A stretch of 56,798 bases of DNA from a virus (lineage: Duplodnaviria > Caudoviricetes): positions 1 to 56,798 of the IMG/VR virus record IMGVR_UViG_3300049845_000287; one strand, written 5' to 3'. The notes under the pieces were generated by a model. It had not been told where the DNA came from, ran no database searches, and saw nothing but the letters and a program-made list of their open reading frames with translations. Positions 1 through 56,798 of the stretch are shown here, one piece after another. Positions within the stretch are counted from its first letter, which is position 1. Each line of letters starts with the position of its first letter. Position numbers and translations under genes: made by a program.

Positions 1-62
1 CTTCCTTGGTGACCCTGTCGCCGGCAGGGTGTATCGCCCCGGCGACAGGGTCACCAAGGAAG
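1..62. repeat. 24-bp perfect inverted repeat at contig start, probably a fold-back artefact
   Basis: 1-24 is the reverse complement of 39-62; bases 1-16 are absent from the right-hand copy. Confidence 0.8.
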
Positions 63-142
63 AGGCCATCTTCCTCAAGGCGGCCGGTCTGCTCAACGAT
101 GTACGGATCCCGTCCGATGGTAAAATGTCGCGACGGGCGAGG
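17..142. repeat. 126-bp direct terminal repeat, left copy (circular assembly overlap)
   Basis: 17-142 is identical to 56673-56798, and the glycosyltransferase frame runs cleanly through the join. Confidence 0.95.
118..126 (+). promoter_or_regulatory. putative extended -10 promoter element
   Basis: TGGTAAAAT (TGn-TAnAnT) about 30 nt upstream of the ORF at 159. Confidence 0.4.
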
Positions 143-158
143 AATCAGGTGAGGATCC

Positions 159-803
159 ATGGCTAAGATCACCAAGGAGCAGAAGCGCGCTGCTCGCAAC
201 ATGCTCCGCACCCAGCGGTACAACGCGGGTTCGACCGCCGGGCAACTCAGCCGTGATGTGTCGAACCTGGACATGGCCGACCGCCAGAACCGGGCCAACA
301 CCGATGTCACGCTCGGCGCGAACTCGAAGCAGAGTGAGGCCGACCGCTTCGCCCAGGCCCTGAAGCTCCAGGGTTCGGCTTCCAGGCTCAACGACGAGAG
401 CGGCATCGCCATGCAGGGCAGCCAGCTCGGCGGCGTGCAGCAGATGCTCGGCCAGCGTAACGCCATGGATTCCGCCGAGACGCTGACCACGCTGGGCGGC
501 AACCAGCAGGCCGCCTATGCGGCGCTGGACGACGCGCTCGGTGAGAACAGGATCAAGAAGCGCGAGCTGTATAGCAACGCCGCTTTCCAGACGAGGAACC
601 TCGAAGCCGACGCCTTCGCGCAGCTCAACACGATCAACCCGAGACTGGCGAGGGCGTGGGCCAAGAAGGGGCCGGGGAGAGGCAAGACCAACTTCGGCTC
701 AGGCCGCTACGTCGACAGGTTCTCACAGATCAGGCAGAACACCCCTACCGTCCAGGGCTACTACACCACGGACGACACGATGCGGTCAGGAGGCTACTCG
801 TGA
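159..803 (+). CDS. Gln/Ala-rich helical protein, possible small internal virion (ejection) protein
   Basis: GAGG RBS, 214 aa, Q/A/N-rich helical composition, lies in the structural operon. Confidence 0.55.
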   Translation: MAKITKEQKRAARNMLRTQRYNAGSTAGQLSRDVSNLDMADRQNRANTDVTLGANSKQSEADRFAQALKLQGSASRLNDESGIAMQGSQLGGVQQMLGQRNAMDSAETLTTLGGNQQAAYAALDDALGENRIKKRELYSNAAFQTRNLEADAFAQLNTINPRLARAWAKKGPGRGKTNFGSGRYVDRFSQIRQNTPTVQGYYTTDDTMRSGGYS

Positions 804-1165
804 AAGAGACCCCGAGCGATGTGGTGGAGCTCATCATCGCCGTCGATCTGAACCCGTCAGACCCGGAGGAGCCCATCAACGTCAACGACGTGAAGGTCAA
901 CCCGAAGGGTGAGGGCGGCGAGGACGGTGGCGAGGACTGGAAGAAGCTCACCATGCAGCTTCTCGAGGCCGCCGACATCCGCTGCACGAGCTACGAGGAC
1001 TGTGCCGAGGCCGTCGCGGAGATCCTCCAAGACGACGTCGAGGGCGAGAGCCCCTTCGACCAGGCGACCAAGGCCCCCGACAAGCCGAAGTCCAGCTCTC
1101 TGAAACTGCCACACCTGATGGGTGGGCCGTCGATGGAGATGGACGAGGACGAAGACGAGGAATGA
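800..1165 (+). CDS. acidic hypothetical protein
   Basis: GTG start overlapping the upstream stop (GTGA) with AGGAGG RBS; high GC3. Confidence 0.7.
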   Translation: MKETPSDVVELIIAVDLNPSDPEEPINVNDVKVNPKGEGGEDGGEDWKKLTMQLLEAADIRCTSYEDCAEAVAEILQDDVEGESPFDQATKAPDKPKSSSLKLPHLMGGPSMEMDEDEDEE

Positions 1166-1173
1166 GGTAAGCC

Positions 1174-1410
1174 ATGTTCGGCAAAGGTAAGAGCAACTTC
1201 AAGACGGCGTCGAAGAACGCCAAGAAGAAGTTCGGCAAGAAGGGCAAGCCGAACCCGTTCAAGAAGGGCATGGGCTTCAAGAAGGCCCAGGAGAACATCA
1301 TGGCGAGCGGCAAGAGCAAGGACGCCGCAGGCGCCATCCTCGCCTCCGCCGCGCGCAAGGCCAGCCCCTCCGCGAAGAAGAGGAACCCGAACCTCAAGAA
1401 GGTGAAGTAG
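1174..1410 (+). CDS. small, very basic Lys-rich phage protein (possible DNA-condensing protein)
   Basis: 78 aa, GAGG RBS, motif GFKKAQ...AAGAILAS...NPNLKKVK. Confidence 0.75.
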   Translation: MFGKGKSNFKTASKNAKKKFGKKGKPNPFKKGMGFKKAQENIMASGKSKDAAGAILASAARKASPSAKKRNPNLKKVK

Positions 1411-1412
1411 CC

Positions 1413-2015
1413 ATGGCCTTCGACGACTTCATGCGCCCGGCCCAGAAGGGCTGGCAGCAGAACACGTTGCGAGGGATCAGGAACGCCGACGCAGGCTTGG
1501 CCCGCGGGGCCGACAGAGCCGTGCGCGCGGTGGGTGAACCGCTCGGACGGGCGGCCTACAAGATGGGCGCCTACAATCCTGAGGGCGTCATCCCCCGCAT
1601 GAACGACGCGATCTCTTCCGCCGGCCTTCGGGCGGGCGAGGCGATGGTGGAGGGCGCTGAGGAGTTCTCGTCCCCCACCCCGTGGGACAGGGTGCGTCGT
1701 CTGAACCCGACCATCCTCCAGGCCATCATCGACGGCCAGGAGGAGATGAGGGACCCCGCGTTCGACCAGATGGTCGAGGACCAGTGGATGTACGCACCGG
1801 GTTCCCCGCGTCGCCGCCAGCTCGACGGCAACGACCTCAAGCAGGAGTTCAAGACCGACGCCGTGTTCAACGCCGGTTTCGATCTCACGCCCGAGGACGT
1901 GGCCCGCAGAGCCGCGATGAACGCGGGCTATCTCCGCGAGATCCCTGAGCTCGAAGAGCCTCAGATGTTCCTCAAAGAGATGAAGCCGATCCAGAAGAGG
2001 GGCGGCAAGAAATGA
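1413..2015 (+). CDS. hypothetical protein
   Basis: 200-aa ORF tightly packed in the operon with ATGA overlap downstream. Confidence 0.75.
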   Translation: MAFDDFMRPAQKGWQQNTLRGIRNADAGLARGADRAVRAVGEPLGRAAYKMGAYNPEGVIPRMNDAISSAGLRAGEAMVEGAEEFSSPTPWDRVRRLNPTILQAIIDGQEEMRDPAFDQMVEDQWMYAPGSPRRRQLDGNDLKQEFKTDAVFNAGFDLTPEDVARRAAMNAGYLREIPELEEPQMFLKEMKPIQKRGGKK

Positions 2016-2818
2016 GTCGCGGCCTGACCATCGCTGACTTCGTACAGCAGGTCAACTACGCCATCTACAAGGTGCGCCTCGACACGGGGTACTCGCTCGA
2101 CGGAGCCTTCCATGCCGACACGGACAAGTTCAAAGAGGTCGTCATGGAGGCCAACCTCGTGCTCCAGGACCTCCAGGTCTCGACCGACTGGAACTGGCTC
2201 AGGTCGCGCCGGTACTTCGGCCTGACCGAGAACCCGGAGTGCGACTGCACCTCCATCCAGGAGATCAACCTCGACGACTACCCGGAGTTCTACAAGATCT
2301 GCACGGGCTTCAACGACGCCGTGCGGCTGCACGACCCCGACTACATGGAGTCCTATATCGAGGTGCCGCTCACCTTGCCGAGAAGCGGGTCGCACACCGA
2401 CGTCTCCATGTTCGACAGCGTGGCGACGCCCAACGTGGTCGACACGCGCCTGCGCGCCTTCCAGGTGGGGCGCATCCTCTCGTTCACGAGGCGGTTCACC
2501 ACCTACGAGCTCGGGCTGCGCATCGAGACCGACGTCATCGACTACCTCGAGCCGCTCCACATCTGTGACGTGAACTGCGTCCAGCCGTGCCCGCAGGCGT
2601 ACGAGGACCTCGTGTTCACGCGGATCCCCGACCCGTACTACATGATCCTGCGCACCGCGGCCAAGCGGGCCGAGGGCGACCCGTCGGTCCCCGATCGCGC
2701 GATGACCCTTGGTGAGGAGTCCTCAAAGCTCTTGTCCGCCATCCGTGAGAACGATGCGTCCAAGACCTACCCTGATACCGCGTCGACCATCGAACTCGGA
2801 TACTTCCCGGTGTTGTGA
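2012..2818 (+). CDS. putative head-tail adaptor / tail tubular protein A
   Basis: 268 aa, DWNWLR motif after an N-terminal helix, directly upstream of the nozzle-sized gene. Confidence 0.65.
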   Translation: MSRGLTIADFVQQVNYAIYKVRLDTGYSLDGAFHADTDKFKEVVMEANLVLQDLQVSTDWNWLRSRRYFGLTENPECDCTSIQEINLDDYPEFYKICTGFNDAVRLHDPDYMESYIEVPLTLPRSGSHTDVSMFDSVATPNVVDTRLRAFQVGRILSFTRRFTTYELGLRIETDVIDYLEPLHICDVNCVQPCPQAYEDLVFTRIPDPYYMILRTAAKRAEGDPSVPDRAMTLGEESSKLLSAIRENDASKTYPDTASTIELGYFPVL

Positions 2819-4995
2819 TGGCGACCAAGAAGAAGAAGAAATCAGGAGGCCCGACCGGCAAGCCGCCTCTGTCAGAGCCCCGCGTCATGGTCTTCTCGAA
2901 GTTCGCCGGGTGCGACTTCTCGCTCTCGCCGCGTGACTTCACCACCACCTACGCCGAGGACGTCGAGGACCAAAGCGACCTCATGGCGACCTACATGGCG
3001 CTGCAGAACAACGCGGCGATCGTGGGCATGGGCACAATCGAGACCCGTCAGAACCTGGTGGAGCTGTTCGAGGCACCGGCAGGCAGGACGCTGACCGGCG
3101 TGGCGACGCTCATCTCCGACAGGCTCTACGTCGCCTGCGATGATGACACCGTCCACCACGGCCTGCTGCCCGACGAGCCCGCCTACCCGTATCCGCCTTC
3201 GGCCGACCTCGGCAACCTCGACTCGGTGGTGACCATCACCGACGTGGACCGCTCCGGCAGCGAGGACAACGAGTGGACGTTCCTCGGCTACGCCGACGAC
3301 AAGCTCGTCGGGATGACCGCCGGCAGGCAGCTGTGGACGGGCACCACAGGCTCACCGCTCCTCGAGCTCAAGAACGCCCGTGTGGTGCCGACTCCGACGG
3401 CGCTCACACTCGCCGACCTGACGGCTGTGGGCATGACCATATCCGACACCTACGGCGCGACGACCAACAAGTTCAGGATCGCGCTCAGCTACACCTACCT
3501 CAACAGGTTCGGACCCACGCTGCCCTCGACGACGTACGTCTTCTATGCCAGCAAGCCGCCCAACGAGTGGAACACGACGACGTATGTCACCATCAGCCAG
3601 TCCGCGCCCGACGGCTATGAGATCTCAGCGGCCGAGCTGTACTACGCGACCGGGGAGAACGTCTCGAAGGCGTTCCTCGCTCGCGTGGACATCGGAGCGG
3701 ACACCAACTTCTCAAAGCCTTGGAGCTACGACTGGCAGGGATACCTCATCGACACGGCCCAGTGGTCGATAGCCAACCTCGCGCCTCCCACGGAGAACTA
3801 CACCGGGGGCGTGCCCGCCTCGATGATGCGGGTCATCGACAGCCAGCTCTACTTCTGGGGCGGCTCGATCCCCCACAGGGTGTGGATCGGCGGCAACGTC
3901 GGTAACCGCTTCTCGGTCTCGACCGGGACGGGTGGCGGCTACGTCGACGTGGAGCCGGGCACGGGCACGGTCGTCTCCGACGTGCTGAAGTTCAAGACCC
4001 AGCAGGGGGCCTCCATCGTCACGATGCTGGCCGATAACCCGAACTCGTCTCGGGAGCACCGGTTCAACCTGGTGGAGAGCAACATCCAGCTCTCGGACGA
4101 GCAGTCGGTCAAGGGCTGGCAGTCCGAGAAGATCGCCGGCACCGTCGGGTGCAAGAGCCAACGCGGTGCCGTGGTGGGCGGAGACGGCCTGTACGCCGTG
4201 TCCCGCTACGGGCTGGCGCTCACCACGCTGACGATGGAGTACAACTCCCAGCTCCAGGTACAGTACGTCTCAGAGCCCATCAGCCCGGTGTTCCTGCGCC
4301 AGTACGGGGGCCAGCTCGAGAGCGCCGTGCTGTTCAGCGTCGCCGGGATCCTGTATCTCACGTTCGGCAGCCAGGACGGGGACCTCGACAACGTCATCTT
4401 CTGCTACGACGCGGAGGCCAAGGCGTGGTGGAGCTACACCATCGACCTGGATGAGCCGATCTTGAACATGATCCACATCGACCACGAGCACCACCGTGAG
4501 GGCATCGGCATCATCACGGCCAACCGTGTGTACCTGCTGCCGACGACGCGCGACGACGACCTCGACACGCTGCCGACGCAAAGCGTGCTCATCGAGTCGG
4601 CGGAGCTGTCGTCCGTACAGCCGATGCAGGCGATGAACTACCTGTCGCAGCTCGAGTTCCGCTTCGACTACTTCATCGGGACGTGCGACATCCATGTGCA
4701 GATGATCGACCAGTTCGGGCGTGACCTGAAAGTCACCAAGCACGTCGACCACAGCACAGTGCAGTACCAGCTCTCCGAGTACCTGCGGGTCGATGCCGTC
4801 GTGGAGAGCTTCAAGGTGGTCATCACCGGGCCTGCCAAGTTCCGCATGACGCACTTCCTGGCCAAGGCGTACCCCAAGAGCAACCGGGTCGGCATGGTCT
4901 GGGGGTTCGACACCCGTGCTTCGTACCGGAGCTCAGGCTCGTTGCACCACACGTTCGTTGACTACAATGACGTGAAGAACGCGATCATCCCGTAG
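2815..4995 (+). CDS. putative tail nozzle / tail tubular protein B (P22 gp10 / T7 gp12-like)
   Basis: 726 aa, beta-propeller-like composition, GTVGC and IFCYD..KAWW motifs typical of podovirus nozzle proteins, synteny. Confidence 0.7.
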   Translation: MMATKKKKKSGGPTGKPPLSEPRVMVFSKFAGCDFSLSPRDFTTTYAEDVEDQSDLMATYMALQNNAAIVGMGTIETRQNLVELFEAPAGRTLTGVATLISDRLYVACDDDTVHHGLLPDEPAYPYPPSADLGNLDSVVTITDVDRSGSEDNEWTFLGYADDKLVGMTAGRQLWTGTTGSPLLELKNARVVPTPTALTLADLTAVGMTISDTYGATTNKFRIALSYTYLNRFGPTLPSTTYVFYASKPPNEWNTTTYVTISQSAPDGYEISAAELYYATGENVSKAFLARVDIGADTNFSKPWSYDWQGYLIDTAQWSIANLAPPTENYTGGVPASMMRVIDSQLYFWGGSIPHRVWIGGNVGNRFSVSTGTGGGYVDVEPGTGTVVSDVLKFKTQQGASIVTMLADNPNSSREHRFNLVESNIQLSDEQSVKGWQSEKIAGTVGCKSQRGAVVGGDGLYAVSRYGLALTTLTMEYNSQLQVQYVSEPISPVFLRQYGGQLESAVLFSVAGILYLTFGSQDGDLDNVIFCYDAEAKAWWSYTIDLDEPILNMIHIDHEHHREGIGIITANRVYLLPTTRDDDLDTLPTQSVLIESAELSSVQPMQAMNYLSQLEFRFDYFIGTCDIHVQMIDQFGRDLKVTKHVDHSTVQYQLSEYLRVDAVVESFKVVITGPAKFRMTHFLAKAYPKSNRVGMVWGFDTRASYRSSGSLHHTFVDYNDVKNAIIP

Positions 4996-5003
4996 GGGGA
5001 GCC

Positions 5004-6398
5004 ATGTCTTACCGCGATGAATGTGACTGTGACGTACAGGTCTCCGCCGCTGCTACGGAGTCTCCCCTCGTCATGCTCAACGGACTGGTCACCGAGATCA
5101 CCATCCCATGCACCTACGTCACCGAGGTCGACGGAGTGGAGACAGAGCTCCCCATCCTGCTGACCACGGAGGGCTACGGCGACCCGGAGGTGGCGTTCGG
5201 AGACGATGCACCTGCGGGGCTCACGGCATGGGCGGAGATAGACGCCGAGGACGAGAGCATCATCAACCTGGTCATCTCGGCACAGTGCCCGAGCGCGGTC
5301 GACGAGGACCAGACCACCGACCTCTCCGTGCTCATCAGCAGAGGCGACGGCCTGACGCTGAGGACCGACGTCGTGATGCATGGCGAGCTGACCATCCAGC
5401 ACGGCCCGCTGCCCTCGACACCACCGCCGCCGCTTCCTTCGGCGGGAGCGGAATCGAGAGCGCTCTATGCCGGGATGCTCGGCTACGGTGTCATGAAGGA
5501 CTTCGACGGGAGCATCACGGGTGACGTGCTCACCATCACGGAGGGCAGCGCGATCGTCGAAGGCGCCTTCTTCGATGTCCTGGGGATCGACCGAGACGTC
5601 GCTCTCGTGGCCGCTACGAGCCGCATCCTGCTCAGGTGGACCCTGGACACCCTGGCGTTCACTCTCGTGTCCGTACCGACCTCTCAGGCCATCGTCCGCA
5701 CGACCGCTGTGTGGGAGCTGCCACTTGGTGTCGCCACGATCGGCGGCTCGATGGCGTGGGACTACGAGATGGCGGGCACGCTCGCAGACCCGGTCGGGTC
5801 GTTCAGGAGCTTCGGGGTCTACGAGGCGGACATCCCGAAGAGCCACGTCGTCTGTGACGGCAGGGCCATCTCGCGCACGCTGTACCCACGCCTCTTCGCC
5901 AAGATCGGCACGTTCTACGGTGGAGGCGACCTGACCACCACGTTCAACGTGCCCGACAAGCGGGCGCGCACGCCGATCTGTCTCGATGTGCGTGACAGCG
6001 ACATCGACAGCCTGGCCAAGACAGGTGGTGCCAAGACGGTCGCTCTGGCCGAAGCCAACATGCCCGCGCACCTGCACACCGTGGTCGCGCACAACCACTC
6101 GATCGACCACGACCATGCCTCCACGACGAGCTCGAGCAACGGCGCGCACACGCACGAGGTGCCCCACGGTGGCGACAGCCGTGACTACGCAGGCGGCAAC
6201 GATGCGAGCTTCTGGTTCACCAGCTCCAGCAGCCACACCGACACGACGTCGGAAGGGGCTCACACCCACACGACCGACATCGCCGCACTCACCGGCAACA
6301 GCGGGAACGCCGCACCGAACACCGACAGCAAGGGCAGCGGTACTGCTCACAGCAACGTGCAGCCGTTCCATGTCGAGCTCGTCTGCATCCGGGCTTAG
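5004..6398 (+). CDS. tail fibre protein with phage tail collar domain
   Basis: collar motif [34 protein letters not shown]; C-terminal HxH repeats and AHSNVQP. Confidence 0.85.
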
Positions 6399-6407
6399 GA
6401 GGCGAAG

Positions 6408-6842
6408 ATGGCTTGCGAAGACGACATCGTCCTGACCCACAGGATGGGCAGCAACGCCACGGTGAACGTCCCTCTGATCTCACGGCCCGTCGTGGCTCCA
6501 ACGGTGGTGACGCACCTCAACCAAGAGGGATGCGTGATCCCCGCTGTGTCGCCGCTCGGGGTCGGCCCGGCCGGTGCTGACGGAGCTGACGGAGCTGACG
6601 GAGCCGACGGCGCACAGGGTCCGCAAGGACCGCCGGGCCTGCCCGGTGCGATAGGGCCGCAGGGTCCGGAGGGTCCGGAAGGCCCACAGGGCGCACAGGG
6701 TGAGATGGGGCCTCCGGGCATGATGGGGCCGATGGGACCTCCGGGCACACCCGGAGCCGACCTCTCTATCGAAGTCGTGCCTGATGCCATGTGGCCGCCT
6801 GCTGCACCGACACCCGGGATCCTCTACCTCAAGGGAGCGTAG
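6408..6842 (+). CDS. collagen-like (Gly-X-Y) virion protein
   Basis: about 22 consecutive Gly-X-Y triplets; AGGAGG RBS. Confidence 0.85.
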
Positions 6843-6844
6843 CG

Positions 6845-8227
6845 GTGAGCATCGGTCTGTTCGGACAGACATGGGTTCCAGCAACGGACGATGCTTCCAG
6901 CCCCAATATCACCCCGACTACGACCGTAGCTATCACGCCGCCAGGCTCGATGACGAGCGGTATGTTCGTGCTCTTGTGGGTCATGGTCTACGGCACGTCC
7001 GACCACGACCCGATCATCTCGCAGGCCGGCGGGCAGACGTGGACCAAGATAGGCACCGAGCCCACGCAGGTCCACCCCAACGGCCATTTCGCGCTGTTCC
7101 ATTGTGTGTTCAACGGGACGTGGAGCGCCGACCCGAGTGTGAACTTTCAGGGCACGGCCGGCACCTACCCCGTCTGTATGTGGCTCGGCGCGTTCACCGG
7201 AGTGAACACGTCCGACCCGTTCGACGTGGCACCGAGCGCGATCGCCTACGCGGTTTCGTCCTCAAAGACGCTCTCGGCTATCACCACCACCACGAACAGA
7301 GCGCTCGCGCTGCATCTGTGGGGCGAGATCGACGACAATACGATGCTGTTGAGCAACGGCGACAACGCCTCGAGGCCGTGGTCAGCGCCGGACGGCAACA
7401 TGGGTGCGCTGCATGGGCACGTCGGCAACATCGGCGGTAGCGACTGTGGGATCATGGCCTTGTCGCGCTCGATCATCGTCGCCGGTTCGAGCGGCACGGC
7501 CGCCGTCACGATGTCGACCTCGGACGCAGGCGGTGGGTACGACCTCGCACTCAAGTCGGCTGCCGATGCGATCTACCCGACCTGCATCGGCACCTATGTG
7601 CTCGGTTCGACCGGGACCAGCCACGTCATCCCCACGCCTACGGGCATCGCAAGCGGCGACCTCATGCTCGCGTTCCTTGCCACGACGAGTTCCAACACGA
7701 TCACGGCTCCGGACGGCTGGTCGCTCGTCGACGATGAGATCAACGGCAACTACCACTACCTCGTCTACTCGAAGGTCGCAGGCAGCAGCGAGCCGACCGA
7801 CTACACCTGGACCTCGGTCTCGTCGTGCAAGTACCTCGGCTACATCACCGGGTTCGACGGCACGGCCGGTACGCCGGTCGTCGAAACATCGAACACCGTC
7901 GCCTACGGCGGGACGTCGACGGTCGTGCTCCCGAGTCTCACAGCGGCGGGCGCAGCGCTCTCGGTCCTGTTCGGCTGTGCTGCCTCAGCGCTGGACAAGA
8001 ACCTGTGGCACCCACAGGAATACTCGAAGTGGTACTACATGGGCGACAACGCCGCAGACTTCTGGGCCGGTGTGTGGAGCAAGACCGTCGCAGCGGGAGC
8101 GACCGGCACGCAGACACTCACGCCCACGGCCGCGCTCGACTCGGCCGGTGGTATCCATGTCCTACTGAAGGCCCCCACAGCGAACGCGTCAAAGCCTTAC
8201 TATTACGCTATGAACAACCAGCTCTAG
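6845..8227 (+). CDS. beta-rich virion/receptor-binding protein with two related domains
   Basis: GTG start with GGGAG RBS; two S/T/G-rich modules (PPGSMTSG..L and PTGIASGDLMLAF...PDGWSL). Confidence 0.7.
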   Translation: MSIGLFGQTWVPATDDASSPNITPTTTVAITPPGSMTSGMFVLLWVMVYGTSDHDPIISQAGGQTWTKIGTEPTQVHPNGHFALFHCVFNGTWSADPSVNFQGTAGTYPVCMWLGAFTGVNTSDPFDVAPSAIAYAVSSSKTLSAITTTTNRALALHLWGEIDDNTMLLSNGDNASRPWSAPDGNMGALHGHVGNIGGSDCGIMALSRSIIVAGSSGTAAVTMSTSDAGGGYDLALKSAADAIYPTCIGTYVLGSTGTSHVIPTPTGIASGDLMLAFLATTSSNTITAPDGWSLVDDEINGNYHYLVYSKVAGSSEPTDYTWTSVSSCKYLGYITGFDGTAGTPVVETSNTVAYGGTSTVVLPSLTAAGAALSVLFGCAASALDKNLWHPQEYSKWYYMGDNAADFWAGVWSKTVAAGATGTQTLTPTAALDSAGGIHVLLKAPTANASKPYYYAMNNQL

Positions 8228-8236
8228 GGAGAAGCG

Positions 8237-11212
8237 ATGCACACCCTCCAGATCAACAAGAACGAAGCGACAGCGGCCAGGCGCCGCGTCTACTTCTACT
8301 GTGTCGATGCGACGGATGGCATCACCCCGGAGACCGGCGAGGCGTCAGGCCAGCCGGAGATCAGCACGGACGGTGGCGGCTTCACCTCTGCGGGCTCGGT
8401 GATAGGCACACTCGTCGCCATCGGGAACGGCCGCTACTACGCCGAGCTGTCCCAGGCCGCGACCAACGTGGACAGAGCCATCATCCTGACTCGGTACAAG
8501 AGCGCGAACACGGCAGAGTGCGTCGGCTCGACCGTCCAGATCGGGATGAACCTCACCGAGATCGACGGTGCGCTCACGAACGGGAACAATGCGACGCTGA
8601 ACCTCAAGCAGCTCAACGTCGTCAACAGCGCAGGTGACGCCATCGTCGCTTCGTCCACCGGCAGCAACGGCCACGGTATCAACGTGAGTGGCAACGGCAC
8701 CGGCAACGGACTGTTCGGGCAGGGTGGGGCGACTGGTAACGGAGCCCGCTTCAATGGTGGAGCTACGAGCGGAAACGGCATCTACTCCGCTGCTGTCGGC
8801 GGCGGGCAGGGTATCTGGGGCGTCGGCGTCGGGGCCTCGGCGGGTATCCGCGGCACCGGCGGCACGGACGGCAACGGGATCCACGGTGCTGGCACCGGGA
8901 CTGGCTCAGGAATCTATGGGGTCGGTGGCGCGACTGGTCACGGCCTGCAAACGCTCGGTGGTGGGAGTGGCGGTCACGGTGCGCTCATACAGGGCGTCGG
9001 CGGCCACGGCCTCTACGCTCTCGGCAACGGGGCCTTCAACGGTATCAACGCTGTCTCAGGCGCAGGCGCGACCGGCAACGGTATCCAAGCGCAATCGCAG
9101 GCGACGGACGGCGCAGGCCTCCGCGCGATCGGGAACGGCACCGGGTCGGGCATCTACGGCTCGTCGAGCGGCACCGGCCACGGTTTCTACGGACAGGGTG
9201 GCGCAACGAGCGGTAACGGTGCGACCTTCTCGGCCAACGGTGCCGGTCATGGCCTGAGGGCCGTTGGTGTCGGCGGCAACCACGGGTTCAGAGGAGAAGG
9301 TGGCGCGACCGGCGACGGCATGAACCTCTACGGTGGCGCCACGAGCGGTCATGGCCTGCAAACAGCGGCGCAGACCAGCGGCAAGGGCATCCAGGCCACC
9401 GGCAACGGCAACCAGCCAGGCATCCAAGGCTCCGGGCAGGGCACCGGCAACGGTATCTACGGCTACGGTGGCTCGTCCGGCAACGGAATCACCGGCGTCG
9501 GCAACGGAGCGGGCAACGGGATCTCGGGTGCCGGTGGCGCGACAGGCCACGGTATGTTCCTCAACGGCGGAGCCACTTCAGGGTCGGGCCTGTACGCACA
9601 GGCCGCGACGTCAGGCCAGGGCTTCGACCTGTGGGGGGCTGGTGGCGGTGCAGGCATCAAGGCATCCGGCCAGAGCGGCGGACAGGGCATGAACCTCGCC
9701 GGCAACGGCACAGGAGCGGGCCTGCTCACCACAGGTGGGGCGACAGGCGAAGGATTCAAGGCGGTAGGCGGTGCCACGAGCGGCCACGCCTTCTATGCGA
9801 CCGCACCGAGCAGCGGCCACGGGATCTACGGGCTCGGCAAGGGCGTGTTCTCCGGCCTCTGCGCGATCGGCGGCTCGACCGGCAGCGGTATCCTCGCCAC
9901 CGGCGGCTCGTCGAGTGGTGCCGGGATCAAGGCCAACACGCAGGGCGGCAACAGCAACGGCCTGTTGGTCGAGGGCTTCGGACAGGCAGCGAGCGCGTAC
10001 TTCGGCTCGACCAACTGCCGCCAGGGGCTCCATGTGGTCGGCAACAACGGCTACCCCGGCCTCTACGCGACCGGCGGCGGCTCGACCGGCGCAGGCATCG
10101 AGGCGCTCGGCGGCACGTCAGGCGCGGACGCGATCGTCGCGACCGCTCAAGGTGCGTTCGCGGGTATCAGGGCGACCGGCGGCAACGGGACCGGCGGCCA
10201 CGGGATCTACTCGCTTGCCACCGGGACCAACGCACACGCGCTCAACCTGGTGGCGAGTGGCACTGGCGGCAACGGCCTCAATGCCTACTCGCTTGAGAAC
10301 CACGGCATGAACCTCGACGGCGGCGCGAGCGGTGACGACCTCAAGCTCAACACGAACGACACCGACCTGGCGACCGCGGCTGATGTGACAGCGATCTCGA
10401 CGCTTCTCGGTACACCGGTCAACGCGACGATCGCCGAGGACATCGCGGACATCGCAGGTGTCGTGACCGAGGGCATCCCGCACAGCTACAACCCGGACAA
10501 CACCTCGGCCATCGTCTACGGCACGGTCGGAGCGGGCACCTACGAGAACCTCTCGGCCCGTGACGACACGCTCCTCCAGCTCAACGAGGCAGCCGGAGCG
10601 AACCCGTTGCAGTACATCGCCGAGATCAGCGGCATCGCAGCGAACCACGTTCCCTCGACGCTCAGGATCACCGGCTACTACTCTGGCTCGGTGGCCGGGC
10701 ACGAGATCGACGTCGAGGTCTACGACTACGAGCTCGCGACGTGGGTGCAGAAGCTCACGATGCTGCACCGCACGGCGGCCTACGACTACGTCGCCGCCCT
10801 CTCGGACGCGAACGTCAGCGGCGGGGCCGCACGCATCCGCTTCACGCATCCCGGTGCATCGGGCATCGCAAGCCACCGCCTGTACCTGGACTTCGTCGAG
10901 GTGACCGCGGTCGAGGCCACGAACCAGAGTGCGGCCGAGATAGCGGCGATCCTCTCGATGGTCAACGACATCGACCTCGAGGTCGACGAGATGGTGGACG
11001 AGCTCCTGCCGGCGCTGGCGTCCGACATCGCGGCGCTCCCGACCACGGCTGACATCGCGGCACTACCGACCACGGCTGACATCGCGGCACTGCCGACAGC
11101 AGCCGAGAACGCGGATGCCGTGTGGGACGAGCCGATGATCGAGCACAGCATACCGGGCACCACGGGTGAGGAAATGCAAAGCAGCGATTGGCTCTACGTC
11201 GAGCCGGAGTAG
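8237..11212 (+). CDS. Gly-rich tail fibre/spike protein (beta-solenoid-like repeats)
   Basis: 991 aa with about 550 aa of GxGhxhxG repeats; C-terminal NADAVWDE motif common in phage fibres. Confidence 0.75.
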   Translation: MHTLQINKNEATAARRRVYFYCVDATDGITPETGEASGQPEISTDGGGFTSAGSVIGTLVAIGNGRYYAELSQAATNVDRAIILTRYKSANTAECVGSTVQIGMNLTEIDGALTNGNNATLNLKQLNVVNSAGDAIVASSTGSNGHGINVSGNGTGNGLFGQGGATGNGARFNGGATSGNGIYSAAVGGGQGIWGVGVGASAGIRGTGGTDGNGIHGAGTGTGSGIYGVGGATGHGLQTLGGGSGGHGALIQGVGGHGLYALGNGAFNGINAVSGAGATGNGIQAQSQATDGAGLRAIGNGTGSGIYGSSSGTGHGFYGQGGATSGNGATFSANGAGHGLRAVGVGGNHGFRGEGGATGDGMNLYGGATSGHGLQTAAQTSGKGIQATGNGNQPGIQGSGQGTGNGIYGYGGSSGNGITGVGNGAGNGISGAGGATGHGMFLNGGATSGSGLYAQAATSGQGFDLWGAGGGAGIKASGQSGGQGMNLAGNGTGAGLLTTGGATGEGFKAVGGATSGHAFYATAPSSGHGIYGLGKGVFSGLCAIGGSTGSGILATGGSSSGAGIKANTQGGNSNGLLVEGFGQAASAYFGSTNCRQGLHVVGNNGYPGLYATGGGSTGAGIEALGGTSGADAIVATAQGAFAGIRATGGNGTGGHGIYSLATGTNAHALNLVASGTGGNGLNAYSLENHGMNLDGGASGDDLKLNTNDTDLATAADVTAISTLLGTPVNATIAEDIADIAGVVTEGIPHSYNPDNTSAIVYGTVGAGTYENLSARDDTLLQLNEAAGANPLQYIAEISGIAANHVPSTLRITGYYSGSVAGHEIDVEVYDYELATWVQKLTMLHRTAAYDYVAALSDANVSGGAARIRFTHPGASGIASHRLYLDFVEVTAVEATNQSAAEIAAILSMVNDIDLEVDEMVDELLPALASDIAALPTTADIAALPTTADIAALPTAAENADAVWDEPMIEHSIPGTTGEEMQSSDWLYVEPE
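11024..11104 (+). repeat. 27-bp tandem repeat x3 encoding DIAALPT(T/A)A
   Basis: gacatcgcggc.ct.ccgac unit repeated three times in frame. Confidence 0.9.
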
Positions 11213-11222
11213 GGAGTAGGTC

Positions 11223-11525
11223 ATGGGTGAGTGGATAAGGACCGGCGCTTGGATACCGTTCCTCTCAGCAATCGGTGTCATCGTGTCGGTCATCCTGACT
11301 GCGTTCGCGTGGGGCATGCGCGACGCACAGGAGCGAGCACTCAAGACCTGGAAGGACCTCGCCGAGGCACGCGATGAGACCATCAAGGAGCTGAAGGCCG
11401 AGCAGGAGGAACTCCAGAACGAGGTACACCTGCTGCGCACGGAGCTCAAGCTGCATCAGGAGACCACGAAGCAGGCGATCGACGAGCTGATCGCAGGGTT
11501 CGCTCGCGCGAACGAGGAGAAGTAG
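11223..11525 (+). CDS. membrane-anchored coiled-coil protein in the lysis region
   Basis: N-terminal transmembrane helix followed by a coiled coil. Confidence 0.7.
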   Translation: MGEWIRTGAWIPFLSAIGVIVSVILTAFAWGMRDAQERALKTWKDLAEARDETIKELKAEQEELQNEVHLLRTELKLHQETTKQAIDELIAGFARANEEK

Positions 11526-11526
11526 C

Positions 11527-12027
11527 ATGGTCGAGTTCTGGACGAACCACTTCACGATCTGGGCGGTACAGTCGACCGACCCCATCGTGTTCATGCGGGT
11601 GATACGGGTCGTCCTGCTATTCATCTCGGGGCTCCTGCTCATCTTCGAGCCGATGAACTGCGGAGGCAGGAACCGTACGTTCCACTACGTCTTGGTGGCG
11701 CTGTGCTGGAGCGGTGCATGGGTGTCGTGGGGACAGGCAGAAGCGCGCATGACGCTCATCATGCGAGATCCCGTGCATCTACTGAACTCGGTCCCTCCTG
11801 CGTCACTGTTCTGGCCGGAGCTGTTCTTCACCATCGCTGCCGTCATCGTGTGCGGGCGGCTGGTGTACGATTCGATCCTGTGGCGCAGGCTGCACCGTCT
11901 GGGGTGCGCCGCTGATTGTGGGAAGAAGTGCATCCCGACCAGTATGGAGAGGAGACAGGATGCCCGTAGTCGACATCACCAAGGCGATAGTCCCGAAGGG
12001 CCGCAAGTGGGGCCGGACGGGGCGTAA
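11527..12027 (+). CDS. membrane protein (about 3 TM), possible holin-like
   Basis: three hydrophobic stretches; directly upstream of the endolysin. Confidence 0.6.
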   Translation: MVEFWTNHFTIWAVQSTDPIVFMRVIRVVLLFISGLLLIFEPMNCGGRNRTFHYVLVALCWSGAWVSWGQAEARMTLIMRDPVHLLNSVPPASLFWPELFFTIAAVIVCGRLVYDSILWRRLHRLGCAADCGKKCIPTSMERRQDARSRHHQGDSPEGPQVGPDGA

Positions 12028-12664
12028 GCTCGTCGGCAGCCGCACGGTCACCATCCACAACACGGCCAACGAGGGAGCCACCGCCAAGAACCATGCGGCC
12101 TACCTGCTGGCCGGGCACGCGATCTCGTGGCACTTCACCGTCGACGACAAGGGTGCCTACCAGCACGTCCCCACGGACGAGCAGGCATGGCACACCGGCA
12201 CGAACGACGGCAACACCACGTCGATCGGCGTCGAGGTCTGTGAGTTCAAGGACAAGGAGCGGCAGCTCAGAGGTGAGAAGAAGGCATGCTGGCTGGCGGC
12301 CAGGATGCTCGACCACCGCGGCCTGACCGTGAGCTCGCTTCGCACCCACAAGTCGTGGAGCGGCAAGGAGTGTCCGCGTGACATCCTCCCGCACTGGTCC
12401 TCGTTCAAGAGGCGGGTCGCCTACTACATCCGCGAGATGAACCGCCCGTATCCGGGCACGAGGCTCAAGGTGGGCTCGAAGGGCGAGGACGTCGCCTGGG
12501 TACAGCGGATGCTCATCCGTCAGGGATTCAGGACCACGAAGCCGACGAGCGTCTATGACGCTGCGACCGGTGGACAGGTCAAGAAGTTCCGCGAGTCGGT
12601 CTTCAAGGCCCGGCCGCAAGGTACATCGGTAGGTAGTCTGACGTGGGGGAGGTTGTGTAGATGA
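11960..12664 (+). CDS. endolysin: N-acetylmuramoyl-L-alanine amidase (Amidase_2) with peptidoglycan-binding domain
   Basis: IHNTAN, SWHFTVDD, AWHTG, SIGVEVC, HKSWSGKECP motifs; C-terminal LKVGSKGEDVAWVQ. Confidence 0.93.
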   Translation: MPVVDITKAIVPKGRKWGRTGRKLVGSRTVTIHNTANEGATAKNHAAYLLAGHAISWHFTVDDKGAYQHVPTDEQAWHTGTNDGNTTSIGVEVCEFKDKERQLRGEKKACWLAARMLDHRGLTVSSLRTHKSWSGKECPRDILPHWSSFKRRVAYYIREMNRPYPGTRLKVGSKGEDVAWVQRMLIRQGFRTTKPTSVYDAATGGQVKKFRESVFKARPQGTSVGSLTWGRLCR

Positions 12665-12873
12665 ACGTGCCAGCGAAGTATCGCCAGGTGATCTACTGGA
12701 TCGTGCTCGTGGCGACCGTCATCGTCGGGGTGCTGACCGGTCTGGACCTGGTGCCCGCTGACGCCGTGAGCAAGGGCGGCGAAGCGGTGCTCGAGATCCT
12801 GACCGTCATCGGTGCGTTCCTCGCATTGAGGAACATCAAGCCGGACGCGACCGACGAGGGTGGTGAGATCTGA
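12661..12873 (+). CDS. holin (2 TM)
   Basis: 70 aa, two TM helices, follows the endolysin. Confidence 0.75.
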   Translation: MNVPAKYRQVIYWIVLVATVIVGVLTGLDLVPADAVSKGGEAVLEILTVIGAFLALRNIKPDATDEGGEI

Positions 12874-12907
12874 TGGCGAAGAAGAAGAAGAAGAAGGGGT
12901 GCGGGGG

Positions 12908-14470
12908 CTAGGAACCCTGAGCTCTCGACCGCCAGCCGTCCTCTGTCATCTCGAAGAGGTCGGCTGGTTTCTTCTTGCGCAGCGGTGAGAACTTCGAGGG
13001 GCGCATGCCGGGGGGCAGCTCGTCCCATTCCGCATCGTCGCTGTCGCCCTCCTGCCACTCGCCGTAGTGCGACGGCATCCGTTGGGGCCGGCCGGTGAGC
13101 GAGCGGATGAACTCGAACTGCTCGACGCCTTCGGCTATGTAGCGCAGGGCGTCACCGACGTGCGAGTAACGGTCGTGCTTGGGCTTGGCCGCCCAGTCGT
13201 CGACCGAAGACAGCATCTTGTACTCCCACGACTCGAGGCACTCGACGATCCAGGCGCACTTGTTCGAGTTGATCATCATGTTGGGGAACAGCTTGCGCAC
13301 GCGGTTGATGCCGTCGGCCTCGAAGGTCCGCTCCAGCTTGCGCCAGGCCACGGAGGGGAACGCCTTCGCGCACTCCTCGAGAGGTGAGGAGATGGAGCCG
13401 GAACGGTCGGCGTCCCACGGCATGATGGCCGTGTGGATGCGATGGAAGTAGTCGTGGCCCTGCTTCTTGAGCGCATCGACGGCCTCGACCACGGCGACAC
13501 GGTTGTCCTCGTAGTAGTCGTAGATCCACAGCCGGCCCTCGTAATACTGGAAGACGATGCCCACCGTCCAGTCCGACTCCTTGCCCTTGGAGCTGATGTC
13601 CCAGGCGACGTAGACCGGATAGCGGGGGTCGAGGTTGAAGGGGGTGTAGCGCCCCTCCTTGCGCAGGATCTCGATGGCAGGGTAGACGAGCCCGGCGTTG
13701 ACCGCCATGAACTCGCACAGGTACTCCTGCCTGAACAGGTTGTCGTTGCCGTGCTGACGGATGTAGCGCTGCCTGATGACCTCGAGCACCTCGTCGGGAT
13801 ACAGGCGGGTGCCGTCCTCCTTGAGCGACTCGTCCGCGCGCAGGATGTCGACGAAGACACGGCCGTGCGCTCCGCCCCAGTTCTCCCACTCGTCCTCACC
13901 TGTGTAGGTACGCAGGAAATCCGCTGCGATGTTGGACAGGCCACGGGGGGTGAAGTTCATGTTGACGAGCAGGGAGTTACCCTCGGCGATCTTGTTGTCC
14001 CAGATGGGCACGATGAAGTCGAGCGCGTTGCGCCGGTACAGCGACACCTCGGAGAAGAAGAAGCTGTCGTAGCTCGAGCCGATGAGCGACTCGGACTCCT
14101 TGAACCCGATGAACTGGATGAGCGCCTCGGCCTTGCCGTCCTCGCCGTTGTTGAGCATCCTCACGAGCTGCTTGGTCTCGTGGATGTCGATGACTCCGGG
14201 CGGGTAGTTGGACCAGTGCTTGCGCCCATCGAGGTACTTGTTCCAGATGTTGCGCCCGATCCACTTGTTGTCGATGCCGACGTAGGCCGACTGCGTGCCG
14301 GGGTTCTGGTAGGCCGAGTACAGCGCGAACTGGATGTCGTCGGTGTCCTTGCCGTATTGGCGGTGCCAGATCTTGAAGTAGTAGTCGTACTCACCCGAGA
14401 GCCTCCGAGCCCAAGCCTCGCGCTGGGCGGGCCTGGGCTCGAAGTAGATCGGAACGTGGACGGTGCTCAC
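12908..14470 (-). CDS. terL: terminase large subunit
   Basis: PRPAQ adenine-binding motif, Walker A WHRQYGKD, Walker B variant FFFSE, FTP coupling motif, RNase H-like AWD and HVGDALRY. Confidence 0.92.
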   Translation of the reverse strand: MSTVHVPIYFEPRPAQREAWARRLSGEYDYYFKIWHRQYGKDTDDIQFALYSAYQNPGTQSAYVGIDNKWIGRNIWNKYLDGRKHWSNYPPGVIDIHETKQLVRMLNNGEDGKAEALIQFIGFKESESLIGSSYDSFFFSEVSLYRRNALDFIVPIWDNKIAEGNSLLVNMNFTPRGLSNIAADFLRTYTGEDEWENWGGAHGRVFVDILRADESLKEDGTRLYPDEVLEVIRQRYIRQHGNDNLFRQEYLCEFMAVNAGLVYPAIEILRKEGRYTPFNLDPRYPVYVAWDISSKGKESDWTVGIVFQYYEGRLWIYDYYEDNRVAVVEAVDALKKQGHDYFHRIHTAIMPWDADRSGSISSPLEECAKAFPSVAWRKLERTFEADGINRVRKLFPNMMINSNKCAWIVECLESWEYKMLSSVDDWAAKPKHDRYSHVGDALRYIAEGVEQFEFIRSLTGRPQRMPSHYGEWQEGDSDDAEWDELPPGMRPSKFSPLRKKKPADLFEMTEDGWRSRAQGS

Positions 14471-15024
14471 TTGACCAGCTTGATCTTGGGCGCCGACTCC
14501 TCATACTTGGCGAGCTCGGTGGCGACGTTCTCGAGCTCGGCGGTCGTGCCCTCACGGAACTGGATGTGCTCCTGGATGTTGGGGCCGATGTTCTGCAGGA
14601 GCTCCACCACGAGCAGCTGCATGGCCGCGTCGGCGTAGCTGCCGTTCCAGGTGGAGACGAACTCGTCGGCGAGCAAGCCGTCGAGCACGCTCTCGGTGAG
14701 CTCCATCGGGTCGGCCGCCTCGATGGTGGACGCGAGCTCGGAGGTGAGCTTGGACATGGACAAGGCGATCTGACGGGAGAGGTCCACGAGCTGGTCGAGG
14801 CCCATGTCGTAGTCGAACAGGACCTGCTCGAACGCCTTGCGTGCGGCGAGGTAGCCGTTGATGGTGAGGTACTTCTTGCTCGCCGATGCGAGCTGAGCGA
14901 CCATATGCTCCTTCGAGAGCTCGAGCTTCTTGAGCTGCGCCTCGGTCCCGAGCTCCATCTGCTTCTCGAGGTCGGCCTTGATGGCTGCGTCCTCTACCTT
15001 CTTGGCTGCGGTCTTCTTGCTCAT
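14467..15024 (-). CDS. hypothetical helical protein
   Basis: 185 aa, GTGA-coupled to terL. Confidence 0.75.
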   Translation of the reverse strand: MSKKTAAKKVEDAAIKADLEKQMELGTEAQLKKLELSKEHMVAQLASASKKYLTINGYLAARKAFEQVLFDYDMGLDQLVDLSRQIALSMSKLTSELASTIEAADPMELTESVLDGLLADEFVSTWNGSYADAAMQLLVVELLQNIGPNIQEHIQFREGTTAELENVATELAKYEESAPKIKLVK

Positions 15025-15027
15025 GTG

Positions 15028-15993
15028 CTATCCCTTCTTCTGCTTGTCGAGCTTGGCCTGTTCCGCACGCTCCATCGCCTCGGCGAGACTCTTCGGAGCC
15101 TGGTCGTTCGCCGTACCGCCGCCCACGTTGGGCATGTCGAGCGTCGGTGAGGTGGGCGCGGGCTTGTTCTGCGCCTGCTGCACGGCCCTCACCTGGTTGT
15201 TGACGCGCTCGAGCGTGGCGTTCAGGTCGACATCGTAGCCGACGTGGTCGCCGTCCGCATCGTATACCTCGTGACCCTCGACGAGCGCATCGAACATCTG
15301 CTTGCGCACGGGGTCGAGCTTGTCGTAGATGGGGTCGAACGCGACGGCGTCCATGACCGGCTTGTAGACCTGCTCGAGCTGGGTGTGACGGTCGGCGGCG
15401 TACTCGTTGAACATGTCCTTGAGCTGATTGTTGTACGCGTTGACCCATGCCTGCGCCTGAGCGCGGGGGTCGTCGCCTGTGAAGGGACGCCCGGTGTCGG
15501 GGTTGGTGAACACGGGGACGTTGTCCTCGCCCATGACGTAGATGTCGGGGTCGTTGATCGTGGCACCCAGGACACCGTTGGTCTGACGGACACGGGGATT
15601 GCCGGACTCGTCGCGGCTCTCCAGGAAGAGACGGAGGGTCTCCTCGGTGGCCTGCTGCTCGATGTGCTCGGCGTAGGTGGCCAGGACGGTCTCTACGTCT
15701 GCTGGCTCTCCTGCTCCACCGTCTTCTCCAGCGCCTGAAGTATCAAGACCAGGTCCTCCGTCGTCTCCAGAGCCCACGTCAGCCCCGTCTCCGACACTTG
15801 GAGGTCCGTCGGTAGTCTGAGTACCTTCAGCAGTTCCGTCGTCTGAGGCGGGCTCTCCTGAAGCGACAGCCGCATCAGCGGGAGCAGCGGCAGGAGTCTC
15901 CGCTTCCAACGCTGCAAACGCCGTCTCCCAAGGGTCAGCCGCAGGAGGCGCACCTTCGCCTGTACCCAACTCCTGATCTCGCTCATCAGTCAT
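15028..15993 (-). CDS. putative capsid scaffolding-like protein
   Basis: acidic disordered N-terminus, helical core, Pro/Gly linker and short C-terminal helix (PKSLAEAME). Confidence 0.5.
   Translation of the reverse strand: MTDERDQELGTGEGAPPAADPWETAFAALEAETPAAAPADAAVASGEPASDDGTAEGTQTTDGPPSVGDGADVGSGDDGGPGLDTSGAGEDGGAGEPADVETVLATYAEHIEQQATEETLRLFLESRDESGNPRVRQTNGVLGATINDPDIYVMGEDNVPVFTNPDTGRPFTGDDPRAQAQAWVNAYNNQLKDMFNEYAADRHTQLEQVYKPVMDAVAFDPIYDKLDPVRKQMFDALVEGHEVYDADGDHVGYDVDLNATLERVNNQVRAVQQAQNKPAPTSPTLDMPNVGGGTANDQAPKSLAEAMERAEQAKLDKQKKG
15693..15986 (-). CDS. overprinted Leu-rich ORF in the +1 frame of the scaffold-like gene
   Basis: ATG coupled to the upstream stop (TGATG); host-frame GC3 collapses exactly over its length. 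Confidence 0.55.
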   Translation of the reverse strand: MSEIRSWVQAKVRLLRLTLGRRRLQRWKRRLLPLLPLMRLSLQESPPQTTELLKVLRLPTDLQVSETGLTWALETTEDLVLILQALEKTVEQESQQT

Positions 15994-16393
15994 CTCGCTT
16001 CCCTTCATCGAACTGGGCTTCACGGGACGCCGTCAGCTTGACTCCGGCCCGTCTGATCCACTGTTGCTTGAGCTTGTTGTACGCGATCTCCTTGCGTCCG
16101 GTCACCGCACTCATGTCACGGGTGTTGAGGTGCCCGATCAGAAACGTGATGGCGTCGTCGATGTGACGAGTGCGGGCCAGCCCGTTTCGCATGCGGGTGA
16201 GGAACTTGTTCATCTCGCCGATGATGAACTTGAACTCCTCGAGGCGCACCTCGTCCGACTCGGGGCCGGTGAAGTGCAGGTAGTCATAGACCCCGGTCAG
16301 CTCTTCCCACGACGCGATGAGGTCGAGGTGAGTACACTCCTCTTCGGCCCACTCGGCCAGGACCAGACTCTCATCGTAGTCCGAGCTTGTCAT
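15986..16393 (-). CDS. hypothetical protein
   Basis: 135 aa, GGAGGAAGG RBS, high GC3. Confidence 0.75.
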   Translation of the reverse strand: MTSSDYDESLVLAEWAEEECTHLDLIASWEELTGVYDYLHFTGPESDEVRLEEFKFIIGEMNKFLTRMRNGLARTRHIDDAITFLIGHLNTRDMSAVTGRKEIAYNKLKQQWIRRAGVKLTASREAQFDEGKRDD

Positions 16394-17117
16394 CTTGGAT
16401 GTCCTTCCTCCGCTGCTCTGCGAGCAAAGCGTCGGTCAGCGGGATCGAGGCGGTCAGGCACATGCCGTCGATGTAGGTCATCATCGGCTTGCCCTTGAAC
16501 CGCTCGAGGAGCTGCGGGTACTGCTGGGTGATGAGCGTCTTGAGTCCGTAGAGCTGGATGAGGGTGTCCTCATACTGGCGGACATGTGTCGGGAACGCCC
16601 AGATGTAGCCGCGGTTGCCGTCGTTGCCACGCACGATGGGCACGAGGTCGAACCCGATGCGGTAGGTGATCTCCTGCCCCGCCTTGGGGATGGAGGTCTT
16701 GGCCGTGATGACCTTGTTCTCGTTGACACGGACGATCTCGTAATCACCGGAGATGCGGTCGACCTGGTTCGGGTCGGTGCCGTACATCAGAGCGCCGGCG
16801 TTGACCTCCTTGACCTCGAACTCGGGGCCGAGCTTCTCGTCGAAGTACAGCGCACGGTCCTTGTCGACAGTCATCATCGGAGCGATGAGCAGGGTCTTGC
16901 CGTAGAGCGGGTGGGATTCGATCGCGGAGAATGGATTGCCCGACCTCTCCGATTCGATAGTTCCGCGTTTGACCGGCTCGACCTTGGGTGCCTCCCACTC
17001 CTCTCCCTTCTGTATCGCCGTGATCCTCGAGCAACGTAGCTGGTAGGTGAGGCCGTCCTCCGTGAGACCGTACTCGGCCTCGAGCTCGACCAGTCTGGGC
17101 TTCGGTATAGCTGCCAT
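16371..17117 (-). CDS. hypothetical protein, first gene of the terminase operon
   Basis: 248 aa, GAGG RBS, downstream of a sigma70-type promoter. Confidence 0.8.
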   Translation of the reverse strand: MAAIPKPRLVELEAEYGLTEDGLTYQLRCSRITAIQKGEEWEAPKVEPVKRGTIESERSGNPFSAIESHPLYGKTLLIAPMMTVDKDRALYFDEKLGPEFEVKEVNAGALMYGTDPNQVDRISGDYEIVRVNENKVITAKTSIPKAGQEITYRIGFDLVPIVRGNDGNRGYIWAFPTHVRQYEDTLIQLYGLKTLITQQYPQLLERFKGKPMMTYIDGMCLTASIPLTDALLAEQRRKDIQDDKLGLR

Positions 17118-17172
17118 CTGTCATCCTCTCGCTCAGGGAAAAAAACAAACAAGGGGCAAGGGCACACTGTGG

Positions 17173-17201
17173 ATGGTATGGGGACGGTGTAAGCAAGTCA
17201 A
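17173..17201 (-). promoter_or_regulatory. sigma70/SigA-type promoter
   Basis: TTGACT-N17-TACCAT on the minus strand, in the intergenic gap upstream of 17117. Confidence 0.7.
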
Positions 17202-17242
17202 CCTTGCAGACACCGCCCCCACCAGCGAAATCAGGGGTGACG

Positions 17243-18481
17243 CTAGGGAGCCGAAGGCTCGAACACCTCGCCGTTGATGATGGCGAGTTCGTGGTCCGAC
17301 GCCTTGTACTTCAGCTCGACCAACATGGCGAGGTACTCCTGCTGGAACCTGACCCCTCCACCGACCGCGCCTTGGTACTTGACCCAGTCGTCGATCGCCT
17401 TCTCCATCTGCCACACGCAGATGGCGAGGAATCGGATGAGCCCGTCGGTCGAGTCCGTGTAGTCCTTCGCGCGTACGTTGTGCCCGTCGAAGCCGGGGAT
17501 ACCGACGGCGGTCGCATAGTCCAGCGCCCACCTCACAAGCTTGGTGTCCGGCTTCTTCGAGTTCACCTTGGTCGCGGCGAACGTGGTACGGATGGTGGTC
17601 GATGCACGCCAGAGCGCACGCATCTCACGCTTCAGCTTGTCGGCCGCCTTCTGTTCCTCGGTCTTTGGACCGGTGGTCCCCGACCGCTTCACACCGTGCA
17701 GCTCGGGCTGGTCGCACGAGTACACGATGTCACCTTCGTGAGTGATGAAAGCACAGTGGCCCGGGCACTCGGCGTGCTTCTTGGGCGTGAGCTTGAGCTT
17801 CTCGAGCTGCCAGTTATCGAGCCGTAGTGCGCTGCCGTCCCATGTCGTGGACACGGGGATGATACGCACGCCCGCGTCGGTGAGCTCGATGCGCGAGGCT
17901 TCGACCTTGGCGAGGCGTGCCCTGTTCTGGCGCTTGAGTTCGAGCTGGTGCTCGAAGTTGTCCGTGCCGACGGCGCCGAGCAGGTCGTCGTAGACCTCGG
18001 TGCCCTCGAACTCCAGCAGTCCTGCCATCTCGAGCAGGCTGGCGGTCTCGGGCATCTTGGCGACGACCTTCTTCTTTCCGGTGGCGATGGCGCGTGCGGC
18101 CTTGACCTCATCGGTCGAGGCGTTGCTCGCGGCCTGGATCTCCTCGTCGGTGTAGCCGAGGTCGATCATGGTCTGGAACCCGGCGGCCTGCTCGTGGCCC
18201 GTCAGGTCGGTACGCACCATGTTCTCGGCCATGATGCGGCCGATGTCGAGCTTGGGATCGGCTGCGTCGATGACGTTGCACTCGACGGTCTCCCAGTCCA
18301 GCGCCTTGGCTGCGGCCAGCCGGCGGTGACCGGCGACCACGATGTAGCCCTTGCCGTTCTTGGTCACGACGATGGGCTGGATGAGCCCGACCTTGGCCAT
18401 CGAGGTCACGAGCTCAGATACGCACGGCTTGCTGCGTGGTTGCAGAGGGTTCGGACGGATGTCCTTCACCAGGATCTGCAT
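17243..18481 (-). CDS. ParB/Spo0J-family protein
   Basis: IRPNPLQPR, GLIQPIVV, VVAGHRRLAA, EN..R.DL motifs; GGAGG RBS before the ATG at 18481. Confidence 0.88.
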   Translation of the reverse strand: MQILVKDIRPNPLQPRSKPCVSELVTSMAKVGLIQPIVVTKNGKGYIVVAGHRRLAAAKALDWETVECNVIDAADPKLDIGRIMAENMVRTDLTGHEQAAGFQTMIDLGYTDEEIQAASNASTDEVKAARAIATGKKKVVAKMPETASLLEMAGLLEFEGTEVYDDLLGAVGTDNFEHQLELKRQNRARLAKVEASRIELTDAGVRIIPVSTTWDGSALRLDNWQLEKLKLTPKKHAECPGHCAFITHEGDIVYSCDQPELHGVKRSGTTGPKTEEQKAADKLKREMRALWRASTTIRTTFAATKVNSKKPDTKLVRWALDYATAVGIPGFDGHNVRAKDYTDSTDGLIRFLAICVWQMEKAIDDWVKYQGAVGGGVRFQQEYLAMLVELKYKASDHELAIINGEVFEPSAP

Positions 18482-18737
18482 GTGATTCCTCCTTCTGTGG
18501 TTGACGGCATTTGTTGCACGCACGGTGGCCGCCCGAGAAGAACCCGAGCTGGCCACAGTACGGGCATCGTTGGGTGGGGATGCGTTCGTAGCGACGACCG
18601 ACTTCCCCACGGGTGACCAGTATCTGCGCCTCTTCAGGTGTGGGCTCTGGAACGTCCACGGCGTAGCGCATGCGCAGATACGGTGAGCTCATGACACGAG
18701 CCGCGTCTTCAGCAGCGAAGTAGTCGTCCGGTCTCAT
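18414..18737 (-). CDS. hypothetical protein with CxxC..CxxC zinc ribbon
   Basis: ATGA-coupled start; CPYC and CNKC. Confidence 0.55.
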   Translation of the reverse strand: MRPDDYFAAEDAARVMSSPYLRMRYAVDVPEPTPEEAQILVTRGEVGRRYERIPTQRCPYCGQLGFFSGGHRACNKCRQPQKEESHADPGEGHPSEPSATTQQAVRI

Positions 18738-19117
18738 GACACGTCACGCACCTGGATCTTGGAGCCTCGCTTCTCGACGATGTCACCGACTGCGAAGACA
18801 GCGGCTATCTCGAGCAGTTCCTTGGCGCCCGCCACCAGTTCCTCGGCGGTGAAGGTGTCTTTGCCCCACGCCTTCTGCTCGGAGATACCGAACATCGTGC
18901 AGTAGTCGAGCTCGGTCATGCCCGACTCGACCACCTTGGCTGTGGTCGTGGCTTTGCGTGACTGCATACCGGAGAACGAACGCCGGCAGCCACACTTGCC
19001 GTCGATCTTCTCGCCGTCGCACTCCAAGGAGAAGCCGACCGGCTCCCCCTCTTCGCACCAGGCGAAGTCGTTCTTGCGCTTACCTTGTGTCTTGTGCGTC
19101 GCCACCAGTATCTTCAC
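18734..19117 (-). CDS. hypothetical protein resembling an actinobacterial/actinophage family
   Basis: GTG start with GGAGGAGG RBS; KILVAT..TQG.R.NDF..C...CGCRRSF..ATTTA motif. Confidence 0.75.
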   Translation of the reverse strand: MKILVATHKTQGKRKNDFAWCEEGEPVGFSLECDGEKIDGKCGCRRSFSGMQSRKATTTAKVVESGMTELDYCTMFGISEQKAWGKDTFTAEELVAGAKELLEIAAVFAVGDIVEKRGSKIQVRDVS

Positions 19118-19268
19118 TGATGCCTCCTCCTGTGTTGATGACACGGACGAACTCGGCAGGGTAGAACCCTTCATCGGGGTCACCGTGTACGGCGTAACCC
19201 GGTGTGCCGTCGACTTCGACAGGCAGCACTTCGGTGACGATGCCTCCGTCTGTGAGGATGGCTGTCAT
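19080..19268 (-). CDS. small hypothetical protein
   Basis: TGATG-coupled, 62 aa. Confidence 0.55.
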   Translation of the reverse strand: MTAILTDGGIVTEVLPVEVDGTPGYAVHGDPDEGFYPAEFVRVINTGGGISEDTGGDAQDTR

Positions 19269-19621
19269 CAGACTTCCACCCACCCTCTGTGGTGACGGAG
19301 CAGGGCTCTGTCCTCAGCGATGACGAGGATGGTGATGAGGTCGAACCGTACCGGCATGTCGAGCTCGTGCTCGACCAGATAGCTCGTCACCATCCTGCGG
19401 TAGCGTCTGGTCATCGGTGGTGTGGCCAGCCGCATCGACTTGTCGGAGTTGCGTGTCGTCGTCACATTGGCGAACACGAGCACACCGTTGTTCTCGAGGG
19501 CTATCAGTCCCACCTTGCCATGCGTCGTGGGGTACTCACGTTCCACCACGGACAGGCCGGCTCGTTCGAGGTACGCCTCCGCTGCATCGAGACCACGTTC
19601 GGTCAATGACTTCGACGTCAC
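19268..19621 (-). CDS. yraN: YraN (UPF0102)-family protein with degenerate catalytic residues
   Basis: G...AEAYLE..GL.VVER, LIA...LVF, RFDLI.I motifs; the EVK motif is replaced by NVT. Confidence 0.8.
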   Translation of the reverse strand: MTSKSLTERGLDAAEAYLERAGLSVVEREYPTTHGKVGLIALENNGVLVFANVTTTRNSDKSMRLATPPMTRRYRRMVTSYLVEHELDMPVRFDLITILVIAEDRALLRHHRGWVEV

Positions 19622-19638
19622 GGCGTGTGACCTCCTTC

Positions 19639-19944
19639 CTAGTTGGGGCTTTGCTTGTCGATGAGCATCTGCTTGAGCATGTCGACGTCGGGATCCTTCT
19701 CCCTTGCCATGGCTGTCAGCTCGCCCATGTCGAGCTCGAACCCGGCCATCTCACAGACCAGGTCGAGAATGACCGAGAGCGTGCGTCCTGCCATGTCGGA
19801 GATGAACATGAACTTCACGCAGTCTTCGGCGTGGGCCTCGGCGTCCTTGGTCAGATACTCGTCGCGGCTCTCGCAGGCGGCCGCTGCCTTCTTCAATCTG
19901 TCGAGTGAATCGAGAGCGTCACGCTTCAGGTCGTCTGAGGCCAC
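19639..19944 (-). CDS. hypothetical protein
   Basis: GTG start with GAAGGAG RBS, 101 aa. Confidence 0.7.
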   Translation of the reverse strand: MASDDLKRDALDSLDRLKKAAAACESRDEYLTKDAEAHAEDCVKFMFISDMAGRTLSVILDLVCEMAGFELDMGELTAMAREKDPDVDMLKQMLIDKQSPN

Positions 19945-20030
19945 GACTCTCCTTCCTTCATGAGTGCATCTGACACCGCGCAGGGAGTGGGTGTTGATTC
20001 ACTATGCGCGGTGCCGCCACACACTCGTGG

Positions 20031-20321
20031 TCACAATGCTTCGAGCAGCTTTCGTGCGGCTGCCTCGGACAGGTGGAACACGGTATCGGCTCCGTCCGTC
20101 TCGACGAACTCACCGAGTGTGAGGTCGACCTCGCAGAGCTTGACGATGTTGACCTCTCTGCGGAGCGGGTCGTCCTCCGGGAACCGGGTGAAGTCCACTT
20201 CGACGAAGTCCTCTTTCGGGATGAGGATCGCGTCGTAGCCGACACCCTTGATGTAGATCTCCATCTCGCGCGTGGCGAGCAGTATCTTGCGGATGGGTCC
20301 GCTCACATCGTCAGGTGTCAT
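20031..20321 (-). CDS. hypothetical protein
   Basis: ATGA-coupled to the exonuclease gene. Confidence 0.7.
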   Translation of the reverse strand: MTPDDVSGPIRKILLATREMEIYIKGVGYDAILIPKEDFVEVDFTRFPEDDPLRREVNIVKLCEVDLTLGEFVETDGADTVFHLSEAAARKLLEAL

Positions 20322-21109
20322 AGGCCCAGCCCTTCAGGGCACAGGCTCTGCTCGTCGATGACGAGCTTGCACACGTCCGCCTCACTCAGGCCGGGCGGGA
20401 TGCCGAGCTTGCCCACGGTCACGTCGGCCGTGAGGTCGTAGTCGGCTGCCTTGCTCCAGTACGCCTTCGCTGTGGTGGCGATGGCTTCGAGCTCGGTCTC
20501 GAGTTCGGTGCGGCTGTATGCCTTGACGAACATCTGGTGCTTGGCACCCGGGTTATAGAGAACCAGGTAGCCGAAGTCGATGGTCGGCATGACGTAGAGC
20601 GCAGCCGCCAGTTGCCACCGCTCAGGCAGCTGCATCTTGGGGATGCTCATGCCTGCGGCGTAGTGTGACGATGCGTTGTAGCTCTTGACCTCGGCGACCG
20701 AGATGGCCTCGATCTCTTCGGCAGCGTAGTCGACACGTCCGTCGACCGGCTGGATGCACGAGAGCGCATCGGGTGAGAAGGCCACACCATCGAGCGAGTG
20801 GACCATCGCATCGTCCCAGTGGTGGTAGCTGTGGCTCAACGCGTGGACGAGTCCGGAATCGTTGAGCATGTCGATGGCGTAGCGTTCGAGCAGGTGTCCT
20901 CGTGCCATGACACCTCTGCTCTCGCAGTCCTCTTCGCGTACCACCGCTTGCTTGGTGGCCCACACGTCGCGGATCGCGTCCTCGATGGCGGCGGGTGACT
21001 TGGGCCTGCCTGTCGCTGTGACGCCCAGCATCTTCACGATGTCGGACGCGGTGATGTAGCTGCGTCGTGCGTCCAGCCATTCGTAGCTGGTCTTGTGATA
21101 CCAGTCCAT
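20318..21109 (-). CDS. YqaJ / lambda-exonuclease-family recombination nuclease
   Basis: WL..RR..ITASD, GHLLE, SPDAL, EVKS and WQL motifs. Confidence 0.85.
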   Translation of the reverse strand: MDWYHKTSYEWLDARRSYITASDIVKMLGVTATGRPKSPAAIEDAIRDVWATKQAVVREEDCESRGVMARGHLLERYAIDMLNDSGLVHALSHSYHHWDDAMVHSLDGVAFSPDALSCIQPVDGRVDYAAEEIEAISVAEVKSYNASSHYAAGMSIPKMQLPERWQLAAALYVMPTIDFGYLVLYNPGAKHQMFVKAYSRTELETELEAIATTAKAYWSKAADYDLTADVTVGKLGIPPGLSEADVCKLVIDEQSLCPEGLGL

Positions 21110-21198
21110 CGGTCCTCCTCTCCAGTGCGACGGAGAAGGGACGGCACATAGGCCGCCCCTTCATTCCCGTCGACGGGAAGCTGAATAGACTAACGTCA

Positions 21199-21627
21199 TC
21201 AGGCACACGAGTGGACGGTGAGCCTATTCTTCGACACCGTCCTGCCGCATCGTTCGCACTCCACCTTCTCCCACTTGTGAGAGTCGTGGTGTGCATGGCA
21301 CTTGGGACAGAGCCATTCGACACGAAGCGGTTGTGCGTGATCTTCATGGTGAGCATGGATCGACTTGGTACTTCCGCATCGGCAGACCGTCGGCCGGACC
21401 AAAGCTCCGGTCTCTATCGCAGCGGCCACCGCCTTGTTGGCGTTGTACTTCGAGGGGTTCTTCTCACACATGCGGAGCCTGGTCTCCAGCACCAGTTGAG
21501 GGTCACGCCTTCTGGTCCTGGCTTTCACGCATGTCTTGCATACGTTGAGGTGACCATCCTTCAGTTCCTTGTGTTCGTAGAACTCGTCGATCGGCTTCAC
21601 CTCGTGGCACTCGATGCAAGGTTTCAT
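21199..21627 (-). CDS. HNH endonuclease (free-standing, homing-endonuclease-like)
   Basis: N-terminal CxxC..K...EF..DG...CKxC zinc domain; HAHHED..L.VEWLC.KCH. Confidence 0.85.
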   Translation of the reverse strand: MKPCIECHEVKPIDEFYEHKELKDGHLNVCKTCVKARTRRRDPQLVLETRLRMCEKNPSKYNANKAVAAAIETGALVRPTVCRCGSTKSIHAHHEDHAQPLRVEWLCPKCHAHHDSHKWEKVECERCGRTVSKNRLTVHSCA

Positions 21628-21668
21628 GTCAGTCCTTTCTACATGTACTACTTGCATCGAGTCTACCA
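21609..21668 (-). promoter_or_regulatory. extended -10 promoter overlapping a hairpin that encloses the HNH RBS and start codon
   Basis: TGGTAGACT at 21668-21660; 12-bp perfect inverted repeat 21609-21620 / 21651-21662. Confidence 0.7.
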
Positions 21669-21682
21669 CGAGCTAGTCCATT

Positions 21683-22351
21683 TCAGAAGGGCAGGTCGTC
21701 GCCTTCGACCACGGGCGAACCGGGCGCTGCGGCTGCGGCTGCGGCTGCGGCGTGCGCTGCTGCCGGGTCGGCCGCGGCTGCGGCTCCGGTCGCCATCGCC
21801 GGATTCATCGTGCCGCCCGACACGCTGGTGTTGTGATACACCTTGGGCAGCAGGTAGATCGGGTCGATCGGATTGGCAGGGTCGGGCGCGTAGGGCGCAC
21901 CGGGTGCGGTGGCCGACACGTCTTCGACCGTCCACGGGCGCGGGTTGTTGCGGCCATAGCCGAACCCCGGAGGCGGCGCGACGGTCGTGACCTTGATAGT
22001 CTTGCCGATGAGCTGGGTGAACTGGTCGCCTCCGCCCGCGATGGCGAGCTTGTAGAGGTCGATGTGGACGTGCGGCTTGAGGCCCTGCTTGGCCTCCTTG
22101 CCGGCAGGTGTGATGGTCCAGGTGCGGTAGCCGCCCTTGGGTCCGACCAGCACGAGCCGGATGTTCATCTTCGGATTGCCGTCAGGCCAGAACGCCGGGC
22201 CGGTCGGGCGACCGTCGGCGCTGAACTCGTTGGCCTGCACTTCCTGGATGGCTGCCACCGTGCCGATGAGCTCGAGCGCGAAGCCCGCGTCATCAGGTCG
22301 GGAGTAGTTCCAGTTGTGGCTGTCCCCCGACGGGACTGGGTTGAGACTCAT
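21683..22351 (-). CDS. putative single-stranded DNA-binding protein
   Basis: 222 aa, W.DGNPKM motif, Ala-rich linker, acidic C-terminal tail GDDLPF. Confidence 0.65.
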   Translation of the reverse strand: MSLNPVPSGDSHNWNYSRPDDAGFALELIGTVAAIQEVQANEFSADGRPTGPAFWPDGNPKMNIRLVLVGPKGGYRTWTITPAGKEAKQGLKPHVHIDLYKLAIAGGGDQFTQLIGKTIKVTTVAPPPGFGYGRNNPRPWTVEDVSATAPGAPYAPDPANPIDPIYLLPKVYHNTSVSGGTMNPAMATGAAAAADPAAAHAAAAAAAAAPGSPVVEGDDLPF

Positions 22352-22725
22352 TGTGCTCCTTCCGTGCCGATGAACGTGTAGTCCATCGGCTTCCAGATGT
22401 GTCGTAGATCGTTGATGTTGTAGCTGCCGTAGTGCCTGTGCAGCCTGCCGAGCTTGACGCGCCAGGACTCTGACCACGCTTCGAGATGCTTACGCTGCAT
22501 GTTGGTCAGCGTGTCTTCCATCATCTCCTCGAAGTCGTCGACGTAGTACCGCTCGGGTCTCAGCGGATGGCCGTCGGTCATCTCTCCGATGCGGACGATG
22601 ACGAACCAGTTGACCATGTCGTTGTTGCGTCTGCCCTGCGTGAACGACAGGTCGTCGTTCTCGATCATGCGGAGCAGTCGCTCCGGTCCGAACGAGCAGG
22701 GGTCAGCCACATACTGGCTAGTCAC
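22348..22725 (-). CDS. hypothetical protein
   Basis: 125 aa, coupled to neighbours on both sides. Confidence 0.7.
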   Translation of the reverse strand: MTSQYVADPCSFGPERLLRMIENDDLSFTQGRRNNDMVNWFVIVRIGEMTDGHPLRPERYYVDDFEEMMEDTLTNMQRKHLEAWSESWRVKLGRLHRHYGSYNINDLRHIWKPMDYTFIGTEGAQ

Positions 22726-22864
22726 CGTCGTCCACCATGGCGCCGTAGCCCTCCATCAGCATCTTGCTGATCTCGGCCTCGTCCATGATCTCGCCGCGAC
22801 CGAGCTTCGCCCAGTCCGACTTGCCGTACTGCTTGATGCCCATGATGAGATCGTAGAGTGTCAA
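22718..22864 (-). CDS. small hypothetical protein
   Basis: TTG start with GGGAGG RBS, 48 aa. Confidence 0.55.
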   Translation of the reverse strand: MTLYDLIMGIKQYGKSDWAKLGRGEIMDEAEISKMLMEGYGAMVDDGD

Positions 22865-22868
22865 GGTG

Positions 22869-23666
22869 TTACCTCCCTTCGGTCTCTCGTCGATTGCGCT
22901 GGTCGAGCCTGACCTTGAGATAGGTCTTGAGTGCAGACCAGAACTCACGGTTGAGCGTCGCGCGCGGCACACCGTTGGACACCTTGTCCTTGGTGTAGAC
23001 CGCGGCGTTCTTCTGGTTGCCCATCAGGTCGAGCTTGGCATACGGGAAATGGCTGATGGGGATCTGCCTGTCGGTCTCGAAGTACAGGTGGAATGACCCC
23101 GGCTTCGCAGGATTTTCCCAGGTTTCTGTGAAGTTCCGATACCTGTTGCCGAACTCGATGACCTGCTCGTCGACCTCTCCGTGTCCGACACCGTCGATGT
23201 CGATGACGATGAAGGTCTGAGCGTAGAGGTTCTGACCCACCCAGCCGCACGGTGACAGGGCTTGCGCCTCTGCCCTCTCGTACAGGGTGGGCTTGTACTC
23301 TTGCGAGTAGCCCCACTTCTGGAGCGGCAGGTTCTGGTCCGAGCACGGGAACCACCTGCGGTCCGTGCCTGTCCAGCCTCGTGGCCACTTGTCGAAGTCA
23401 CGCAGCTTGGAGTCGGGCACGGCGATGAAGTTCTCGCTGCCCGGTTTGAGCAGCGGGTTGAGCACTGAGGACTGGCGGGATGTCCGGTAGTTCCAGTTCC
23501 CCTCTTGCCACGCTCGCGCGTCCTTCTCTCGGAGCGGGAGGTCGAGCTCGGTGCAGAGTGCGACGCACTTCTCGAACGTCACACCCATGCACCCGGCTCG
23601 GAACATGGCGAAGTAGGGAGACTCTCCCTTGTGGAACAGGTCCTGCCAGTCAAGCTCACCAGGCAC
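22869..23666 (-). CDS. Prim-Pol (AEP superfamily) type primase
   Basis: WFPC...PL.KW, FIVIDIDG (DxD) and GSFHLYF motifs. Confidence 0.75.
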   Translation of the reverse strand: MPGELDWQDLFHKGESPYFAMFRAGCMGVTFEKCVALCTELDLPLREKDARAWQEGNWNYRTSRQSSVLNPLLKPGSENFIAVPDSKLRDFDKWPRGWTGTDRRWFPCSDQNLPLQKWGYSQEYKPTLYERAEAQALSPCGWVGQNLYAQTFIVIDIDGVGHGEVDEQVIEFGNRYRNFTETWENPAKPGSFHLYFETDRQIPISHFPYAKLDLMGNQKNAAVYTKDKVSNGVPRATLNREFWSALKTYLKVRLDQRNRRETEGR

Positions 23667-24696
23667 GACCGGATCCCTTCCAGATCGGCACGTCGAACAG
23701 CTTGGATGGACGCTGTGTCGCTGCCGTGACCACCTCGTTGTCGAGCTCACTGACCTGCGTGGCTGACATGTAGGCGATGAGCTTGCCCATGAAGTAGGTG
23801 GTCTCCTTGCTCTCATTGGGATTGGGCACGTCGGCCTCGGTGAAGAACGTCTTGAGGTCGGCCAGTGTCTCGCACTGATCGAGCGACTCGATGATGGCGA
23901 GCAGAGCCTTGTCCTCTTCAGGAGTCTCGGTGATGCCGCTCTGCTCGGTCGCCCAGCCCAGCAACCGTGCCTTCGTCTTCTCGAACGTGGTGTCGTCTCT
24001 GAAGCTGGCGTAGATGGAGTGGACCATGGCCGGCGCTATCCCACCGGTCAGCCAGAACGGATCGTCACGTCGGATCTGAGTGGCGATGCGGATGAGGTTC
24101 TCCATCGTGCGTGGAGTCCAGTAGTTCCAGTCCGTGGCGGAAGCAAAGCCCTGCTTGTACTGGTCAGTGATGGCCTGGATGATGCGCTTGTCAGGCTCCA
24201 CGCCCCACGTCAGACGCATGTACTTGACCCAGGTGTCCGGGTGCCAGTTGACCGTCACCCACCAGAAGCGTTGCTTGGTCTGAGGCAGCAGCTCGCATCG
24301 TCCTTGAGGATTACCCATGGCCACGATGACCAGTGACGGGAGCTTCTTGCCCGAGAGCATGGTGCGTTCCTGGATGAGGGTGAGGCAGGCGTTGAGCGTC
24401 TGGATGTTGCCGTTGGTGAACTCGTCGAACGCGAGCACGTCACCATCCTCGAGCTCGAGCAGGGTGGAGTAGTCGAACACCTCCATCTGCTGCGTGTCAG
24501 GCACGGGCATCGGCATGCCGCTGATCTCGGATGGCATGCGTTGGCTGATGATGAGTTCGCAGTACCGCTTGTCGTGGGCTTCGGCCCACTGCTTGACCTG
24601 CGATGTCTTGCTCAGTCCGGGGTCCGACATCAGCCCGAGTGCCACGTCGTCGCGGACCTTGTCGACCACGTCGAGCAGGTGTGTGATCTTGTCCAA
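23656..24696 (-). CDS. MoxR-like AAA+ ATPase
   Basis: Walker A variant SDPGLSKT, EISGMP, Walker B LAFDEF, L.LIQER, VAMGNP, QRF, TPR. Confidence 0.85.
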   Translation of the reverse strand: MDKITHLLDVVDKVRDDVALGLMSDPGLSKTSQVKQWAEAHDKRYCELIISQRMPSEISGMPMPVPDTQQMEVFDYSTLLELEDGDVLAFDEFTNGNIQTLNACLTLIQERTMLSGKKLPSLVIVAMGNPQGRCELLPQTKQRFWWVTVNWHPDTWVKYMRLTWGVEPDKRIIQAITDQYKQGFASATDWNYWTPRTMENLIRIATQIRRDDPFWLTGGIAPAMVHSIYASFRDDTTFEKTKARLLGWATEQSGITETPEEDKALLAIIESLDQCETLADLKTFFTEADVPNPNESKETTYFMGKLIAYMSATQVSELDNEVVTAATQRPSKLFDVPIWKGSGRAW

Positions 24697-25080
24697 CTAA
24701 TACCCTCCCTTCGCATGCTCGGCGAAGTCGTCGAGATACCAGAACAGCATCCCGTCCTCTGACCAGACCTCGTAGTCCTTGACCGAGCGTCCATGCTTGG
24801 CGATGACGAGAAACCCTCGCACGCTTCCGACATTGGACGCCTCGGTCTTGGTCTCATCGAGCCAGTCCTGCCGCTGCTTGCGGCTGACGTTGACGGTCTG
24901 TCTGCCACCCTTGACTTCGAGCACGGCCGAGACACAGCCATGCCCGCCTCTGATGTGGATGTCACCTTGGTCGGACTGTCCTTTGAGCACGACACGGTAG
25001 GCGTCGAGCCCGGCCGCCAAGAGTTCCTTGACGACACGGGTCTCGGCCGCCGTGCCTTTGGCTTTCGGCTTGTTCACCAT
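24697..25080 (-). CDS. Holliday junction resolvase (PD-(D/E)xK, Hjc-like)
   Basis: KAKGTAAE, DQGDI and LEVK motifs. Confidence 0.8.
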   Translation of the reverse strand: MVNKPKAKGTAAETRVVKELLAAGLDAYRVVLKGQSDQGDIHIRGGHGCVSAVLEVKGGRQTVNVSRKQRQDWLDETKTEASNVGSVRGFLVIAKHGRSVKDYEVWSEDGMLFWYLDDFAEHAKGGY

Positions 25081-26087
25081 CGGCGCTCTGTCCTCGTGAA
25101 GAACTTCGCCCAGTCCGTGTGGTGATGGACCGTGGCGTCGGGACAGGCACGCATGGCCCAGCGGCAGTAGCCTGCGCCGTGCGTGTAGCTGCGTCCGTAG
25201 GTGTCGTTCTCCATGCAGAAGAACGAGTAGATGTTCTCGATCCTGAGCTTGGCCAGCTCATCGTGCAGCTTCGACTCGTAGCTCTCGGGGTTGTCCGAGT
25301 CACCGAAGCAGATGATGTTGCGGTAGTTCATGTCGCGGGTGCGCAGGATCTCGTTGAACATCCGGCCTTCGTTGGCGTAGTTGATGCGCCGGCGCACGTC
25401 ACGGATGTCGAGGCGCCTGGCCTCTTCATTGGTGAAGAACTCGGAGCGGCCGCCGGTGATGATGACGTCGGCGTTGGTGATGTCGCTGATCGTGGCGATG
25501 AGCATCAGCATCCCGGTCGAGACACCGTCGGGAATGGATCCCGAGATGTCGAGGATGACCAGGTTGCGTGCCTTCGGCATCTCCACCAGCGAGCCGACAC
25601 ACAGACCGAGCTTCTTGTTGTAGCCGTCGGCCCACTCGAAGTTGTTCGTCACGTTGACGCTGATCGCTTCGCGGATGTCGGTCATGAAGACCGGCAGCAT
25701 CTTGAGATCGGCGAGCATGTCGAGGTCGATGTAGGTCGAGCGGTCCTGAGCCAACACCTCGAACGGTGTGGTGATGAGCTCGTTGGACCCGGTCGAATAC
25801 GTCGTGCCCGACGAGCCATCGTCAGACGGACGCATGAACACACGCTCGGGCTCGAAGGGCAGACCCGTCGCGTCTTGGTAGATGACCTCCCAATCCAAGT
25901 ACCCGTGCTTCTTCATGAGGATGGGCACGAGCAGTCTGAAGATGAGCGGGAAGTCCACCTTGGTGCCGATGACATACGGTATGCCGGGCGGTGGCGCTTC
26001 CTCTTCGGGCTCGACCAGGTAGATCTCGGGCCAGCCTGTGAACGCTCTGTTCTTCAGAGTCATGGGAAGTTCGATGCGTGTAGCCAC
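25074..26087 (-). CDS. VWA (von Willebrand A) domain protein
   Basis: MIDAS motif LVILDISGS and later ICFGD; near the MoxR ATPase. Confidence 0.78.
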   Translation of the reverse strand: MATRIELPMTLKNRAFTGWPEIYLVEPEEEAPPPGIPYVIGTKVDFPLIFRLLVPILMKKHGYLDWEVIYQDATGLPFEPERVFMRPSDDGSSGTTYSTGSNELITTPFEVLAQDRSTYIDLDMLADLKMLPVFMTDIREAISVNVTNNFEWADGYNKKLGLCVGSLVEMPKARNLVILDISGSIPDGVSTGMLMLIATISDITNADVIITGGRSEFFTNEEARRLDIRDVRRRINYANEGRMFNEILRTRDMNYRNIICFGDSDNPESYESKLHDELAKLRIENIYSFFCMENDTYGRSYTHGAGYCRWAMRACPDATVHHHTDWAKFFTRTERRW

Positions 26088-26113
26088 GTCGACCTTCCTT
26101 CCTGTGGAGTCGC

Positions 26114-26153
26114 CTACCCGCCGGGCAGCGGCATGTGCATACCCGGCGGGCAG
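26114..26153 (-). terminator. GC-rich hairpin downstream of the 26172 gene
   Basis: cccgccggg / cccggcggg inverted repeat; no U-tract. Confidence 0.4.
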
Positions 26154-26171
26154 TCATGGCGTGGATGTGGC

Positions 26172-26702
26172 CTAGCGGATGGCCACCGAGTTGACGAGCT
26201 TGCGCACGTCGGGGTCGCAGTAGGCTACGACCGTGTCGACCACGAACCCACGGGTGATGGTGAGCGGATCGACGAGGAACTTGCTCGACGTCCAGACCTC
26301 GTCGGTGGGATCGAGCAGGATGTAGTCCAGCTCGAGCCAGGTGGCGAGCGTCTTGAACTTCTTGAGCATCTCGTCAGCGTCGTCGACCGACTGCTTGGCG
26401 AGCCACTCGTTGGCCAGCGCCTCGGCCTCAGCCTTGGCCGCGTCCTTGAGCGGGGTGGCCACGGTGATGCCGGTGGTCAGCGGCTTGGGCGAGCTGACCT
26501 CGGGGCGGACGAACTCGATCTTCTCGCCCTTGGCGAGCTTCTCGATCTCTTCCTTGTGAGCCTTGGCGAACTCGACGTGAGCCGCCAGGGTGTGGATGGA
26601 GTTGACCTCGTCGGCGAGGATGGCTGCCGGGATGACGTTGTTGTCAGCGTCGACGAGCCAGCCGTCGTGGACCCGGAGGTCCTTCTTGAGTACGAGCTTC
26701 AC
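26172..26702 (-). CDS. hypothetical protein
   Basis: GTG start with GAGGAG RBS, 176 aa. Confidence 0.75.
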   Translation of the reverse strand: MKLVLKKDLRVHDGWLVDADNNVIPAAILADEVNSIHTLAAHVEFAKAHKEEIEKLAKGEKIEFVRPEVSSPKPLTTGITVATPLKDAAKAEAEALANEWLAKQSVDDADEMLKKFKTLATWLELDYILLDPTDEVWTSSKFLVDPLTITRGFVVDTVVAYCDPDVRKLVNSVAIR

Positions 26703-26726
26703 GCCCGTCTCCTCTCTGTGTGTGCC

Positions 26727-27584
26727 TCAGTCTTCGACTGAAGCGAGCCAGTCTTGCATCTGCTTGAGCATCGTGCGCAGGTTGAGCTCGGTGCCTGCCC
26801 AGCTACGGGCGTCCTCCTGTCGGCATAGGTGGTAGATACGCTCTGCCTGCTCACGGTCGAAGCCGCCTTCCATCATGTACTCGATGGACTGTTCCATCTT
26901 GCGGTCGGCGTACAGCCTGGTCTTGCTCTCACTCGCCCAGTCACCACGAGCAAGGGTCTCTTCGACCCACTCGATGTACTGCCTGGCGACTGGTCGGGTG
27001 TCGATGCCACGGGCCATGCCCTTGGGACAGCGATCGAACTGCCGTGCCCAGAACATGACGTCCACATCAGCGATGTCGAACTTCGCATTGAAGTGGTTGA
27101 CGTGTGCGACTCTGTGGTCTGGCCCCCGCAGGTCGATGAACGTCCTGGTGCGGATGTCCATCCCTACCATAAGGTAGTCCATGTCGAAGCGTTTGACCAC
27201 GCCGATCACGTCATCGGCGCCGTCGTGCCAACTCAGGTTGAGCTTGGGGTATCCGGCCAGCTCGAGACCCACGGTCTGCAGCTTGAACCTGCGCTTGGTG
27301 GTGTCGTCCCAGTAGCGGATGCGCTCCGCCTTGAAACGCTCGATGTCGGAGGCCGGCTGCCATCCGTGGCACATGAACAACTGGACGAGCGAGGACAGAC
27401 ACGCCTTCGTGTAGCAGAAGACGTCGAGGTCTGTCTCATCCGGCCAGGTGTTGAGCTCGTCGAAGGTGAAGGTCGGCTCGGGACAGTAGGCAAGGATGCT
27501 CTGTCCCGTGTAGCACGCCTTCACTTCGGACGGGATGAGGCCGAGTATCTCGTCGACCTTGTCGCGTGAGAACGCACCATTCAT
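26727..27584 (-). CDS. Pol-beta-superfamily nucleotidyltransferase
   Basis: YTGQSI...ETDLDVF (hG[GS]..DhD-like) and KRFDM.Y.MVG motifs. Confidence 0.65.
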   Translation of the reverse strand: MNGAFSRDKVDEILGLIPSEVKACYTGQSILAYCPEPTFTFDELNTWPDETDLDVFCYTKACLSSLVQLFMCHGWQPASDIERFKAERIRYWDDTTKRRFKLQTVGLELAGYPKLNLSWHDGADDVIGVVKRFDMDYLMVGMDIRTRTFIDLRGPDHRVAHVNHFNAKFDIADVDVMFWARQFDRCPKGMARGIDTRPVARQYIEWVEETLARGDWASESKTRLYADRKMEQSIEYMMEGGFDREQAERIYHLCRQEDARSWAGTELNLRTMLKQMQDWLASVED

Positions 27585-27775
27585 CGGGGAGCACCTGCCT
27601 TGATGGCGAGGCGCAGTCCCCTGAGTTCGAGGATGGCACGGTCGATGAACTCGACGGCCTCGGTCGGTCGGTCAGGATTGGATGCACATGCGCTGGCTGC
27701 TGACAGCCACGCTCGCGCAACCTGGAACCTGGGGCTGAACCTGCCCCGTTGGATCTGAACGATAGCCTTGGGCAT
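27581..27775 (-). CDS. small hypothetical protein
   Basis: GGAAGGGG RBS, ATGA-coupled downstream. Confidence 0.55.
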   Translation of the reverse strand: MPKAIVQIQRGRFSPRFQVARAWLSAASACASNPDRPTEAVEFIDRAILELRGLRLAIKAGAPR

Positions 27776-27802
27776 GGTTCGCCCCTTCCTGTGGTGGGAG
27801 TG

Positions 27803-28093
27803 CTAGTACCCGCGCTCCATGCGGACGCGGTAGTCGTAGGTCGCATCGTCCTCGTCGAAGAAGTAGTGACCGTTCCCCCACCCTTCCAGGGTGTGAGCGT
27901 AGACGTCACCGGTCACATACTCGTACGGCTCTCCGATCATGGCTGTGTCCATGGGGCGGTGGCGTTCACACAAGACGATGGCGACTGCGGTTCGGATGCC
28001 GTCGAGCGGAGTGCCCGCGGCGATGACCTTGCACCCTTCGGGTGGATGCCAGTCTGGTGATACGCCAGGGACATGGAGTCCCGTCGCTTCCAT
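27803..28093 (-). CDS. hypothetical protein
   Basis: 96 aa ORF in a tightly packed leftward cluster. Confidence 0.65.
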   Translation of the reverse strand: MEATGLHVPGVSPDWHPPEGCKVIAAGTPLDGIRTAVAIVLCERHRPMDTAMIGEPYEYVTGDVYAHTLEGWGNGHYFFDEDDATYDYRVRMERGY

Positions 28094-28095
28094 GG

Positions 28096-28302
28096 TTATG
28101 CGTCCATCTCTTGCTGTTCGCTCACAGCGGGCGTGGCTCCGAGGCTCTCAGCCTCGTCGACGAACTGTCCCCACCGTACGAACTTGACGTCGCCGCCGAA
28201 ACGGACAGCGAGTCGTAGTGCCTTGAGCTCTGAACGCTCAGGTGTGAGCCTGTTACCTGGCCCGTAGACGATGAAGATTCCATCGTTCGCCTTGCGTGTC
28301 AT
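28096..28302 (-). CDS. small hypothetical protein
   Basis: AAGGAG RBS, 68 aa. Confidence 0.65.
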   Translation of the reverse strand: MTRKANDGIFIVYGPGNRLTPERSELKALRLAVRFGGDVKFVRWGQFVDEAESLGATPAVSEQQEMDA

Positions 28303-28519
28303 CGTGCTCCTTTCGTAGAAGATGACTGATGTCGAGCTTCTCGTGTGAGGTACTCACCTCCCATCGGTGGCCGGTCACATGTACGCCGTGCATCGTGCGA
28401 TGCCGTCCTCGTTGCCAGTATCCATAGCACTCCGAGTTGGCGCTCGGAGATACGGGAATGAGTTTGCAACGGGACGAGCGTACGCATGATGCACAGAGTG
28501 GATGGTCTTGTGGTCGCAT
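28253..28519 (-). CDS. small Cys-rich hypothetical protein
   Basis: GAGG RBS; CASC...C...C. Confidence 0.4.
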   Translation of the reverse strand: MRPQDHPLCASCVRSSRCKLIPVSPSANSECYGYWQRGRHRTMHGVHVTGHRWEVSTSHEKLDISHLLRKEHDDTQGERWNLHRLRAR

Positions 28520-28523
28520 GGTG

Positions 28524-28670
28524 CTACCTCTTCTTGAAGTAGTGAGCGCCACAGACAGAGCACGTTCCTTCGGACGTGGAGTTAGCTCCCTCTTTGCCGA
28601 GTCTGACTGTGAGGATCACGACCTTGTTGCCGCATCGGCGGCAGCGTTGTACCGACTTCGTCCAGTTCAT
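28524..28670 (-). CDS. 48-aa zinc-ribbon protein (not in ORF track)
   Basis: my translation MNWTKSVQRCRRCGNK...TCSVCGAHYFKKR; ATGA overlap with the upstream stop. Confidence 0.6.
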   Translation of the reverse strand: MNWTKSVQRCRRCGNKVVILTVRLGKEGANSTSEGTCSVCGAHYFKKR

Positions 28671-28792
28671 CGCTTGTGCCACCTCTTGTTAGGACACGGT
28701 GTCCACTGCGGATAGGTGGCAGGGTCACCTCTGTCCAGACGTGGGTCGTGGCTGTGACAGACAGGGCAGACGGGCGGGACGTGCTTCTTCAC
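28667..28792 (-). CDS. small Cys/His-containing protein
   Basis: GTGA-coupled start; CPVC...CPN..WH. Confidence 0.5.
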   Translation of the reverse strand: MKKHVPPVCPVCHSHDPRLDRGDPATYPQWTPCPNKRWHKR

Positions 28793-29160
28793 TTGTCCCA
28801 CCCTTCCACCTGCTCGGGGTCGTGTGCCTTGGCCAGGCCACGCACGTTGTCGAGCCATGGCCTGGTCGGACCCATGTCGAACGTGGGCTCGATGCCCTCG
28901 TCCTCTGCCACGGTCGTTGGTACGAACGGGGCAGGGTCATCGAACGCCGCTTGTACCGGGCGGTTGCTGAGCTTGGGTGCGCGTCCGTAACCGAACGCCT
29001 TCTTCAGTGCGGTGATGCTCTGAACAGGGCCGGCTTCCCAGATGTCCTTGGTCAGGTACACCTTCTGTTGGTCAGCCCTCGTCGTGCCGATGATGCACGT
29101 CACACCGTTGGTCTCGACCACCGCATGGATGGTGAGCCCGATGAGGTCAGTCGGTCTCAT
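28789..29160 (-). CDS. hypothetical early protein
   Basis: AAGGAGG RBS, 123 aa. Confidence 0.75.
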   Translation of the reverse strand: MRPTDLIGLTIHAVVETNGVTCIIGTTRADQQKVYLTKDIWEAGPVQSITALKKAFGYGRAPKLSNRPVQAAFDDPAPFVPTTVAEDEGIEPTFDMGPTRPWLDNVRGLAKAHDPEQVEGWDK

Positions 29161-29308
29161 GCTTCACCTCCTTGTCCTCCTCGTTCTTCGATGCTTGCTC
29201 GATCTGTGCCTCGGTGCAACCTCGTGGCCTGAACTCGAGACAGTCACCTGAACCGGGGTGGTGCCCCCAGCAGTGGTCGCTCGAGACCTGGCAGGGTAGG
29301 AGTGCCAT
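29147..29308 (-). CDS. small hypothetical early protein
   Basis: AAGGAGG RBS, 53 aa, just downstream of two motif copies. Confidence 0.55.
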   Translation of the reverse strand: MALLPCQVSSDHCWGHHPGSGDCLEFRPRGCTEAQIEQASKNEEDKEVKHETD

Positions 29309-29414
29309 GACTTCCCTCCTTCGTATCGACAGAACATGACGCGAGAGACACAAGGGATGTTCTCGCTTCTTGCCCGGTGCTCGGTCGTTGCCCTTGTCTC
29401 ATTCATCAACAAGC

Positions 29415-29445
29415 GTAGCAACGCCGAGAACACAAGGGAGCGAGG
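29415..29445 (-). promoter_or_regulatory. repeated motif, candidate phage-specific early promoter
   Basis: CCTCGCTCCCTTGTGT-N9-TGCTAC. Confidence 0.65.
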
Positions 29446-29556
29446 GAGGAGGCAAGGGGGAGAGAAGCGCAGGGGGACTTCGTCCTTTCGGCTTGTGACC
29501 GACGATGACCCGGCCCCGATGGGGTGACGAGCAAAAGAACTCCCAAGTGAGCGAGT

Positions 29557-29590
29557 GTGCAGACCGGCGGCTCCCGTTGCCGGCCTGCAC
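29557..29590 (-). terminator. hairpin after paralog 1
   Basis: gtgcaggccggc / gccggtctgcac stem 17 nt past the stop codon. Confidence 0.55.
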
Positions 29591-29606
29591 TCTCGACTCG
29601 ATGGTA

Positions 29607-29942
29607 CTAGAACGTCTCGCCGTCGACCACGACGAGGTCGCCGTCGTCGGTCTCGACGAACTCGGCACCCGGCACGATCGTGAACTCGTTGCCGAGCCAG
29701 CGTGCGGCGAACTGCTCGCCCGTCTTGAGCTTGCCGCGGTCCGCCGAGCTCATCATGTTGATCGTCGCAACCGACCCGTCCTCGACCAGGAACGACAGCT
29801 CGTACATCGGCCGTCCGTCCTTGGTCTGCGTGTCCTTCCAGCCCAGCAGGATCCCGATGACTTCCTGCGTCCTGGCCTGGATCTCGCCGGTCTGCAAGCC
29901 CAGCTCCTCCGCCATCTTGGCGTAGTCGACTGTCTTCGGCAC
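29607..29942 (-). CDS. early protein, paralog 1 (possible OB fold)
   Basis: GTG start with AAGGAGG RBS; 88 of 106 residues identical to 30343-30675. Confidence 0.85.
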   Translation of the reverse strand: MPKTVDYAKMAEELGLQTGEIQARTQEVIGILLGWKDTQTKDGRPMYELSFLVEDGSVATINMMSSADRGKLKTGEQFAARWLGNEFTIVPGAEFVETDDGDLVVVDGETF

Positions 29943-29979
29943 CGTCCTCGCCTCCTTCTGCTCTTCGGGCATGCTCCCA

Positions 29980-30010
29980 ATAGCACACCCCAAGACACAA
30001 GGGAGCGAGG
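29980..30010 (-). promoter_or_regulatory. repeated motif, candidate phage-specific early promoter
   Basis: CCTCGCTCCCTTGTGT-N9-TGCTAT, about 40 nt upstream of paralog 1. Confidence 0.65.
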
Positions 30011-30099
30011 AGACGAGGGAGCAGCGGCAACCTCGGGGAACGAAGACTGCCTCGACCCTCCTCATATCCTGAGAATCACAAGCTGCTCACTCGCCCATT

Positions 30100-30183
30100 C
30101 GGCAAGTGATCGGATAGGACTCGGCTCCCCCCTGTGGTGGAGCGAGGGGTCTTGGTCTGCTCGATGCGGCAAGTGATCGGATA
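30100..30183. repeat. 17-bp direct repeat x2 in intergenic DNA
   Basis: cggcaagtgatcggata at 30100-30116 and 30167-30183. Confidence 0.9.
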
Positions 30184-30296
30184 CGACCCGGTCCCTCGCT
30201 CAAGCGAGGTCGACTCGATTCGATTGCCTCGTTCGTCCTTGCCCACGCATCAGGTGGAAAAGGACTCCCAAGGAACGGGAGCCCTTCACGCGCACA

Positions 30297-30327
30297 GCGA
30301 CACGGGAGCATCACGCCCCCGTGCCGC
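30297..30327 (-). terminator. hairpin after paralog 2
   Basis: gcggcacgggggc-gtgat-gctcccgtgtcgc stem 16 nt past the stop codon. Confidence 0.55.
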
Positions 30328-30342
30328 CATGCCCGAGCAGAC

Positions 30343-30675
30343 CTAGAAGGTCTCGCCATCGACGACGACGAGGTCGCCATCGCTGGTCTCGACGAACTCG
30401 GTGCCGGCAACAATCTGGAACTCGTTGCCGACCCAACGCGCGGCGAACGCCTCGCCAGTGCGGAGAGCGCTGCGATCGGCAGACGCCATCATGTTGATGG
30501 TCTGCACGCTGCCATCCGCGACCAGGAAGGACAGCTCGAACATCGGACGACCGTCCTTGGTGGCGGTGTCCTTCCAGCCGAGCAGGATGCCGACGACCTC
30601 TTGGGTGCGAGCGGCAATCTCGCCAGTCTGCAGTCCGAGCTCGGCTGCCAGCTTGGCATAGTCGGGAGCCTTCAT
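30343..30675 (-). CDS. early protein, paralog 2 (possible OB fold)
   Basis: GAGGAGG RBS, 110 aa, paralog of 29607-29942. Confidence 0.85.
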   Translation of the reverse strand: MKAPDYAKLAAELGLQTGEIAARTQEVVGILLGWKDTATKDGRPMFELSFLVADGSVQTINMMASADRSALRTGEAFAARWVGNEFQIVAGTEFVETSDGDLVVVDGETF

Positions 30676-30711
30676 CGTACCAACCTCCTCAGGAGACGTG
30701 GGAGCGCGCTT

Positions 30712-30742
30712 ATCGCACTCCCTGAATCACAAGGGGACGAGG
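30712..30742 (-). promoter_or_regulatory. repeated motif, candidate phage-specific early promoter
   Basis: CCTCGTCCCCTTGTGA-N9-TGCGAT, about 37 nt upstream of paralog 2. Confidence 0.6.
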
Positions 30743-30796
30743 ACACCGTTGCGAGTGGCGCACGCTGAGGGACATTGAATCTTTGAACACACTGCG

Positions 30797-30859
30797 AGAA
30801 CCGAACGACTGAAGTCAGCGGAAGCAAGCCGTCCCTGCTAGGGCAGGGAGTTCGGTTCT
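30797..30859. other. compact four-way-junction structure (RNA or ssDNA)
   Basis: perfect 10-bp closing stem agaaccgaac/gttcggttct enclosing three hairpins. Confidence 0.5.
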
Positions 30860-31309
30860 GCACATCAACTTCTGTCCCCACCACGCGCACGCAACGGATG
30901 CCTCGGATTCAGGGATGCTTTGAGACAGCGGTCGCTCTCTCACGCTCTCTGTGTGTATGGGGGGGTGGGTATATATGTATTAGAGGGATGAAAGGATAGA
31001 TGGAAGTACCCCCTACACCATTTCTCCCCGTTCCCAGATTCCGCCCCGCACAGGTAGACCTGTGCTGCTTTGCGCCCGAGGCGTGCGGTCTGTCACGCTT
31101 CAGACCCGCCTGCGTCCGTGGACGCTTTGATGCCAACGCACCAGGCGTCCGTTGACCCTGTTGGCCTTTGCGTGCGGCTGTTTCTCTGGTTTCTCGGCTT
31201 CCTCCCGCTCCGCTCGCGTCGCTGCGCTCCGCTCGACGTCGCGGTCGGGGAAGTCGATGGAAGTGGAGGGGTTGGTGGTGGGGTTGACCAAGGATGCTAG
31301 TGTTCTAGC

Positions 31310-31697
31310 CCCCCTAGTGCGGCGAGTGATTTTTTCTTCGGGGGTTGCCGCAGGGACCCCCTGTTGGAGCCGTGTGCTTCACGGTGCTCTCGGACACGGC
31401 TCCGCTGATCCCTCTGACGGAAGTCGTGTCCGGCGGTCAGCCGACAGGTGAAGCCAACGGTGTGAGGTTGCTGTGGGGAGCTACGCTTCTGTGGGTGCGG
31501 TCACCCCCTGTGGGGGCGTCCATTTGGAGACGGAAACGGGTCCGCTCTTGCCTCCCGGAGGTTGGCTGGCGAACCCGTGGTTCTTCGACTGCTTGGCCTT
31601 GACTGTTGCTTTGTGCGTCCTGCGTGGCATAAGATGGCCTCGGTACTTGATGAGAGGCGCCCACACTTCGCCGTGACGGGGCGCTTCTCGCGTTTTC
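31310..31697 (+). ncRNA. candidate structured non-coding RNA
   Basis: no credible ORF; TGCTAGTGT upstream; several stems; ends in a hairpin followed by T residues. Confidence 0.3.
31652..31697 (+). terminator. intrinsic terminator-like hairpin
   Basis: gagaggcgccc / gggcgcttctc followed by gcgtttt. Confidence 0.5.
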
Positions 31698-31703
31698 AGT
31701 GGC

Positions 31704-31732
31704 TTGATTCTCCCCCTCGGTATCGGTAGTGT
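31704..31732 (+). promoter_or_regulatory. sigma70/SigA-type promoter for the rightward arm
   Basis: TTGATT-N17-TAGTGT, 37 nt upstream of 31769. Confidence 0.6.
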
Positions 31733-31768
31733 CAATACCACCGAAGCCCCCCACAGGGAGGAACGAAG

Positions 31769-32023
31769 ATGGCTGAGTCCAGCGAGACCATGCCCGTCGA
31801 CCTTGGAGCCAAGATGGCTCCGTCGCACACGCTCACCGACGATCCGTGGGCGCACCGCTCCGCCGGGATGAGGTGTTCGAGCTGCATGTGGTTCGTCGAG
31901 AAGGCGGGCACCACGTCGGGTGTGGGCCGCTGCCGGCGCCATGCTCCCACGATGAACGGTTACCCGGTCGTGTTCCTGATGGACTGGTGCGGCGACCACA
32001 AGCTCGACGAGAGGCGGTCATGA
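31769..32023 (+). CDS. small four-Cys protein (HiPIP-like Cys spacing)
   Basis: GGGAGG RBS; CSSC..F...GRCRRHAP...DWCG. Confidence 0.75.
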   Translation: MAESSETMPVDLGAKMAPSHTLTDDPWAHRSAGMRCSSCMWFVEKAGTTSGVGRCRRHAPTMNGYPVVFLMDWCGDHKLDERRS

Positions 32024-32292
32024 TGGCAGCGAGGTTCAGGAAGAAGCCGGTCGTCATCGAGGCCGAGTTGTTCGATGGCTCGATGGCTTCGGCGGATTCG
32101 ATCGAGAAGTGGTCCGGTGGTATCACGAGCGCGAACGTGCTTGATGACCTTACGACGCTTGTGATCGACATCCCTACGCTCGAGGGGACGATGAGAGCGG
32201 TCGCCGGTGACTTCATCATCAGGGGCGTCCAGGGTGAGTTCTATCCCTGCAAGCCCGACATCTTCCACGCGACCTACGAGTATGTGGAGTAG
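32020..32292 (+). CDS. widespread small phage protein of unknown function
   Basis: FRKKPVVIEA...TLEG...GDFII.GV.GEFYPCKPDIF..TYE signature. Confidence 0.85.
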   Translation: MMAARFRKKPVVIEAELFDGSMASADSIEKWSGGITSANVLDDLTTLVIDIPTLEGTMRAVAGDFIIRGVQGEFYPCKPDIFHATYEYVE

Positions 32293-32295
32293 CTG

Positions 32296-32868
32296 ATGGC
32301 CCTGGACTTCGATGCACTCAACGAGGTCGCTCAGGTCGAGACCGAGCCCGACCAGACCATCATCGAGCGGCTCAGGTTCGACGATGCGCTCGATGTGCCC
32401 CATCAGCTGACCGACGTCGACGTGTGGCTCAACTACTGCAACGACGACCTCTACCACATGGACAAGGCGATCCGCGCCTACATCAACAAGAGCCGGTGGA
32501 CGAGGTTGACCAAGGGCAAGATGAAGACCGCGGTGCCGCTGCTGTTCTTGCAGTTGTTCGGCCGCAAGCCCGACGCCCACGACAGCCAGGTGTGTCAGAT
32601 GATGCACCGGATCCTGACCTACTACTGCACCTCCTACACCGGCATCACCAAGATCAACGGTGTGAGGTTCAACCGGGTCTACTACTTCTCCAAGTACGCG
32701 ATGCGGTCGAAGAGGCCGATGTCGCTGAGGCTGCGATTGGAGGAGTCCAATGGCAGCGAGCACAGCTTCAGAGAGTACAAGCCTGGTGCAGACAAACAGG
32801 CGGAGCCTCGACGAGGAGTTACGCAACACGGCCCACTTGCAGATGGGCAAGGTCGCGTATCGAAGTGA
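32296..32868 (+). CDS. hypothetical protein
   Basis: GGAG RBS, 190 aa, high GC3. Confidence 0.75.
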   Translation: MALDFDALNEVAQVETEPDQTIIERLRFDDALDVPHQLTDVDVWLNYCNDDLYHMDKAIRAYINKSRWTRLTKGKMKTAVPLLFLQLFGRKPDAHDSQVCQMMHRILTYYCTSYTGITKINGVRFNRVYYFSKYAMRSKRPMSLRLRLEESNGSEHSFREYKPGADKQAEPRRGVTQHGPLADGQGRVSK

Positions 32869-33400
32869 GTACGGCACGCCACGCATAGGCGTGGACAACG
32901 GCAACCGGTGCGACGCCACCACGCACCTCGCCTCGCAGATGTTCACCGACGCGGTGTTCAACCGCGACATCCGCATGATCCAGATGATAATCACCCGTAT
33001 CGACGGGGGGCTTCCGAAAGACACGGAGGTCGAGGAGTACCAGACGCTGTTCGGCGATTGCATGAACGCGGTCCTGGGACTCGGTGACGGCGAGAAGCTC
33101 AAGGTCCTACCGACCGATACCGTGATGATGGCGTTGTGCAAATCGCTCTACGACATCGCGGCGGAGGACATCTACCATGAGGTCAAGGCCGACGCCAACG
33201 GCAACAGGTGGGCGCGTTCACGCCGCCCCTCGACCGAAGCCAAGAAGGACCGTGACGCCGCCCTGCGGCTCATCACGGAGCGCGCCGGCGGCCGCAAGAC
33301 CGCCATCCCCAAGACCCCCGAGCTCCAAGACGCTGTCGTCTCGGCCTCGTGGATCCCCCAGTCCTCACTACCACAAGGAGCCGATGGTGAGACGCGATGA
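32750..33400 (+). CDS. hypothetical protein, weak terminase small subunit candidate
   Basis: GGAGGAG RBS; two helical repeats ending IITRIDGG and ITERAGGR. Confidence 0.55.
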   Translation: MAASTASESTSLVQTNRRSLDEELRNTAHLQMGKVAYRSEYGTPRIGVDNGNRCDATTHLASQMFTDAVFNRDIRMIQMIITRIDGGLPKDTEVEEYQTLFGDCMNAVLGLGDGEKLKVLPTDTVMMALCKSLYDIAAEDIYHEVKADANGNRWARSRRPSTEAKKDRDAALRLITERAGGRKTAIPKTPELQDAVVSASWIPQSSLPQGADGETR

Positions 33401-33575
33401 GATGCGCCGGGTCGTCGAGGAGCTGTCCTGGCACACGGACCAGCCCAAGGTGGCGTATGAGGCCACGACGGAGAAGGAGCGGCGCGACATCCTGAAGCGC
33501 GGCTACGTCACCAAGGAGCTGTGGCGCTGTATCGCCGTTCGGCTTCCGAGGGTTGACGCTGTCAGCGAAGGCTGA
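33384..33575 (+). CDS. small hypothetical protein
   Basis: AAGGAG RBS, 63 aa. Confidence 0.6.
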   Translation: MVRRDEMRRVVEELSWHTDQPKVAYEATTEKERRDILKRGYVTKELWRCIAVRLPRVDAVSEG

Positions 33576-33710
33576 GAACATCTGGTTGCGCCTTCGGCGC
33601 ACTCCTTTCTGTGGGGAGCCGGGCTGGGACGGGGACTTCGTACCCCCCGTCCCGCCCCCGGAGCTCGACTCGGCAGGGAAGGAGGCGGCATCCACAGAGA
33701 GGAAGATCCC

Positions 33711-34892
33711 ATGCACGCACCTGAGCCCCGGCATCTCAACGACTGGCTATGGAAGCCGTCCGTCGAGGAGTCCATCTGCAACAACCCGTTCCACGCCGTC
33801 ATGTGCAAGGTGCTCTCCGGCTACACCGCTTCCCCGATGGACCCGTTCTGGGAAGAGGACTCGCCGTTCACCAAGCTCGCCAAGCTGGTCAAGGCCGAAC
33901 TGATCCTGCCCGAGGGCGATGTCATCTATGTCCGCGAGCGCGACAACCTCATCCCGCTCGGCGAGGCCATCGGCCTGCTCGCGTACTACATGCACGTCGA
34001 CCGGCATGACGCGCGCAAGGCCGCCGACGTGCTGGAGACCAACTTCCAAGGCTACTTCCCCATCACGGGCGACAAGGTGTGGCGAGGCGGCATCTCGCTC
34101 GAGTACCCGAACACGACCGTCAAAGGCGGCCCACCCAACAGGGTGCTCATCGACCTGGCCACGATGGAGGCCGAGAAGCCCGGCATCGTCCCCGGCATCC
34201 CCGAGTTCGGTGTCCACACCGTCACGAGCGCCACGACCGATGTGCTGTGGAAGTTCTTCAACCTCATCAACACGGCGGTCGGCGAGGACCACTTCTTCGA
34301 GAAGGCGCTCATGTACCCGTTCAACCAGCGGATAAGGGAGAAGTCCCATGTACTGGTGGGCAAGGGGGGCAACGGGAAGTCGTTGTTCATGCGGATGGTG
34401 CAGCGTCTGTACGGCGACCGCGCCTACACTGATGCTCCTCAGCCCAACTTCAGAGGCCACGATCCGGCCGTCATCGCTTACAACTTCGTCGGCAAACGAG
34501 TGGTCACCTTCAACGACGTCGGCGACCCCAGCGAGGCGTTCCTCGAATGGCTCAAGCGCATGATCACCGGCAACCTCGAGGTCAAGACCCCGAGCGGCGC
34601 CTGGCTCTCTGTCCCCTGCGTGACCAACTTCATGCTCGAGACGAACCACGCTCCGGCAGTGCTCGACATCGAGGCCCACGCGAGGCGCTACGTCATCCGC
34701 ACCTTCGACGAGGGCTTCAAGCTCAACGAGCACATGACCGAGGTGGAGTTGGACATGATAGGAGAACGCGGTAGTATCACCGCAGGTGACCTCGTCAACT
34801 ACCTGATGCACGTCAAGCCCGACATCACGGACTGGAAGACGTTCACCGCACCTGTCGTACAGGAGATGCCGGTTGCCGCAGCCGACTACTGA
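33711..34892 (+). CDS. superfamily 3 (D5/P4-type) DNA helicase
   Basis: Walker A LVGKGGNGKS, Walker B VVTFND, LKRMITG, motif C FMLETNH, ARRY. Confidence 0.88.
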   Translation: MHAPEPRHLNDWLWKPSVEESICNNPFHAVMCKVLSGYTASPMDPFWEEDSPFTKLAKLVKAELILPEGDVIYVRERDNLIPLGEAIGLLAYYMHVDRHDARKAADVLETNFQGYFPITGDKVWRGGISLEYPNTTVKGGPPNRVLIDLATMEAEKPGIVPGIPEFGVHTVTSATTDVLWKFFNLINTAVGEDHFFEKALMYPFNQRIREKSHVLVGKGGNGKSLFMRMVQRLYGDRAYTDAPQPNFRGHDPAVIAYNFVGKRVVTFNDVGDPSEAFLEWLKRMITGNLEVKTPSGAWLSVPCVTNFMLETNHAPAVLDIEAHARRYVIRTFDEGFKLNEHMTEVELDMIGERGSITAGDLVNYLMHVKPDITDWKTFTAPVVQEMPVAAADY

Positions 34893-35154
34893 GGTCTGCC
34901 CCTTCGCACTCGAGGCCATCGCATACCTCGAACGTAACGACATCACCTCGATCTCGCTGATCGGGAACCAGCTCCTGGCCGCCAAGGACGGGAACCGCGA
35001 CGTCTACATCTGGCTCACGCACATGAAGGACCGCGGTATCCCGATCCCGGCCCACCTGTTCGGGCGCGGGAACCACCGGCCCGCCCGTGTCGACGTCCTC
35101 GCGCTGCACCCCGATGGGAGGTTCAGGTGGCTCATCAACGTGGTGGAACAATGA
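34873..35154 (+). CDS. hypothetical protein
   Basis: 93 aa ORF, ATGA-coupled downstream; start uncertain. Confidence 0.6.
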   Translation: MPQPTTEVCPFALEAIAYLERNDITSISLIGNQLLAAKDGNRDVYIWLTHMKDRGIPIPAHLFGRGNHRPARVDVLALHPDGRFRWLINVVEQ

Positions 35155-35501
35155 AGGCCGAACAGACGGAGCTCTTCGACTCGCCGAACCGCAAACCGAC
35201 CCGCCGGCGCGTCCATTCGGTCGCCGAGGCGGCGGATGCGACACGCCGTGGGAGCTGGACATGCTGGAAGGCGTGCGAGTATTGCAGCAAGGCCACCCAC
35301 GAGCAGGCCCACGAGAACCCCAAGTTCCGGATATACCGCCTTTGCGAACGGCCTGGACGGCAGATAGAGGAGCTTTGCTTCGAGAAGACGAGGATCTGCG
35401 ACCACGCCAAGATGATCGAGACGCGGTGGTCGCCACGTCCTGCGCCGCCGCCACCGCCTCCACGCCCCATGTCACCCGCAAGCGGGTGGGACGACTACTG
35501 A
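35151..35501 (+). CDS. Cys-containing hypothetical protein
   Basis: ATGA-coupled; CWKACEYC...C...C...CDH. Confidence 0.55.
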   Translation: MKAEQTELFDSPNRKPTRRRVHSVAEAADATRRGSWTCWKACEYCSKATHEQAHENPKFRIYRLCERPGRQIEELCFEKTRICDHAKMIETRWSPRPAPPPPPPRPMSPASGWDDY

Positions 35502-35507
35502 TATACT
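35499..35507 (+). promoter_or_regulatory. putative extended -10 promoter for the virion module
   Basis: TGATATACT, 25 nt upstream of 35532. Confidence 0.5.
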
Positions 35508-35531
35508 CACCTCCGAGACGGGAGGTGAACC

Positions 35532-36812
35532 TTGGCGAAGCAGATCATCCGGGTCGAACAGTCGGACTCAGACAAGCTCTTCCGCGAGAAGGTGAACTCC
35601 AACTTCCTCCGCGTCGCCGAGGAATCCGCCGCTCCCACGCATACCCACGAGCACACTCATGACGACCCGGACCTCTCGGGCTACTGCACGATGGAGCTCT
35701 ACACCGAGCTCGAGGCGCGCGTCCGTGTCCTCGAGAGCCTGATCGGCGGCGGAGGCCAGTTCACCAAAGAAGGCGGCGTCGGCGTCTGGATGGTCAACGG
35801 CACCGGCGCGGCCACCGTCCGCGGTGATGTCGTCGCGCTCGACCCGGACAGCGATAACAAGTTCGTCCTGTGCAGCGGCGGCCTCGACCCCATCGGTGTC
35901 GTCTATTCGAGGAACAAGGACATCGACGCGCTGTGCCTCATCATCGTCGCCGGCCGCGCGCAGGTGCGTCTCGAGGACGACCTGGTCGCGTATCCGGGCG
36001 ACCTGCTCCTGGCGAGCGACACCGTCGACGGGCGCGCCGAGCCCGCCACGCTTGCCGGGATCTCCGACGCCGACCACTGGCGCGAGGTCGGCCATGTGAG
36101 CATGGCGACCGGCGGTGGCGAGGTCAGCACCGTGGTAGAGCACACCTTCACCGATGGCGGCTCCCCTCCCTACGCGGTGCTCGAGACGCCGGAGGCCACC
36201 TGGGAGCCGATCGGCGCCGAGCCGACCGCGGACTGGCGGTGGCAGGTCGACGTGAGCTACCTGTTGCAGCTTGATGAGCTCATCTCGGATGTCGAAAGGT
36301 TCACCGTCATCCACTCGATCAACGCAGGAACGCTCCCTGCTCCATGGCAGGCAGGTATCACCGACCTCGTGTCCTGGGTCTTCTACGGGCAGATCTACGA
36401 CCCGGCCTCTCCCAGCGTGGCGGTCAAGGGCGATCGCAGCCTCGGCAACCGTGCCATCGCGGGAGGCACGCTCGGTGCGGACGACTGGCATTACGAGATC
36501 GAGCGCATCCCCGGCACCAGCGCGAACTGGCGCTACCGGGTCAGCTATGACGCGGGCTCGACCTGGAGCGGATGGTCGAACCTCTCGACCGGCACCTACA
36601 CCGACGGGTCCTACAAGTGCTCGATGAAGTTCAGGTGTGCGGGGACCGTCGACGTGAACAACACCGGTGGCGCGTCTGCCGCTCCGACATGGTTCCCCGA
36701 TTCGAGCATCTCGGTATCGGAGATCACGGTCTCAGGTACGACCGTCGAGACTCTTCCCGAGCCTGATACCGAATACCCCGGCCTGACGTGGGCCGTCGTC
36801 CACTTCAACTAG
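35532..36812 (+). CDS. virion decoration/fibre protein (DUF2190-like cement fold with an inserted domain)
   Basis: TTG start with GGGAGGT RBS; RGDVV, PIGVV, AGRAQV, GDLL.AS motifs; C-terminal VVHFN. Confidence 0.6.
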   Translation: MAKQIIRVEQSDSDKLFREKVNSNFLRVAEESAAPTHTHEHTHDDPDLSGYCTMELYTELEARVRVLESLIGGGGQFTKEGGVGVWMVNGTGAATVRGDVVALDPDSDNKFVLCSGGLDPIGVVYSRNKDIDALCLIIVAGRAQVRLEDDLVAYPGDLLLASDTVDGRAEPATLAGISDADHWREVGHVSMATGGGEVSTVVEHTFTDGGSPPYAVLETPEATWEPIGAEPTADWRWQVDVSYLLQLDELISDVERFTVIHSINAGTLPAPWQAGITDLVSWVFYGQIYDPASPSVAVKGDRSLGNRAIAGGTLGADDWHYEIERIPGTSANWRYRVSYDAGSTWSGWSNLSTGTYTDGSYKCSMKFRCAGTVDVNNTGGASAAPTWFPDSSISVSEITVSGTTVETLPEPDTEYPGLTWAVVHFN

Positions 36813-36817
36813 GAGTC

Positions 36818-38659
36818 ATGATGATCCATCCCGACAGATGGACTCCCACGGTCAAGAAGCGCGAGACCGCCTTCGGCGACTTCTCGACGCCGAACCTGTT
36901 CGACAAGGCCAAGAACAAGGCCGGCCAGATCGGGCGCAGCGTCAAGTCCAAGGTCGACAAGGTCGCCGAGCGCAAGGTGACGCCTTACATGCAGGGGCCG
37001 GTGAAGTACCGCAAGGGCGACGGGCAGCTCTCGACCAAGGAAGAGAATCTCGCTCTGCCGCATCCGACCCCGGCACACGCCGAGCAGGCGCAGGCCAATG
37101 AGCTCAAGACACGCCCCAAGGTGCGGACGAGCTACGCCGGGGATCCTCGGGCATACGGTGGCGGCCCCGAGACGCCCGCTATCAAGCGCGGACTGGCGCT
37201 CATCACCGGGCCGACCGGCCAGGACATGGGCTCGCTTATCAACCCGAAGCTTCTTGAAGAGGTCAAGGAGCAGGGCTTCCCGCCTCCCGCGGACCCGATG
37301 GACATGGACTTCGAGCCGACTCCGCAGCAAGAGCTCGTTGGACAGGCGTTGAGCGCGCCGATCATATCCACTCTCGAGGTCGGCGGTGACGCGCTCAACC
37401 GTCTCGGAGGAGGCAGGCGCAACGCCGCCGACAACCCGTACCGCGAGGACGACGACCCGGTCTATCGCTACGTCACCCCCGAGAACGAGGAGTTCACCTC
37501 GGCCGACCTGAAGCACTACTTCTCGATGGGCGACGGTGAACCGGTCACCGACGAGTTCCTGAACACGGCCCGCGCCTACAAGCCCGAGTTCTATACCCAC
37601 CACGTCCCCGGCGCGGAGCTTGCCTCGGACGGGAAGACCTGGGTGCGCTACACCCATCTCGCACTCGGAGACGAGAAGAACCCGGTCATCGTCCCTGTCG
37701 AGGACTTCGAGAACCGCACCTACCTCGGCCAGGGGATCAGCCCGGACTACATCGGCCCCGAGCTCGACGAAATCTGGCGCACCCAGATCAACGAGAACAA
37801 GTTCGGCACCGCCGTCCCGCGCGCCCCGCTCCAGGACCGCACGAACAAGTGGGCGTGGGAGCCCGGCTTCGACCCGAAAGACATCCCGTGGGACGAGCAG
37901 ATGGAGTGGTACACCGACCTCTCGCTCGGTTCCTCGCCCTACTATGTGCCCGGCGTGCGCTACGGCGCGGGCGCTGCGCGGGCGCTTCCTTATGCGCTTG
38001 GGTACGAGGGCGAGACCGGTATGGGCCAGGGAGTCGGGCTCGACAACGTGATGGGCATGGGGAACCTGTCCTACAACGACAAGGACCTCAATGTCGGCCA
38101 AGCGGTCGGCGGCACCGTCCAGCCGATGGTGGAAGCGTGGGCCGAGTACGGCCTGTCGGACACCGCGGTCGGCGGTGCCATGAAGCTCGCCAAGGTCATG
38201 CCGAAGGGGTTGCGCACCTCTCTGTCGAAGACCGCCGCTGCCCAGGCGTTCGGCCCGCTCGGCAGGACGCTGCCCGCGCAGGTGGTGGCCGGCGGCCTCA
38301 CAGAAGGGTTCGAGGAGATCCTCGGCGTCATCCCCGGCATGATCGCCCAGGACGGCCTTGGCAACCTCGGCCGTGACCGCAAGTGGAACGACAAGATGGA
38401 GCGGTGGGACTACGGCAAGGGTGACTTCTGGACACGGGCGGGCAACGTCGGCACCGCGATGGGCGAGGCGTTCGCATCAGGTGCGGCCATGGGCCTGCCG
38501 ATGTCGCTCGGTGGCGAGCTCCTCTCGCGCGCCAAGGGAGAAGGCACGACCGGCAAGAAGCCATACGTCGCACCGCCACAGATAGAAGCCGCACCCAGAG
38601 CGGACGGTCAGAGCCAAAGCGACCGTATCGCCGCGTTCCGTGATGAGAGGGCTCGCTGA
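36818..38659 (+). CDS. putative internal virion (ejection) protein
   Basis: 613 aa; C-terminal Gly/Ala-rich hydrophobic region with EGFEE motif typical of podovirus ejection proteins. Confidence 0.6.
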   Translation: MMIHPDRWTPTVKKRETAFGDFSTPNLFDKAKNKAGQIGRSVKSKVDKVAERKVTPYMQGPVKYRKGDGQLSTKEENLALPHPTPAHAEQAQANELKTRPKVRTSYAGDPRAYGGGPETPAIKRGLALITGPTGQDMGSLINPKLLEEVKEQGFPPPADPMDMDFEPTPQQELVGQALSAPIISTLEVGGDALNRLGGGRRNAADNPYREDDDPVYRYVTPENEEFTSADLKHYFSMGDGEPVTDEFLNTARAYKPEFYTHHVPGAELASDGKTWVRYTHLALGDEKNPVIVPVEDFENRTYLGQGISPDYIGPELDEIWRTQINENKFGTAVPRAPLQDRTNKWAWEPGFDPKDIPWDEQMEWYTDLSLGSSPYYVPGVRYGAGAARALPYALGYEGETGMGQGVGLDNVMGMGNLSYNDKDLNVGQAVGGTVQPMVEAWAEYGLSDTAVGGAMKLAKVMPKGLRTSLSKTAAAQAFGPLGRTLPAQVVAGGLTEGFEEILGVIPGMIAQDGLGNLGRDRKWNDKMERWDYGKGDFWTRAGNVGTAMGEAFASGAAMGLPMSLGGELLSRAKGEGTTGKKPYVAPPQIEAAPRADGQSQSDRIAAFRDERAR

Positions 38660-41600
38660 TGTCGAAGACCCATGGTGCCCCTACCGTCGGCCCCGGCGGG
38701 ACCAGAGGCGATGCCGAGCAGGGGCAACCGCGCATCAACATCCCGAAGATCGAGGTCGATGTACCGGCTATCGAGACCCCGGTCACCGAGGCACCGGCGG
38801 AGACCGGAGCACCGCAGGGTACACCCCAAGGCGCACCGAAGACCGTGGTGCCGCCTGCGGCCCCGGCGCCTGTCGCTCCTCCTGCGGGCCCTCGCCCCGG
38901 CACGGTCGAAGCGATGCAGGGGATCCCGAAGCCGGTCGAACAACGCGCCGAGCAGACCGTCCTTCCCGGCTTCGAACCACCTCCGGCACCCCTCGAAGGA
39001 CCGCCTCCGGTCAGCGCACCGCCGGCTCAGGGCCAGGCTCCGATCCCCGACCTGATGCAGACGCAGGCGGTCGAAGGCACGGGCGCTCCTGCGGCGCTGG
39101 GCGCAGAGCAGCTCGGGTCGCTCCAGACGCAATCGACCGTCGTGAAAAACGAAGAGAAGCTGCTCGAGCAGGGCGGCCTCGAGGCGACTTCCCCCGTGTC
39201 TCAAGCGCGTGTCCCGACCGTCGAGGAACTGACCGGTGGCGAAGACCTGTTCGCGGCCGAGCAGACCGACGTGATCGCGAATCGTGCGGTCGACATGGAG
39301 GATATGGTCCCGCCGACCAAGGCGACCAGGGCGAACCTGCCTGACCGCTCGTCGAAGGCCGTGCTCAAGGAGCAGCGCGAAGAGGCGACCGCCGGGTACG
39401 GCACCGACGAGACGGGAACGGCCGTCCGCGGCAAGCTCTCCGCAGGGTGGGACGTCAAGATCCACGAGATCTCGGTGTCCGCCGAGCAGCTCGTCGACGC
39501 ATGGCGGCATCAGACCTCCGGTCTGCGCGAGCTCATGACCGAGTACGGCTACGACCAGGAGCAGATGCTCGCCAACCGCGCGTACGCGATCTGGGCCGTG
39601 ACAGACCTGTTCACCAACAACGACATCGAGGCGCTGGCGATGAAGGCGCCGCTCGTCGACGAGGCGTCGGTGCATCGCCGCGTGGTCCGTATCAACAAGG
39701 GACGCGGCATCAAGATCAACCCCATCGTCTTCACGATGTGGAACGCCGACTTCGACGGCGACGACATGATCCTGTCCTTCGGCAGGGAGGCCATCCGTGA
39801 CGCCAAGAGCGCGATGGACTTCCTCATCGGCACGGACGGCGTGGGCAAGATCGACCCCGACTTCTTCGACATGGCTCCCTGGGGCGACGGGACCACCACG
39901 GTCTACGCGCACCTCAGAGAGCTGTTCGAGGGAGACCCCGACAACCCGCTCCTGCTCACCGAGGCCGAGCTCAAGGGGCTGGCGAGCGCCATCGAGCGCG
40001 GGTGGTCAAAGGACTCGAAGGTGCGCGCGGCTGGGTATCGGTCGCTCCTGCGCTGGTCGAGGCAGATCGGCGAGCGGTTCCCGGCCGGCCCCGGTCGTGA
40101 CGAGGCCGTCGCCAGGATACTGACCGACATCTACAACCAGAACAAAGACATCCGCATGCTCACCCTCGGGTTCACGGCGGGCTGGAACTACATCGCCCCC
40201 GCCGACCTCAACGGCGAGTACGGCGAGGAGTCCCAGTTCCCCGAGCTCGAGAGTGATTCGTCGACCCCGGCGAACATGAAGGACATGGAGCGGGCGCTCG
40301 GCACGCCGATCGGCTACGTCCCGGGCAAGAACATCCACTTCCGCGTGACCGCCAGCTTCCTCAAGGCGGCCCGCCAGGTCTCGTACTTCATGGGCATCAA
40401 GCCTCCGGGCGACACCTTCGAGGAGAAGGTCGCGCTCATGGCGAGCGGTATCGAGGCGTTCGACGAGGCCGAGCGCGGTGTCTCCGACTGGGCTCGCAGG
40501 CTCATCATCGAGTCTCTCGGCGGCTTCCCCGCAGACGGGCACCTCGACCCGAAGAAGTTCGACGCCTATATCAAGAAGTTCGTGAGGCGCTACAACTACA
40601 TCGCCTACACGGTGAACTCCGTGACGGCCACCTTCAACCTCGACGACACCATCTCACCGGCCGACCGGCAGAGCTACGTCAAGCCGATCCGCACGGCGAA
40701 CCAGATCGACATGAACCGCGACATCCGCAAGGAGTTCAAGAACGTCTTCGGCTCCTTCACGATGGGCAGGCTGTTCGGCAAGGAGTGCCCCAACGGCTGG
40801 GAGAACATCACGCTCGACGAGTTCGTCCACACCAACAGGGCCGATGCCACATCCCCGGCTGGCGCGAAGCTGCTCGGCCGCCCGTCGACCCCGCTCGACA
40901 CGCCGGCGCATCTCATCGGCCGTCTCGCCGACCTGCGCACCAGCTTCTCCAAGACCTACAACGACGAGTTCACCAAGTCGCTCAAGAAGCAGTTCAGCCC
41001 CGGCGGCGAGCTGCTCTTGCGCAAGGTCGGGATCCTGCGCAAGGAACAGCGGGTGGCCAAGAAGAACTCGGCACAGCTCGACGCCGACATGATCGTGCTG
41101 CTCGATGCCATGCGCTCGTTCTCCGTCGACATCTTCTACTTCCTCGGGTTCAACTCACCGGCCGATCTGGAGCGAAACCCGCTCGGCCAGAAGTTCCTGG
41201 GCGCGACCAACTACAACAAGCTCGGCGGCCTGATGTACGAGGCCGCCACCCGCTACCGGTTCGAGCCGGTCCAGCACGCAGAGAGGGAACTGCGCGCCGC
41301 GAAGAACGGCAAGGAGCGTCGGCACTGGGAGAGCGTCTTGCGCCACGAGCTCGGGGAGATCGCATCGAGCTCGGAGACCTGGGCTGTCATCGTGCATGAC
41401 TACGAGAACGGCGGGGACGTGCTCCCCCGCGTCCTGCTCTCCGACATGACCAAGACGCAGAAGGAAGCCGAGATCGTCAAGCTCGTCCACGAGAGCATCG
41501 TCGGACGACACGGCTACAACAAGGACGAGGTGGCCGCCGGGCTCATGGGCAACCCGAAGGGGCTCTACGCCCGCGACCGCTTCATCTCCGACTTCGGTCA

Positions 41601-44600
41601 CACGAACCTGATGAAGAACGTGAAGGCCGCATCAGACACCATCGACCGGTACGCCAAGCTCAACTGGACGACGATGGTGACCGACATCAAGAACGCCCGC
41701 GCAGGGGCGAAGCCCGACGAGATGAAGCAACTGCTCTCGCGCATCGCACGCGACCCCTCCATCCTCGTGCCTATCGAGAACTGGCAGATCGGCGACGCCG
41801 TCCTCTCGCTGATGGAGAAGTCCTACCCGTCCTCGGAGAAGGCGCAGCAGGAGCCAGAGGTCGCCTACATCTACTCGGCCATCAGCAACCTCATCAACGC
41901 TGGGACGTGGTCGGACCTCGTCGTCGGCGGTGACTTCGCCGTCGGCTCCATCTCCGCGATACGTCTCGCCCAGTCTCCGGGCATCCTGGCCAAGGCGATC
42001 TCCGACCCGAACTTCGCCATCCGCGTCTACGACGGGAAGGGCTCGACCATCCTGTCGCAGTACGCCCTGTTCAAGAAGAACAACCCGTCCGACAAGGAGA
42101 TCTGGGACTGGCTCGAGAACAACCCGCGCATGGCGATGGCGCTGCGCCTCACCACCATGGGCAACAGCGTCAACAAGAAGACCGGGTTCTCCTACACCAA
42201 CGCGACCAAGACGCTCGAGAAGTCGATGTACGAGCTGCGCAAGCCCGAGTCGGTCCCGATGCGCTGCCTCAAGAAGCTCGCCGACCATCCCGGCTTCTAT
42301 GCGATGGTCGCGCTCTCCGTCCCCATGGAGGGCCAGCGCAGGGTGCAGCTGAGGAAGACGGCAGGTGACAACGTCTGGAACGTCATCGAGCTCATCCGCT
42401 CGTTCAACAAGACCGGCATGACCGGTGAGAAGTTCGTCGAGGAGCTCGTCAAGCGCAACGGGCTTCCCGAGGGCATCACGCTCGACGAGGTCAAGAGGCT
42501 CTACAAGGAGGGCCAGAAGGCGACGACCTCGATCGCCGAGGCCGACCAGTACGACGTGCGCGACACGCGCGAGTACCAGATAGGCCAGCTCATGGCGCAC
42601 CTCGCGGCCAACCTCGAGGAGTACGCGGGTATCGTCGACACCATCCCCGGTGGCTCGCTCGGATTCCCTCCGCGCAAGATCGCACTCGACCTGTTCCAGT
42701 TCAGCGACGAGACCACGCTGCGGTCGTACTTCGACGCGGTGCAGGTCATGAGCGGCGCCAAGACGGAGGTCTCGACCTCGGTCAACGCCGCAGAGTCGAA
42801 GAAGAACGCCGCGCTGATGTTCCTCGCCCAGTACGTCCCGAAGGCGTGCGGCGCGCCCGAGCCTGTCCGGATGAAGACCGGGCAGCTCGCAGCCGTGTGG
42901 GAAGACCACATCGGCGACCAGGTGTTCTTCCCGCCGCTCACCGAGGACGGCAGCCCGGAGTGGTACTACATCAACGAGGCGAACCTCGAGTTCATCACCG
43001 AGTACGCGAACGAGAACTACGGCGGCATGGTCATGATCGAGGACACCGCGGCCTGCGTCGACCCGCTCTGCCGGTGTGCCCGGCACGCCAAGGCCGACCC
43101 GTCCACGAACTTCACGGGGCTGCAGACCACCGAGCTCGGTAGGTTCCTCACTGTGGTGCGTACGTTCTCGGGAGAGACGCTCAACCTCAAGATCAAGACG
43201 ACCGGCGACGACGAGACCGACTCCATCACCAAGAACAAGGTCTTCGAGATCCTCGACGTCGGTCTCGAGCGCAGGCTCAACGACGAGTGGGTCAAGCTCG
43301 GCATGAACCCGGCGCCCGAGACGCTGCTGGTCCTGCGCACGATGGTCGCCGAGAAGATGAAGGAGACCTACAAGGAGATGGGCTACGGCGAGGAGCTCAC
43401 GCTCGACGACTTCACCGCGCTCGCTCATTTCATGGTGCGCCCCTACGAGGCCGCCGACGGGCTGATGAAGATCAAGCTGCTCTCCATCGGCCAGCTCAAC
43501 GCCATCTGCCACGAGGCGGCGACCGCGTACGTCAACGAGCTCGGCGACCAGATCACCCACCAGGGTGTGCTCGACAGGATGGTCGAGGCGCTCTCCGACG
43601 ACAGCATCGTCGCCTCCGAGATGGACATCAACGACGTGACCGCGCTGGTCGACGTCGCGCCCAAGATGTTCATGACGCCGAGGCTGAAGTACCAGCGCAT
43701 GTCGAGCACGGGGCGCAACCTCGAGCTCGCCAAGCAGATCGTCAAGGAGAACCCCGACGTCCGTGCCCTGTCGGAGGAGGCGATGGACGACTACGAGTCC
43801 ATCCTGCTCAAGAAGGACAAGCGCGGCCTGGTCGACAGTTGGAAGAACCTCAACCTGTTCGGCGAGAAGTACATGAACAAGCGCTACAAGCTGCGCCTCA
43901 TCGGCATCTTCACCGACAAGGGTTCCATGTCCGAGGAGTTCATCGGCCCCCGCAACTGCTGGCTGCTCAAGCGCGGCGGGGCGTCGGTCGACACGATCGC
44001 CAGGGCGTACCGGCTCGGTATCACGGTGCTCATCGAGAACCCGTCCGAGGTCGACTGGAAAGAGGTCAGTCGCATGACCGGAGGGGAGATCGACGAGAGG
44101 CAACTCGTCGACAAGGGCGGCAACCGCTGGCTCATCCCGATGTTCGACATCCGGCTCAACGGACAGAACCGCTCCGAGAACCACGGCGCGTTCGACGCGG
44201 GCGTGGTCCACGTCCTGCCCGAGAGCGTCTACTTCTACTTCGAGAGCATCCTGAACAAGGACGCGGCGGCTGACGCCGAGTTCATCCCGACCAAGTGGTT
44301 CTCGGACAACATCACGTTCAAGCGCACCGGCACCTACCGGCTGCCCGCCAAAGCGGCGTTCGCCAACCTGATATGGGAGCAGCGTCCCCGTGGCGGCCCC
44401 GGTGTGGTCAACATCGACATCGCCACGCGCCAGCAGATCGAGGACTACTTCGTCGACGGGTACGTCTCCGACACGGCGGACGACGCGCCACCCGAGCTCG
44501 ACAAGAGCATCCCGCTCGATCTGGGCAAGGCCAACACCGAGGAGGGGAGCCGTGAGAACAACCGGTTCCTCGAGGACGTGAAGGTCTACCTGTCCCGCTA

Positions 44601-45756
44601 CCACGAGACCAATGAGAAGGGGATGCTCCCGAGCGCCAAGCCCGACGAGATCATCGGGTGGCTGCGAGCCGAGATCAACGGAGAGGTGAGGTTCCACCCC
44701 ATCCGCATGTTCGAGCTCGGTCACGGTGCGGGAGCGCCGACGGACATGGAGATCGACTGGGAGAAGACCAAGTTCGACCAGGGCACCCAGGAGCTCCTCG
44801 TGGAGTGGAGGAGCGAGGGCTCGATGCTCGGCCGCATGTTCAAGATATTCGAGGGCGGCTTCGCGTCGAACAAGTTCATGGCGCGCACGGACGCCATCGA
44901 CGACATGGAGCTGCAGAACGGGGTCAAGATCGCCGGCTACATCGCACGGCAGTCCACCTCCGGCCGCCGGTTGCTCATGCGCCGCCAGCAGAAGATGTCG
45001 ACGCTGATGTATATGGCGCGGCTCTCCCCGTACGGCTACAACTTCGCGGAGCGAGACGACACGTTCCCGAACGACCCGGAGATCAAGGAAGCCCTGCTCT
45101 CCGGTGAGATGGAGATCGGTGAATGGGACAAGATCCTGAAGGTCGGCGACATCCAGTTCTACCCGGAGGCCGGCGGTGAGCGCAACGCCTTCCTCAACGA
45201 CATGTGCCGCAAGGCGGTGCGCTACAAGGTCAACCCGACCGTCGTGCTCGCCTCGCGTTACGGCGGCGAGGGCGGGACGCCATCGAACCTGTGGTTCAAC
45301 TTCCAGGTCCTGTTCGGGCGCGGGCCCGGCTACCAGCGCAACCTCATGCAGTGGCTCAACTTCATGATGCCGACGCTGTGCCCGCCCGGCCTCGAGGATG
45401 GCAAGAAGCCGAACACGCTGTTCAACGCCAACCTCCAGGTCTACGTCCCTGCCAGCCACACGATGAAGACCTCGGTGCTGGGCAGGAAGCGCGGCGACAC
45501 GGTCACCGTCGGAGAGTGGGTCGACCTGTACGGTGGGTTCCACTTCCTCGACGAGCACTACGACGGGCACTCGAACTCGGGGAGCACGGTCAAGTCCGAC
45601 GGGATCCCCGGACTCAACACGCTCATGGCAGGCGGCAAGGAACTCTCGTCCAAGCAACTCAAGGCATACTTCGGCTGGGGCAACATCGGGCACGCGGGCA
45701 ACTGGTCCGTGGCACCGTCCGGGATGATCTCTCCTGACCAAGAGCCGATCGACTAG
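38659..45756 (+). CDS. giant virion-module protein with RNA polymerase beta'-like catalytic elements (putative virion RNAP)
   Basis: MKAP...IKINP...WNADFDGDDM (N362-D368); bridge-helix-like aa 1357-1391; Zn site C1397/C1466/C1473/H1476; trigger-helix-like aa 1493-1514. Confidence 0.8.
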   Translation: MSKTHGAPTVGPGGTRGDAEQGQPRINIPKIEVDVPAIETPVTEAPAETGAPQGTPQGAPKTVVPPAAPAPVAPPAGPRPGTVEAMQGIPKPVEQRAEQTVLPGFEPPPAPLEGPPPVSAPPAQGQAPIPDLMQTQAVEGTGAPAALGAEQLGSLQTQSTVVKNEEKLLEQGGLEATSPVSQARVPTVEELTGGEDLFAAEQTDVIANRAVDMEDMVPPTKATRANLPDRSSKAVLKEQREEATAGYGTDETGTAVRGKLSAGWDVKIHEISVSAEQLVDAWRHQTSGLRELMTEYGYDQEQMLANRAYAIWAVTDLFTNNDIEALAMKAPLVDEASVHRRVVRINKGRGIKINPIVFTMWNADFDGDDMILSFGREAIRDAKSAMDFLIGTDGVGKIDPDFFDMAPWGDGTTTVYAHLRELFEGDPDNPLLLTEAELKGLASAIERGWSKDSKVRAAGYRSLLRWSRQIGERFPAGPGRDEAVARILTDIYNQNKDIRMLTLGFTAGWNYIAPADLNGEYGEESQFPELESDSSTPANMKDMERALGTPIGYVPGKNIHFRVTASFLKAARQVSYFMGIKPPGDTFEEKVALMASGIEAFDEAERGVSDWARRLIIESLGGFPADGHLDPKKFDAYIKKFVRRYNYIAYTVNSVTATFNLDDTISPADRQSYVKPIRTANQIDMNRDIRKEFKNVFGSFTMGRLFGKECPNGWENITLDEFVHTNRADATSPAGAKLLGRPSTPLDTPAHLIGRLADLRTSFSKTYNDEFTKSLKKQFSPGGELLLRKVGILRKEQRVAKKNSAQLDADMIVLLDAMRSFSVDIFYFLGFNSPADLERNPLGQKFLGATNYNKLGGLMYEAATRYRFEPVQHAERELRAAKNGKERRHWESVLRHELGEIASSSETWAVIVHDYENGGDVLPRVLLSDMTKTQKEAEIVKLVHESIVGRHGYNKDEVAAGLMGNPKGLYARDRFISDFGHTNLMKNVKAASDTIDRYAKLNWTTMVTDIKNARAGAKPDEMKQLLSRIARDPSILVPIENWQIGDAVLSLMEKSYPSSEKAQQEPEVAYIYSAISNLINAGTWSDLVVGGDFAVGSISAIRLAQSPGILAKAISDPNFAIRVYDGKGSTILSQYALFKKNNPSDKEIWDWLENNPRMAMALRLTTMGNSVNKKTGFSYTNATKTLEKSMYELRKPESVPMRCLKKLADHPGFYAMVALSVPMEGQRRVQLRKTAGDNVWNVIELIRSFNKTGMTGEKFVEELVKRNGLPEGITLDEVKRLYKEGQKATTSIAEADQYDVRDTREYQIGQLMAHLAANLEEYAGIVDTIPGGSLGFPPRKIALDLFQFSDETTLRSYFDAVQVMSGAKTEVSTSVNAAESKKNAALMFLAQYVPKACGAPEPVRMKTGQLAAVWEDHIGDQVFFPPLTEDGSPEWYYINEANLEFITEYANENYGGMVMIEDTAACVDPLCRCARHAKADPSTNFTGLQTTELGRFLTVVRTFSGETLNLKIKTTGDDETDSITKNKVFEILDVGLERRLNDEWVKLGMNPAPETLLVLRTMVAEKMKETYKEMGYGEELTLDDFTALAHFMVRPYEAADGLMKIKLLSIGQLNAICHEAATAYVNELGDQITHQGVLDRMVEALSDDSIVASEMDINDVTALVDVAPKMFMTPRLKYQRMSSTGRNLELAKQIVKENPDVRALSEEAMDDYESILLKKDKRGLVDSWKNLNLFGEKYMNKRYKLRLIGIFTDKGSMSEEFIGPRNCWLLKRGGASVDTIARAYRLGITVLIENPSEVDWKEVSRMTGGEIDERQLVDKGGNRWLIPMFDIRLNGQNRSENHGAFDAGVVHVLPESVYFYFESILNKDAAADAEFIPTKWFSDNITFKRTGTYRLPAKAAFANLIWEQRPRGGPGVVNIDIATRQQIEDYFVDGYVSDTADDAPPELDKSIPLDLGKANTEEGSRENNRFLEDVKVYLSRYHETNEKGMLPSAKPDEIIGWLRAEINGEVRFHPIRMFELGHGAGAPTDMEIDWEKTKFDQGTQELLVEWRSEGSMLGRMFKIFEGGFASNKFMARTDAIDDMELQNGVKIAGYIARQSTSGRRLLMRRQQKMSTLMYMARLSPYGYNFAERDDTFPNDPEIKEALLSGEMEIGEWDKILKVGDIQFYPEAGGERNAFLNDMCRKAVRYKVNPTVVLASRYGGEGGTPSNLWFNFQVLFGRGPGYQRNLMQWLNFMMPTLCPPGLEDGKKPNTLFNANLQVYVPASHTMKTSVLGRKRGDTVTVGEWVDLYGGFHFLDEHYDGHSNSGSTVKSDGIPGLNTLMAGGKELSSKQLKAYFGWGNIGHAGNWSVAPSGMISPDQEPID

Positions 45757-45765
45757 GGACACGAC

Positions 45766-48700
45766 ATGGGCAGAACCAGAACAGGCAGGACCACCCCAGG
45801 TGCGGGTACTGGCGGGACCAGAGGCGACGTCCGTGGTGGACAGCCGAACGTCAACGCCCCCGACGTCGAAGTGCCGGACATAGCGCCGGACGCGAAGCCA
45901 CAGGAGAACGTCAACAAGGACCTCGAGAAGAAGATCCCTGAGGTCAGGCCACCCGTCGTACCGAAGCCGGTAGCCAAGCCCGTCATCACACCTCAGAAGA
46001 CGGTGCTCGATGAGCGGCTCGAAGCCGATCGGCAGCGCACGACGCAGAGCGCATCAGGGCTCGAGCGGCCTTTGTCGGAGAGGATCCCCGAGGTCAACGA
46101 CCCGGCGAAGGCGCGCATATACTCTGGAACCTACGCGGCTCCGCACGCCGATACCGCCCGCGGTGCAGCGGCGGGGACGACCGTGGTCGAGTCCGAGAGC
46201 GGCCCGGTCACCATCGACGAGCAGGGCACCATCGTCGACTCCGACGAGGACTTCCTCGACACGCTGGTCGGGCGCGAGGGCAAGTGGACGGCCGAGGAGA
46301 CTCAGCGCGTCATGTCCATGGAGCCCGAGGTCAAGGAGAAGTGGAAGGCCAAGCGGCTCAAGGAGGGCATGCCCAGCAAGCCTGCTGCTCCGAAGAAGCC
46401 TGCCGTCAAGGTCGAGCCCAAGGTGGCACCGACAAACAAGGCACCGGACACCTCTAGCGTGGATGAGCAGGCCGTCTCACCCGAGGTGGAGCAACAGTAC
46501 GTCGAGGCGTTCGCTCTGCTGGACGCGATGCTCGCCGACCCCTCCATCATCGACAAGGCCATGAAGGACGCCTTCGAGCAGATCGGCTCACCGGCCGACC
46601 CGGTCAAGGTGCTCGTCTGGGCGTTCGGACGCTTCCTGGCTGACGAGCGCAGCGAGGGCTCGCTGCAGATCCTGAAGAACGCCATCAGGACCACCAAGCA
46701 GGTCTACGGTGATGCGCTCGCCACGAAGGTCGCCAACTCCGTGGTCAAACGTCTGCGCCCGGACTACGAGCCCGGAGCCCAGGCCGCCCCACAGGTGGCG
46801 CCTGAGCAGGCCGAGGAGGGGGCGGAAGCCCCTGTCGATGCTGCCGAGGAAGAGCAGATCATCCGCGACGAGAGCTACAAGGAGATCCCGCTTCCGTTCG
46901 ATTTGGCCGCGATAGCCAACGTGGACCCGGACGCACAGCGTACTCCGGTGGCTCTGAACAGCGCCGGTAACGAGCGCGTCTTCACCTCGTGGCGCAGGAG
47001 CCTCGAGGCGGCGCTCGTCAACGCGAGCCCGAGCGAGGAGACCCATACCGCCAAGGGCAAGACGTCCAAGACCGGCAAGCCCCGCGGTGTGACGGCTGTC
47101 CGCATGGACGCCGAGGCGTTCGCCGATGCCAACCCCGAGCTCGCCCTGGAGATCCTCGAAGGGCGGGTCTACACGGCGCTCGACGCAGGCAAGATCAAGG
47201 TCGCGCAGGCACACCTCGCCGCGCTCAACGCATGGGTCGCTCACTACGAGGCAAAGCCCGACGTCGATGACGTCTTCTACGACGAGACCTGGGACAAGGC
47301 CAAGGAGCTTCCGAGGCGTCCTGCCGACATCGACATGGAAGCCGCGCGCGCCATGGGCCAGGGGTCCGGTTCGCGTGCAGCCATCGAGCGTGGACGCTCG
47401 CGGGTCAACTTCGCCGTACGCGATGCGACGAAGTTCCTCATCCAGCAGGGCTACGACGCCGTCGACGACCGTGTGTACTCGGCACGGTTGGCCCTCGGAC
47501 TCGATGTCGATCCTGAGAGCGCGCCGGCCGTGCGCGCCGCCAGAGTCGAGGCCGAGGCCGAGAACCAGTTCGTCGACGACATCAACAACGCGCTCGAGAA
47601 CGCCCAGTTCGAGATGGACATGGACGAGACCATCAGCGCGCTCCAGGTCGAGCTGGACACGGTGACCGACGCCGAGCGCAAGCAACTCGAGAACGACGTC
47701 GAGAAGATCCTCCAGATCAACGAGGAGCAGAAGAAGGCTCCGACCGTCCAGCGACCCAAGAGCGCGATCCGCCAGCGCATCGAAGAGACCAAGGCGTTCA
47801 TCAAGCAGAACCTGTTCGACGGCCTGTTCCCGCTCACCGGCGACCAGATGGTCGAGGAGGACTACGACGAAGAGGACGAGAACGGCGAGATCGTCACCAA
47901 GACCAGGATGGTGCCCCGGCACTCCGACGAGGTCATGGCTGAGATCAACAAGACGCTGCACTTCTTCGGCATCAAGCCGGGGCGTGAGGCGACCAAGATG
48001 CTGTTCCGTGCCTTCCAGCTCTACCGCGGCTTCTCCATCGACCGCGACGGCAGGATGTTCAAGCAATCCAAGGAGAAGGTGAAGATCTCAGACGATGTCT
48101 TCATCCAGTTCCTCGGCGAGATCCGCAACAACGTGCGGATGTATAACAACCCCTTCGCCTACACGAACCCGCACTACAAGCTCGGTACGACCGAGTGTTA
48201 CCCGATGCCGATCTCCAAGGCGCTTGCCGCCTGGTTCACCTCGGGCACGAGCGGCGAGCTCTCCATCTCAGCGGAAGACCTCATCACGCACAGCGTCAAG
48301 GAGTACAACGAGAAGGTCGAGCCGCGCCTCAAGAAGCTCGCATCGTTCGCCCAGCGCGAGGTGCTGTTCGACATGCGTGACGTCGTGGCCGACCAGCTCA
48401 AGCGTGACGACTTGCCCGGCCGCTCTCCTGACGAGCGCATGTCGGCCACCGAGATGCTCAACGCCGACTCGGAATACGCCAAGCTGTTCAATGACGAGGA
48501 GGCCCTCGTCGCTGCCATGGTCGAGCGGCAGGAGCGCCAGTTCCGCGCCATGACCCGCGTCGAGAAGCATAAGAAGCGCGCTGAGGTCAAAGACTCCGAG
48601 GACGCCGGGGAGAACGCCGACGAATACTGGTACGAGGTCGCGGCGCCCAACGCCCAGAGCGCGGCGCGCACCGTCGCCAACATCGGGCGCATCATGGGCG

Positions 48701-51393
48701 TCATCGGCAACCCGTTCATCGCGGCGACCGGTATCGCCGAGAAGACGACGGGCGTCATCTACCAGTCGGCAGGCACCTGGGCCTTGCGCCAGTTCATGGG
48801 CGGGGAGCAGCAGATCACGGAGAACGGCAAGCAGATAGTCGCCGAGGACCACAACCTCCACGCCGTCGAGGAGATGCTCAAGATCATCGCCTCGGAAGGC
48901 TTCGACGGCCTGATAGACCTGGCTTCCCGTGGTGTCCTGTTCGCCAAGGAGACCAAGATCAAGAACGAGAAGAAGCCGTTGGCCACCGCCAGGCAGAGGA
49001 CGGGCCAGTGGGTCGAGGTCGCCATGGCCTGGTCGACGGGTGACGTGGTGTTCAAGAAGAAGACGGCTCGCATCCTGCTCGACCACCTCATCTACCAGTT
49101 CGAGCGCAGCGCGAAGCTCGACCCGGACGCCGTCACCTACACCGCGGTCGAGCTCGAGTCCATGCTGGAGAGCGACCCCAACGGGTTCTGGAGCATGGTC
49201 GCCACGACCTCGGAGGGCAGGCAGGCGCTCCTGTTCGCAGGCAACACGTCGCTGGCGGGCGTGGACCCGCTCACCAACCTGTTGCGGCTCGGTACGCGCA
49301 ACTCGCTCGTCGACGCGTCGCTCGGATTCATCATCGGCTGGTATCTGAAGTTCGGCATGCGGTCGGCGATCAGGATGATCCCGTACTCGAACACCGCCAT
49401 CTTTCTGGCGCAGCGCGGGCTCATCAACCCGGCGCTCAGCATCGGCGTGTCCGGTGACACGCTGGCCGATACCAACGAGTTCATGCTCGCGGGCAACGAG
49501 TCGTTCGCGCGAGGCATGGCGCAGAACATCATCGTCGACACCATGAGGTTCGGCACACAGGCGGCCACCTTCATGTTCTGCATGGGGCTCGTCACCCTGC
49601 TCGGTGGGGTCGCACCTCCCGACGACGACGACAAGCGCCACCTGTGGTTCGAGTGGAAGATCGGCGGCAAGGACGGCGTGGCGGTCAAGGAGGCGTGGTA
49701 CTTCCAGGAGCTCCTCGGCTTCTCGATGCCACTCGTCATCGCCGTGCTGGCCGGCGCCCAGACAGGTGACACCGACGAGGCCATGTTCATCCTCACGAAC
49801 GGCGTGTGGGAGAAGCTCGAGCAGAACCCGTGGACGAACGCGGCCGACCTGATCGACCTCACGAACAACTTCGACAGAGACCTCGTCGAAGCGCAGGCGC
49901 GCGCAGAGGGTTACGAGGGAGCCGACCCGACGGGCGAGCAGTACGCCTACTCGCAGATCATGATGTGGATGACGAGGCGGACCTATCAGACCTTCGAGCC
50001 CGCCATCCTGCGGCAAGCCTACAACGAGCACGGGCTGTTCACCGGAACGGCTGACCTGGCCCGATCGCCGAACATGGTCTTCACGGGTGACCCGAACGAC
50101 CCGACCGACATGACGACGTGGATCGACTCGCAGAAGCGGCGCGCGAACAGGCCGTCGAGGGCGACCGCGCTCATCGCCAACATACTGGCCGGCTACTACT
50201 GGCAGAGCCACGACCCGTCGCAGCCGCCGCTCACCGGCTACATGCGCGACCAGATGCCGCTCGTGGAGAACGTCGACTCGACGAACCAGATGTGGATCGA
50301 CGCGCTGTCGGTCAAAGACCCGGCAGGCGGGCCGAACATCCCGAGGGAGAAGTGGACGCCCGAGCAGGAGCAGCGCATCGTCAACGAGGTCAAGTCGCTC
50401 ATCGCCCGGTTCCCGAACCCGGTGGACATGGCGGCCCAGGGCATCGTCATACCCTACGACGCACGAGCCGCCACCGTGGACGCGTTCAACAAGGAGTGGG
50501 GCGAGATCCGCTCCCGTCACTACAAGCGTGTCGCCGACGGTGACTTCGCCTCGCTGCCCGGCGGATGGCCCTCGGCCGCCGACAAGAAGCGCAAGAACAA
50601 GGCGTACGAGAACCACCTCAAGGAGCAGGCCAAGATCGACGCGAAGATCGACATCCTGTTCAGCGACGAGATCCCGTACTCGGCCCTGAAGTACAACCGC
50701 TGGGAGACGAACTACCGCACGATGTTCGTGTGGAAGGATGGTCCGAAGAAGGGCAAGCCTGCCCACCCGCTCGAGTACCGGATGCACTCCGAGGACGTCG
50801 AGATCATCAGGTACGCCTCGGGCGACCACAAGTCGAGCTTCTTCCCGTGGCTGACCGTGGACGACCAGGGCAAGGACACCTACGACGCGCAGACGCAGGT
50901 CGGCTGGCAGAACGCCAACACCGACATGGACTTCGTGCGCGAGTCCACGATGGACCGCACCATCGAGACCGGCGTCAACAAGGGCAAGAACGCCTGGGAG
51001 GTGCTCTCCGGCGAGGGCGGCGCCTACTCCAAGGCGATGCAGGGGGCGGGCATGGGCGCGCTCATGCCGATGCTGCTCACCGGCCAGCGCGCCTTGCTGC
51101 CCAAGCGCATGCCGTTCGACAAGCTCGATCGCAAGGACTTCCCGAAGCCCGAGGTGGAGAAGGCGGTCAAGCCTGACGACTCAGGCAAGACCGTGTGGCG
51201 TCGCGGCTGGGGCGGTGGCTGGGGGTCGAACGAGTACACGCCGGTCTTCTACTCGCACCCGGCGTACAGCCTCAACGCCGACAAGCCCGCCGGGCTGTAC
51301 CGGAAGAACCCGAACTACACCAGGTTCGACTATCTTCGTCCGAGAGTTTCCACCAAGGGTAGCCGTGAAGCCTACCGCCGAGAGGACTTCTGA
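45766..51393 (+). CDS. giant internal virion / ejection protein
   Basis: 1875 aa, disordered N-terminus, helical core, several membrane-like segments near aa 1180-1330, directly upstream of portal. Confidence 0.65.
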   Translation: MGRTRTGRTTPGAGTGGTRGDVRGGQPNVNAPDVEVPDIAPDAKPQENVNKDLEKKIPEVRPPVVPKPVAKPVITPQKTVLDERLEADRQRTTQSASGLERPLSERIPEVNDPAKARIYSGTYAAPHADTARGAAAGTTVVESESGPVTIDEQGTIVDSDEDFLDTLVGREGKWTAEETQRVMSMEPEVKEKWKAKRLKEGMPSKPAAPKKPAVKVEPKVAPTNKAPDTSSVDEQAVSPEVEQQYVEAFALLDAMLADPSIIDKAMKDAFEQIGSPADPVKVLVWAFGRFLADERSEGSLQILKNAIRTTKQVYGDALATKVANSVVKRLRPDYEPGAQAAPQVAPEQAEEGAEAPVDAAEEEQIIRDESYKEIPLPFDLAAIANVDPDAQRTPVALNSAGNERVFTSWRRSLEAALVNASPSEETHTAKGKTSKTGKPRGVTAVRMDAEAFADANPELALEILEGRVYTALDAGKIKVAQAHLAALNAWVAHYEAKPDVDDVFYDETWDKAKELPRRPADIDMEAARAMGQGSGSRAAIERGRSRVNFAVRDATKFLIQQGYDAVDDRVYSARLALGLDVDPESAPAVRAARVEAEAENQFVDDINNALENAQFEMDMDETISALQVELDTVTDAERKQLENDVEKILQINEEQKKAPTVQRPKSAIRQRIEETKAFIKQNLFDGLFPLTGDQMVEEDYDEEDENGEIVTKTRMVPRHSDEVMAEINKTLHFFGIKPGREATKMLFRAFQLYRGFSIDRDGRMFKQSKEKVKISDDVFIQFLGEIRNNVRMYNNPFAYTNPHYKLGTTECYPMPISKALAAWFTSGTSGELSISAEDLITHSVKEYNEKVEPRLKKLASFAQREVLFDMRDVVADQLKRDDLPGRSPDERMSATEMLNADSEYAKLFNDEEALVAAMVERQERQFRAMTRVEKHKKRAEVKDSEDAGENADEYWYEVAAPNAQSAARTVANIGRIMGVIGNPFIAATGIAEKTTGVIYQSAGTWALRQFMGGEQQITENGKQIVAEDHNLHAVEEMLKIIASEGFDGLIDLASRGVLFAKETKIKNEKKPLATARQRTGQWVEVAMAWSTGDVVFKKKTARILLDHLIYQFERSAKLDPDAVTYTAVELESMLESDPNGFWSMVATTSEGRQALLFAGNTSLAGVDPLTNLLRLGTRNSLVDASLGFIIGWYLKFGMRSAIRMIPYSNTAIFLAQRGLINPALSIGVSGDTLADTNEFMLAGNESFARGMAQNIIVDTMRFGTQAATFMFCMGLVTLLGGVAPPDDDDKRHLWFEWKIGGKDGVAVKEAWYFQELLGFSMPLVIAVLAGAQTGDTDEAMFILTNGVWEKLEQNPWTNAADLIDLTNNFDRDLVEAQARAEGYEGADPTGEQYAYSQIMMWMTRRTYQTFEPAILRQAYNEHGLFTGTADLARSPNMVFTGDPNDPTDMTTWIDSQKRRANRPSRATALIANILAGYYWQSHDPSQPPLTGYMRDQMPLVENVDSTNQMWIDALSVKDPAGGPNIPREKWTPEQEQRIVNEVKSLIARFPNPVDMAAQGIVIPYDARAATVDAFNKEWGEIRSRHYKRVADGDFASLPGGWPSAADKKRKNKAYENHLKEQAKIDAKIDILFSDEIPYSALKYNRWETNYRTMFVWKDGPKKGKPAHPLEYRMHSEDVEIIRYASGDHKSSFFPWLTVDDQGKDTYDAQTQVGWQNANTDMDFVRESTMDRTIETGVNKGKNAWEVLSGEGGAYSKAMQGAGMGALMPMLLTGQRALLPKRMPFDKLDRKDFPKPEVEKAVKPDDSGKTVWRRGWGGGWGSNEYTPVFYSHPAYSLNADKPAGLYRKNPNYTRFDYLRPRVSTKGSREAYRREDF

Positions 51394-53378
51394 TGGATAG
51401 GGAAATGAAGTGGAACATCGAGGCCGACTCCATCAAGGACACCGGCTACACCAAGTGGCTCGGTGACTACGAGGGAGCCAAGGCGCAGATGCGTCTGCGC
51501 ACCCACCACCATGAGCTCTACGGCTACATCGCCAAGAACAAGAGCATCCATGAGGCGAGGGGCAAGCAGGGCAAGGTGTTCTCCGAAGGCTCGTCGCAGT
51601 ACATCCTGCGCAAGGCCCTCGCCGATACCATCCAGCGGGTGCCCGACGGCGAGCTTCAGACGCAGTACGACAAGGGCTCGGTGGAGCACATCCTCACGCA
51701 GTACCTGTTCGAGAACAAGGTACTCAGCTCCGAGATCGAGGGCTGCGACATGCTCTCGAACCTCACTTCGACGTTCAAGTCCGGGTTCACCTACGCCTTC
51801 GCAGCGGTGAGGACCGGCTTCGAGAACGACCTCGACAACGATGCGCGCATCAGCTACACCGTCGAGAACTGGGCCGACATCTTCCCCAACCGGGACTGCA
51901 AGGACATCCGCCGCCCGCAGGTCCTGTGGTTCAGGTCGTACATGAGCAAGGCCGACGTGGAGGCGCTCATCACCGAAGAGGGCACCTTGCGTGACTCGTC
52001 CTACAACGCGGACGCGGTCAAGCATGTCTTGGACAACGACCTGTTCAAGGGCAAGCAGCCCGAGTCCGAGGCGCTCGCCGATCAGATGAAGGGCTCGAGC
52101 TCGCTCCAGTCCATCGAGCTGCTCACCAAGTACGTCCGTGGGGAGAGCGAGTTCGTCACCTATGTCCCCGAGCTCCAGGCCAAGTGGCGCACGGTCAAGA
52201 ACTACGACCCGCGCAAGGGCATCCCGTGGCACTTCCTGGTCCTCGAGGTGGACTCCGACTTCCCGATCGGCATCAGCCAGTTCGAGTACCTGCTCGCCGA
52301 TCAGCAGTTCCAAGACCTCTTCCAGACCTCGGCGTTCAAGAACCTGCTGCTCGCCATGGAGCCGCCCATCATGGTCGGTGGCTGGGAGACCAACCCGATG
52401 GCGTACCGCTTCGAGCCTCGCAAGATCTGGAGCCTGGGCAACAACCCGAATCAGACCAAGGTCGAGCCGGTCAAGATCGGCAACGAGGTGCTGACAGGGT
52501 TCCTGCCCACACGCGAAGGTGTGGCCGCCGGCATGCTGCGCCAGCTCAACGTGCTGGACGGCACGATCGCGCGCGACTCGGGCGTCCCCGGCTTCTCCGC
52601 CACTCCACAGGGGGTCGAAGCGCAGACCACGAGCAAGCAGATCAGCATCAACCAGTACCAGAAGCGCGTCGAATACTTCTTCTCCGAGTGGGCGAACGCG
52701 GCGTTGCGCACCTACATCAACTCGATGACCGGCGTCCACGAGCTCACCGTCGATGAAGCGACCCGTCGCCGCCTGTTCGACCTCGGTGACGAGGGCATGG
52801 AGCTGATCGTGGGCGACAAGGTCAAGGTGGACTTCGACAAGCTCTCGACCGACATGCTCCAGTTCAAGGTGCGCACCGGCTCGCTCGTGGAGAAGAAGGA
52901 GGAGCAGGAGCGCAAGGCCCTCCAGGAGACCGTGCAGCCGTTCGTGCAGAACCTCACCGGCTGGTCCGAGGAGAACAAGAAAGTCATCGAGAACGAGGTC
53001 CTGCTCCCCGCGGCCAAGCGGATGTTGGAGCTTTCCGATACCGACATCGGCCAGTCGACCGCCGAGAGCATCGGCAGCCACATGGCGAAGATGATGCTCG
53101 CGGAGATGCAAGGACAGATCGACGGGCTGGCAGCCCAGAACGAGATGCAGGGTGCGCAGATAGATGCCACCCAAAAGGCGCTGCCGCCTGAGTCTCAGGC
53201 ACAACTGGCGCAGGAGCTCCCGCCAGTGTCCATGGAGGAAGGGGCTCCTGCCCCCGAGATTCCAACACCGGGTCTGGGTGCGGGAGGCGCTTCGCCGAGT
53301 AGACCTCCCGTACCCGAGCCCGGCCCTGTTCCCGCAGGTCAGGAAGTGATTTCACCCGCCGAACTTCTTGAGCTCTGA
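51393..53378 (+). CDS. portal protein
   Basis: 661 aa, IPW..L...PIGIS..EYL...Q motif, S.TP.GV segment, C-terminal coiled coil, directly before the capsid gene. Confidence 0.8.
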   Translation: MDREMKWNIEADSIKDTGYTKWLGDYEGAKAQMRLRTHHHELYGYIAKNKSIHEARGKQGKVFSEGSSQYILRKALADTIQRVPDGELQTQYDKGSVEHILTQYLFENKVLSSEIEGCDMLSNLTSTFKSGFTYAFAAVRTGFENDLDNDARISYTVENWADIFPNRDCKDIRRPQVLWFRSYMSKADVEALITEEGTLRDSSYNADAVKHVLDNDLFKGKQPESEALADQMKGSSSLQSIELLTKYVRGESEFVTYVPELQAKWRTVKNYDPRKGIPWHFLVLEVDSDFPIGISQFEYLLADQQFQDLFQTSAFKNLLLAMEPPIMVGGWETNPMAYRFEPRKIWSLGNNPNQTKVEPVKIGNEVLTGFLPTREGVAAGMLRQLNVLDGTIARDSGVPGFSATPQGVEAQTTSKQISINQYQKRVEYFFSEWANAALRTYINSMTGVHELTVDEATRRRLFDLGDEGMELIVGDKVKVDFDKLSTDMLQFKVRTGSLVEKKEEQERKALQETVQPFVQNLTGWSEENKKVIENEVLLPAAKRMLELSDTDIGQSTAESIGSHMAKMMLAEMQGQIDGLAAQNEMQGAQIDATQKALPPESQAQLAQELPPVSMEEGAPAPEIPTPGLGAGGASPSRPPVPEPGPVPAGQEVISPAELLEL

Positions 53379-53385
53379 GTGCAGG

Positions 53386-53391
53386 TATACT
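53386..53391 (+). promoter_or_regulatory. putative -10 element upstream of the capsid gene
   Basis: TATACT in the portal-capsid gap. Confidence 0.35.
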
Positions 53392-53454
53392 GTGCTCGAG
53401 TTCTCGGCGGAGTACCAAGGCACGCTGTCTAGCAGTAGAGGAGAGTGAACGGAG

Positions 53455-54990
53455 ATGGCCCAGCCCATTTCGCCGGAGATCTGGAACAAGGCGGCACTCA
53501 CGGACAACCGCCTGCTTCCGGGCCGATATTCAGTCGGCATCTTCACAGGCAAAGGCGTGAACATCGCCAACAACCAGGAGGCGTACGCCTACGACGACAT
53601 CCTGGTGTCCGACCGGATCTTCGACTACGACGACCGCCGGCTCAACAGCCTCGAGCCCCGCACCTACGCGGACGGCGGCCAGGTCAACGACGGCTGGGGC
53701 GCGAGCGCCTACGGTCCGTTCCAGACGGTCCGCTTCACTCGCCGCGTGTTCACCAGTGGCCAGCACAAGTCGATCGCCTGGCGCATCTTCGACGAGAAGC
53801 AGTACGGCGGCGCCATCGGCAGCTTCGGTGACGCGGCCACTTCGTCCGCCTACACCGGCGGCGAGGCGTACATGTCGACCGCGGCCACCATCCAGAAGGC
53901 CAAGGCCATCTGGGACAAGGAGATCCTCGGCCCGCACATCGACAAGTACAACTTCTTCGCGATCGCCAACGGCCACATCTCGGGCCGCTTCGTCCAGACC
54001 AACGCCGTGGCAGGCGCCATGTTCGAGGGCGACCCGGCACTCGGCACCTGGATCGCGAGCCCCGGTCCCTACGAGGGACTCAGCTACCCGCCCGAGTTCG
54101 CCCCGATCAAGGCGATCGAGTGGGACAGCTCCAACGTGCGTCCGCTGCTCAACGCCATCGACGTGGCATGGACGAACCTGTTCATCCCGGAGGACCAGCG
54201 TGTCATCCTGCTCGACAAGGCGTACAAGGACGACCTGCTCTCCAACCTGATCGGCATCCCCGGTTCGCTGCCCGGCAGCGACAGCGCGTACGCCGACCTC
54301 AAGGAAGGCCGCTTCGAGCGGTTCTACGGGTGGGACTTCGACTTCTCGATCCCGTCGCAGTATTTCCCCTACGTCTACCTGGACGAGAACAACAACGTCG
54401 TCCACACCAGCGACGGCAACGCGGCCTACGACGCGGTCATCAACTCGATCGCCGCTTCAGAGGGCACTCTGAAGCTCACGACCGAGCTGGCTGAGTCGCA
54501 GCGCATGCGCGCCACGAACTACATCGGCACCTACTGGGATGCCGCCAACAACACCTGGGTCACCCAGGTCACCAACTACCCGGGCAACGGCAATCCCGCC
54601 AACGTCGGTGCCAACTGGGACACCGAGGGCGCGTCCGTGGACTCCAGCCCCGACTTCTCCGTCGGTCCGGTGGCCACCACGCACCTCAACACCTTCCCGT
54701 TCCAGGGCTATCCCGGCCAGGGCCTCGAGTCCCCGACCGGCCCGCAGGGCGCGATCACCAAGGTCCGCGTCATGGGCATGGCGGTCTACCGCCCGGCCGC
54801 ACAGCTCGGCCAGGAGTACGGAGCGATGGAGACGGACCGCGGCAAGACGCGCGGCAAGTTCACCGAGCTCGTCTTCGACGTCAAGCACGACGCGTGGGTC
54901 ATCCCGCAGTATGCTCACGGCATCCTGCTCCTGATCGACCGCGTGGCCGACGTCGGAGTCCCGACCGTCAAGGTCGAGATCATCTCCTAG
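53455..54990 (+). CDS. major capsid protein (HK97 fold, with insertions)
   Basis: starts ISPEIW; IPEDQRVILLD..Y..LL and G..ERFYGWDF motifs; very high GC3; followed by a hairpin. Confidence 0.8.
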   Translation: MAQPISPEIWNKAALTDNRLLPGRYSVGIFTGKGVNIANNQEAYAYDDILVSDRIFDYDDRRLNSLEPRTYADGGQVNDGWGASAYGPFQTVRFTRRVFTSGQHKSIAWRIFDEKQYGGAIGSFGDAATSSAYTGGEAYMSTAATIQKAKAIWDKEILGPHIDKYNFFAIANGHISGRFVQTNAVAGAMFEGDPALGTWIASPGPYEGLSYPPEFAPIKAIEWDSSNVRPLLNAIDVAWTNLFIPEDQRVILLDKAYKDDLLSNLIGIPGSLPGSDSAYADLKEGRFERFYGWDFDFSIPSQYFPYVYLDENNNVVHTSDGNAAYDAVINSIAASEGTLKLTTELAESQRMRATNYIGTYWDAANNTWVTQVTNYPGNGNPANVGANWDTEGASVDSSPDFSVGPVATTHLNTFPFQGYPGQGLESPTGPQGAITKVRVMGMAVYRPAAQLGQEYGAMETDRGKTRGKFTELVFDVKHDAWVIPQYAHGILLLIDRVADVGVPTVKVEIIS

Positions 54991-55019
54991 CAAGCCCGCT
55001 TCCGACGGTCCTAGTGGTG

Positions 55020-55049
55020 GGGGCGGCTCCAATCGGGGCCGCCCCTTCT
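55020..55049 (+). terminator. hairpin terminator after the capsid gene
   Basis: ggggcggctcc-aatc-ggggccgcccc followed by ttct. Confidence 0.6.
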
Positions 55050-55065
55050 CGGTGAAGGAGCATCC

Positions 55066-55602
55066 GTGCTGAACCGTCCCGCCGATATATGGGATGTCAC
55101 CTGGGGCATCCTCACCGGAGAGCTCTATACTCGCCGACACGAGTGGATCACACCACGCGTCGTCAGCCCGGCACTCGATGTCGGGTGCGGACAGGGCTAC
55201 CAAGGGACGCTCATCGCGCTCGAAGGCCACGACATCAGGGGCATGGACCTGCACCCTGGGCTGGTGGCGCTGTCGAGCAGGATGGCCGAGGCCAACGGTG
55301 TGACCTTCCCCGTGTCGGTCGGCAACGTCTACCAGATCGACTATCCCGACACCTCCTTCGAGACCATCGTCTGCACCGAGGTGTTGGAGCACCTCGACGA
55401 CCCAGGGTGGGCACTGAAGGAGATGGCCCGCGTCGGCAAGCGCCTGTTGCTCTCGACACCGGGATTCGGTGCGATGCGCATACCGGGCCACATCCAGGAC
55501 TTCACCGAGGAGGACCTCGCAGAGCTGGTCTCCGTCGACTGGGTCATCGTCGAGCATGTCCAGGATCACCCCTGGCAGTACGTCGAGGCGGTGCGCAAGT
55601 GA
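55066..55602 (+). CDS. class I SAM-dependent methyltransferase
   Basis: LDVGCGQG, GMDL, EVLEHL and LLSTP motifs; AAGGAG RBS. Confidence 0.9.
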   Translation: MLNRPADIWDVTWGILTGELYTRRHEWITPRVVSPALDVGCGQGYQGTLIALEGHDIRGMDLHPGLVALSSRMAEANGVTFPVSVGNVYQIDYPDTSFETIVCTEVLEHLDDPGWALKEMARVGKRLLLSTPGFGAMRIPGHIQDFTEEDLAELVSVDWVIVEHVQDHPWQYVEAVRK

Positions 55603-56798
55603 AGCTGCTGCACATGCGCCCCTACGGTTTCGACGTCGGCTCCGTCTACAAGTACGGAGAGATGTTCTCCCGCGTGACCACGGTCAAGGACGCCATCCTG
55701 CCCTCGATCAACGCTCCGGTCGAAGATGTGAAGCGCATCCTCGAGAAGGAGAAGCCTGACGCTGTGATCATGCGCGGCGACCGCTGGCCCATGTGGCAGG
55801 CGGCAGCCGACCTCGGCGTCCCCTACATCCTCGATGCACACGACATGCACAACCTGCGTGTCCCGGCGACCGAGGCCGCGAAGTTCAACGAGCGCGGACA
55901 GATCGAATCGGCGGCAGCCATCATCTTCACGTCTCCCGACCATCAGGAGTACGCGAACATCAACTACAAGGTGCCGCCGTCGCGCGTGGTGCATCTGCGC
56001 CCCACCGCCGCCGCGCTCGACTTCGAGCCGATGCGCAAGCTCAAGGGCAAGCACATCGTCTACGCAGGCGGTGTCACCGAGCTCGCGGCGCGTGACAACA
56101 TCTACGGATACCGTTCCTACGGGGTGTCCATCTTCCCTGCGCTCATCGAGGCCGGGTGGACGGTCCACGTCTACCCGTGCTACTTCGCCCGCGACGAGGT
56201 CAAGAAGGAGTACGCCAGCCTGGGCTGCGTCATCCACGACGAGGTGCCCGAGTACGAGCTGCCTCGCGTCCTGTCGCAGTACACCGTGGGGTATCAGGGC
56301 TACGCGAACGACGACTGCCCTCCGGTCGCCTTCAACTACTGCATGACCTGCCGCCCGAACAAGCTGTGGACGTACCTGTCGGCGGGTATCCCGACCGTCG
56401 GGTTCCAAGGCGGCAACGGGATGCGGCTCTACGACGGGTCGTGGGGCGTGGTCACGCACTCGCTGGACGAACTCGGCGCCGCTGCCGACGAGGCAGCATC
56501 CATGAAGATCACCGACGACCTGCGGCGCTCGCAGGTGATAGACGGTGACGAGCCGCTCTTCCGCGAGCTCGTGGCGATCACCGAGGACTCCATAGCCCGC
56601 GAGCACGAGCTCAAGAAGCTCAGGCCGCTGACGTACCCGGTGCAGTTGTCGGTGAACTTCGGAACGCACAAGGTCGCCGGCAGGGTGTATCGCCCCGGCG
56701 ACAGGGTCACCAAGGAAGAGGCCATCTTCCTCAAGGCGGCCGGTCTGCTCAACGATGTACGGATCCCGTCCGATGGTAAAATGTCGCGACGGGCGAGG
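55599..56798 (+). CDS. GT-B (GT4-like) glycosyltransferase; crosses the circular junction and stops at 164-166 (407 aa; not in ORF track)
   Basis: my translation: GTGA-coupled start, EKPDAVI, YILDAHD, IVYAGGV, PNKLWTYLSAGIP. Confidence 0.85.
   Translation, partial: MKLLHMRPYGFDVGSVYKYGEMFSRVTTVKDAILPSINAPVEDVKRILEKEKPDAVIMRGDRWPMWQAAADLGVPYILDAHDMHNLRVPATEAAKFNERGQIESAAAIIFTSPDHQEYANINYKVPPSRVVHLRPTAAALDFEPMRKLKGKHIVYAGGVTELAARDNIYGYRSYGVSIFPALIEAGWTVHVYPCYFARDEVKKEYASLGCVIHDEVPEYELPRVLSQYTVGYQGYANDDCPPVAFNYCMTCRPNKLWTYLSAGIPTVGFQGGNGMRLYDGSWGVVTHSLDELGAAADEAASMKITDDLRRSQVIDGDEPLFRELVAITEDSIAREHELKKLRPLTYPVQLSVNFGTHKVAGRVYRPGDRVTKEEAIFLKAAGLLNDVRIPSDGKMSRRAR
56673..56798. repeat. 126-bp direct terminal repeat, right copy
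   Basis: identical to 17-142. Confidence 0.95.

Follow-up and report, generated by a model that had tools for sequence, protein, structure and literature searches.

A small set of near-identical repeats stands upstream of the first leftward genes of this virus. Are they promoters and, if so, what would read them? We analyzed the window, a 56.8-kb virus record with a GC content of 63%, together with six related whole or near-whole records found through the terminase. These seven genomes form one family (G000–G006, the window being G000). The original prediction had described five copies of a two-box promoter with a 9-nt spacer, to be read early by an injected polymerase, and all five sequences are present where it had put them (Table 1).

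The repeat family and its genes

The three strong copies (A, B and C) constitute a real repeat. The pattern CCTCGYYCCCTTGTG-N10-TGCKAY has three exact matches in the window, and none of 100 dinucleotide-preserving shuffles held any match to it. An unguided repeat search of 29250–31100 recovered the same three sites as one family (D2; 35 nt, 69–74% identity to the reference copy). Looser mismatch settings bury the signal in background: a 24-nt form of the motif with up to two mismatches gave 5 matches versus 1.44 expected, and the 15-mer with up to three gave 12 versus 8.67. As predicted, all strong matches share the minus strand and head the leftward module. They are also intergenic; the sole ORF across copy A (30672–30890) has a GC3 of 0.58, versus 0.82 for gene A and 0.95 for gene B. 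Copies D and E are classed as weak because they depend on CTTGTG alone, which is not over-represented across the window (25 matches versus 22.2 expected, with five of the 25 on the minus strand within 29349–30733). Both sequences exist as described. In the unguided search of the same interval, copy D fell in family D5.

Table 1. Features of the leftward early module, and the giant gene, in the window
Feature	Coordinates	Strand	Description	Evidence
Copy A	30712–30742	-	CCTCGTCCCCTTGTGA-N9-TGCGAT, 5' of gene A; aligns with the CCTTGKG sites of G001, G005 and G006	Exact match, family D2
Copy B	29980–30010	-	CCTCGCTCCCTTGTGT-N9-TGCTAT, 5' of gene B	Exact match, family D2
Copy C	29415–29445	-	CCTCGCTCCCTTGTGT-N9-TGCTAC, ~88 nt past terminator B and 106 nt before gene C	Exact match, family D2
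Weak copy D	29333–29357	-	TCCCTTGTGT-N9-CATGTT, 24 nt before the ATG of gene C	Sequence read, family D5
Weak copy E	30061–30082	-	CTTGTGA-N9-TATGAG, no gene directly after	Alone not beyond chance
Stem-loop after copy A	30700–30722	-	GGGAGTGCG / ATAAG / CGCGCTCCC; contains TGCGAT, begins 5 nt past TTGTG	9 bp; -16.4 kcal/mol sense versus -12.1 antisense
Stem-loop after copy B	29967–29990	-	GGGTGTGCT / ATTGGG / AGCATGCCC; register as after copy A	-12.9 kcal/mol sense versus -7.2 antisense
Stem-loop after copy C	29380–29428	-	Longer, composite; contains TGCTAC	Fold z -3.29
Gene A	30343–30675	-	110 aa, without known family; RBS GAGGAGG at 30690–30684, ATG at 30675	ORF
Terminator A	30255–30332	-	Two stacked hairpins, the second ending CCTTGGGAGTCC, then TTTT	Fold z -5.67
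Gene B	29607–29942	-	111 aa, paralogue of A; GTG at 29942 behind GAAGGAGG (29958–29951)	Family D1, 77% identity over 300 nt
Terminator B	29533–29599	-	12-bp GC-rich hairpin, then CTTGGGAGTTCTTTT	Fold z -4.11
Gene C	29147–29308	-	53 aa	ORF
2365-aa protein	38659–45756	+	NADFDGD near residue 362, beta'-like double-psi barrel; candidate phage RNA polymerase	

Copies A and B lie inside a tandem duplication of the 110-aa gene. Comparison of the two units gave identities of 23/58 for the upstream DNA, 13/15 for the motif, 7/21 from the box to the ribosome-binding site (RBS) and 254/331 for the coding sequence. The motif is thus a conserved island in otherwise diverged upstream DNA, and the box is the only element common to the three upstream regions. 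One could suppose that the repeat has no function, being a leftover of the duplication or a product of chance. The presence of copies A and B in duplicated units would fit this, but the motif has diverged far less than its flanks, the gene behind copy C is unrelated, the shuffles yielded nothing, and the core with its hairpin recurs at the matching site in distant genomes (see below). We regard this explanation as extremely improbable.

Early proteins A, B and C and their neighbours matched no Pfam or PHROG family of known function, and a tRNA scan found none. Among the curated models of Rfam 15, none matched 28500–32500 on either strand; the sole candidate, ClpQY_promoter, lay on the other strand (31504–31550) and scored 21 bits (E 0.21) versus a gathering score of 42. 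A search of sequencing runs listed no RNA run with this phage. Contigs came from three runs, one of them the likely source and two from one other study that contain the same sequence with 0 differences, and hence no variation. Elsewhere in the window, a ParB-like DNA-binding protein is encoded at 17243–18481/18610.

Terminators, stem-loops and the shape of the signal

Two of the copies had been said to follow terminator-like hairpins. Copies B and C do lie ~250 and ~88 nt, respectively, after strong hairpins ended by a U-run, with fold z-scores of about -5.7 and -4.1 for the 101-nt (A) and 96-nt (B) stretches that hold them. The tail of terminator A recurs after gene B (family D8, 93%). Since genes A and B are each closed by such a hairpin, transcription has to restart. 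Two copies had also been placed ~40 nt before a gene with a strong RBS; the start codon lies 36 nt (gene A) or 37 nt (gene B) past the box, and the RBS is GAGGAGG or GAAGGAGG.

The proposed second box fared differently. TGCKAY is the 5' arm of a hairpin, and the relatives lack it. Its sequence is not conserved, which leaves the bipartite promoter geometry with an N9 spacer unsupported, and this two-box model should not be carried forward, whichever reading of the repeats holds. What is kept is pairing: the stem varies between copies and between genomes, and that of copy B differs from that of copy A by two pairs changed on both sides. Hairpins of 7–9 bp with ANAGG-like loops follow the copies; across modules of the family, stems measure 7–11 bp, have loops of 5–6 nt and begin 5–11 nt past the core. 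The fold at copy B has a z-score of -3.70, and weak copy D has no hairpin downstream (z -0.68). In all nine hairpins the sense strand is the more stable one, owing to G-U pairs (8 among 79), which would argue against a hairpin that acts in the template DNA strand; this bias is partly built in, as G-U pairing was permitted in the search for the sense strand only.

The motif had been judged not to be sigma-70-shaped, and a scan of 27000–33000 for -35 and -10 hexamers 16–18 nt apart bears this out, with two sites, neither of them within 29300–30750. Sigma-70-like sites do exist elsewhere, as had been claimed (31735–31707, 10/12; 17201–17173, 9/12), but they are no commoner than in shuffles (2 versus 2.9 expected, and 3 versus 2.1). 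Compared by eye with consensus sequences as generally quoted, sigma-54 and ECF-type spacings gave no fit to the motif.

Extended -10 promoters (TGn followed by TANNNT) are common in high-GC Gram-positive bacteria, and the host polymerase might use the repeats in this way. TG-C plus the following hexamer (GATAAG, TATTGG or TACGCT) would serve as the extended -10, and the upstream 15-mer as an activator or UP-like site. In all three strong copies, TGC is followed immediately by a hexamer whose second base is A. Only copy C fits the consensus, as generally quoted, in full (TGnTANNNT); the final T is missing from the hexamers of copies A and B, and in copy A the first T is missing as well. Moreover, TTGTGW lies only 12 nt from the hexamer, which leaves no usable -35, and the G001, G005 and G006 modules have no -10-like sequence at a fixed place. 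Near-identical copies within one genome would also be unusual for host-type promoters. We therefore hold host-polymerase promoters to be unlikely, even though many phages start with the host polymerase (PMC4496689) and the nearest cultured relatives infect Microbacterium.

The reading that we tentatively prefer, possible though still short of probable, is that the repeats are phage-specific cassettes, each a promoter plus a 5' stem-loop, that restart transcription after terminators. They would be the heads of short early transcription units. Each unit would begin with a C/T-rich recognition box with the invariant core CCTTGTG (CCTTGKG family-wide), followed 4–5 nt past the box by a stable stem-loop, with which the mRNA would begin, then by a strong RBS and a start codon ~52–60 nt from the core. 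Phage-encoded machinery would recognize the box, and the 2365-aa beta'-like protein, entering together with the DNA, is the obvious candidate. Directly observed are the conserved repeats, their hairpins, the terminators and the polymerase-like gene; we infer promoter activity of the box at the DNA level, starts between box and hairpin, and a reading enzyme that is this protein and is carried in the virion.

The core, its hairpin and its surroundings in related genomes

The original prediction had proposed checking related genomes for co-occurrence of the motif with the beta'-like gene. Three relatives, G001 (11074), G005 (51212) and G006 (25610), have the core CCTTGKG at the corresponding position ahead of their first early gene, where the module reads CCTTGKG, 7 nt, a 7–8 bp hairpin, an RBS and ATG. 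G001 and G005 have additional core copies before later early genes. The closest full-length relative recovered by TerL identity, G002, has a variant, GTCCCCAAG(A/T)G, twice. In G003, about seven CCTTGKR copies with a spacing of 19–23 nt precede the first gene, two of them near-palindromic (TTACCTTGGGTA(G) and TTACTTTGGGTAA). The motif region is missing from the G004 record. The polymerase motif is present in 7/7 genomes, so every genome compared has it, whether it carries the core (G001, G005, G006), the variant (G002) or the array (G003).

Copies are alike within a genome (CCTCGCTCCCTTGTGT in G000, GCGCCTTGGGTTTGTGA in G001, GCGCACCTTGSGCATGTGT in G005) and unlike between genomes, as one would expect if the site co-evolved with a reader encoded by the phage. 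Hexamer counts in early intergenic DNA point to the same element. CTTGTG ranks top in G000 (5 versus 0.17 expected), and TTGGGT (4 versus 0.06) and CTTGGG (5 versus 0.15) rank top in G001. In G005 the top hexamer is GGATGC (6 versus 0.64), with ACCTTG ninth (4 versus 0.38). A hairpin of at least 7 bp follows the core in 9/18 cases in early sense windows versus 8/220 elsewhere (Fisher P 1.5e-7, the windows having been picked post hoc). We used this stricter count; a loose genome-wide search for core plus hairpin was unspecific, with 11–24 matches per genome versus 3–20 in reversed-sequence controls. A covariance model of box and hairpin was dropped, as MAFFT left stems of different length out of register.

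Searches of viral contigs with the gene A protein or the 2365-aa protein found no close relatives. Among GenBank phages, neither the region nor the large protein had a match in DNA and protein searches.

Several features of these modules count against the promoter reading. In 5/11 modules, the box together with its flank could pair with the region around the RBS of the downstream gene (empirical p 0.000–0.056), which argues for transcription of the box into some RNAs at least. Likewise, there is a conserved structured element immediately 5' of copy A, so transcription may already be running when it reaches A. In G001 and G005, moreover, the core often adjoins the 3' arm of a terminator-like hairpin, which we also counted against promoters. 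The repeat could be a 5'-UTR element, transcribed from a promoter further upstream, in which the box and the inner hairpin fold into a structure that hides the RBS or serves as a processing site; once cleaved or refolded, the mRNA would start with a protective stem-loop. Phage T7, with RNase III sites between its early genes, offers a comparison.

Such an element would be in keeping with box/RBS duplexes of -12.6 to -19.8 kcal/mol in those 5/11 modules, with outer flanks that vary between genomes yet stay complementary (copy B of G000, the first modules of G001 and G005, and two more), and with the fold of copy B. It would likewise fit the near-constant distance from core to start codon (52–65 nt in 8/11 modules), the structured element, which implies transcription through copy A, and the greater stability of the sense strand, although that bias is the one partly built into the search. 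Against it, 6/11 modules show no special complementarity (p 0.08–0.52), copy A and G006 included, and copy C is 130 nt from any start codon. The sequence of the 5' arm is conserved, whereas its supposed partners are not, and little read-through RNA would be left past the strong terminators that precede B and C. On balance, we consider an RNA element rather unlikely.

The G003 array looks more like a set of protein-binding sites than like promoters. If the core were an operator, a phage-encoded regulator would bind it and switch the early units off or on, with the true promoters overlapping or adjoining. The array of about seven cores with two near-palindromes would suit this, as would the ParB-like protein and the enrichment of CTTG in the sense-strand sequence between early genes of G000 (13 versus 4.5 expected) and G001 (12 versus 3.9). 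That enrichment is not significant in the early intergenic DNA of G005, G006 and G002, however. The 15-mer of G000 lacks dyad symmetry, and strong copies keep a single orientation and a fixed distance to hairpin, RBS and start codon. Operator sites thus seem quite improbable to us.

Counted in favor of phage-specific promoters are the repeats and their conservation, the terminators before B and C, the lack of a sigma-70 site within 29300–30750, and the polymerase gene in 7/7 genomes; with these, the promoter reading stays a tentative one.

The giant beta'-like protein and known virion polymerases

The phage had been predicted to encode a giant protein with the beta' catalytic motif, and an intact NADFDGD is indeed present. 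The 2365-aa protein matches Pfam PF00623 (Rpb1 domain 2; E 3.6e-06) and, in profile searches, beta' chains (E about 1e-06). The top Foldseek matches of its model are also beta', the model being of low confidence (pLDDT 59.6, TM 0.15–0.2). Only the beta'-like barrel was found in this protein, with no second barrel. Among 37 window proteins scanned against Pfam, Rpb1 domain 2 of this protein was the sole polymerase domain, and no phage polymerase chain appeared among its best 60 PDB matches by sequence. NADFDGD or a close variant occurs in the giant ORF of 7/7 family genomes. Among the candidates scored in the protein database, three were homologues, the nearer ones at 66% and 43% identity. A metagenome scan with the polymerase alignment kept 80 loci that match the NADFD region only (approximately residues 225–454, 23–33% identity); we took these for cellular beta' genes, several being on contigs of 120–820 kb, and did not use them. 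The one hint that the protein might be packaged and injected is the position of its gene, ahead of the portal and capsid genes, as in the Microbacterium cluster EK and Burro phages.

Phage N4 has three early promoters, each with a conserved block and an inverted repeat, read by an injected virion RNA polymerase (PMC4496689). The window resembles N4 in its small cluster of three co-oriented, near-identical signals at the start of the early region, in the coupling of a conserved block to an inverted repeat whose variable positions keep pairing, in short early units separated by terminators, and in a giant polymerase gene, here only polymerase-like. The hairpins differ, however. That of N4 has a 5–7 bp stem and a 3-nt loop, is centered at -11 inside a block spanning -17 to +1, and forms in template-strand DNA (PMC4496689), whereas here a 7–11 bp stem with a 5–6 nt loop follows the box and is more stable on the sense strand (the search having favored sense G-U pairs). 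Moreover, the N4 enzyme is T7-like, and the candidate here is beta'-like.

In Thermus phage P23-45, gp96 is a two-barrel virion polymerase fused to the tape measure; it uses a strongly conserved motif before the pre-early genes, shared by relatives with the polymerase (10.1101/2022.12.01.518664). Both systems have a DxDGD-type barrel (NADFDGD here) and a motif limited to the first genes that, here apparently, is common to relatives with the polymerase motif. The P23-45 motif is AT-rich, and ChIP-seq and start-site mapping served to define it, whereas the motif here is C/T-rich, in a genome of 63% GC, and is known from sequence alone. Unlike P23-45, the window showed no second, non-virion polymerase gene among the 37 proteins scanned. 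In the crAss-like phage phi14:2, gp66, the virion polymerase, reads the early genes, and its authors reported no common motif upstream of these transcripts (10.1101/2020.03.07.982082), which by analogy would count against the promoter reading. Like the protein here, gp66 is a giant of >2000 aa with a catalytic aspartate motif, encoded beside virion genes; its motif is DFDID, versus the cellular NADFDGD or close variants in our family.

The nearest cultured phages are the Microbacterium cluster EK and Burro podoviruses (capsid-like protein 23% and terminase 28% identity). They share with the family a genome of ~54 kb with divergent leftward and rightward modules (PMC7302621, PMC8281081) and a giant gene directly before the portal and capsid genes, which in G006 is one fused 4662-aa ORF; the giant protein of Burro is virion-associated (PMC7302621). 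By contrast, Akoni gp31 (4487 aa) lacks a DFDGD-like motif and in BLASTP resembled neither the 2365- nor the 1875-aa protein of the window (best E 0.34), and the available part of the EK account describes no early-region motif (PMC7302621).

A more specific version of the promoter reading, which we put forward as doubtful, is that the CCTTGKG box with its ANAGG-loop hairpin represents the promoter class of an undescribed single-polypeptide beta'-like polymerase, injected by podophages distantly related to the Microbacterium EK phages. Together with a unique bipartite block poor in G (GGGGGAACTTCC-N28-TATACCTATACCCCC) and, immediately upstream, a covarying structured element of 110 nt, the box would then form the family's entry and early control region.

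The analysis yields a family of seven records, a polymerase-like gene that keeps the cellular catalytic motif, and a short list of candidate start signals with a conserved stem-loop. Should the RNA reading be true, the family would offer a compact cassette of terminator, leader hairpin and RBS that could be useful in designing expression constructs for high-GC hosts. A phage that carries in its own polymerase is free of host control as soon as infection begins, and the signals read by such polymerases are known for few systems only. If the more specific version of the promoter reading is true, the repeats would provide a sequence-defined promoter for a giant two-barrel virion polymerase.

Motif copies where the leftward module begins

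The IMG/VR virus record (56,798 bp, 63-64% GC) looks complete. Its last 126 nt exactly repeat a stretch near its start, and bases 1-24 correspond to 56695-56718 read on the reverse strand; the record is therefore circular and closed, carrying an assembly overlap and a small start artefact, rather than a piece of a linear genome. The ORF that runs off at 56798 resumes at 143. Base skew and a GC3-based gene call divide the window into two modules, and the motif cluster lies at the head of the leftward one. The original prediction had placed five motif sites here, three strong (copies A, B and C) and two weak, as a two-box pattern proposed as early promoters for an injected virion RNA polymerase. 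All five sites were found at the positions given. The 31-nt pattern in full matches exactly three times, with no match in any of 100 shuffles; looser searches ran at about chance level, and the three long copies thus carry the evidence.

When 29250-31100 was searched for repeats without guidance, the three strong copies came out as one family, alongside paralogous genes A and B (77% identical), a terminator tail present twice and a direct repeat of 37 nt. Copies A and B lie in duplicated units, between which the motif is identical at 13/15 positions, far above its surroundings (23/58 in the upstream DNA, 7/21 from box to ribosome-binding site). The gene behind copy C is unrelated and encodes 53 aa. 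Copy A is intergenic, as predicted: the overlapping ORF has a GC3 of 0.58 versus 0.82-0.95 in real genes and was taken as non-coding. The duplicated protein A/B belongs to no known family; by eye and from weak DNA matches, it has a short motif, VxGxLxG...DG, in common with early proteins of two related genomes (G001 and G006). With a promoter-like box, a strong ribosome-binding site and a terminator of its own, it is suggested to be expressed very highly early on.

A stable hairpin is predicted immediately after each strong copy, followed by GAGGAGG or GAAGGAGG and then the start codon. From hairpin A to hairpin B, both sides are changed in two pairs (A-U to U-G, G-C to U-A) and one side in two more. 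The presumed second box, TGCKAY, makes up the far end of the hairpin 5' arm and extends into the loop, and the two-box geometry is not supported. A strong hairpin with a U-run behind it closes each of genes A and B (z -5.7 and -4.1), and copies B and C do lie behind these terminators, at ~250 and ~88 nt. The tail CTTGGGAGTYCTTTT, 93% kept, follows both terminator hairpins. The two copies of the 37-nt repeat (81% identity, 67 nt apart) stand between terminator A and copy B, each containing TATCCGATCACTTGCCG on the minus strand.

Within 29300-30750 there is no sigma-70-shaped site, in keeping with the non-sigma70 geometry proposed; the two sigma-70-like sites named elsewhere in the window are present, but such sites are no commoner than chance. 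Judged against the extended -10 consensus, the TG-C and A-containing hexamer of the three window copies could serve the host polymerase, yet nothing similar occurs at the matching place in relatives.

Coordinates and composition of the features described
Feature	Genome	Position (strand)	Description
Leftward module	window	12.9-30.7 kb	small unknown genes, AAA protein, YqaJ-type exonuclease, ParB-like protein, large terminase
Rightward module	window		primase, 2365-aa and 1875-aa proteins, portal-like, capsid-like, tail fibre, amidase
End repeat	window	56673-56798; 17-142	
Copy A	window	30712-30742 (-)	hairpin GGGAGUGCG/AUAAG/CGCGCUCCC
Copy B	window	29980-30010 (-)	hairpin GGGUGUGCU/AUUGGG/AGCAUGCCC, same register as A
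Copy C	window	29415-29445 (-)	hairpin composite, longer
Protein A/B	window	30343-30675, 29607-29942 (-)	
Related early protein	G001	11999-12415	
Related early protein	G006		first early gene
Terminator tails	window	30258-30272, 29533-29547 (-)	
37-nt repeat	window	30097-30133, 30164-30200	
Structured element	window	30762-30884 (-)	
Structured element	G001	10908-11020	
Structured element	G002	44974-45089 (-)	
Structured element	G005	51076-51189	
Structured element	G006	25433-25545	
Bipartite block	window	30959-31013 (-)	
Core array	G003	~7202-7385 (-)	
Polymerase-like region	G006 (L122)	13842-16616	

The core and its hairpin in related genomes

In the contig collections searched, neither the early proteins nor the large protein has a close relative. 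Aligning the terminase with a homologue from one distant record led to 20 related loci, and six whole records (G001-G006, 47-64% GC) form the comparison set; G001 is syntenic with the window as its mirror image. The exact 15-mer was found in none of the six, and at up to two mismatches it matches twice in G001 coding DNA and once in the G006 early region. We aligned the matching sites in relatives through a conserved non-coding stretch. CCTTGGG or CCTTGTG, the core, precedes the first early gene in G001, G005 and G006. A 7-8 bp hairpin (loop AAAGG, AACGG or AAAGG) begins 7 nt past it, followed by a ribosome-binding site and an ATG 52-59 nt from the core. Additional cores stand ahead of later early genes in G001 and G005.

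Core copies are near-identical inside one genome and divergent between genomes. By TerL identity (73%), the nearest full-length relative recovered is G002, which carries GTCCCCAAG(A/T)G twice in place of the core. When hexamers in early intergenic DNA were ranked by enrichment genome by genome, CTTGTG came top in the window and TTGGGT and CTTGGG in G001; ACCTTG was ninth in G005. A hairpin of at least 7 bp follows 9/18 cores in early sense windows, which were chosen post hoc, versus 8/220 elsewhere. Several of the counts, this one among them, come from regions picked post hoc.

Other readings also draw on these data. A serious rival to a promoter is a processing site or an RNA element masking or freeing the ribosome-binding site, since in 5/11 modules (core, hairpin, ribosome-binding site and start codon) the box with its flank could pair with the next gene's ribosome-binding region, to which it is complementary. 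This complementarity extends to flanks that differ between genomes, and the fold of B has a z of -3.7. In G003, about nine CCTTGKN-like cores lie within 185 nt ahead of the first gene, six at a spacing of 19-23 nt; about seven cores spaced by roughly 20 nt look like an array of binding sites. Two of the cores form near-palindromes, TTACCTTGGGTA and TTACTTTGGGTAA. The core often lies directly past a terminator-like stem in G001 and G005, which weighs against promoter cassettes. Since related CCTTGGG tails follow such stems, the core may also have a part in termination.

Directly upstream of copy A is a structured element of ~110 nt, kept in 5/7 genomes. Of the 33 pairs that RNAalifold predicts, 17 show changes on both sides. 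The fold has an inner hairpin (loop CCTA) and an outer helix of 8-9 bp, the latter wholly different between genomes with pairing retained. The element has no conserved start codon (GCG there in G006) and no Rfam match, and is a candidate for a new phage leader RNA or small RNA. In a further, unique block the two parts, GGGGGWACTTCC and then TATAC(N3-6)CCCCC, lie 39-40 nt apart from start to start; this bipartite block is nearly G-free on the early-sense strand. It occurs in 6/7 genomes (the window and one copy each in G001, G002, G003, G005 and G006), including the 47% GC member and excluding G004, itself incomplete. Candidate roles are those of the first promoter, an origin or a site related to the ends.

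A polymerase-like protein and known early promoters

The 2365-aa protein contains FTMWNADFDGDDM and matches Pfam RNA_pol_Rpb1_2. A four-sequence profile of it matches the beta' catalytic barrel (E ~1e-06), and beta' subunits are the first matches of its low-confidence structure model (pLDDT 59.6). The motif xAD(F/Y)DGD lies in a giant ORF in 7/7 genomes (1111-4662 aa; the G001 ORF is cut by record ends). In G006 the polymerase-like region falls within a single 4662-aa ORF, matched in size by the giant gene (4487 aa) of Microbacterium phage Akoni; in the window this stretch is split into 2365 + 1875 aa. The Akoni protein shows no similarity to the window's large protein and has no DFDGD motif. 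Among cultured phages, the nearest are podoviruses of Microbacterium cluster EK, with a 13-kb gene ahead of the portal; in Burro this giant protein is virion-associated (PMC7302621). No candidate for a putative box reader was seen other than the beta'-like protein.

N4 also has a cluster of three early promoters and a conserved block with a pairing-preserving inverted repeat, but differs in hairpin size, hairpin position and enzyme class (PMC4496689). The N4 hairpin forms on the template DNA strand, whereas ours would probably lie in RNA. The P23-45 virion polymerase, of the same broad kind as our candidate, uses a strongly conserved motif common to relatives, but that motif is AT-rich and has mapped start sites (10.1101/2022.12.01.518664). 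For crAss-like phi14:2, a common early motif was looked for and not found (10.1101/2020.03.07.982082). The N4 hairpin geometry, a T7-like polymerase and the -35/-10 spacing of sigma-70 promoters were looked for here and are lacking, which would place the motif outside both promoter families.

A candidate promoter and stem-loop cassette

We tentatively propose promoter plus 5' stem-loop cassettes with a candidate phage-encoded beta'-like reader, a possible reading that we hold with rather less than even confidence. The layout is suggested because each small early unit is closed by a predicted terminator and headed by a common box, with a covarying-stem hairpin at a short, nearly fixed distance past it. 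The sense-strand hairpin is more stable in 9/9 cases through G-U pairs, a count subject to detection bias, and its loop is kept as ANAGG; for these reasons the hairpin would lie in RNA, not template DNA, and transcription would start between core and hairpin. The box stays nearly constant within one genome and drifts between genomes. The simplest reason for such genome-specific boxes would be a phage-encoded reader, for which the beta'-like protein is the candidate.

Follow-up and report, generated by a model that had tools for sequence, protein, structure and literature searches.

Single-chain polymerases related to the cellular enzyme have been used to probe what a two-barrel enzyme minimally needs and where viral polymerases originate, and natural RpoBC fusions are known in which beta is followed by beta', the two being otherwise ordinary cellular subunits. 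In enzymes of the QDE-1, gp66, P23-45 and YonO type the beta-like barrel B precedes barrel A, which carries DxDxD, and the bridge helix follows shortly after barrel A (PMC10770324). In gp66 the motif is at residue 1361 and the helix at 1529 (bioRxiv 10.1101/2020.03.07.982082; PMC10770324), and the latter paper gives the motif of gp66, QDE-1 and the P23-45 enzyme as DFDID or DYDGD and groups these proteins apart from the cellular enzymes. YonO is smaller, at ~100 kDa, and is described as being without detectable trigger-loop homology (PMC5467207). Our literature search returned no single-chain phage polymerase with the order beta' then beta, the lists supplementing PMC10770324 and the gp66 paper, in which the present family may stand, lying outside that search.

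The window analysed here covers positions 1 to 56,798 of a metagenomic tailed-phage record, and all features given below lie on its plus strand. ORF P0001 (38659-45756; 2365 aa) is a candidate single-chain two-barrel RNA polymerase with 33 full-length homologues from metagenomes, and its product is apparently related to both beta' and beta of bacterial RNA polymerase, united in one chain. It is probable that residues 1351-1529 (42709-43245) correspond to a bridge helix, a second zinc site and a trigger loop from a beta' of bacterial type that has diverged very far, situated within a chain that comprises a barrel at residues ~250-380, this module at ~1350-1530 and a beta-like part at ~1745-2365.

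The N-terminal barrel is a real beta' double-psi beta-barrel (DPBB; aa 249-380, 39403-39798), and it includes the catalytic Mg-binding motif NADFDGD (aa 362-368, 39742-39762). It matches PF00623 (RNA_pol_Rpb1_2) at 27.8 bits against a cut-off of 25.3, a profile of the family matches beta' chains in the PDB at E 6e-8, and hhalign aligns the barrel to beta' with a probability of 95.7 and an E of 8.7e-9. K329, P331, R341, A363, D364, D366, G367 and D368 are invariant in all 34 family sequences compared. Pfam and HMMER detected no other part of the protein: at E<=10 PF00623 stood alone, with no match to PF05000 or PF04998 (Rpb1 domains 4/5) and none to Rpb2, and PF04998 was matched nowhere in the record, against 14 of 14 control genomes that do match it. 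A search of PHROGs with the whole protein gave two weak matches, both to families of unknown function. The ~250 residues ahead of the barrel (38659-39408) are rich in Pro, Ala, Gly and Glu and so poorly conserved that the family consensus is nearly all x, and this segment has neither the length nor the complexity that a second barrel would need. Beyond the barrel, ~950 residues (aa 385-1345, 39811-42693) resemble neither beta' nor beta detectably, with a best hhalign P against either of 0.16-0.8, and belong to no Pfam or PHROG family.

It is past this stretch that the initial annotation had placed a second beta' landmark block, and the strings that it quoted as belonging to one protein are all found in the ORF at the places given. 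NADFDGD lies 988-994 residues ahead of the helix, in agreement with the ~990 aa that had been claimed. From this distance an insertion of ~650-700 aa had been deduced; an excess of ~680 residues is real, and the notion of a single insertion is without support, the residues concerned matching neither beta' nor beta.

The block opens with a long helix resembling the bridge helix (aa 1351-1382 and 1384-1389, 42709-42825), as indicated by AF2 models, hhalign and conservation. K1368, T1369, T1373 and G1377 of this helix are kept in 102-111 of 117 family members, and hhalign sets AKTxVSTxxxG on the beta' bridge helix such that T1369, T1373 and G1377 fall on its T, T and G. The string SYFDAV...KACG (aa 1356-1398, 42724-42852) begins inside this helix and includes C1397 (42847-42849), the proposed first zinc ligand, which aligns to the lone beta' Cys past the bridge helix. 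A small alpha/beta domain (aa 1403-1460, 42865-43038; pLDDT ~80-94 in AF2) links the helix to CVDPLCRCARH (aa 1466-1476, 43054-43086), in which C1466-x6-C1473-x2-H1476 are the proposed ligands two to four, aligned to the C-x6-C-x2-C of beta'. The set therefore reads C-x68-C-x6-C-x2-H, with C1471 as an additional Cys within the x6, and the 69-residue step from C1397 to C1466, as well as the short spacings, are as the initial annotation had them. The entire 2365-aa protein carries just 10 Cys. Of 20000 shuffled versions of the protein, 12 contained C-x6-C-x2-[CH], which sets the cluster above chance, and C-x6-C-x2-C is present in 47 of 48 bacterial beta' sequences, the commonest gap from the preceding Cys being 74.

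AKADP (aa 1477-1481) follows directly, and then a trigger-loop-like hairpin (43132-43245) that AF2 resolves into a helix at aa 1492-1506, a low-confidence loop at 1506-1517 and a second helix at 1522-1529; its first part is ELGRFLTVVRTFSGETLNLK (aa 1492-1511, 43132-43191). Each of R1501, E1506, N1509, L1510, K1511 and K1525 is retained by 109-116 of the 117 members. The register of the hairpin against the beta' trigger loop is ambiguous in hhalign, two being possible. In all 47 beta' sequences with the cluster it begins 36 residues ahead of GEPGTQ, a motif absent from the present protein, and, with the same gapless offset from the Cys cluster, the Met, Arg and His of LTMRTFH correspond to L1510, K1511 and residue 1514. 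The trigger-loop His, which had been noted as not obviously present, is replaced by Lys in 95 and by Thr in 18 of the 117 members, the present phage having Thr.

The profile-profile comparison of this block with beta' gave a mixed outcome, the motifs having been compared on bacterial beta' sequences other than that of E. coli. The best hhalign alignment sets aa 1343-1532 on beta' 764-968 and puts C1397, C1466, C1473 and H1476 on the four beta' zinc cysteines, so that the claimed collinearity with RpoC stands, and the P for the module is weak, at 0.0059-0.06. With a profile of the 41 zinc-type sequences the score was 30.7 and that of the reversed query 18.3, and none of 200 column shuffles reached the real value (maximum 27.5). 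With the 34-sequence profile the reversed control (28.3) exceeded the real score (25.4), which 3 of 100 shuffles also reached. In a window test the observed score of 23.2 was reached by none of 52 other family windows and none of 77 other beta'/beta windows. The global mode of hhalign was non-discriminating, the observed 5.4 being equalled or exceeded in 7 of 50 family windows and 15 of 79 beta'/beta windows. Profiles built from the 26 non-zinc members of one family alignment, and from all 76 non-zinc members, failed to align to the bridge-helix/trigger-loop part of beta', and the sequence signal must therefore come largely from the Cys cluster and its flanks.

These figures leave some room for a block that is a helical and zinc-binding domain peculiar to this family and unrelated to beta' by descent, its likeness arising from chance, from long helices and from a structure prediction drawn towards a learned polymerase fold. 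The high P values, the reversed 34-sequence query and the unaligned non-zinc profiles are what such a domain would produce, as is the outcome of hmmsearch, in which the profile of the region found no beta' in the PDB at E<=10. The same would be said of the predicted structure taken by its figures: for aa 1330-1745 AF2 gives a model (mean pLDDT 72.9) that contains a helix of 32-39 residues, the small alpha/beta domain and a helix-disordered loop-helix, with a pLDDT of ~40-66 in the long helix and the loop, and its Foldseek matches against 350,542 PDB chains have an E of 1.3e-3 at best (probability 0.99-1.00, 137-499 aligned columns) and large rmsd values of 9-20 A. The model may reproduce a learned beta' fold. 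Against this, all 48 matches listed in that search are RNA polymerase entries, the chains being of beta' type wherever their identity could be checked; nine of these chains were named as beta' in separate searches and none is among the chains named as beta. The plastid and PhiKZ matches are, judged by length, C-terminal-half subunits, and chain 9rjs_D of the PhiKZ non-virion polymerase is match 9. Furthermore, the aligned segment follows a genuine beta' barrel in collinear order, no shuffle reached the score of the larger profile, and residues invariant in the family stand at the expected trigger-loop contact positions. Descent from an unrelated domain is in our view quite improbable, and the predicted structure supports a beta'-type fold from bridge helix to trigger loop. 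The proposal that the protein derives from a cellular-type beta', rather than showing a chance DxDGD match, is accordingly upheld, mainly by structure, the sequence statistics being weak. Other structural searches were less informative: against viral predicted structures the region model had no match below 1e-3 and low probabilities throughout, ranks 16, 24 and 27 being taken by beta'-like proteins of jumbo phages; the best ESM Atlas score for aa 1340-1560 was an uninformative 0.75; and a complex prediction of aa 245-470 and 1940-2200 with aa 1340-1560 as partner, run without controls, scored 0.00 and is evidence neither way.

Downstream of the hairpin the chain becomes beta-rich from about aa 1745, an approximate start, and this C-terminal module (43891-45753) resembles beta (Rpb2) in Foldseek. 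With aa 1300-2365 as the query, 49 of the 50 matches listed are beta/Rpb2-type chains, the best at E 2.1e-5, and the order of the chain is therefore beta' barrel, ~950 residues, bridge helix and trigger loop, beta. The family consensus K2062...GGANK2072GM (44842-44880; FASNKFM in the window) is a candidate counterpart of the beta lysine motif RHGNKGV; K2062, K2072 and M2074 are invariant in the family and both lysines lie within predicted strands. In sequence the likeness is slight, hhalign giving P 0.063 for aa 2068-2154 against beta and P 0.03-0.06 overall. It could be asked whether SGAKTxVSTGVEG in the long helix is itself the beta-type barrel motif, which would make the whole block part of the beta-like module: GDKxxxRHGxKG has by eye the same G/K/G/G spacing (G-x-K-x5-G-x2-G fits), and the runners-up in the window test were beta windows around the RHGNKG region, at 21.1-21.7. 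We find this hardly credible, and aa 1365-1377 were rejected as the lysine motif, given that the segment is predicted to be helical and not strand, that the model of the region alone matches no chain named as beta, that the zinc-type profile, when compared with beta, has a P of 0.34, and that K2062...GGANK2072GM, located in predicted strands of the beta-like fold, is the better candidate.

If the block is indeed of beta' origin, its zinc site could still have a separate history, since only 41 of the 117 members possess it. All eight nearest homologues share the four proposed ligands, and six of them also keep C1471, and across the zinc-type members the ligands are C/C/C/H in 39, C/C/C/C in one and G/C/C/H in one, so that C1397 is Cys in 40 of 41, with position 1471 varying. 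The other 76 members have neither the insert nor any of the four ligands, which would suit a helix and hairpin derived from beta' to which one subfamily later added a CCCH site, by way of a 10-residue insert and one Cys, convergent with the beta' second zinc site. The family is unrooted with present data, and on distribution alone loss and gain are equally open. Several observations nevertheless make a later gain rather unlikely: an alignment with few gaps pairs every ligand with its beta' counterpart, the short spacings (x6 and x2) are identical to those of beta' and the long one (69) is near its mode (74), one member has Cys as the fourth ligand as beta' does, and the hhalign signal peaks exactly over the zinc segment. 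Inheritance of the site from beta' is the reading that we prefer.

By analogy with multisubunit RNA polymerases, D364, D366 and D368 would hold the catalytic Mg, the long helix would span the cleft beside the active site and take part in translocation, and the hairpin at 1492-1529 would fold over the incoming NTP. L1510 and K1511 would stand in for the Met and Arg of beta', with Lys (95 of 117 members) or, in the present phage, Thr presumably standing at the position of the catalytic His. In the zinc-type subfamily, to which the present phage belongs, C1397, C1466, C1473 and H1476 may bind one Zn, which would fasten the small domain that lies between the helix and the hairpin.

The homologues found are metagenome proteins throughout. 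A search of 1.84 billion proteins with the profile of the region gave 96 matches, each a family member or fragment, and the family comprises at least 96 clusters at 50% identity, its gene neighbourhood being conserved in phage genomes of 45-57 kb. The protein had no tblastn match among 50,697 phage records, and the C-terminal 415 aa were absent from those searched among 401 genomes from the phylum of one fetched locus. The whole protein gave, against four genomes, a single weak match confined to the barrel region (aa 307-384) and lying within a 1448-aa open frame. A search of the record for repeated promoter-like motifs yielded coding repeats and the terminal overlap only. Taken as a whole, we tentatively suggest, as a possibility rather than an expectation, that these proteins form a family of phage RNA polymerases, so far undescribed and known from metagenomes only, in which bacterial-type beta' and beta are joined in reverse order in one chain of ~260 kDa, the module having been moved ~950 residues from the barrel by new domains and the zinc site surviving in one subfamily, and that the enzyme serves host-independent transcription. 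If so, the surviving bacterial second zinc site would point to a post-LUCA bacterial origin and not to an ancient single-chain lineage, and a 57 kb phage could transcribe its own genes without the host polymerase, perhaps by means of an injected virion protein. Comparative and, given a host or expressed protein, biochemical work is feasible because there are >90 diverse members and a conserved neighbourhood.

Bacterial RpoC shares with the present chain the order of helix, lone Cys, ~70 residues, C-x6-C-x2-ligand and hairpin, together with T-x3-T-x3-G. It differs in that its module follows the catalytic motif by 290-339 residues (39 beta' sequences, 10-residue bins) and not by ~990, and in that the fourth ligand here is His, GEPGTQ, the trigger-loop His and a Pfam Rpb1_4/5 match are missing, the zinc site is confined to one subfamily and a beta-like module is fused downstream. 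Natural RpoBC fusions likewise hold both large subunits in one polypeptide, whereas the present chain runs beta' then beta and is mostly unrecognisable in sequence. Two of 120 rpoC loci (L098, L110) have NADFDGD as far along a single open frame as residue 1546 or 1680, which, judged from position alone, fits a beta-then-beta' fusion, and Corynebacterium glutamicum NCgl1702 (2169 aa) is described in the order beta::beta'. The PhiKZ and AR9 jumbo-phage polymerases are also phage versions of bacterial beta and beta' that have diverged, but consist of several polypeptides encoded in genomes of >200 kb, in contrast to one polypeptide in a genome of 56.7 kb. YonO of prophage SPbeta is, like the present protein, a single-chain phage polymerase related to the multisubunit enzymes, whereas this family is of ~260 kDa and keeps a trigger-loop-like hairpin. 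Similar in architecture are phi14:2 gp66 (PDB 6VR4, the virion RNA polymerase of a crAss-like phage), QDE-1 and P23-45 gp96/gp64, giant or single-chain two-barrel proteins that likewise possess a bridge helix and a trigger loop, the gp66-type gene lying among large genes of unknown function as P0001 does. None of these enzymes was among the fold or sequence matches of P0001. The barrel order here is the reverse of theirs, barrel A lying at aa 249-380 behind a low-complexity N-terminus and the beta-like part being C-terminal, and, in distinction to them, the N-terminal barrel passes the Pfam cut-off for cellular Rpb1 domain 2. To these known systems the family would add a reversed subunit order, a recognisable bacterial-type zinc site and a trigger loop that does without histidine.

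We propose that the block at aa ~1351-1529 of P0001, a 2365-aa translated ORF on the plus strand (38659-45756), was quite likely derived from beta', as the initial annotation had proposed for its bridge helix, second zinc site and trigger loop; this cellular-type origin is supported mainly by fold, collinearity and conservation, the calibrated sequence statistics being weak. All the strings that annotation had quoted were found in P0001 where it had placed them, on the plus strand, as NADFDGD (aa 362-368), SYFDAV...KACG (aa 1356-1398), CVDPLCRCARH (aa 1466-1476), AKADP (aa 1477-1481) and ELGRFLTVVRTFSGETLNLK (aa 1492-1511). P0001 has ten Cys in total, with 1397, 1466, 1471 and 1473 falling within one 77-residue stretch, and shuffling the protein 20000 times yields C-x6-C-x2-[CH] in 12 cases. 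Low-complexity sequence makes up aa 1-250.

By its sequence, the N-terminal barrel is a genuine beta' barrel. Pfam RNA_pol_Rpb1_2 matches aa 313-374 above its cut-off (27.8 bits, threshold 25.3), the family profile picks up beta' chains of the PDB over 150 positions (E 6e-8), and hhalign sets aa 249-380 on beta' 333-465 (probability 95.7, E 8.7e-9) when the beta' profile is an alignment of 48 fetched bacterial sequences. K329, P331, R341, A363, D364, D366, G367 and D368 occur in every one of the 34 family sequences. A word-indexed search gave 33 homologues, all of them full-length (2219-2790 aa), metagenomic and without informative names. In the alignment they split into a near group at 31-62% identity (P0002-P0008) and a far group at 20-23%; no match to P0001 was found in a collection of 50,697 phage records. 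Some of the far-group homologues P0015, P0023, P0030 and P0034 bear PF08719 inside the giant protein, one also bears PF08010, and one PF08719-bearing protein is annotated at source as 'ribA/ribD-fused uncharacterized protein', so the polymerase can occur joined to additional enzymatic domains.

Simple profile searches leave the bridge-helix block unmatched: a Pfam scan of P0001 at E<=10 returned only the barrel, PF04998 had no match anywhere in the record, and a near-group profile of aa 1345-1535 run against the PDB picked up no beta' at E<=10. Searched against 1.84 billion representatives, the same profile matched 96 proteins at E<=1e-3, cellular-type beta' being absent from them; all were giants of 2164-4850 aa or shorter proteins, possibly fragments, and the ten looked up were without names. 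P0107 is 4850 aa long. Profile-profile comparison goes beyond HMMER-level methods in information, yet the likeness it suggests is weak. With a 34-sequence profile of aa 1330-1560, the collinear alignment to beta' was the best (P 0.045), and the extended 34-sequence alignment recovered the annotated pairing, aa 1349-1533 falling on beta' 770-997 with C1397, C1466, C1473 and H1476 on the four beta' Cys. In controls on this profile, three of 100 column shuffles reached the real score of 25.4, which the reversed query exceeded at 28.3. In a window test, the observed 23.2 was equalled neither by any of the 52 other family windows nor by any of the 77 other beta'/beta windows, with the beta-barrel windows coming near at 21.7. 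The 41 zinc-type sequences scored 29.4-30.7 (P 0.006-0.009), with the reversed query at 18.3, no shuffle among 200 reaching the observed score (maximum 27.5) and a P of 0.34 against beta. Non-zinc profiles alone gave no hhalign alignment to the bridge-helix/zinc/trigger-loop part of beta', so the sequence signal is carried mostly by the Cys cluster and its flanks.

The putative second zinc site that had been annotated holds in its spacing and in His as last ligand, and is confined to a subfamily rather than being family-wide. The region was extracted from 117 of 121 stored family proteins, and C1466 and C1473 are together present in 41, with ligands C/C/C/H (39), C/C/C/C (1) or G/C/C/H (1), while 12 kinds of residue, or a gap, occur at position 1471. 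The remaining 76 lack both a 10-residue insert and all four ligands. C-x6-C-x2-C occurs in 47 of the 48 bacterial beta' sequences, beginning exactly 36 residues ahead of GEPGTQ, and the preceding Cys most often lies 74 residues upstream. The second zinc site of beta' is characteristic of bacteria and is not known from Rpb1 of archaea or eukaryotes, which if correct points to a bacterial source.

Conservation extends to the flanking elements. AKTxVSTxxxG falls by hhalign on an 11-residue beta' bridge-helix segment, with T1369 (110/117), T1373 (108/117) and G1377 (111/117) landing on its conserved T, T and G. The hairpin can be read in a gapped register, VVRTFS being set on TMRTFH, or in a gapless one at a 36-residue offset from the Cys cluster, where L1510, K1511 and residue 1514 pair with the Met, Arg and His of LTMRTFH. 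The near-invariance of N1509, L1510 and K1511 (109-110/117) leads us to prefer the gapless register. The trigger-loop His, annotated as not obviously present, is indeed lacking in both: position 1504, its site in the gapped register, is Gly, Ser or Ala, and position 1514, its site in the gapless one, is Lys in 95/117 and Thr in 18/117.

AF2 models of aa 1300-2365 and 1330-1745 (mean pLDDT 72.2 and 72.9) both contain a long helix at 1351-1382 running on to 1389 (pLDDT 53-66), a domain of alpha/beta type over 1403-1460 (pLDDT 80-94), a loop that bears the Cys cluster, and helices at 1492-1506 and 1522-1529 with a low-confidence loop at 1506-1517. Against 350,542 PDB chains, Foldseek gave nothing under E 1e-3 for the shorter model; the top two matches stand at E 1.3e-3 (probability 0.99-1.00), and 48 of the 48 matches listed are RNA polymerase entries. 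These include bacterial chains D, J or N (nine named beta'), plastid chains of 912-1216 residues distinct from chains named beta, PhiKZ non-virion polymerase chain D, and 9a4w_B and 9m7y_B, to which the subunit naming does not extend. For the longer model, beta/Rpb2-type chains, their names checked, make up 49 of the 50 matches listed (best E 2.1e-5, 277-815 aligned columns, 55 matches at E<=1e-3), with one beta' chain, 8sy5_J, among the 50. K2062 and K2072 are invariant in the family and lie within predicted strands, and hhalign sets ggANKgM, around K2072, against beta RHGNKGV (P 0.063). The C-terminal part (aa ~1745-2365; 43891-45753, plus strand) folds like beta/Rpb2, so both large subunits lie in one chain, beta' then beta. 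By hhalign, aa 385-1345 match neither subunit (best P 0.16-0.8). The order is therefore beta' barrel, unassigned region, bridge helix/trigger loop and beta. A weak hhalign likeness of aa 1573-1670 (43375-43668) to beta residues 456-572 (P 0.03) is also seen, and the beta-like part could begin before the beta-rich region.

The window is an entire IMG/VR virus record, rated complete by CheckV, and its last 126 bases (56673-56798) are identical to bases 17-142; this repeat comes from assembly overlap, the genome (~56,656 bp) being circular or terminally redundant, so the open ORF at 55089-56798 runs on beyond base 142. The window encodes a large terminase (12911-14470, minus strand), an endolysin (11918-12661), a tail-fibre protein (5004-6395), a primase-like protein (33711-34889) and a ParB-like protein. 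Adjoining the tail-fibre gene, a 991-aa ORF (8237-11212) packed with diverged repeats rich in Gly (33-101 nt; families D2, D3, D5 and D7) probably encodes a fibre or spike protein. In a minus-strand block, 29607-29906 and 30343-30642, two 300-nt stretches 736 nt apart and 77% identical, suggest that a gene was duplicated locally. Four IMG/VR contigs (45-54 kb) have in common the order primase-like gene, variable stretch, P0001 homologue, ~1850-aa protein, 661-aa protein, 511-aa protein and homologue of 159-803. Directly after the polymerase gene lie a 1875-aa ORF without known domain (45766-51393) and, after it, the 661-aa ORF (51393-53378) and the 511-aa ORF (53455-54990), the last two being the best-conserved genes of the block across the four contigs (60-62% and 71-74% identity). 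Upstream, a 623-aa ORF (36788-38659) has as its last base the first base of the polymerase ATG; it matches no family and lacks a homologue in the four contigs, where this stretch varies.

In the mechanism we propose, P0001 is probably an active DNA-dependent RNA polymerase, its Mg triad, K-x-P pair and two Lys being invariant. The bridge-helix block would supply the translocation helix and substrate-closing hairpin and, in this phage's subfamily, also a predicted structural zinc. That the polymerase is delivered in the virion is only a guess, made because its gene has other giant genes as neighbours, together with two strongly conserved genes downstream.

The literature searched, its reach stopping short of supplementary family lists, yielded no description of a P0001-type architecture, which overall appears to be a novel variant among two-barrel polymerases. 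YonO is reported without trigger-loop homology (PMC5467207), and the solved single-chain enzymes QDE-1, phi14:2 gp66 and P23-45 gp96/gp64 carry barrel B ahead of barrel A, which the helix closely follows (PMC10770324; bioRxiv 10.1101/2020.03.07.982082). Unlike these enzymes, in which barrel B comes first as described there, P0001 places its beta'-type barrel first and its beta-like part at the C-terminus.
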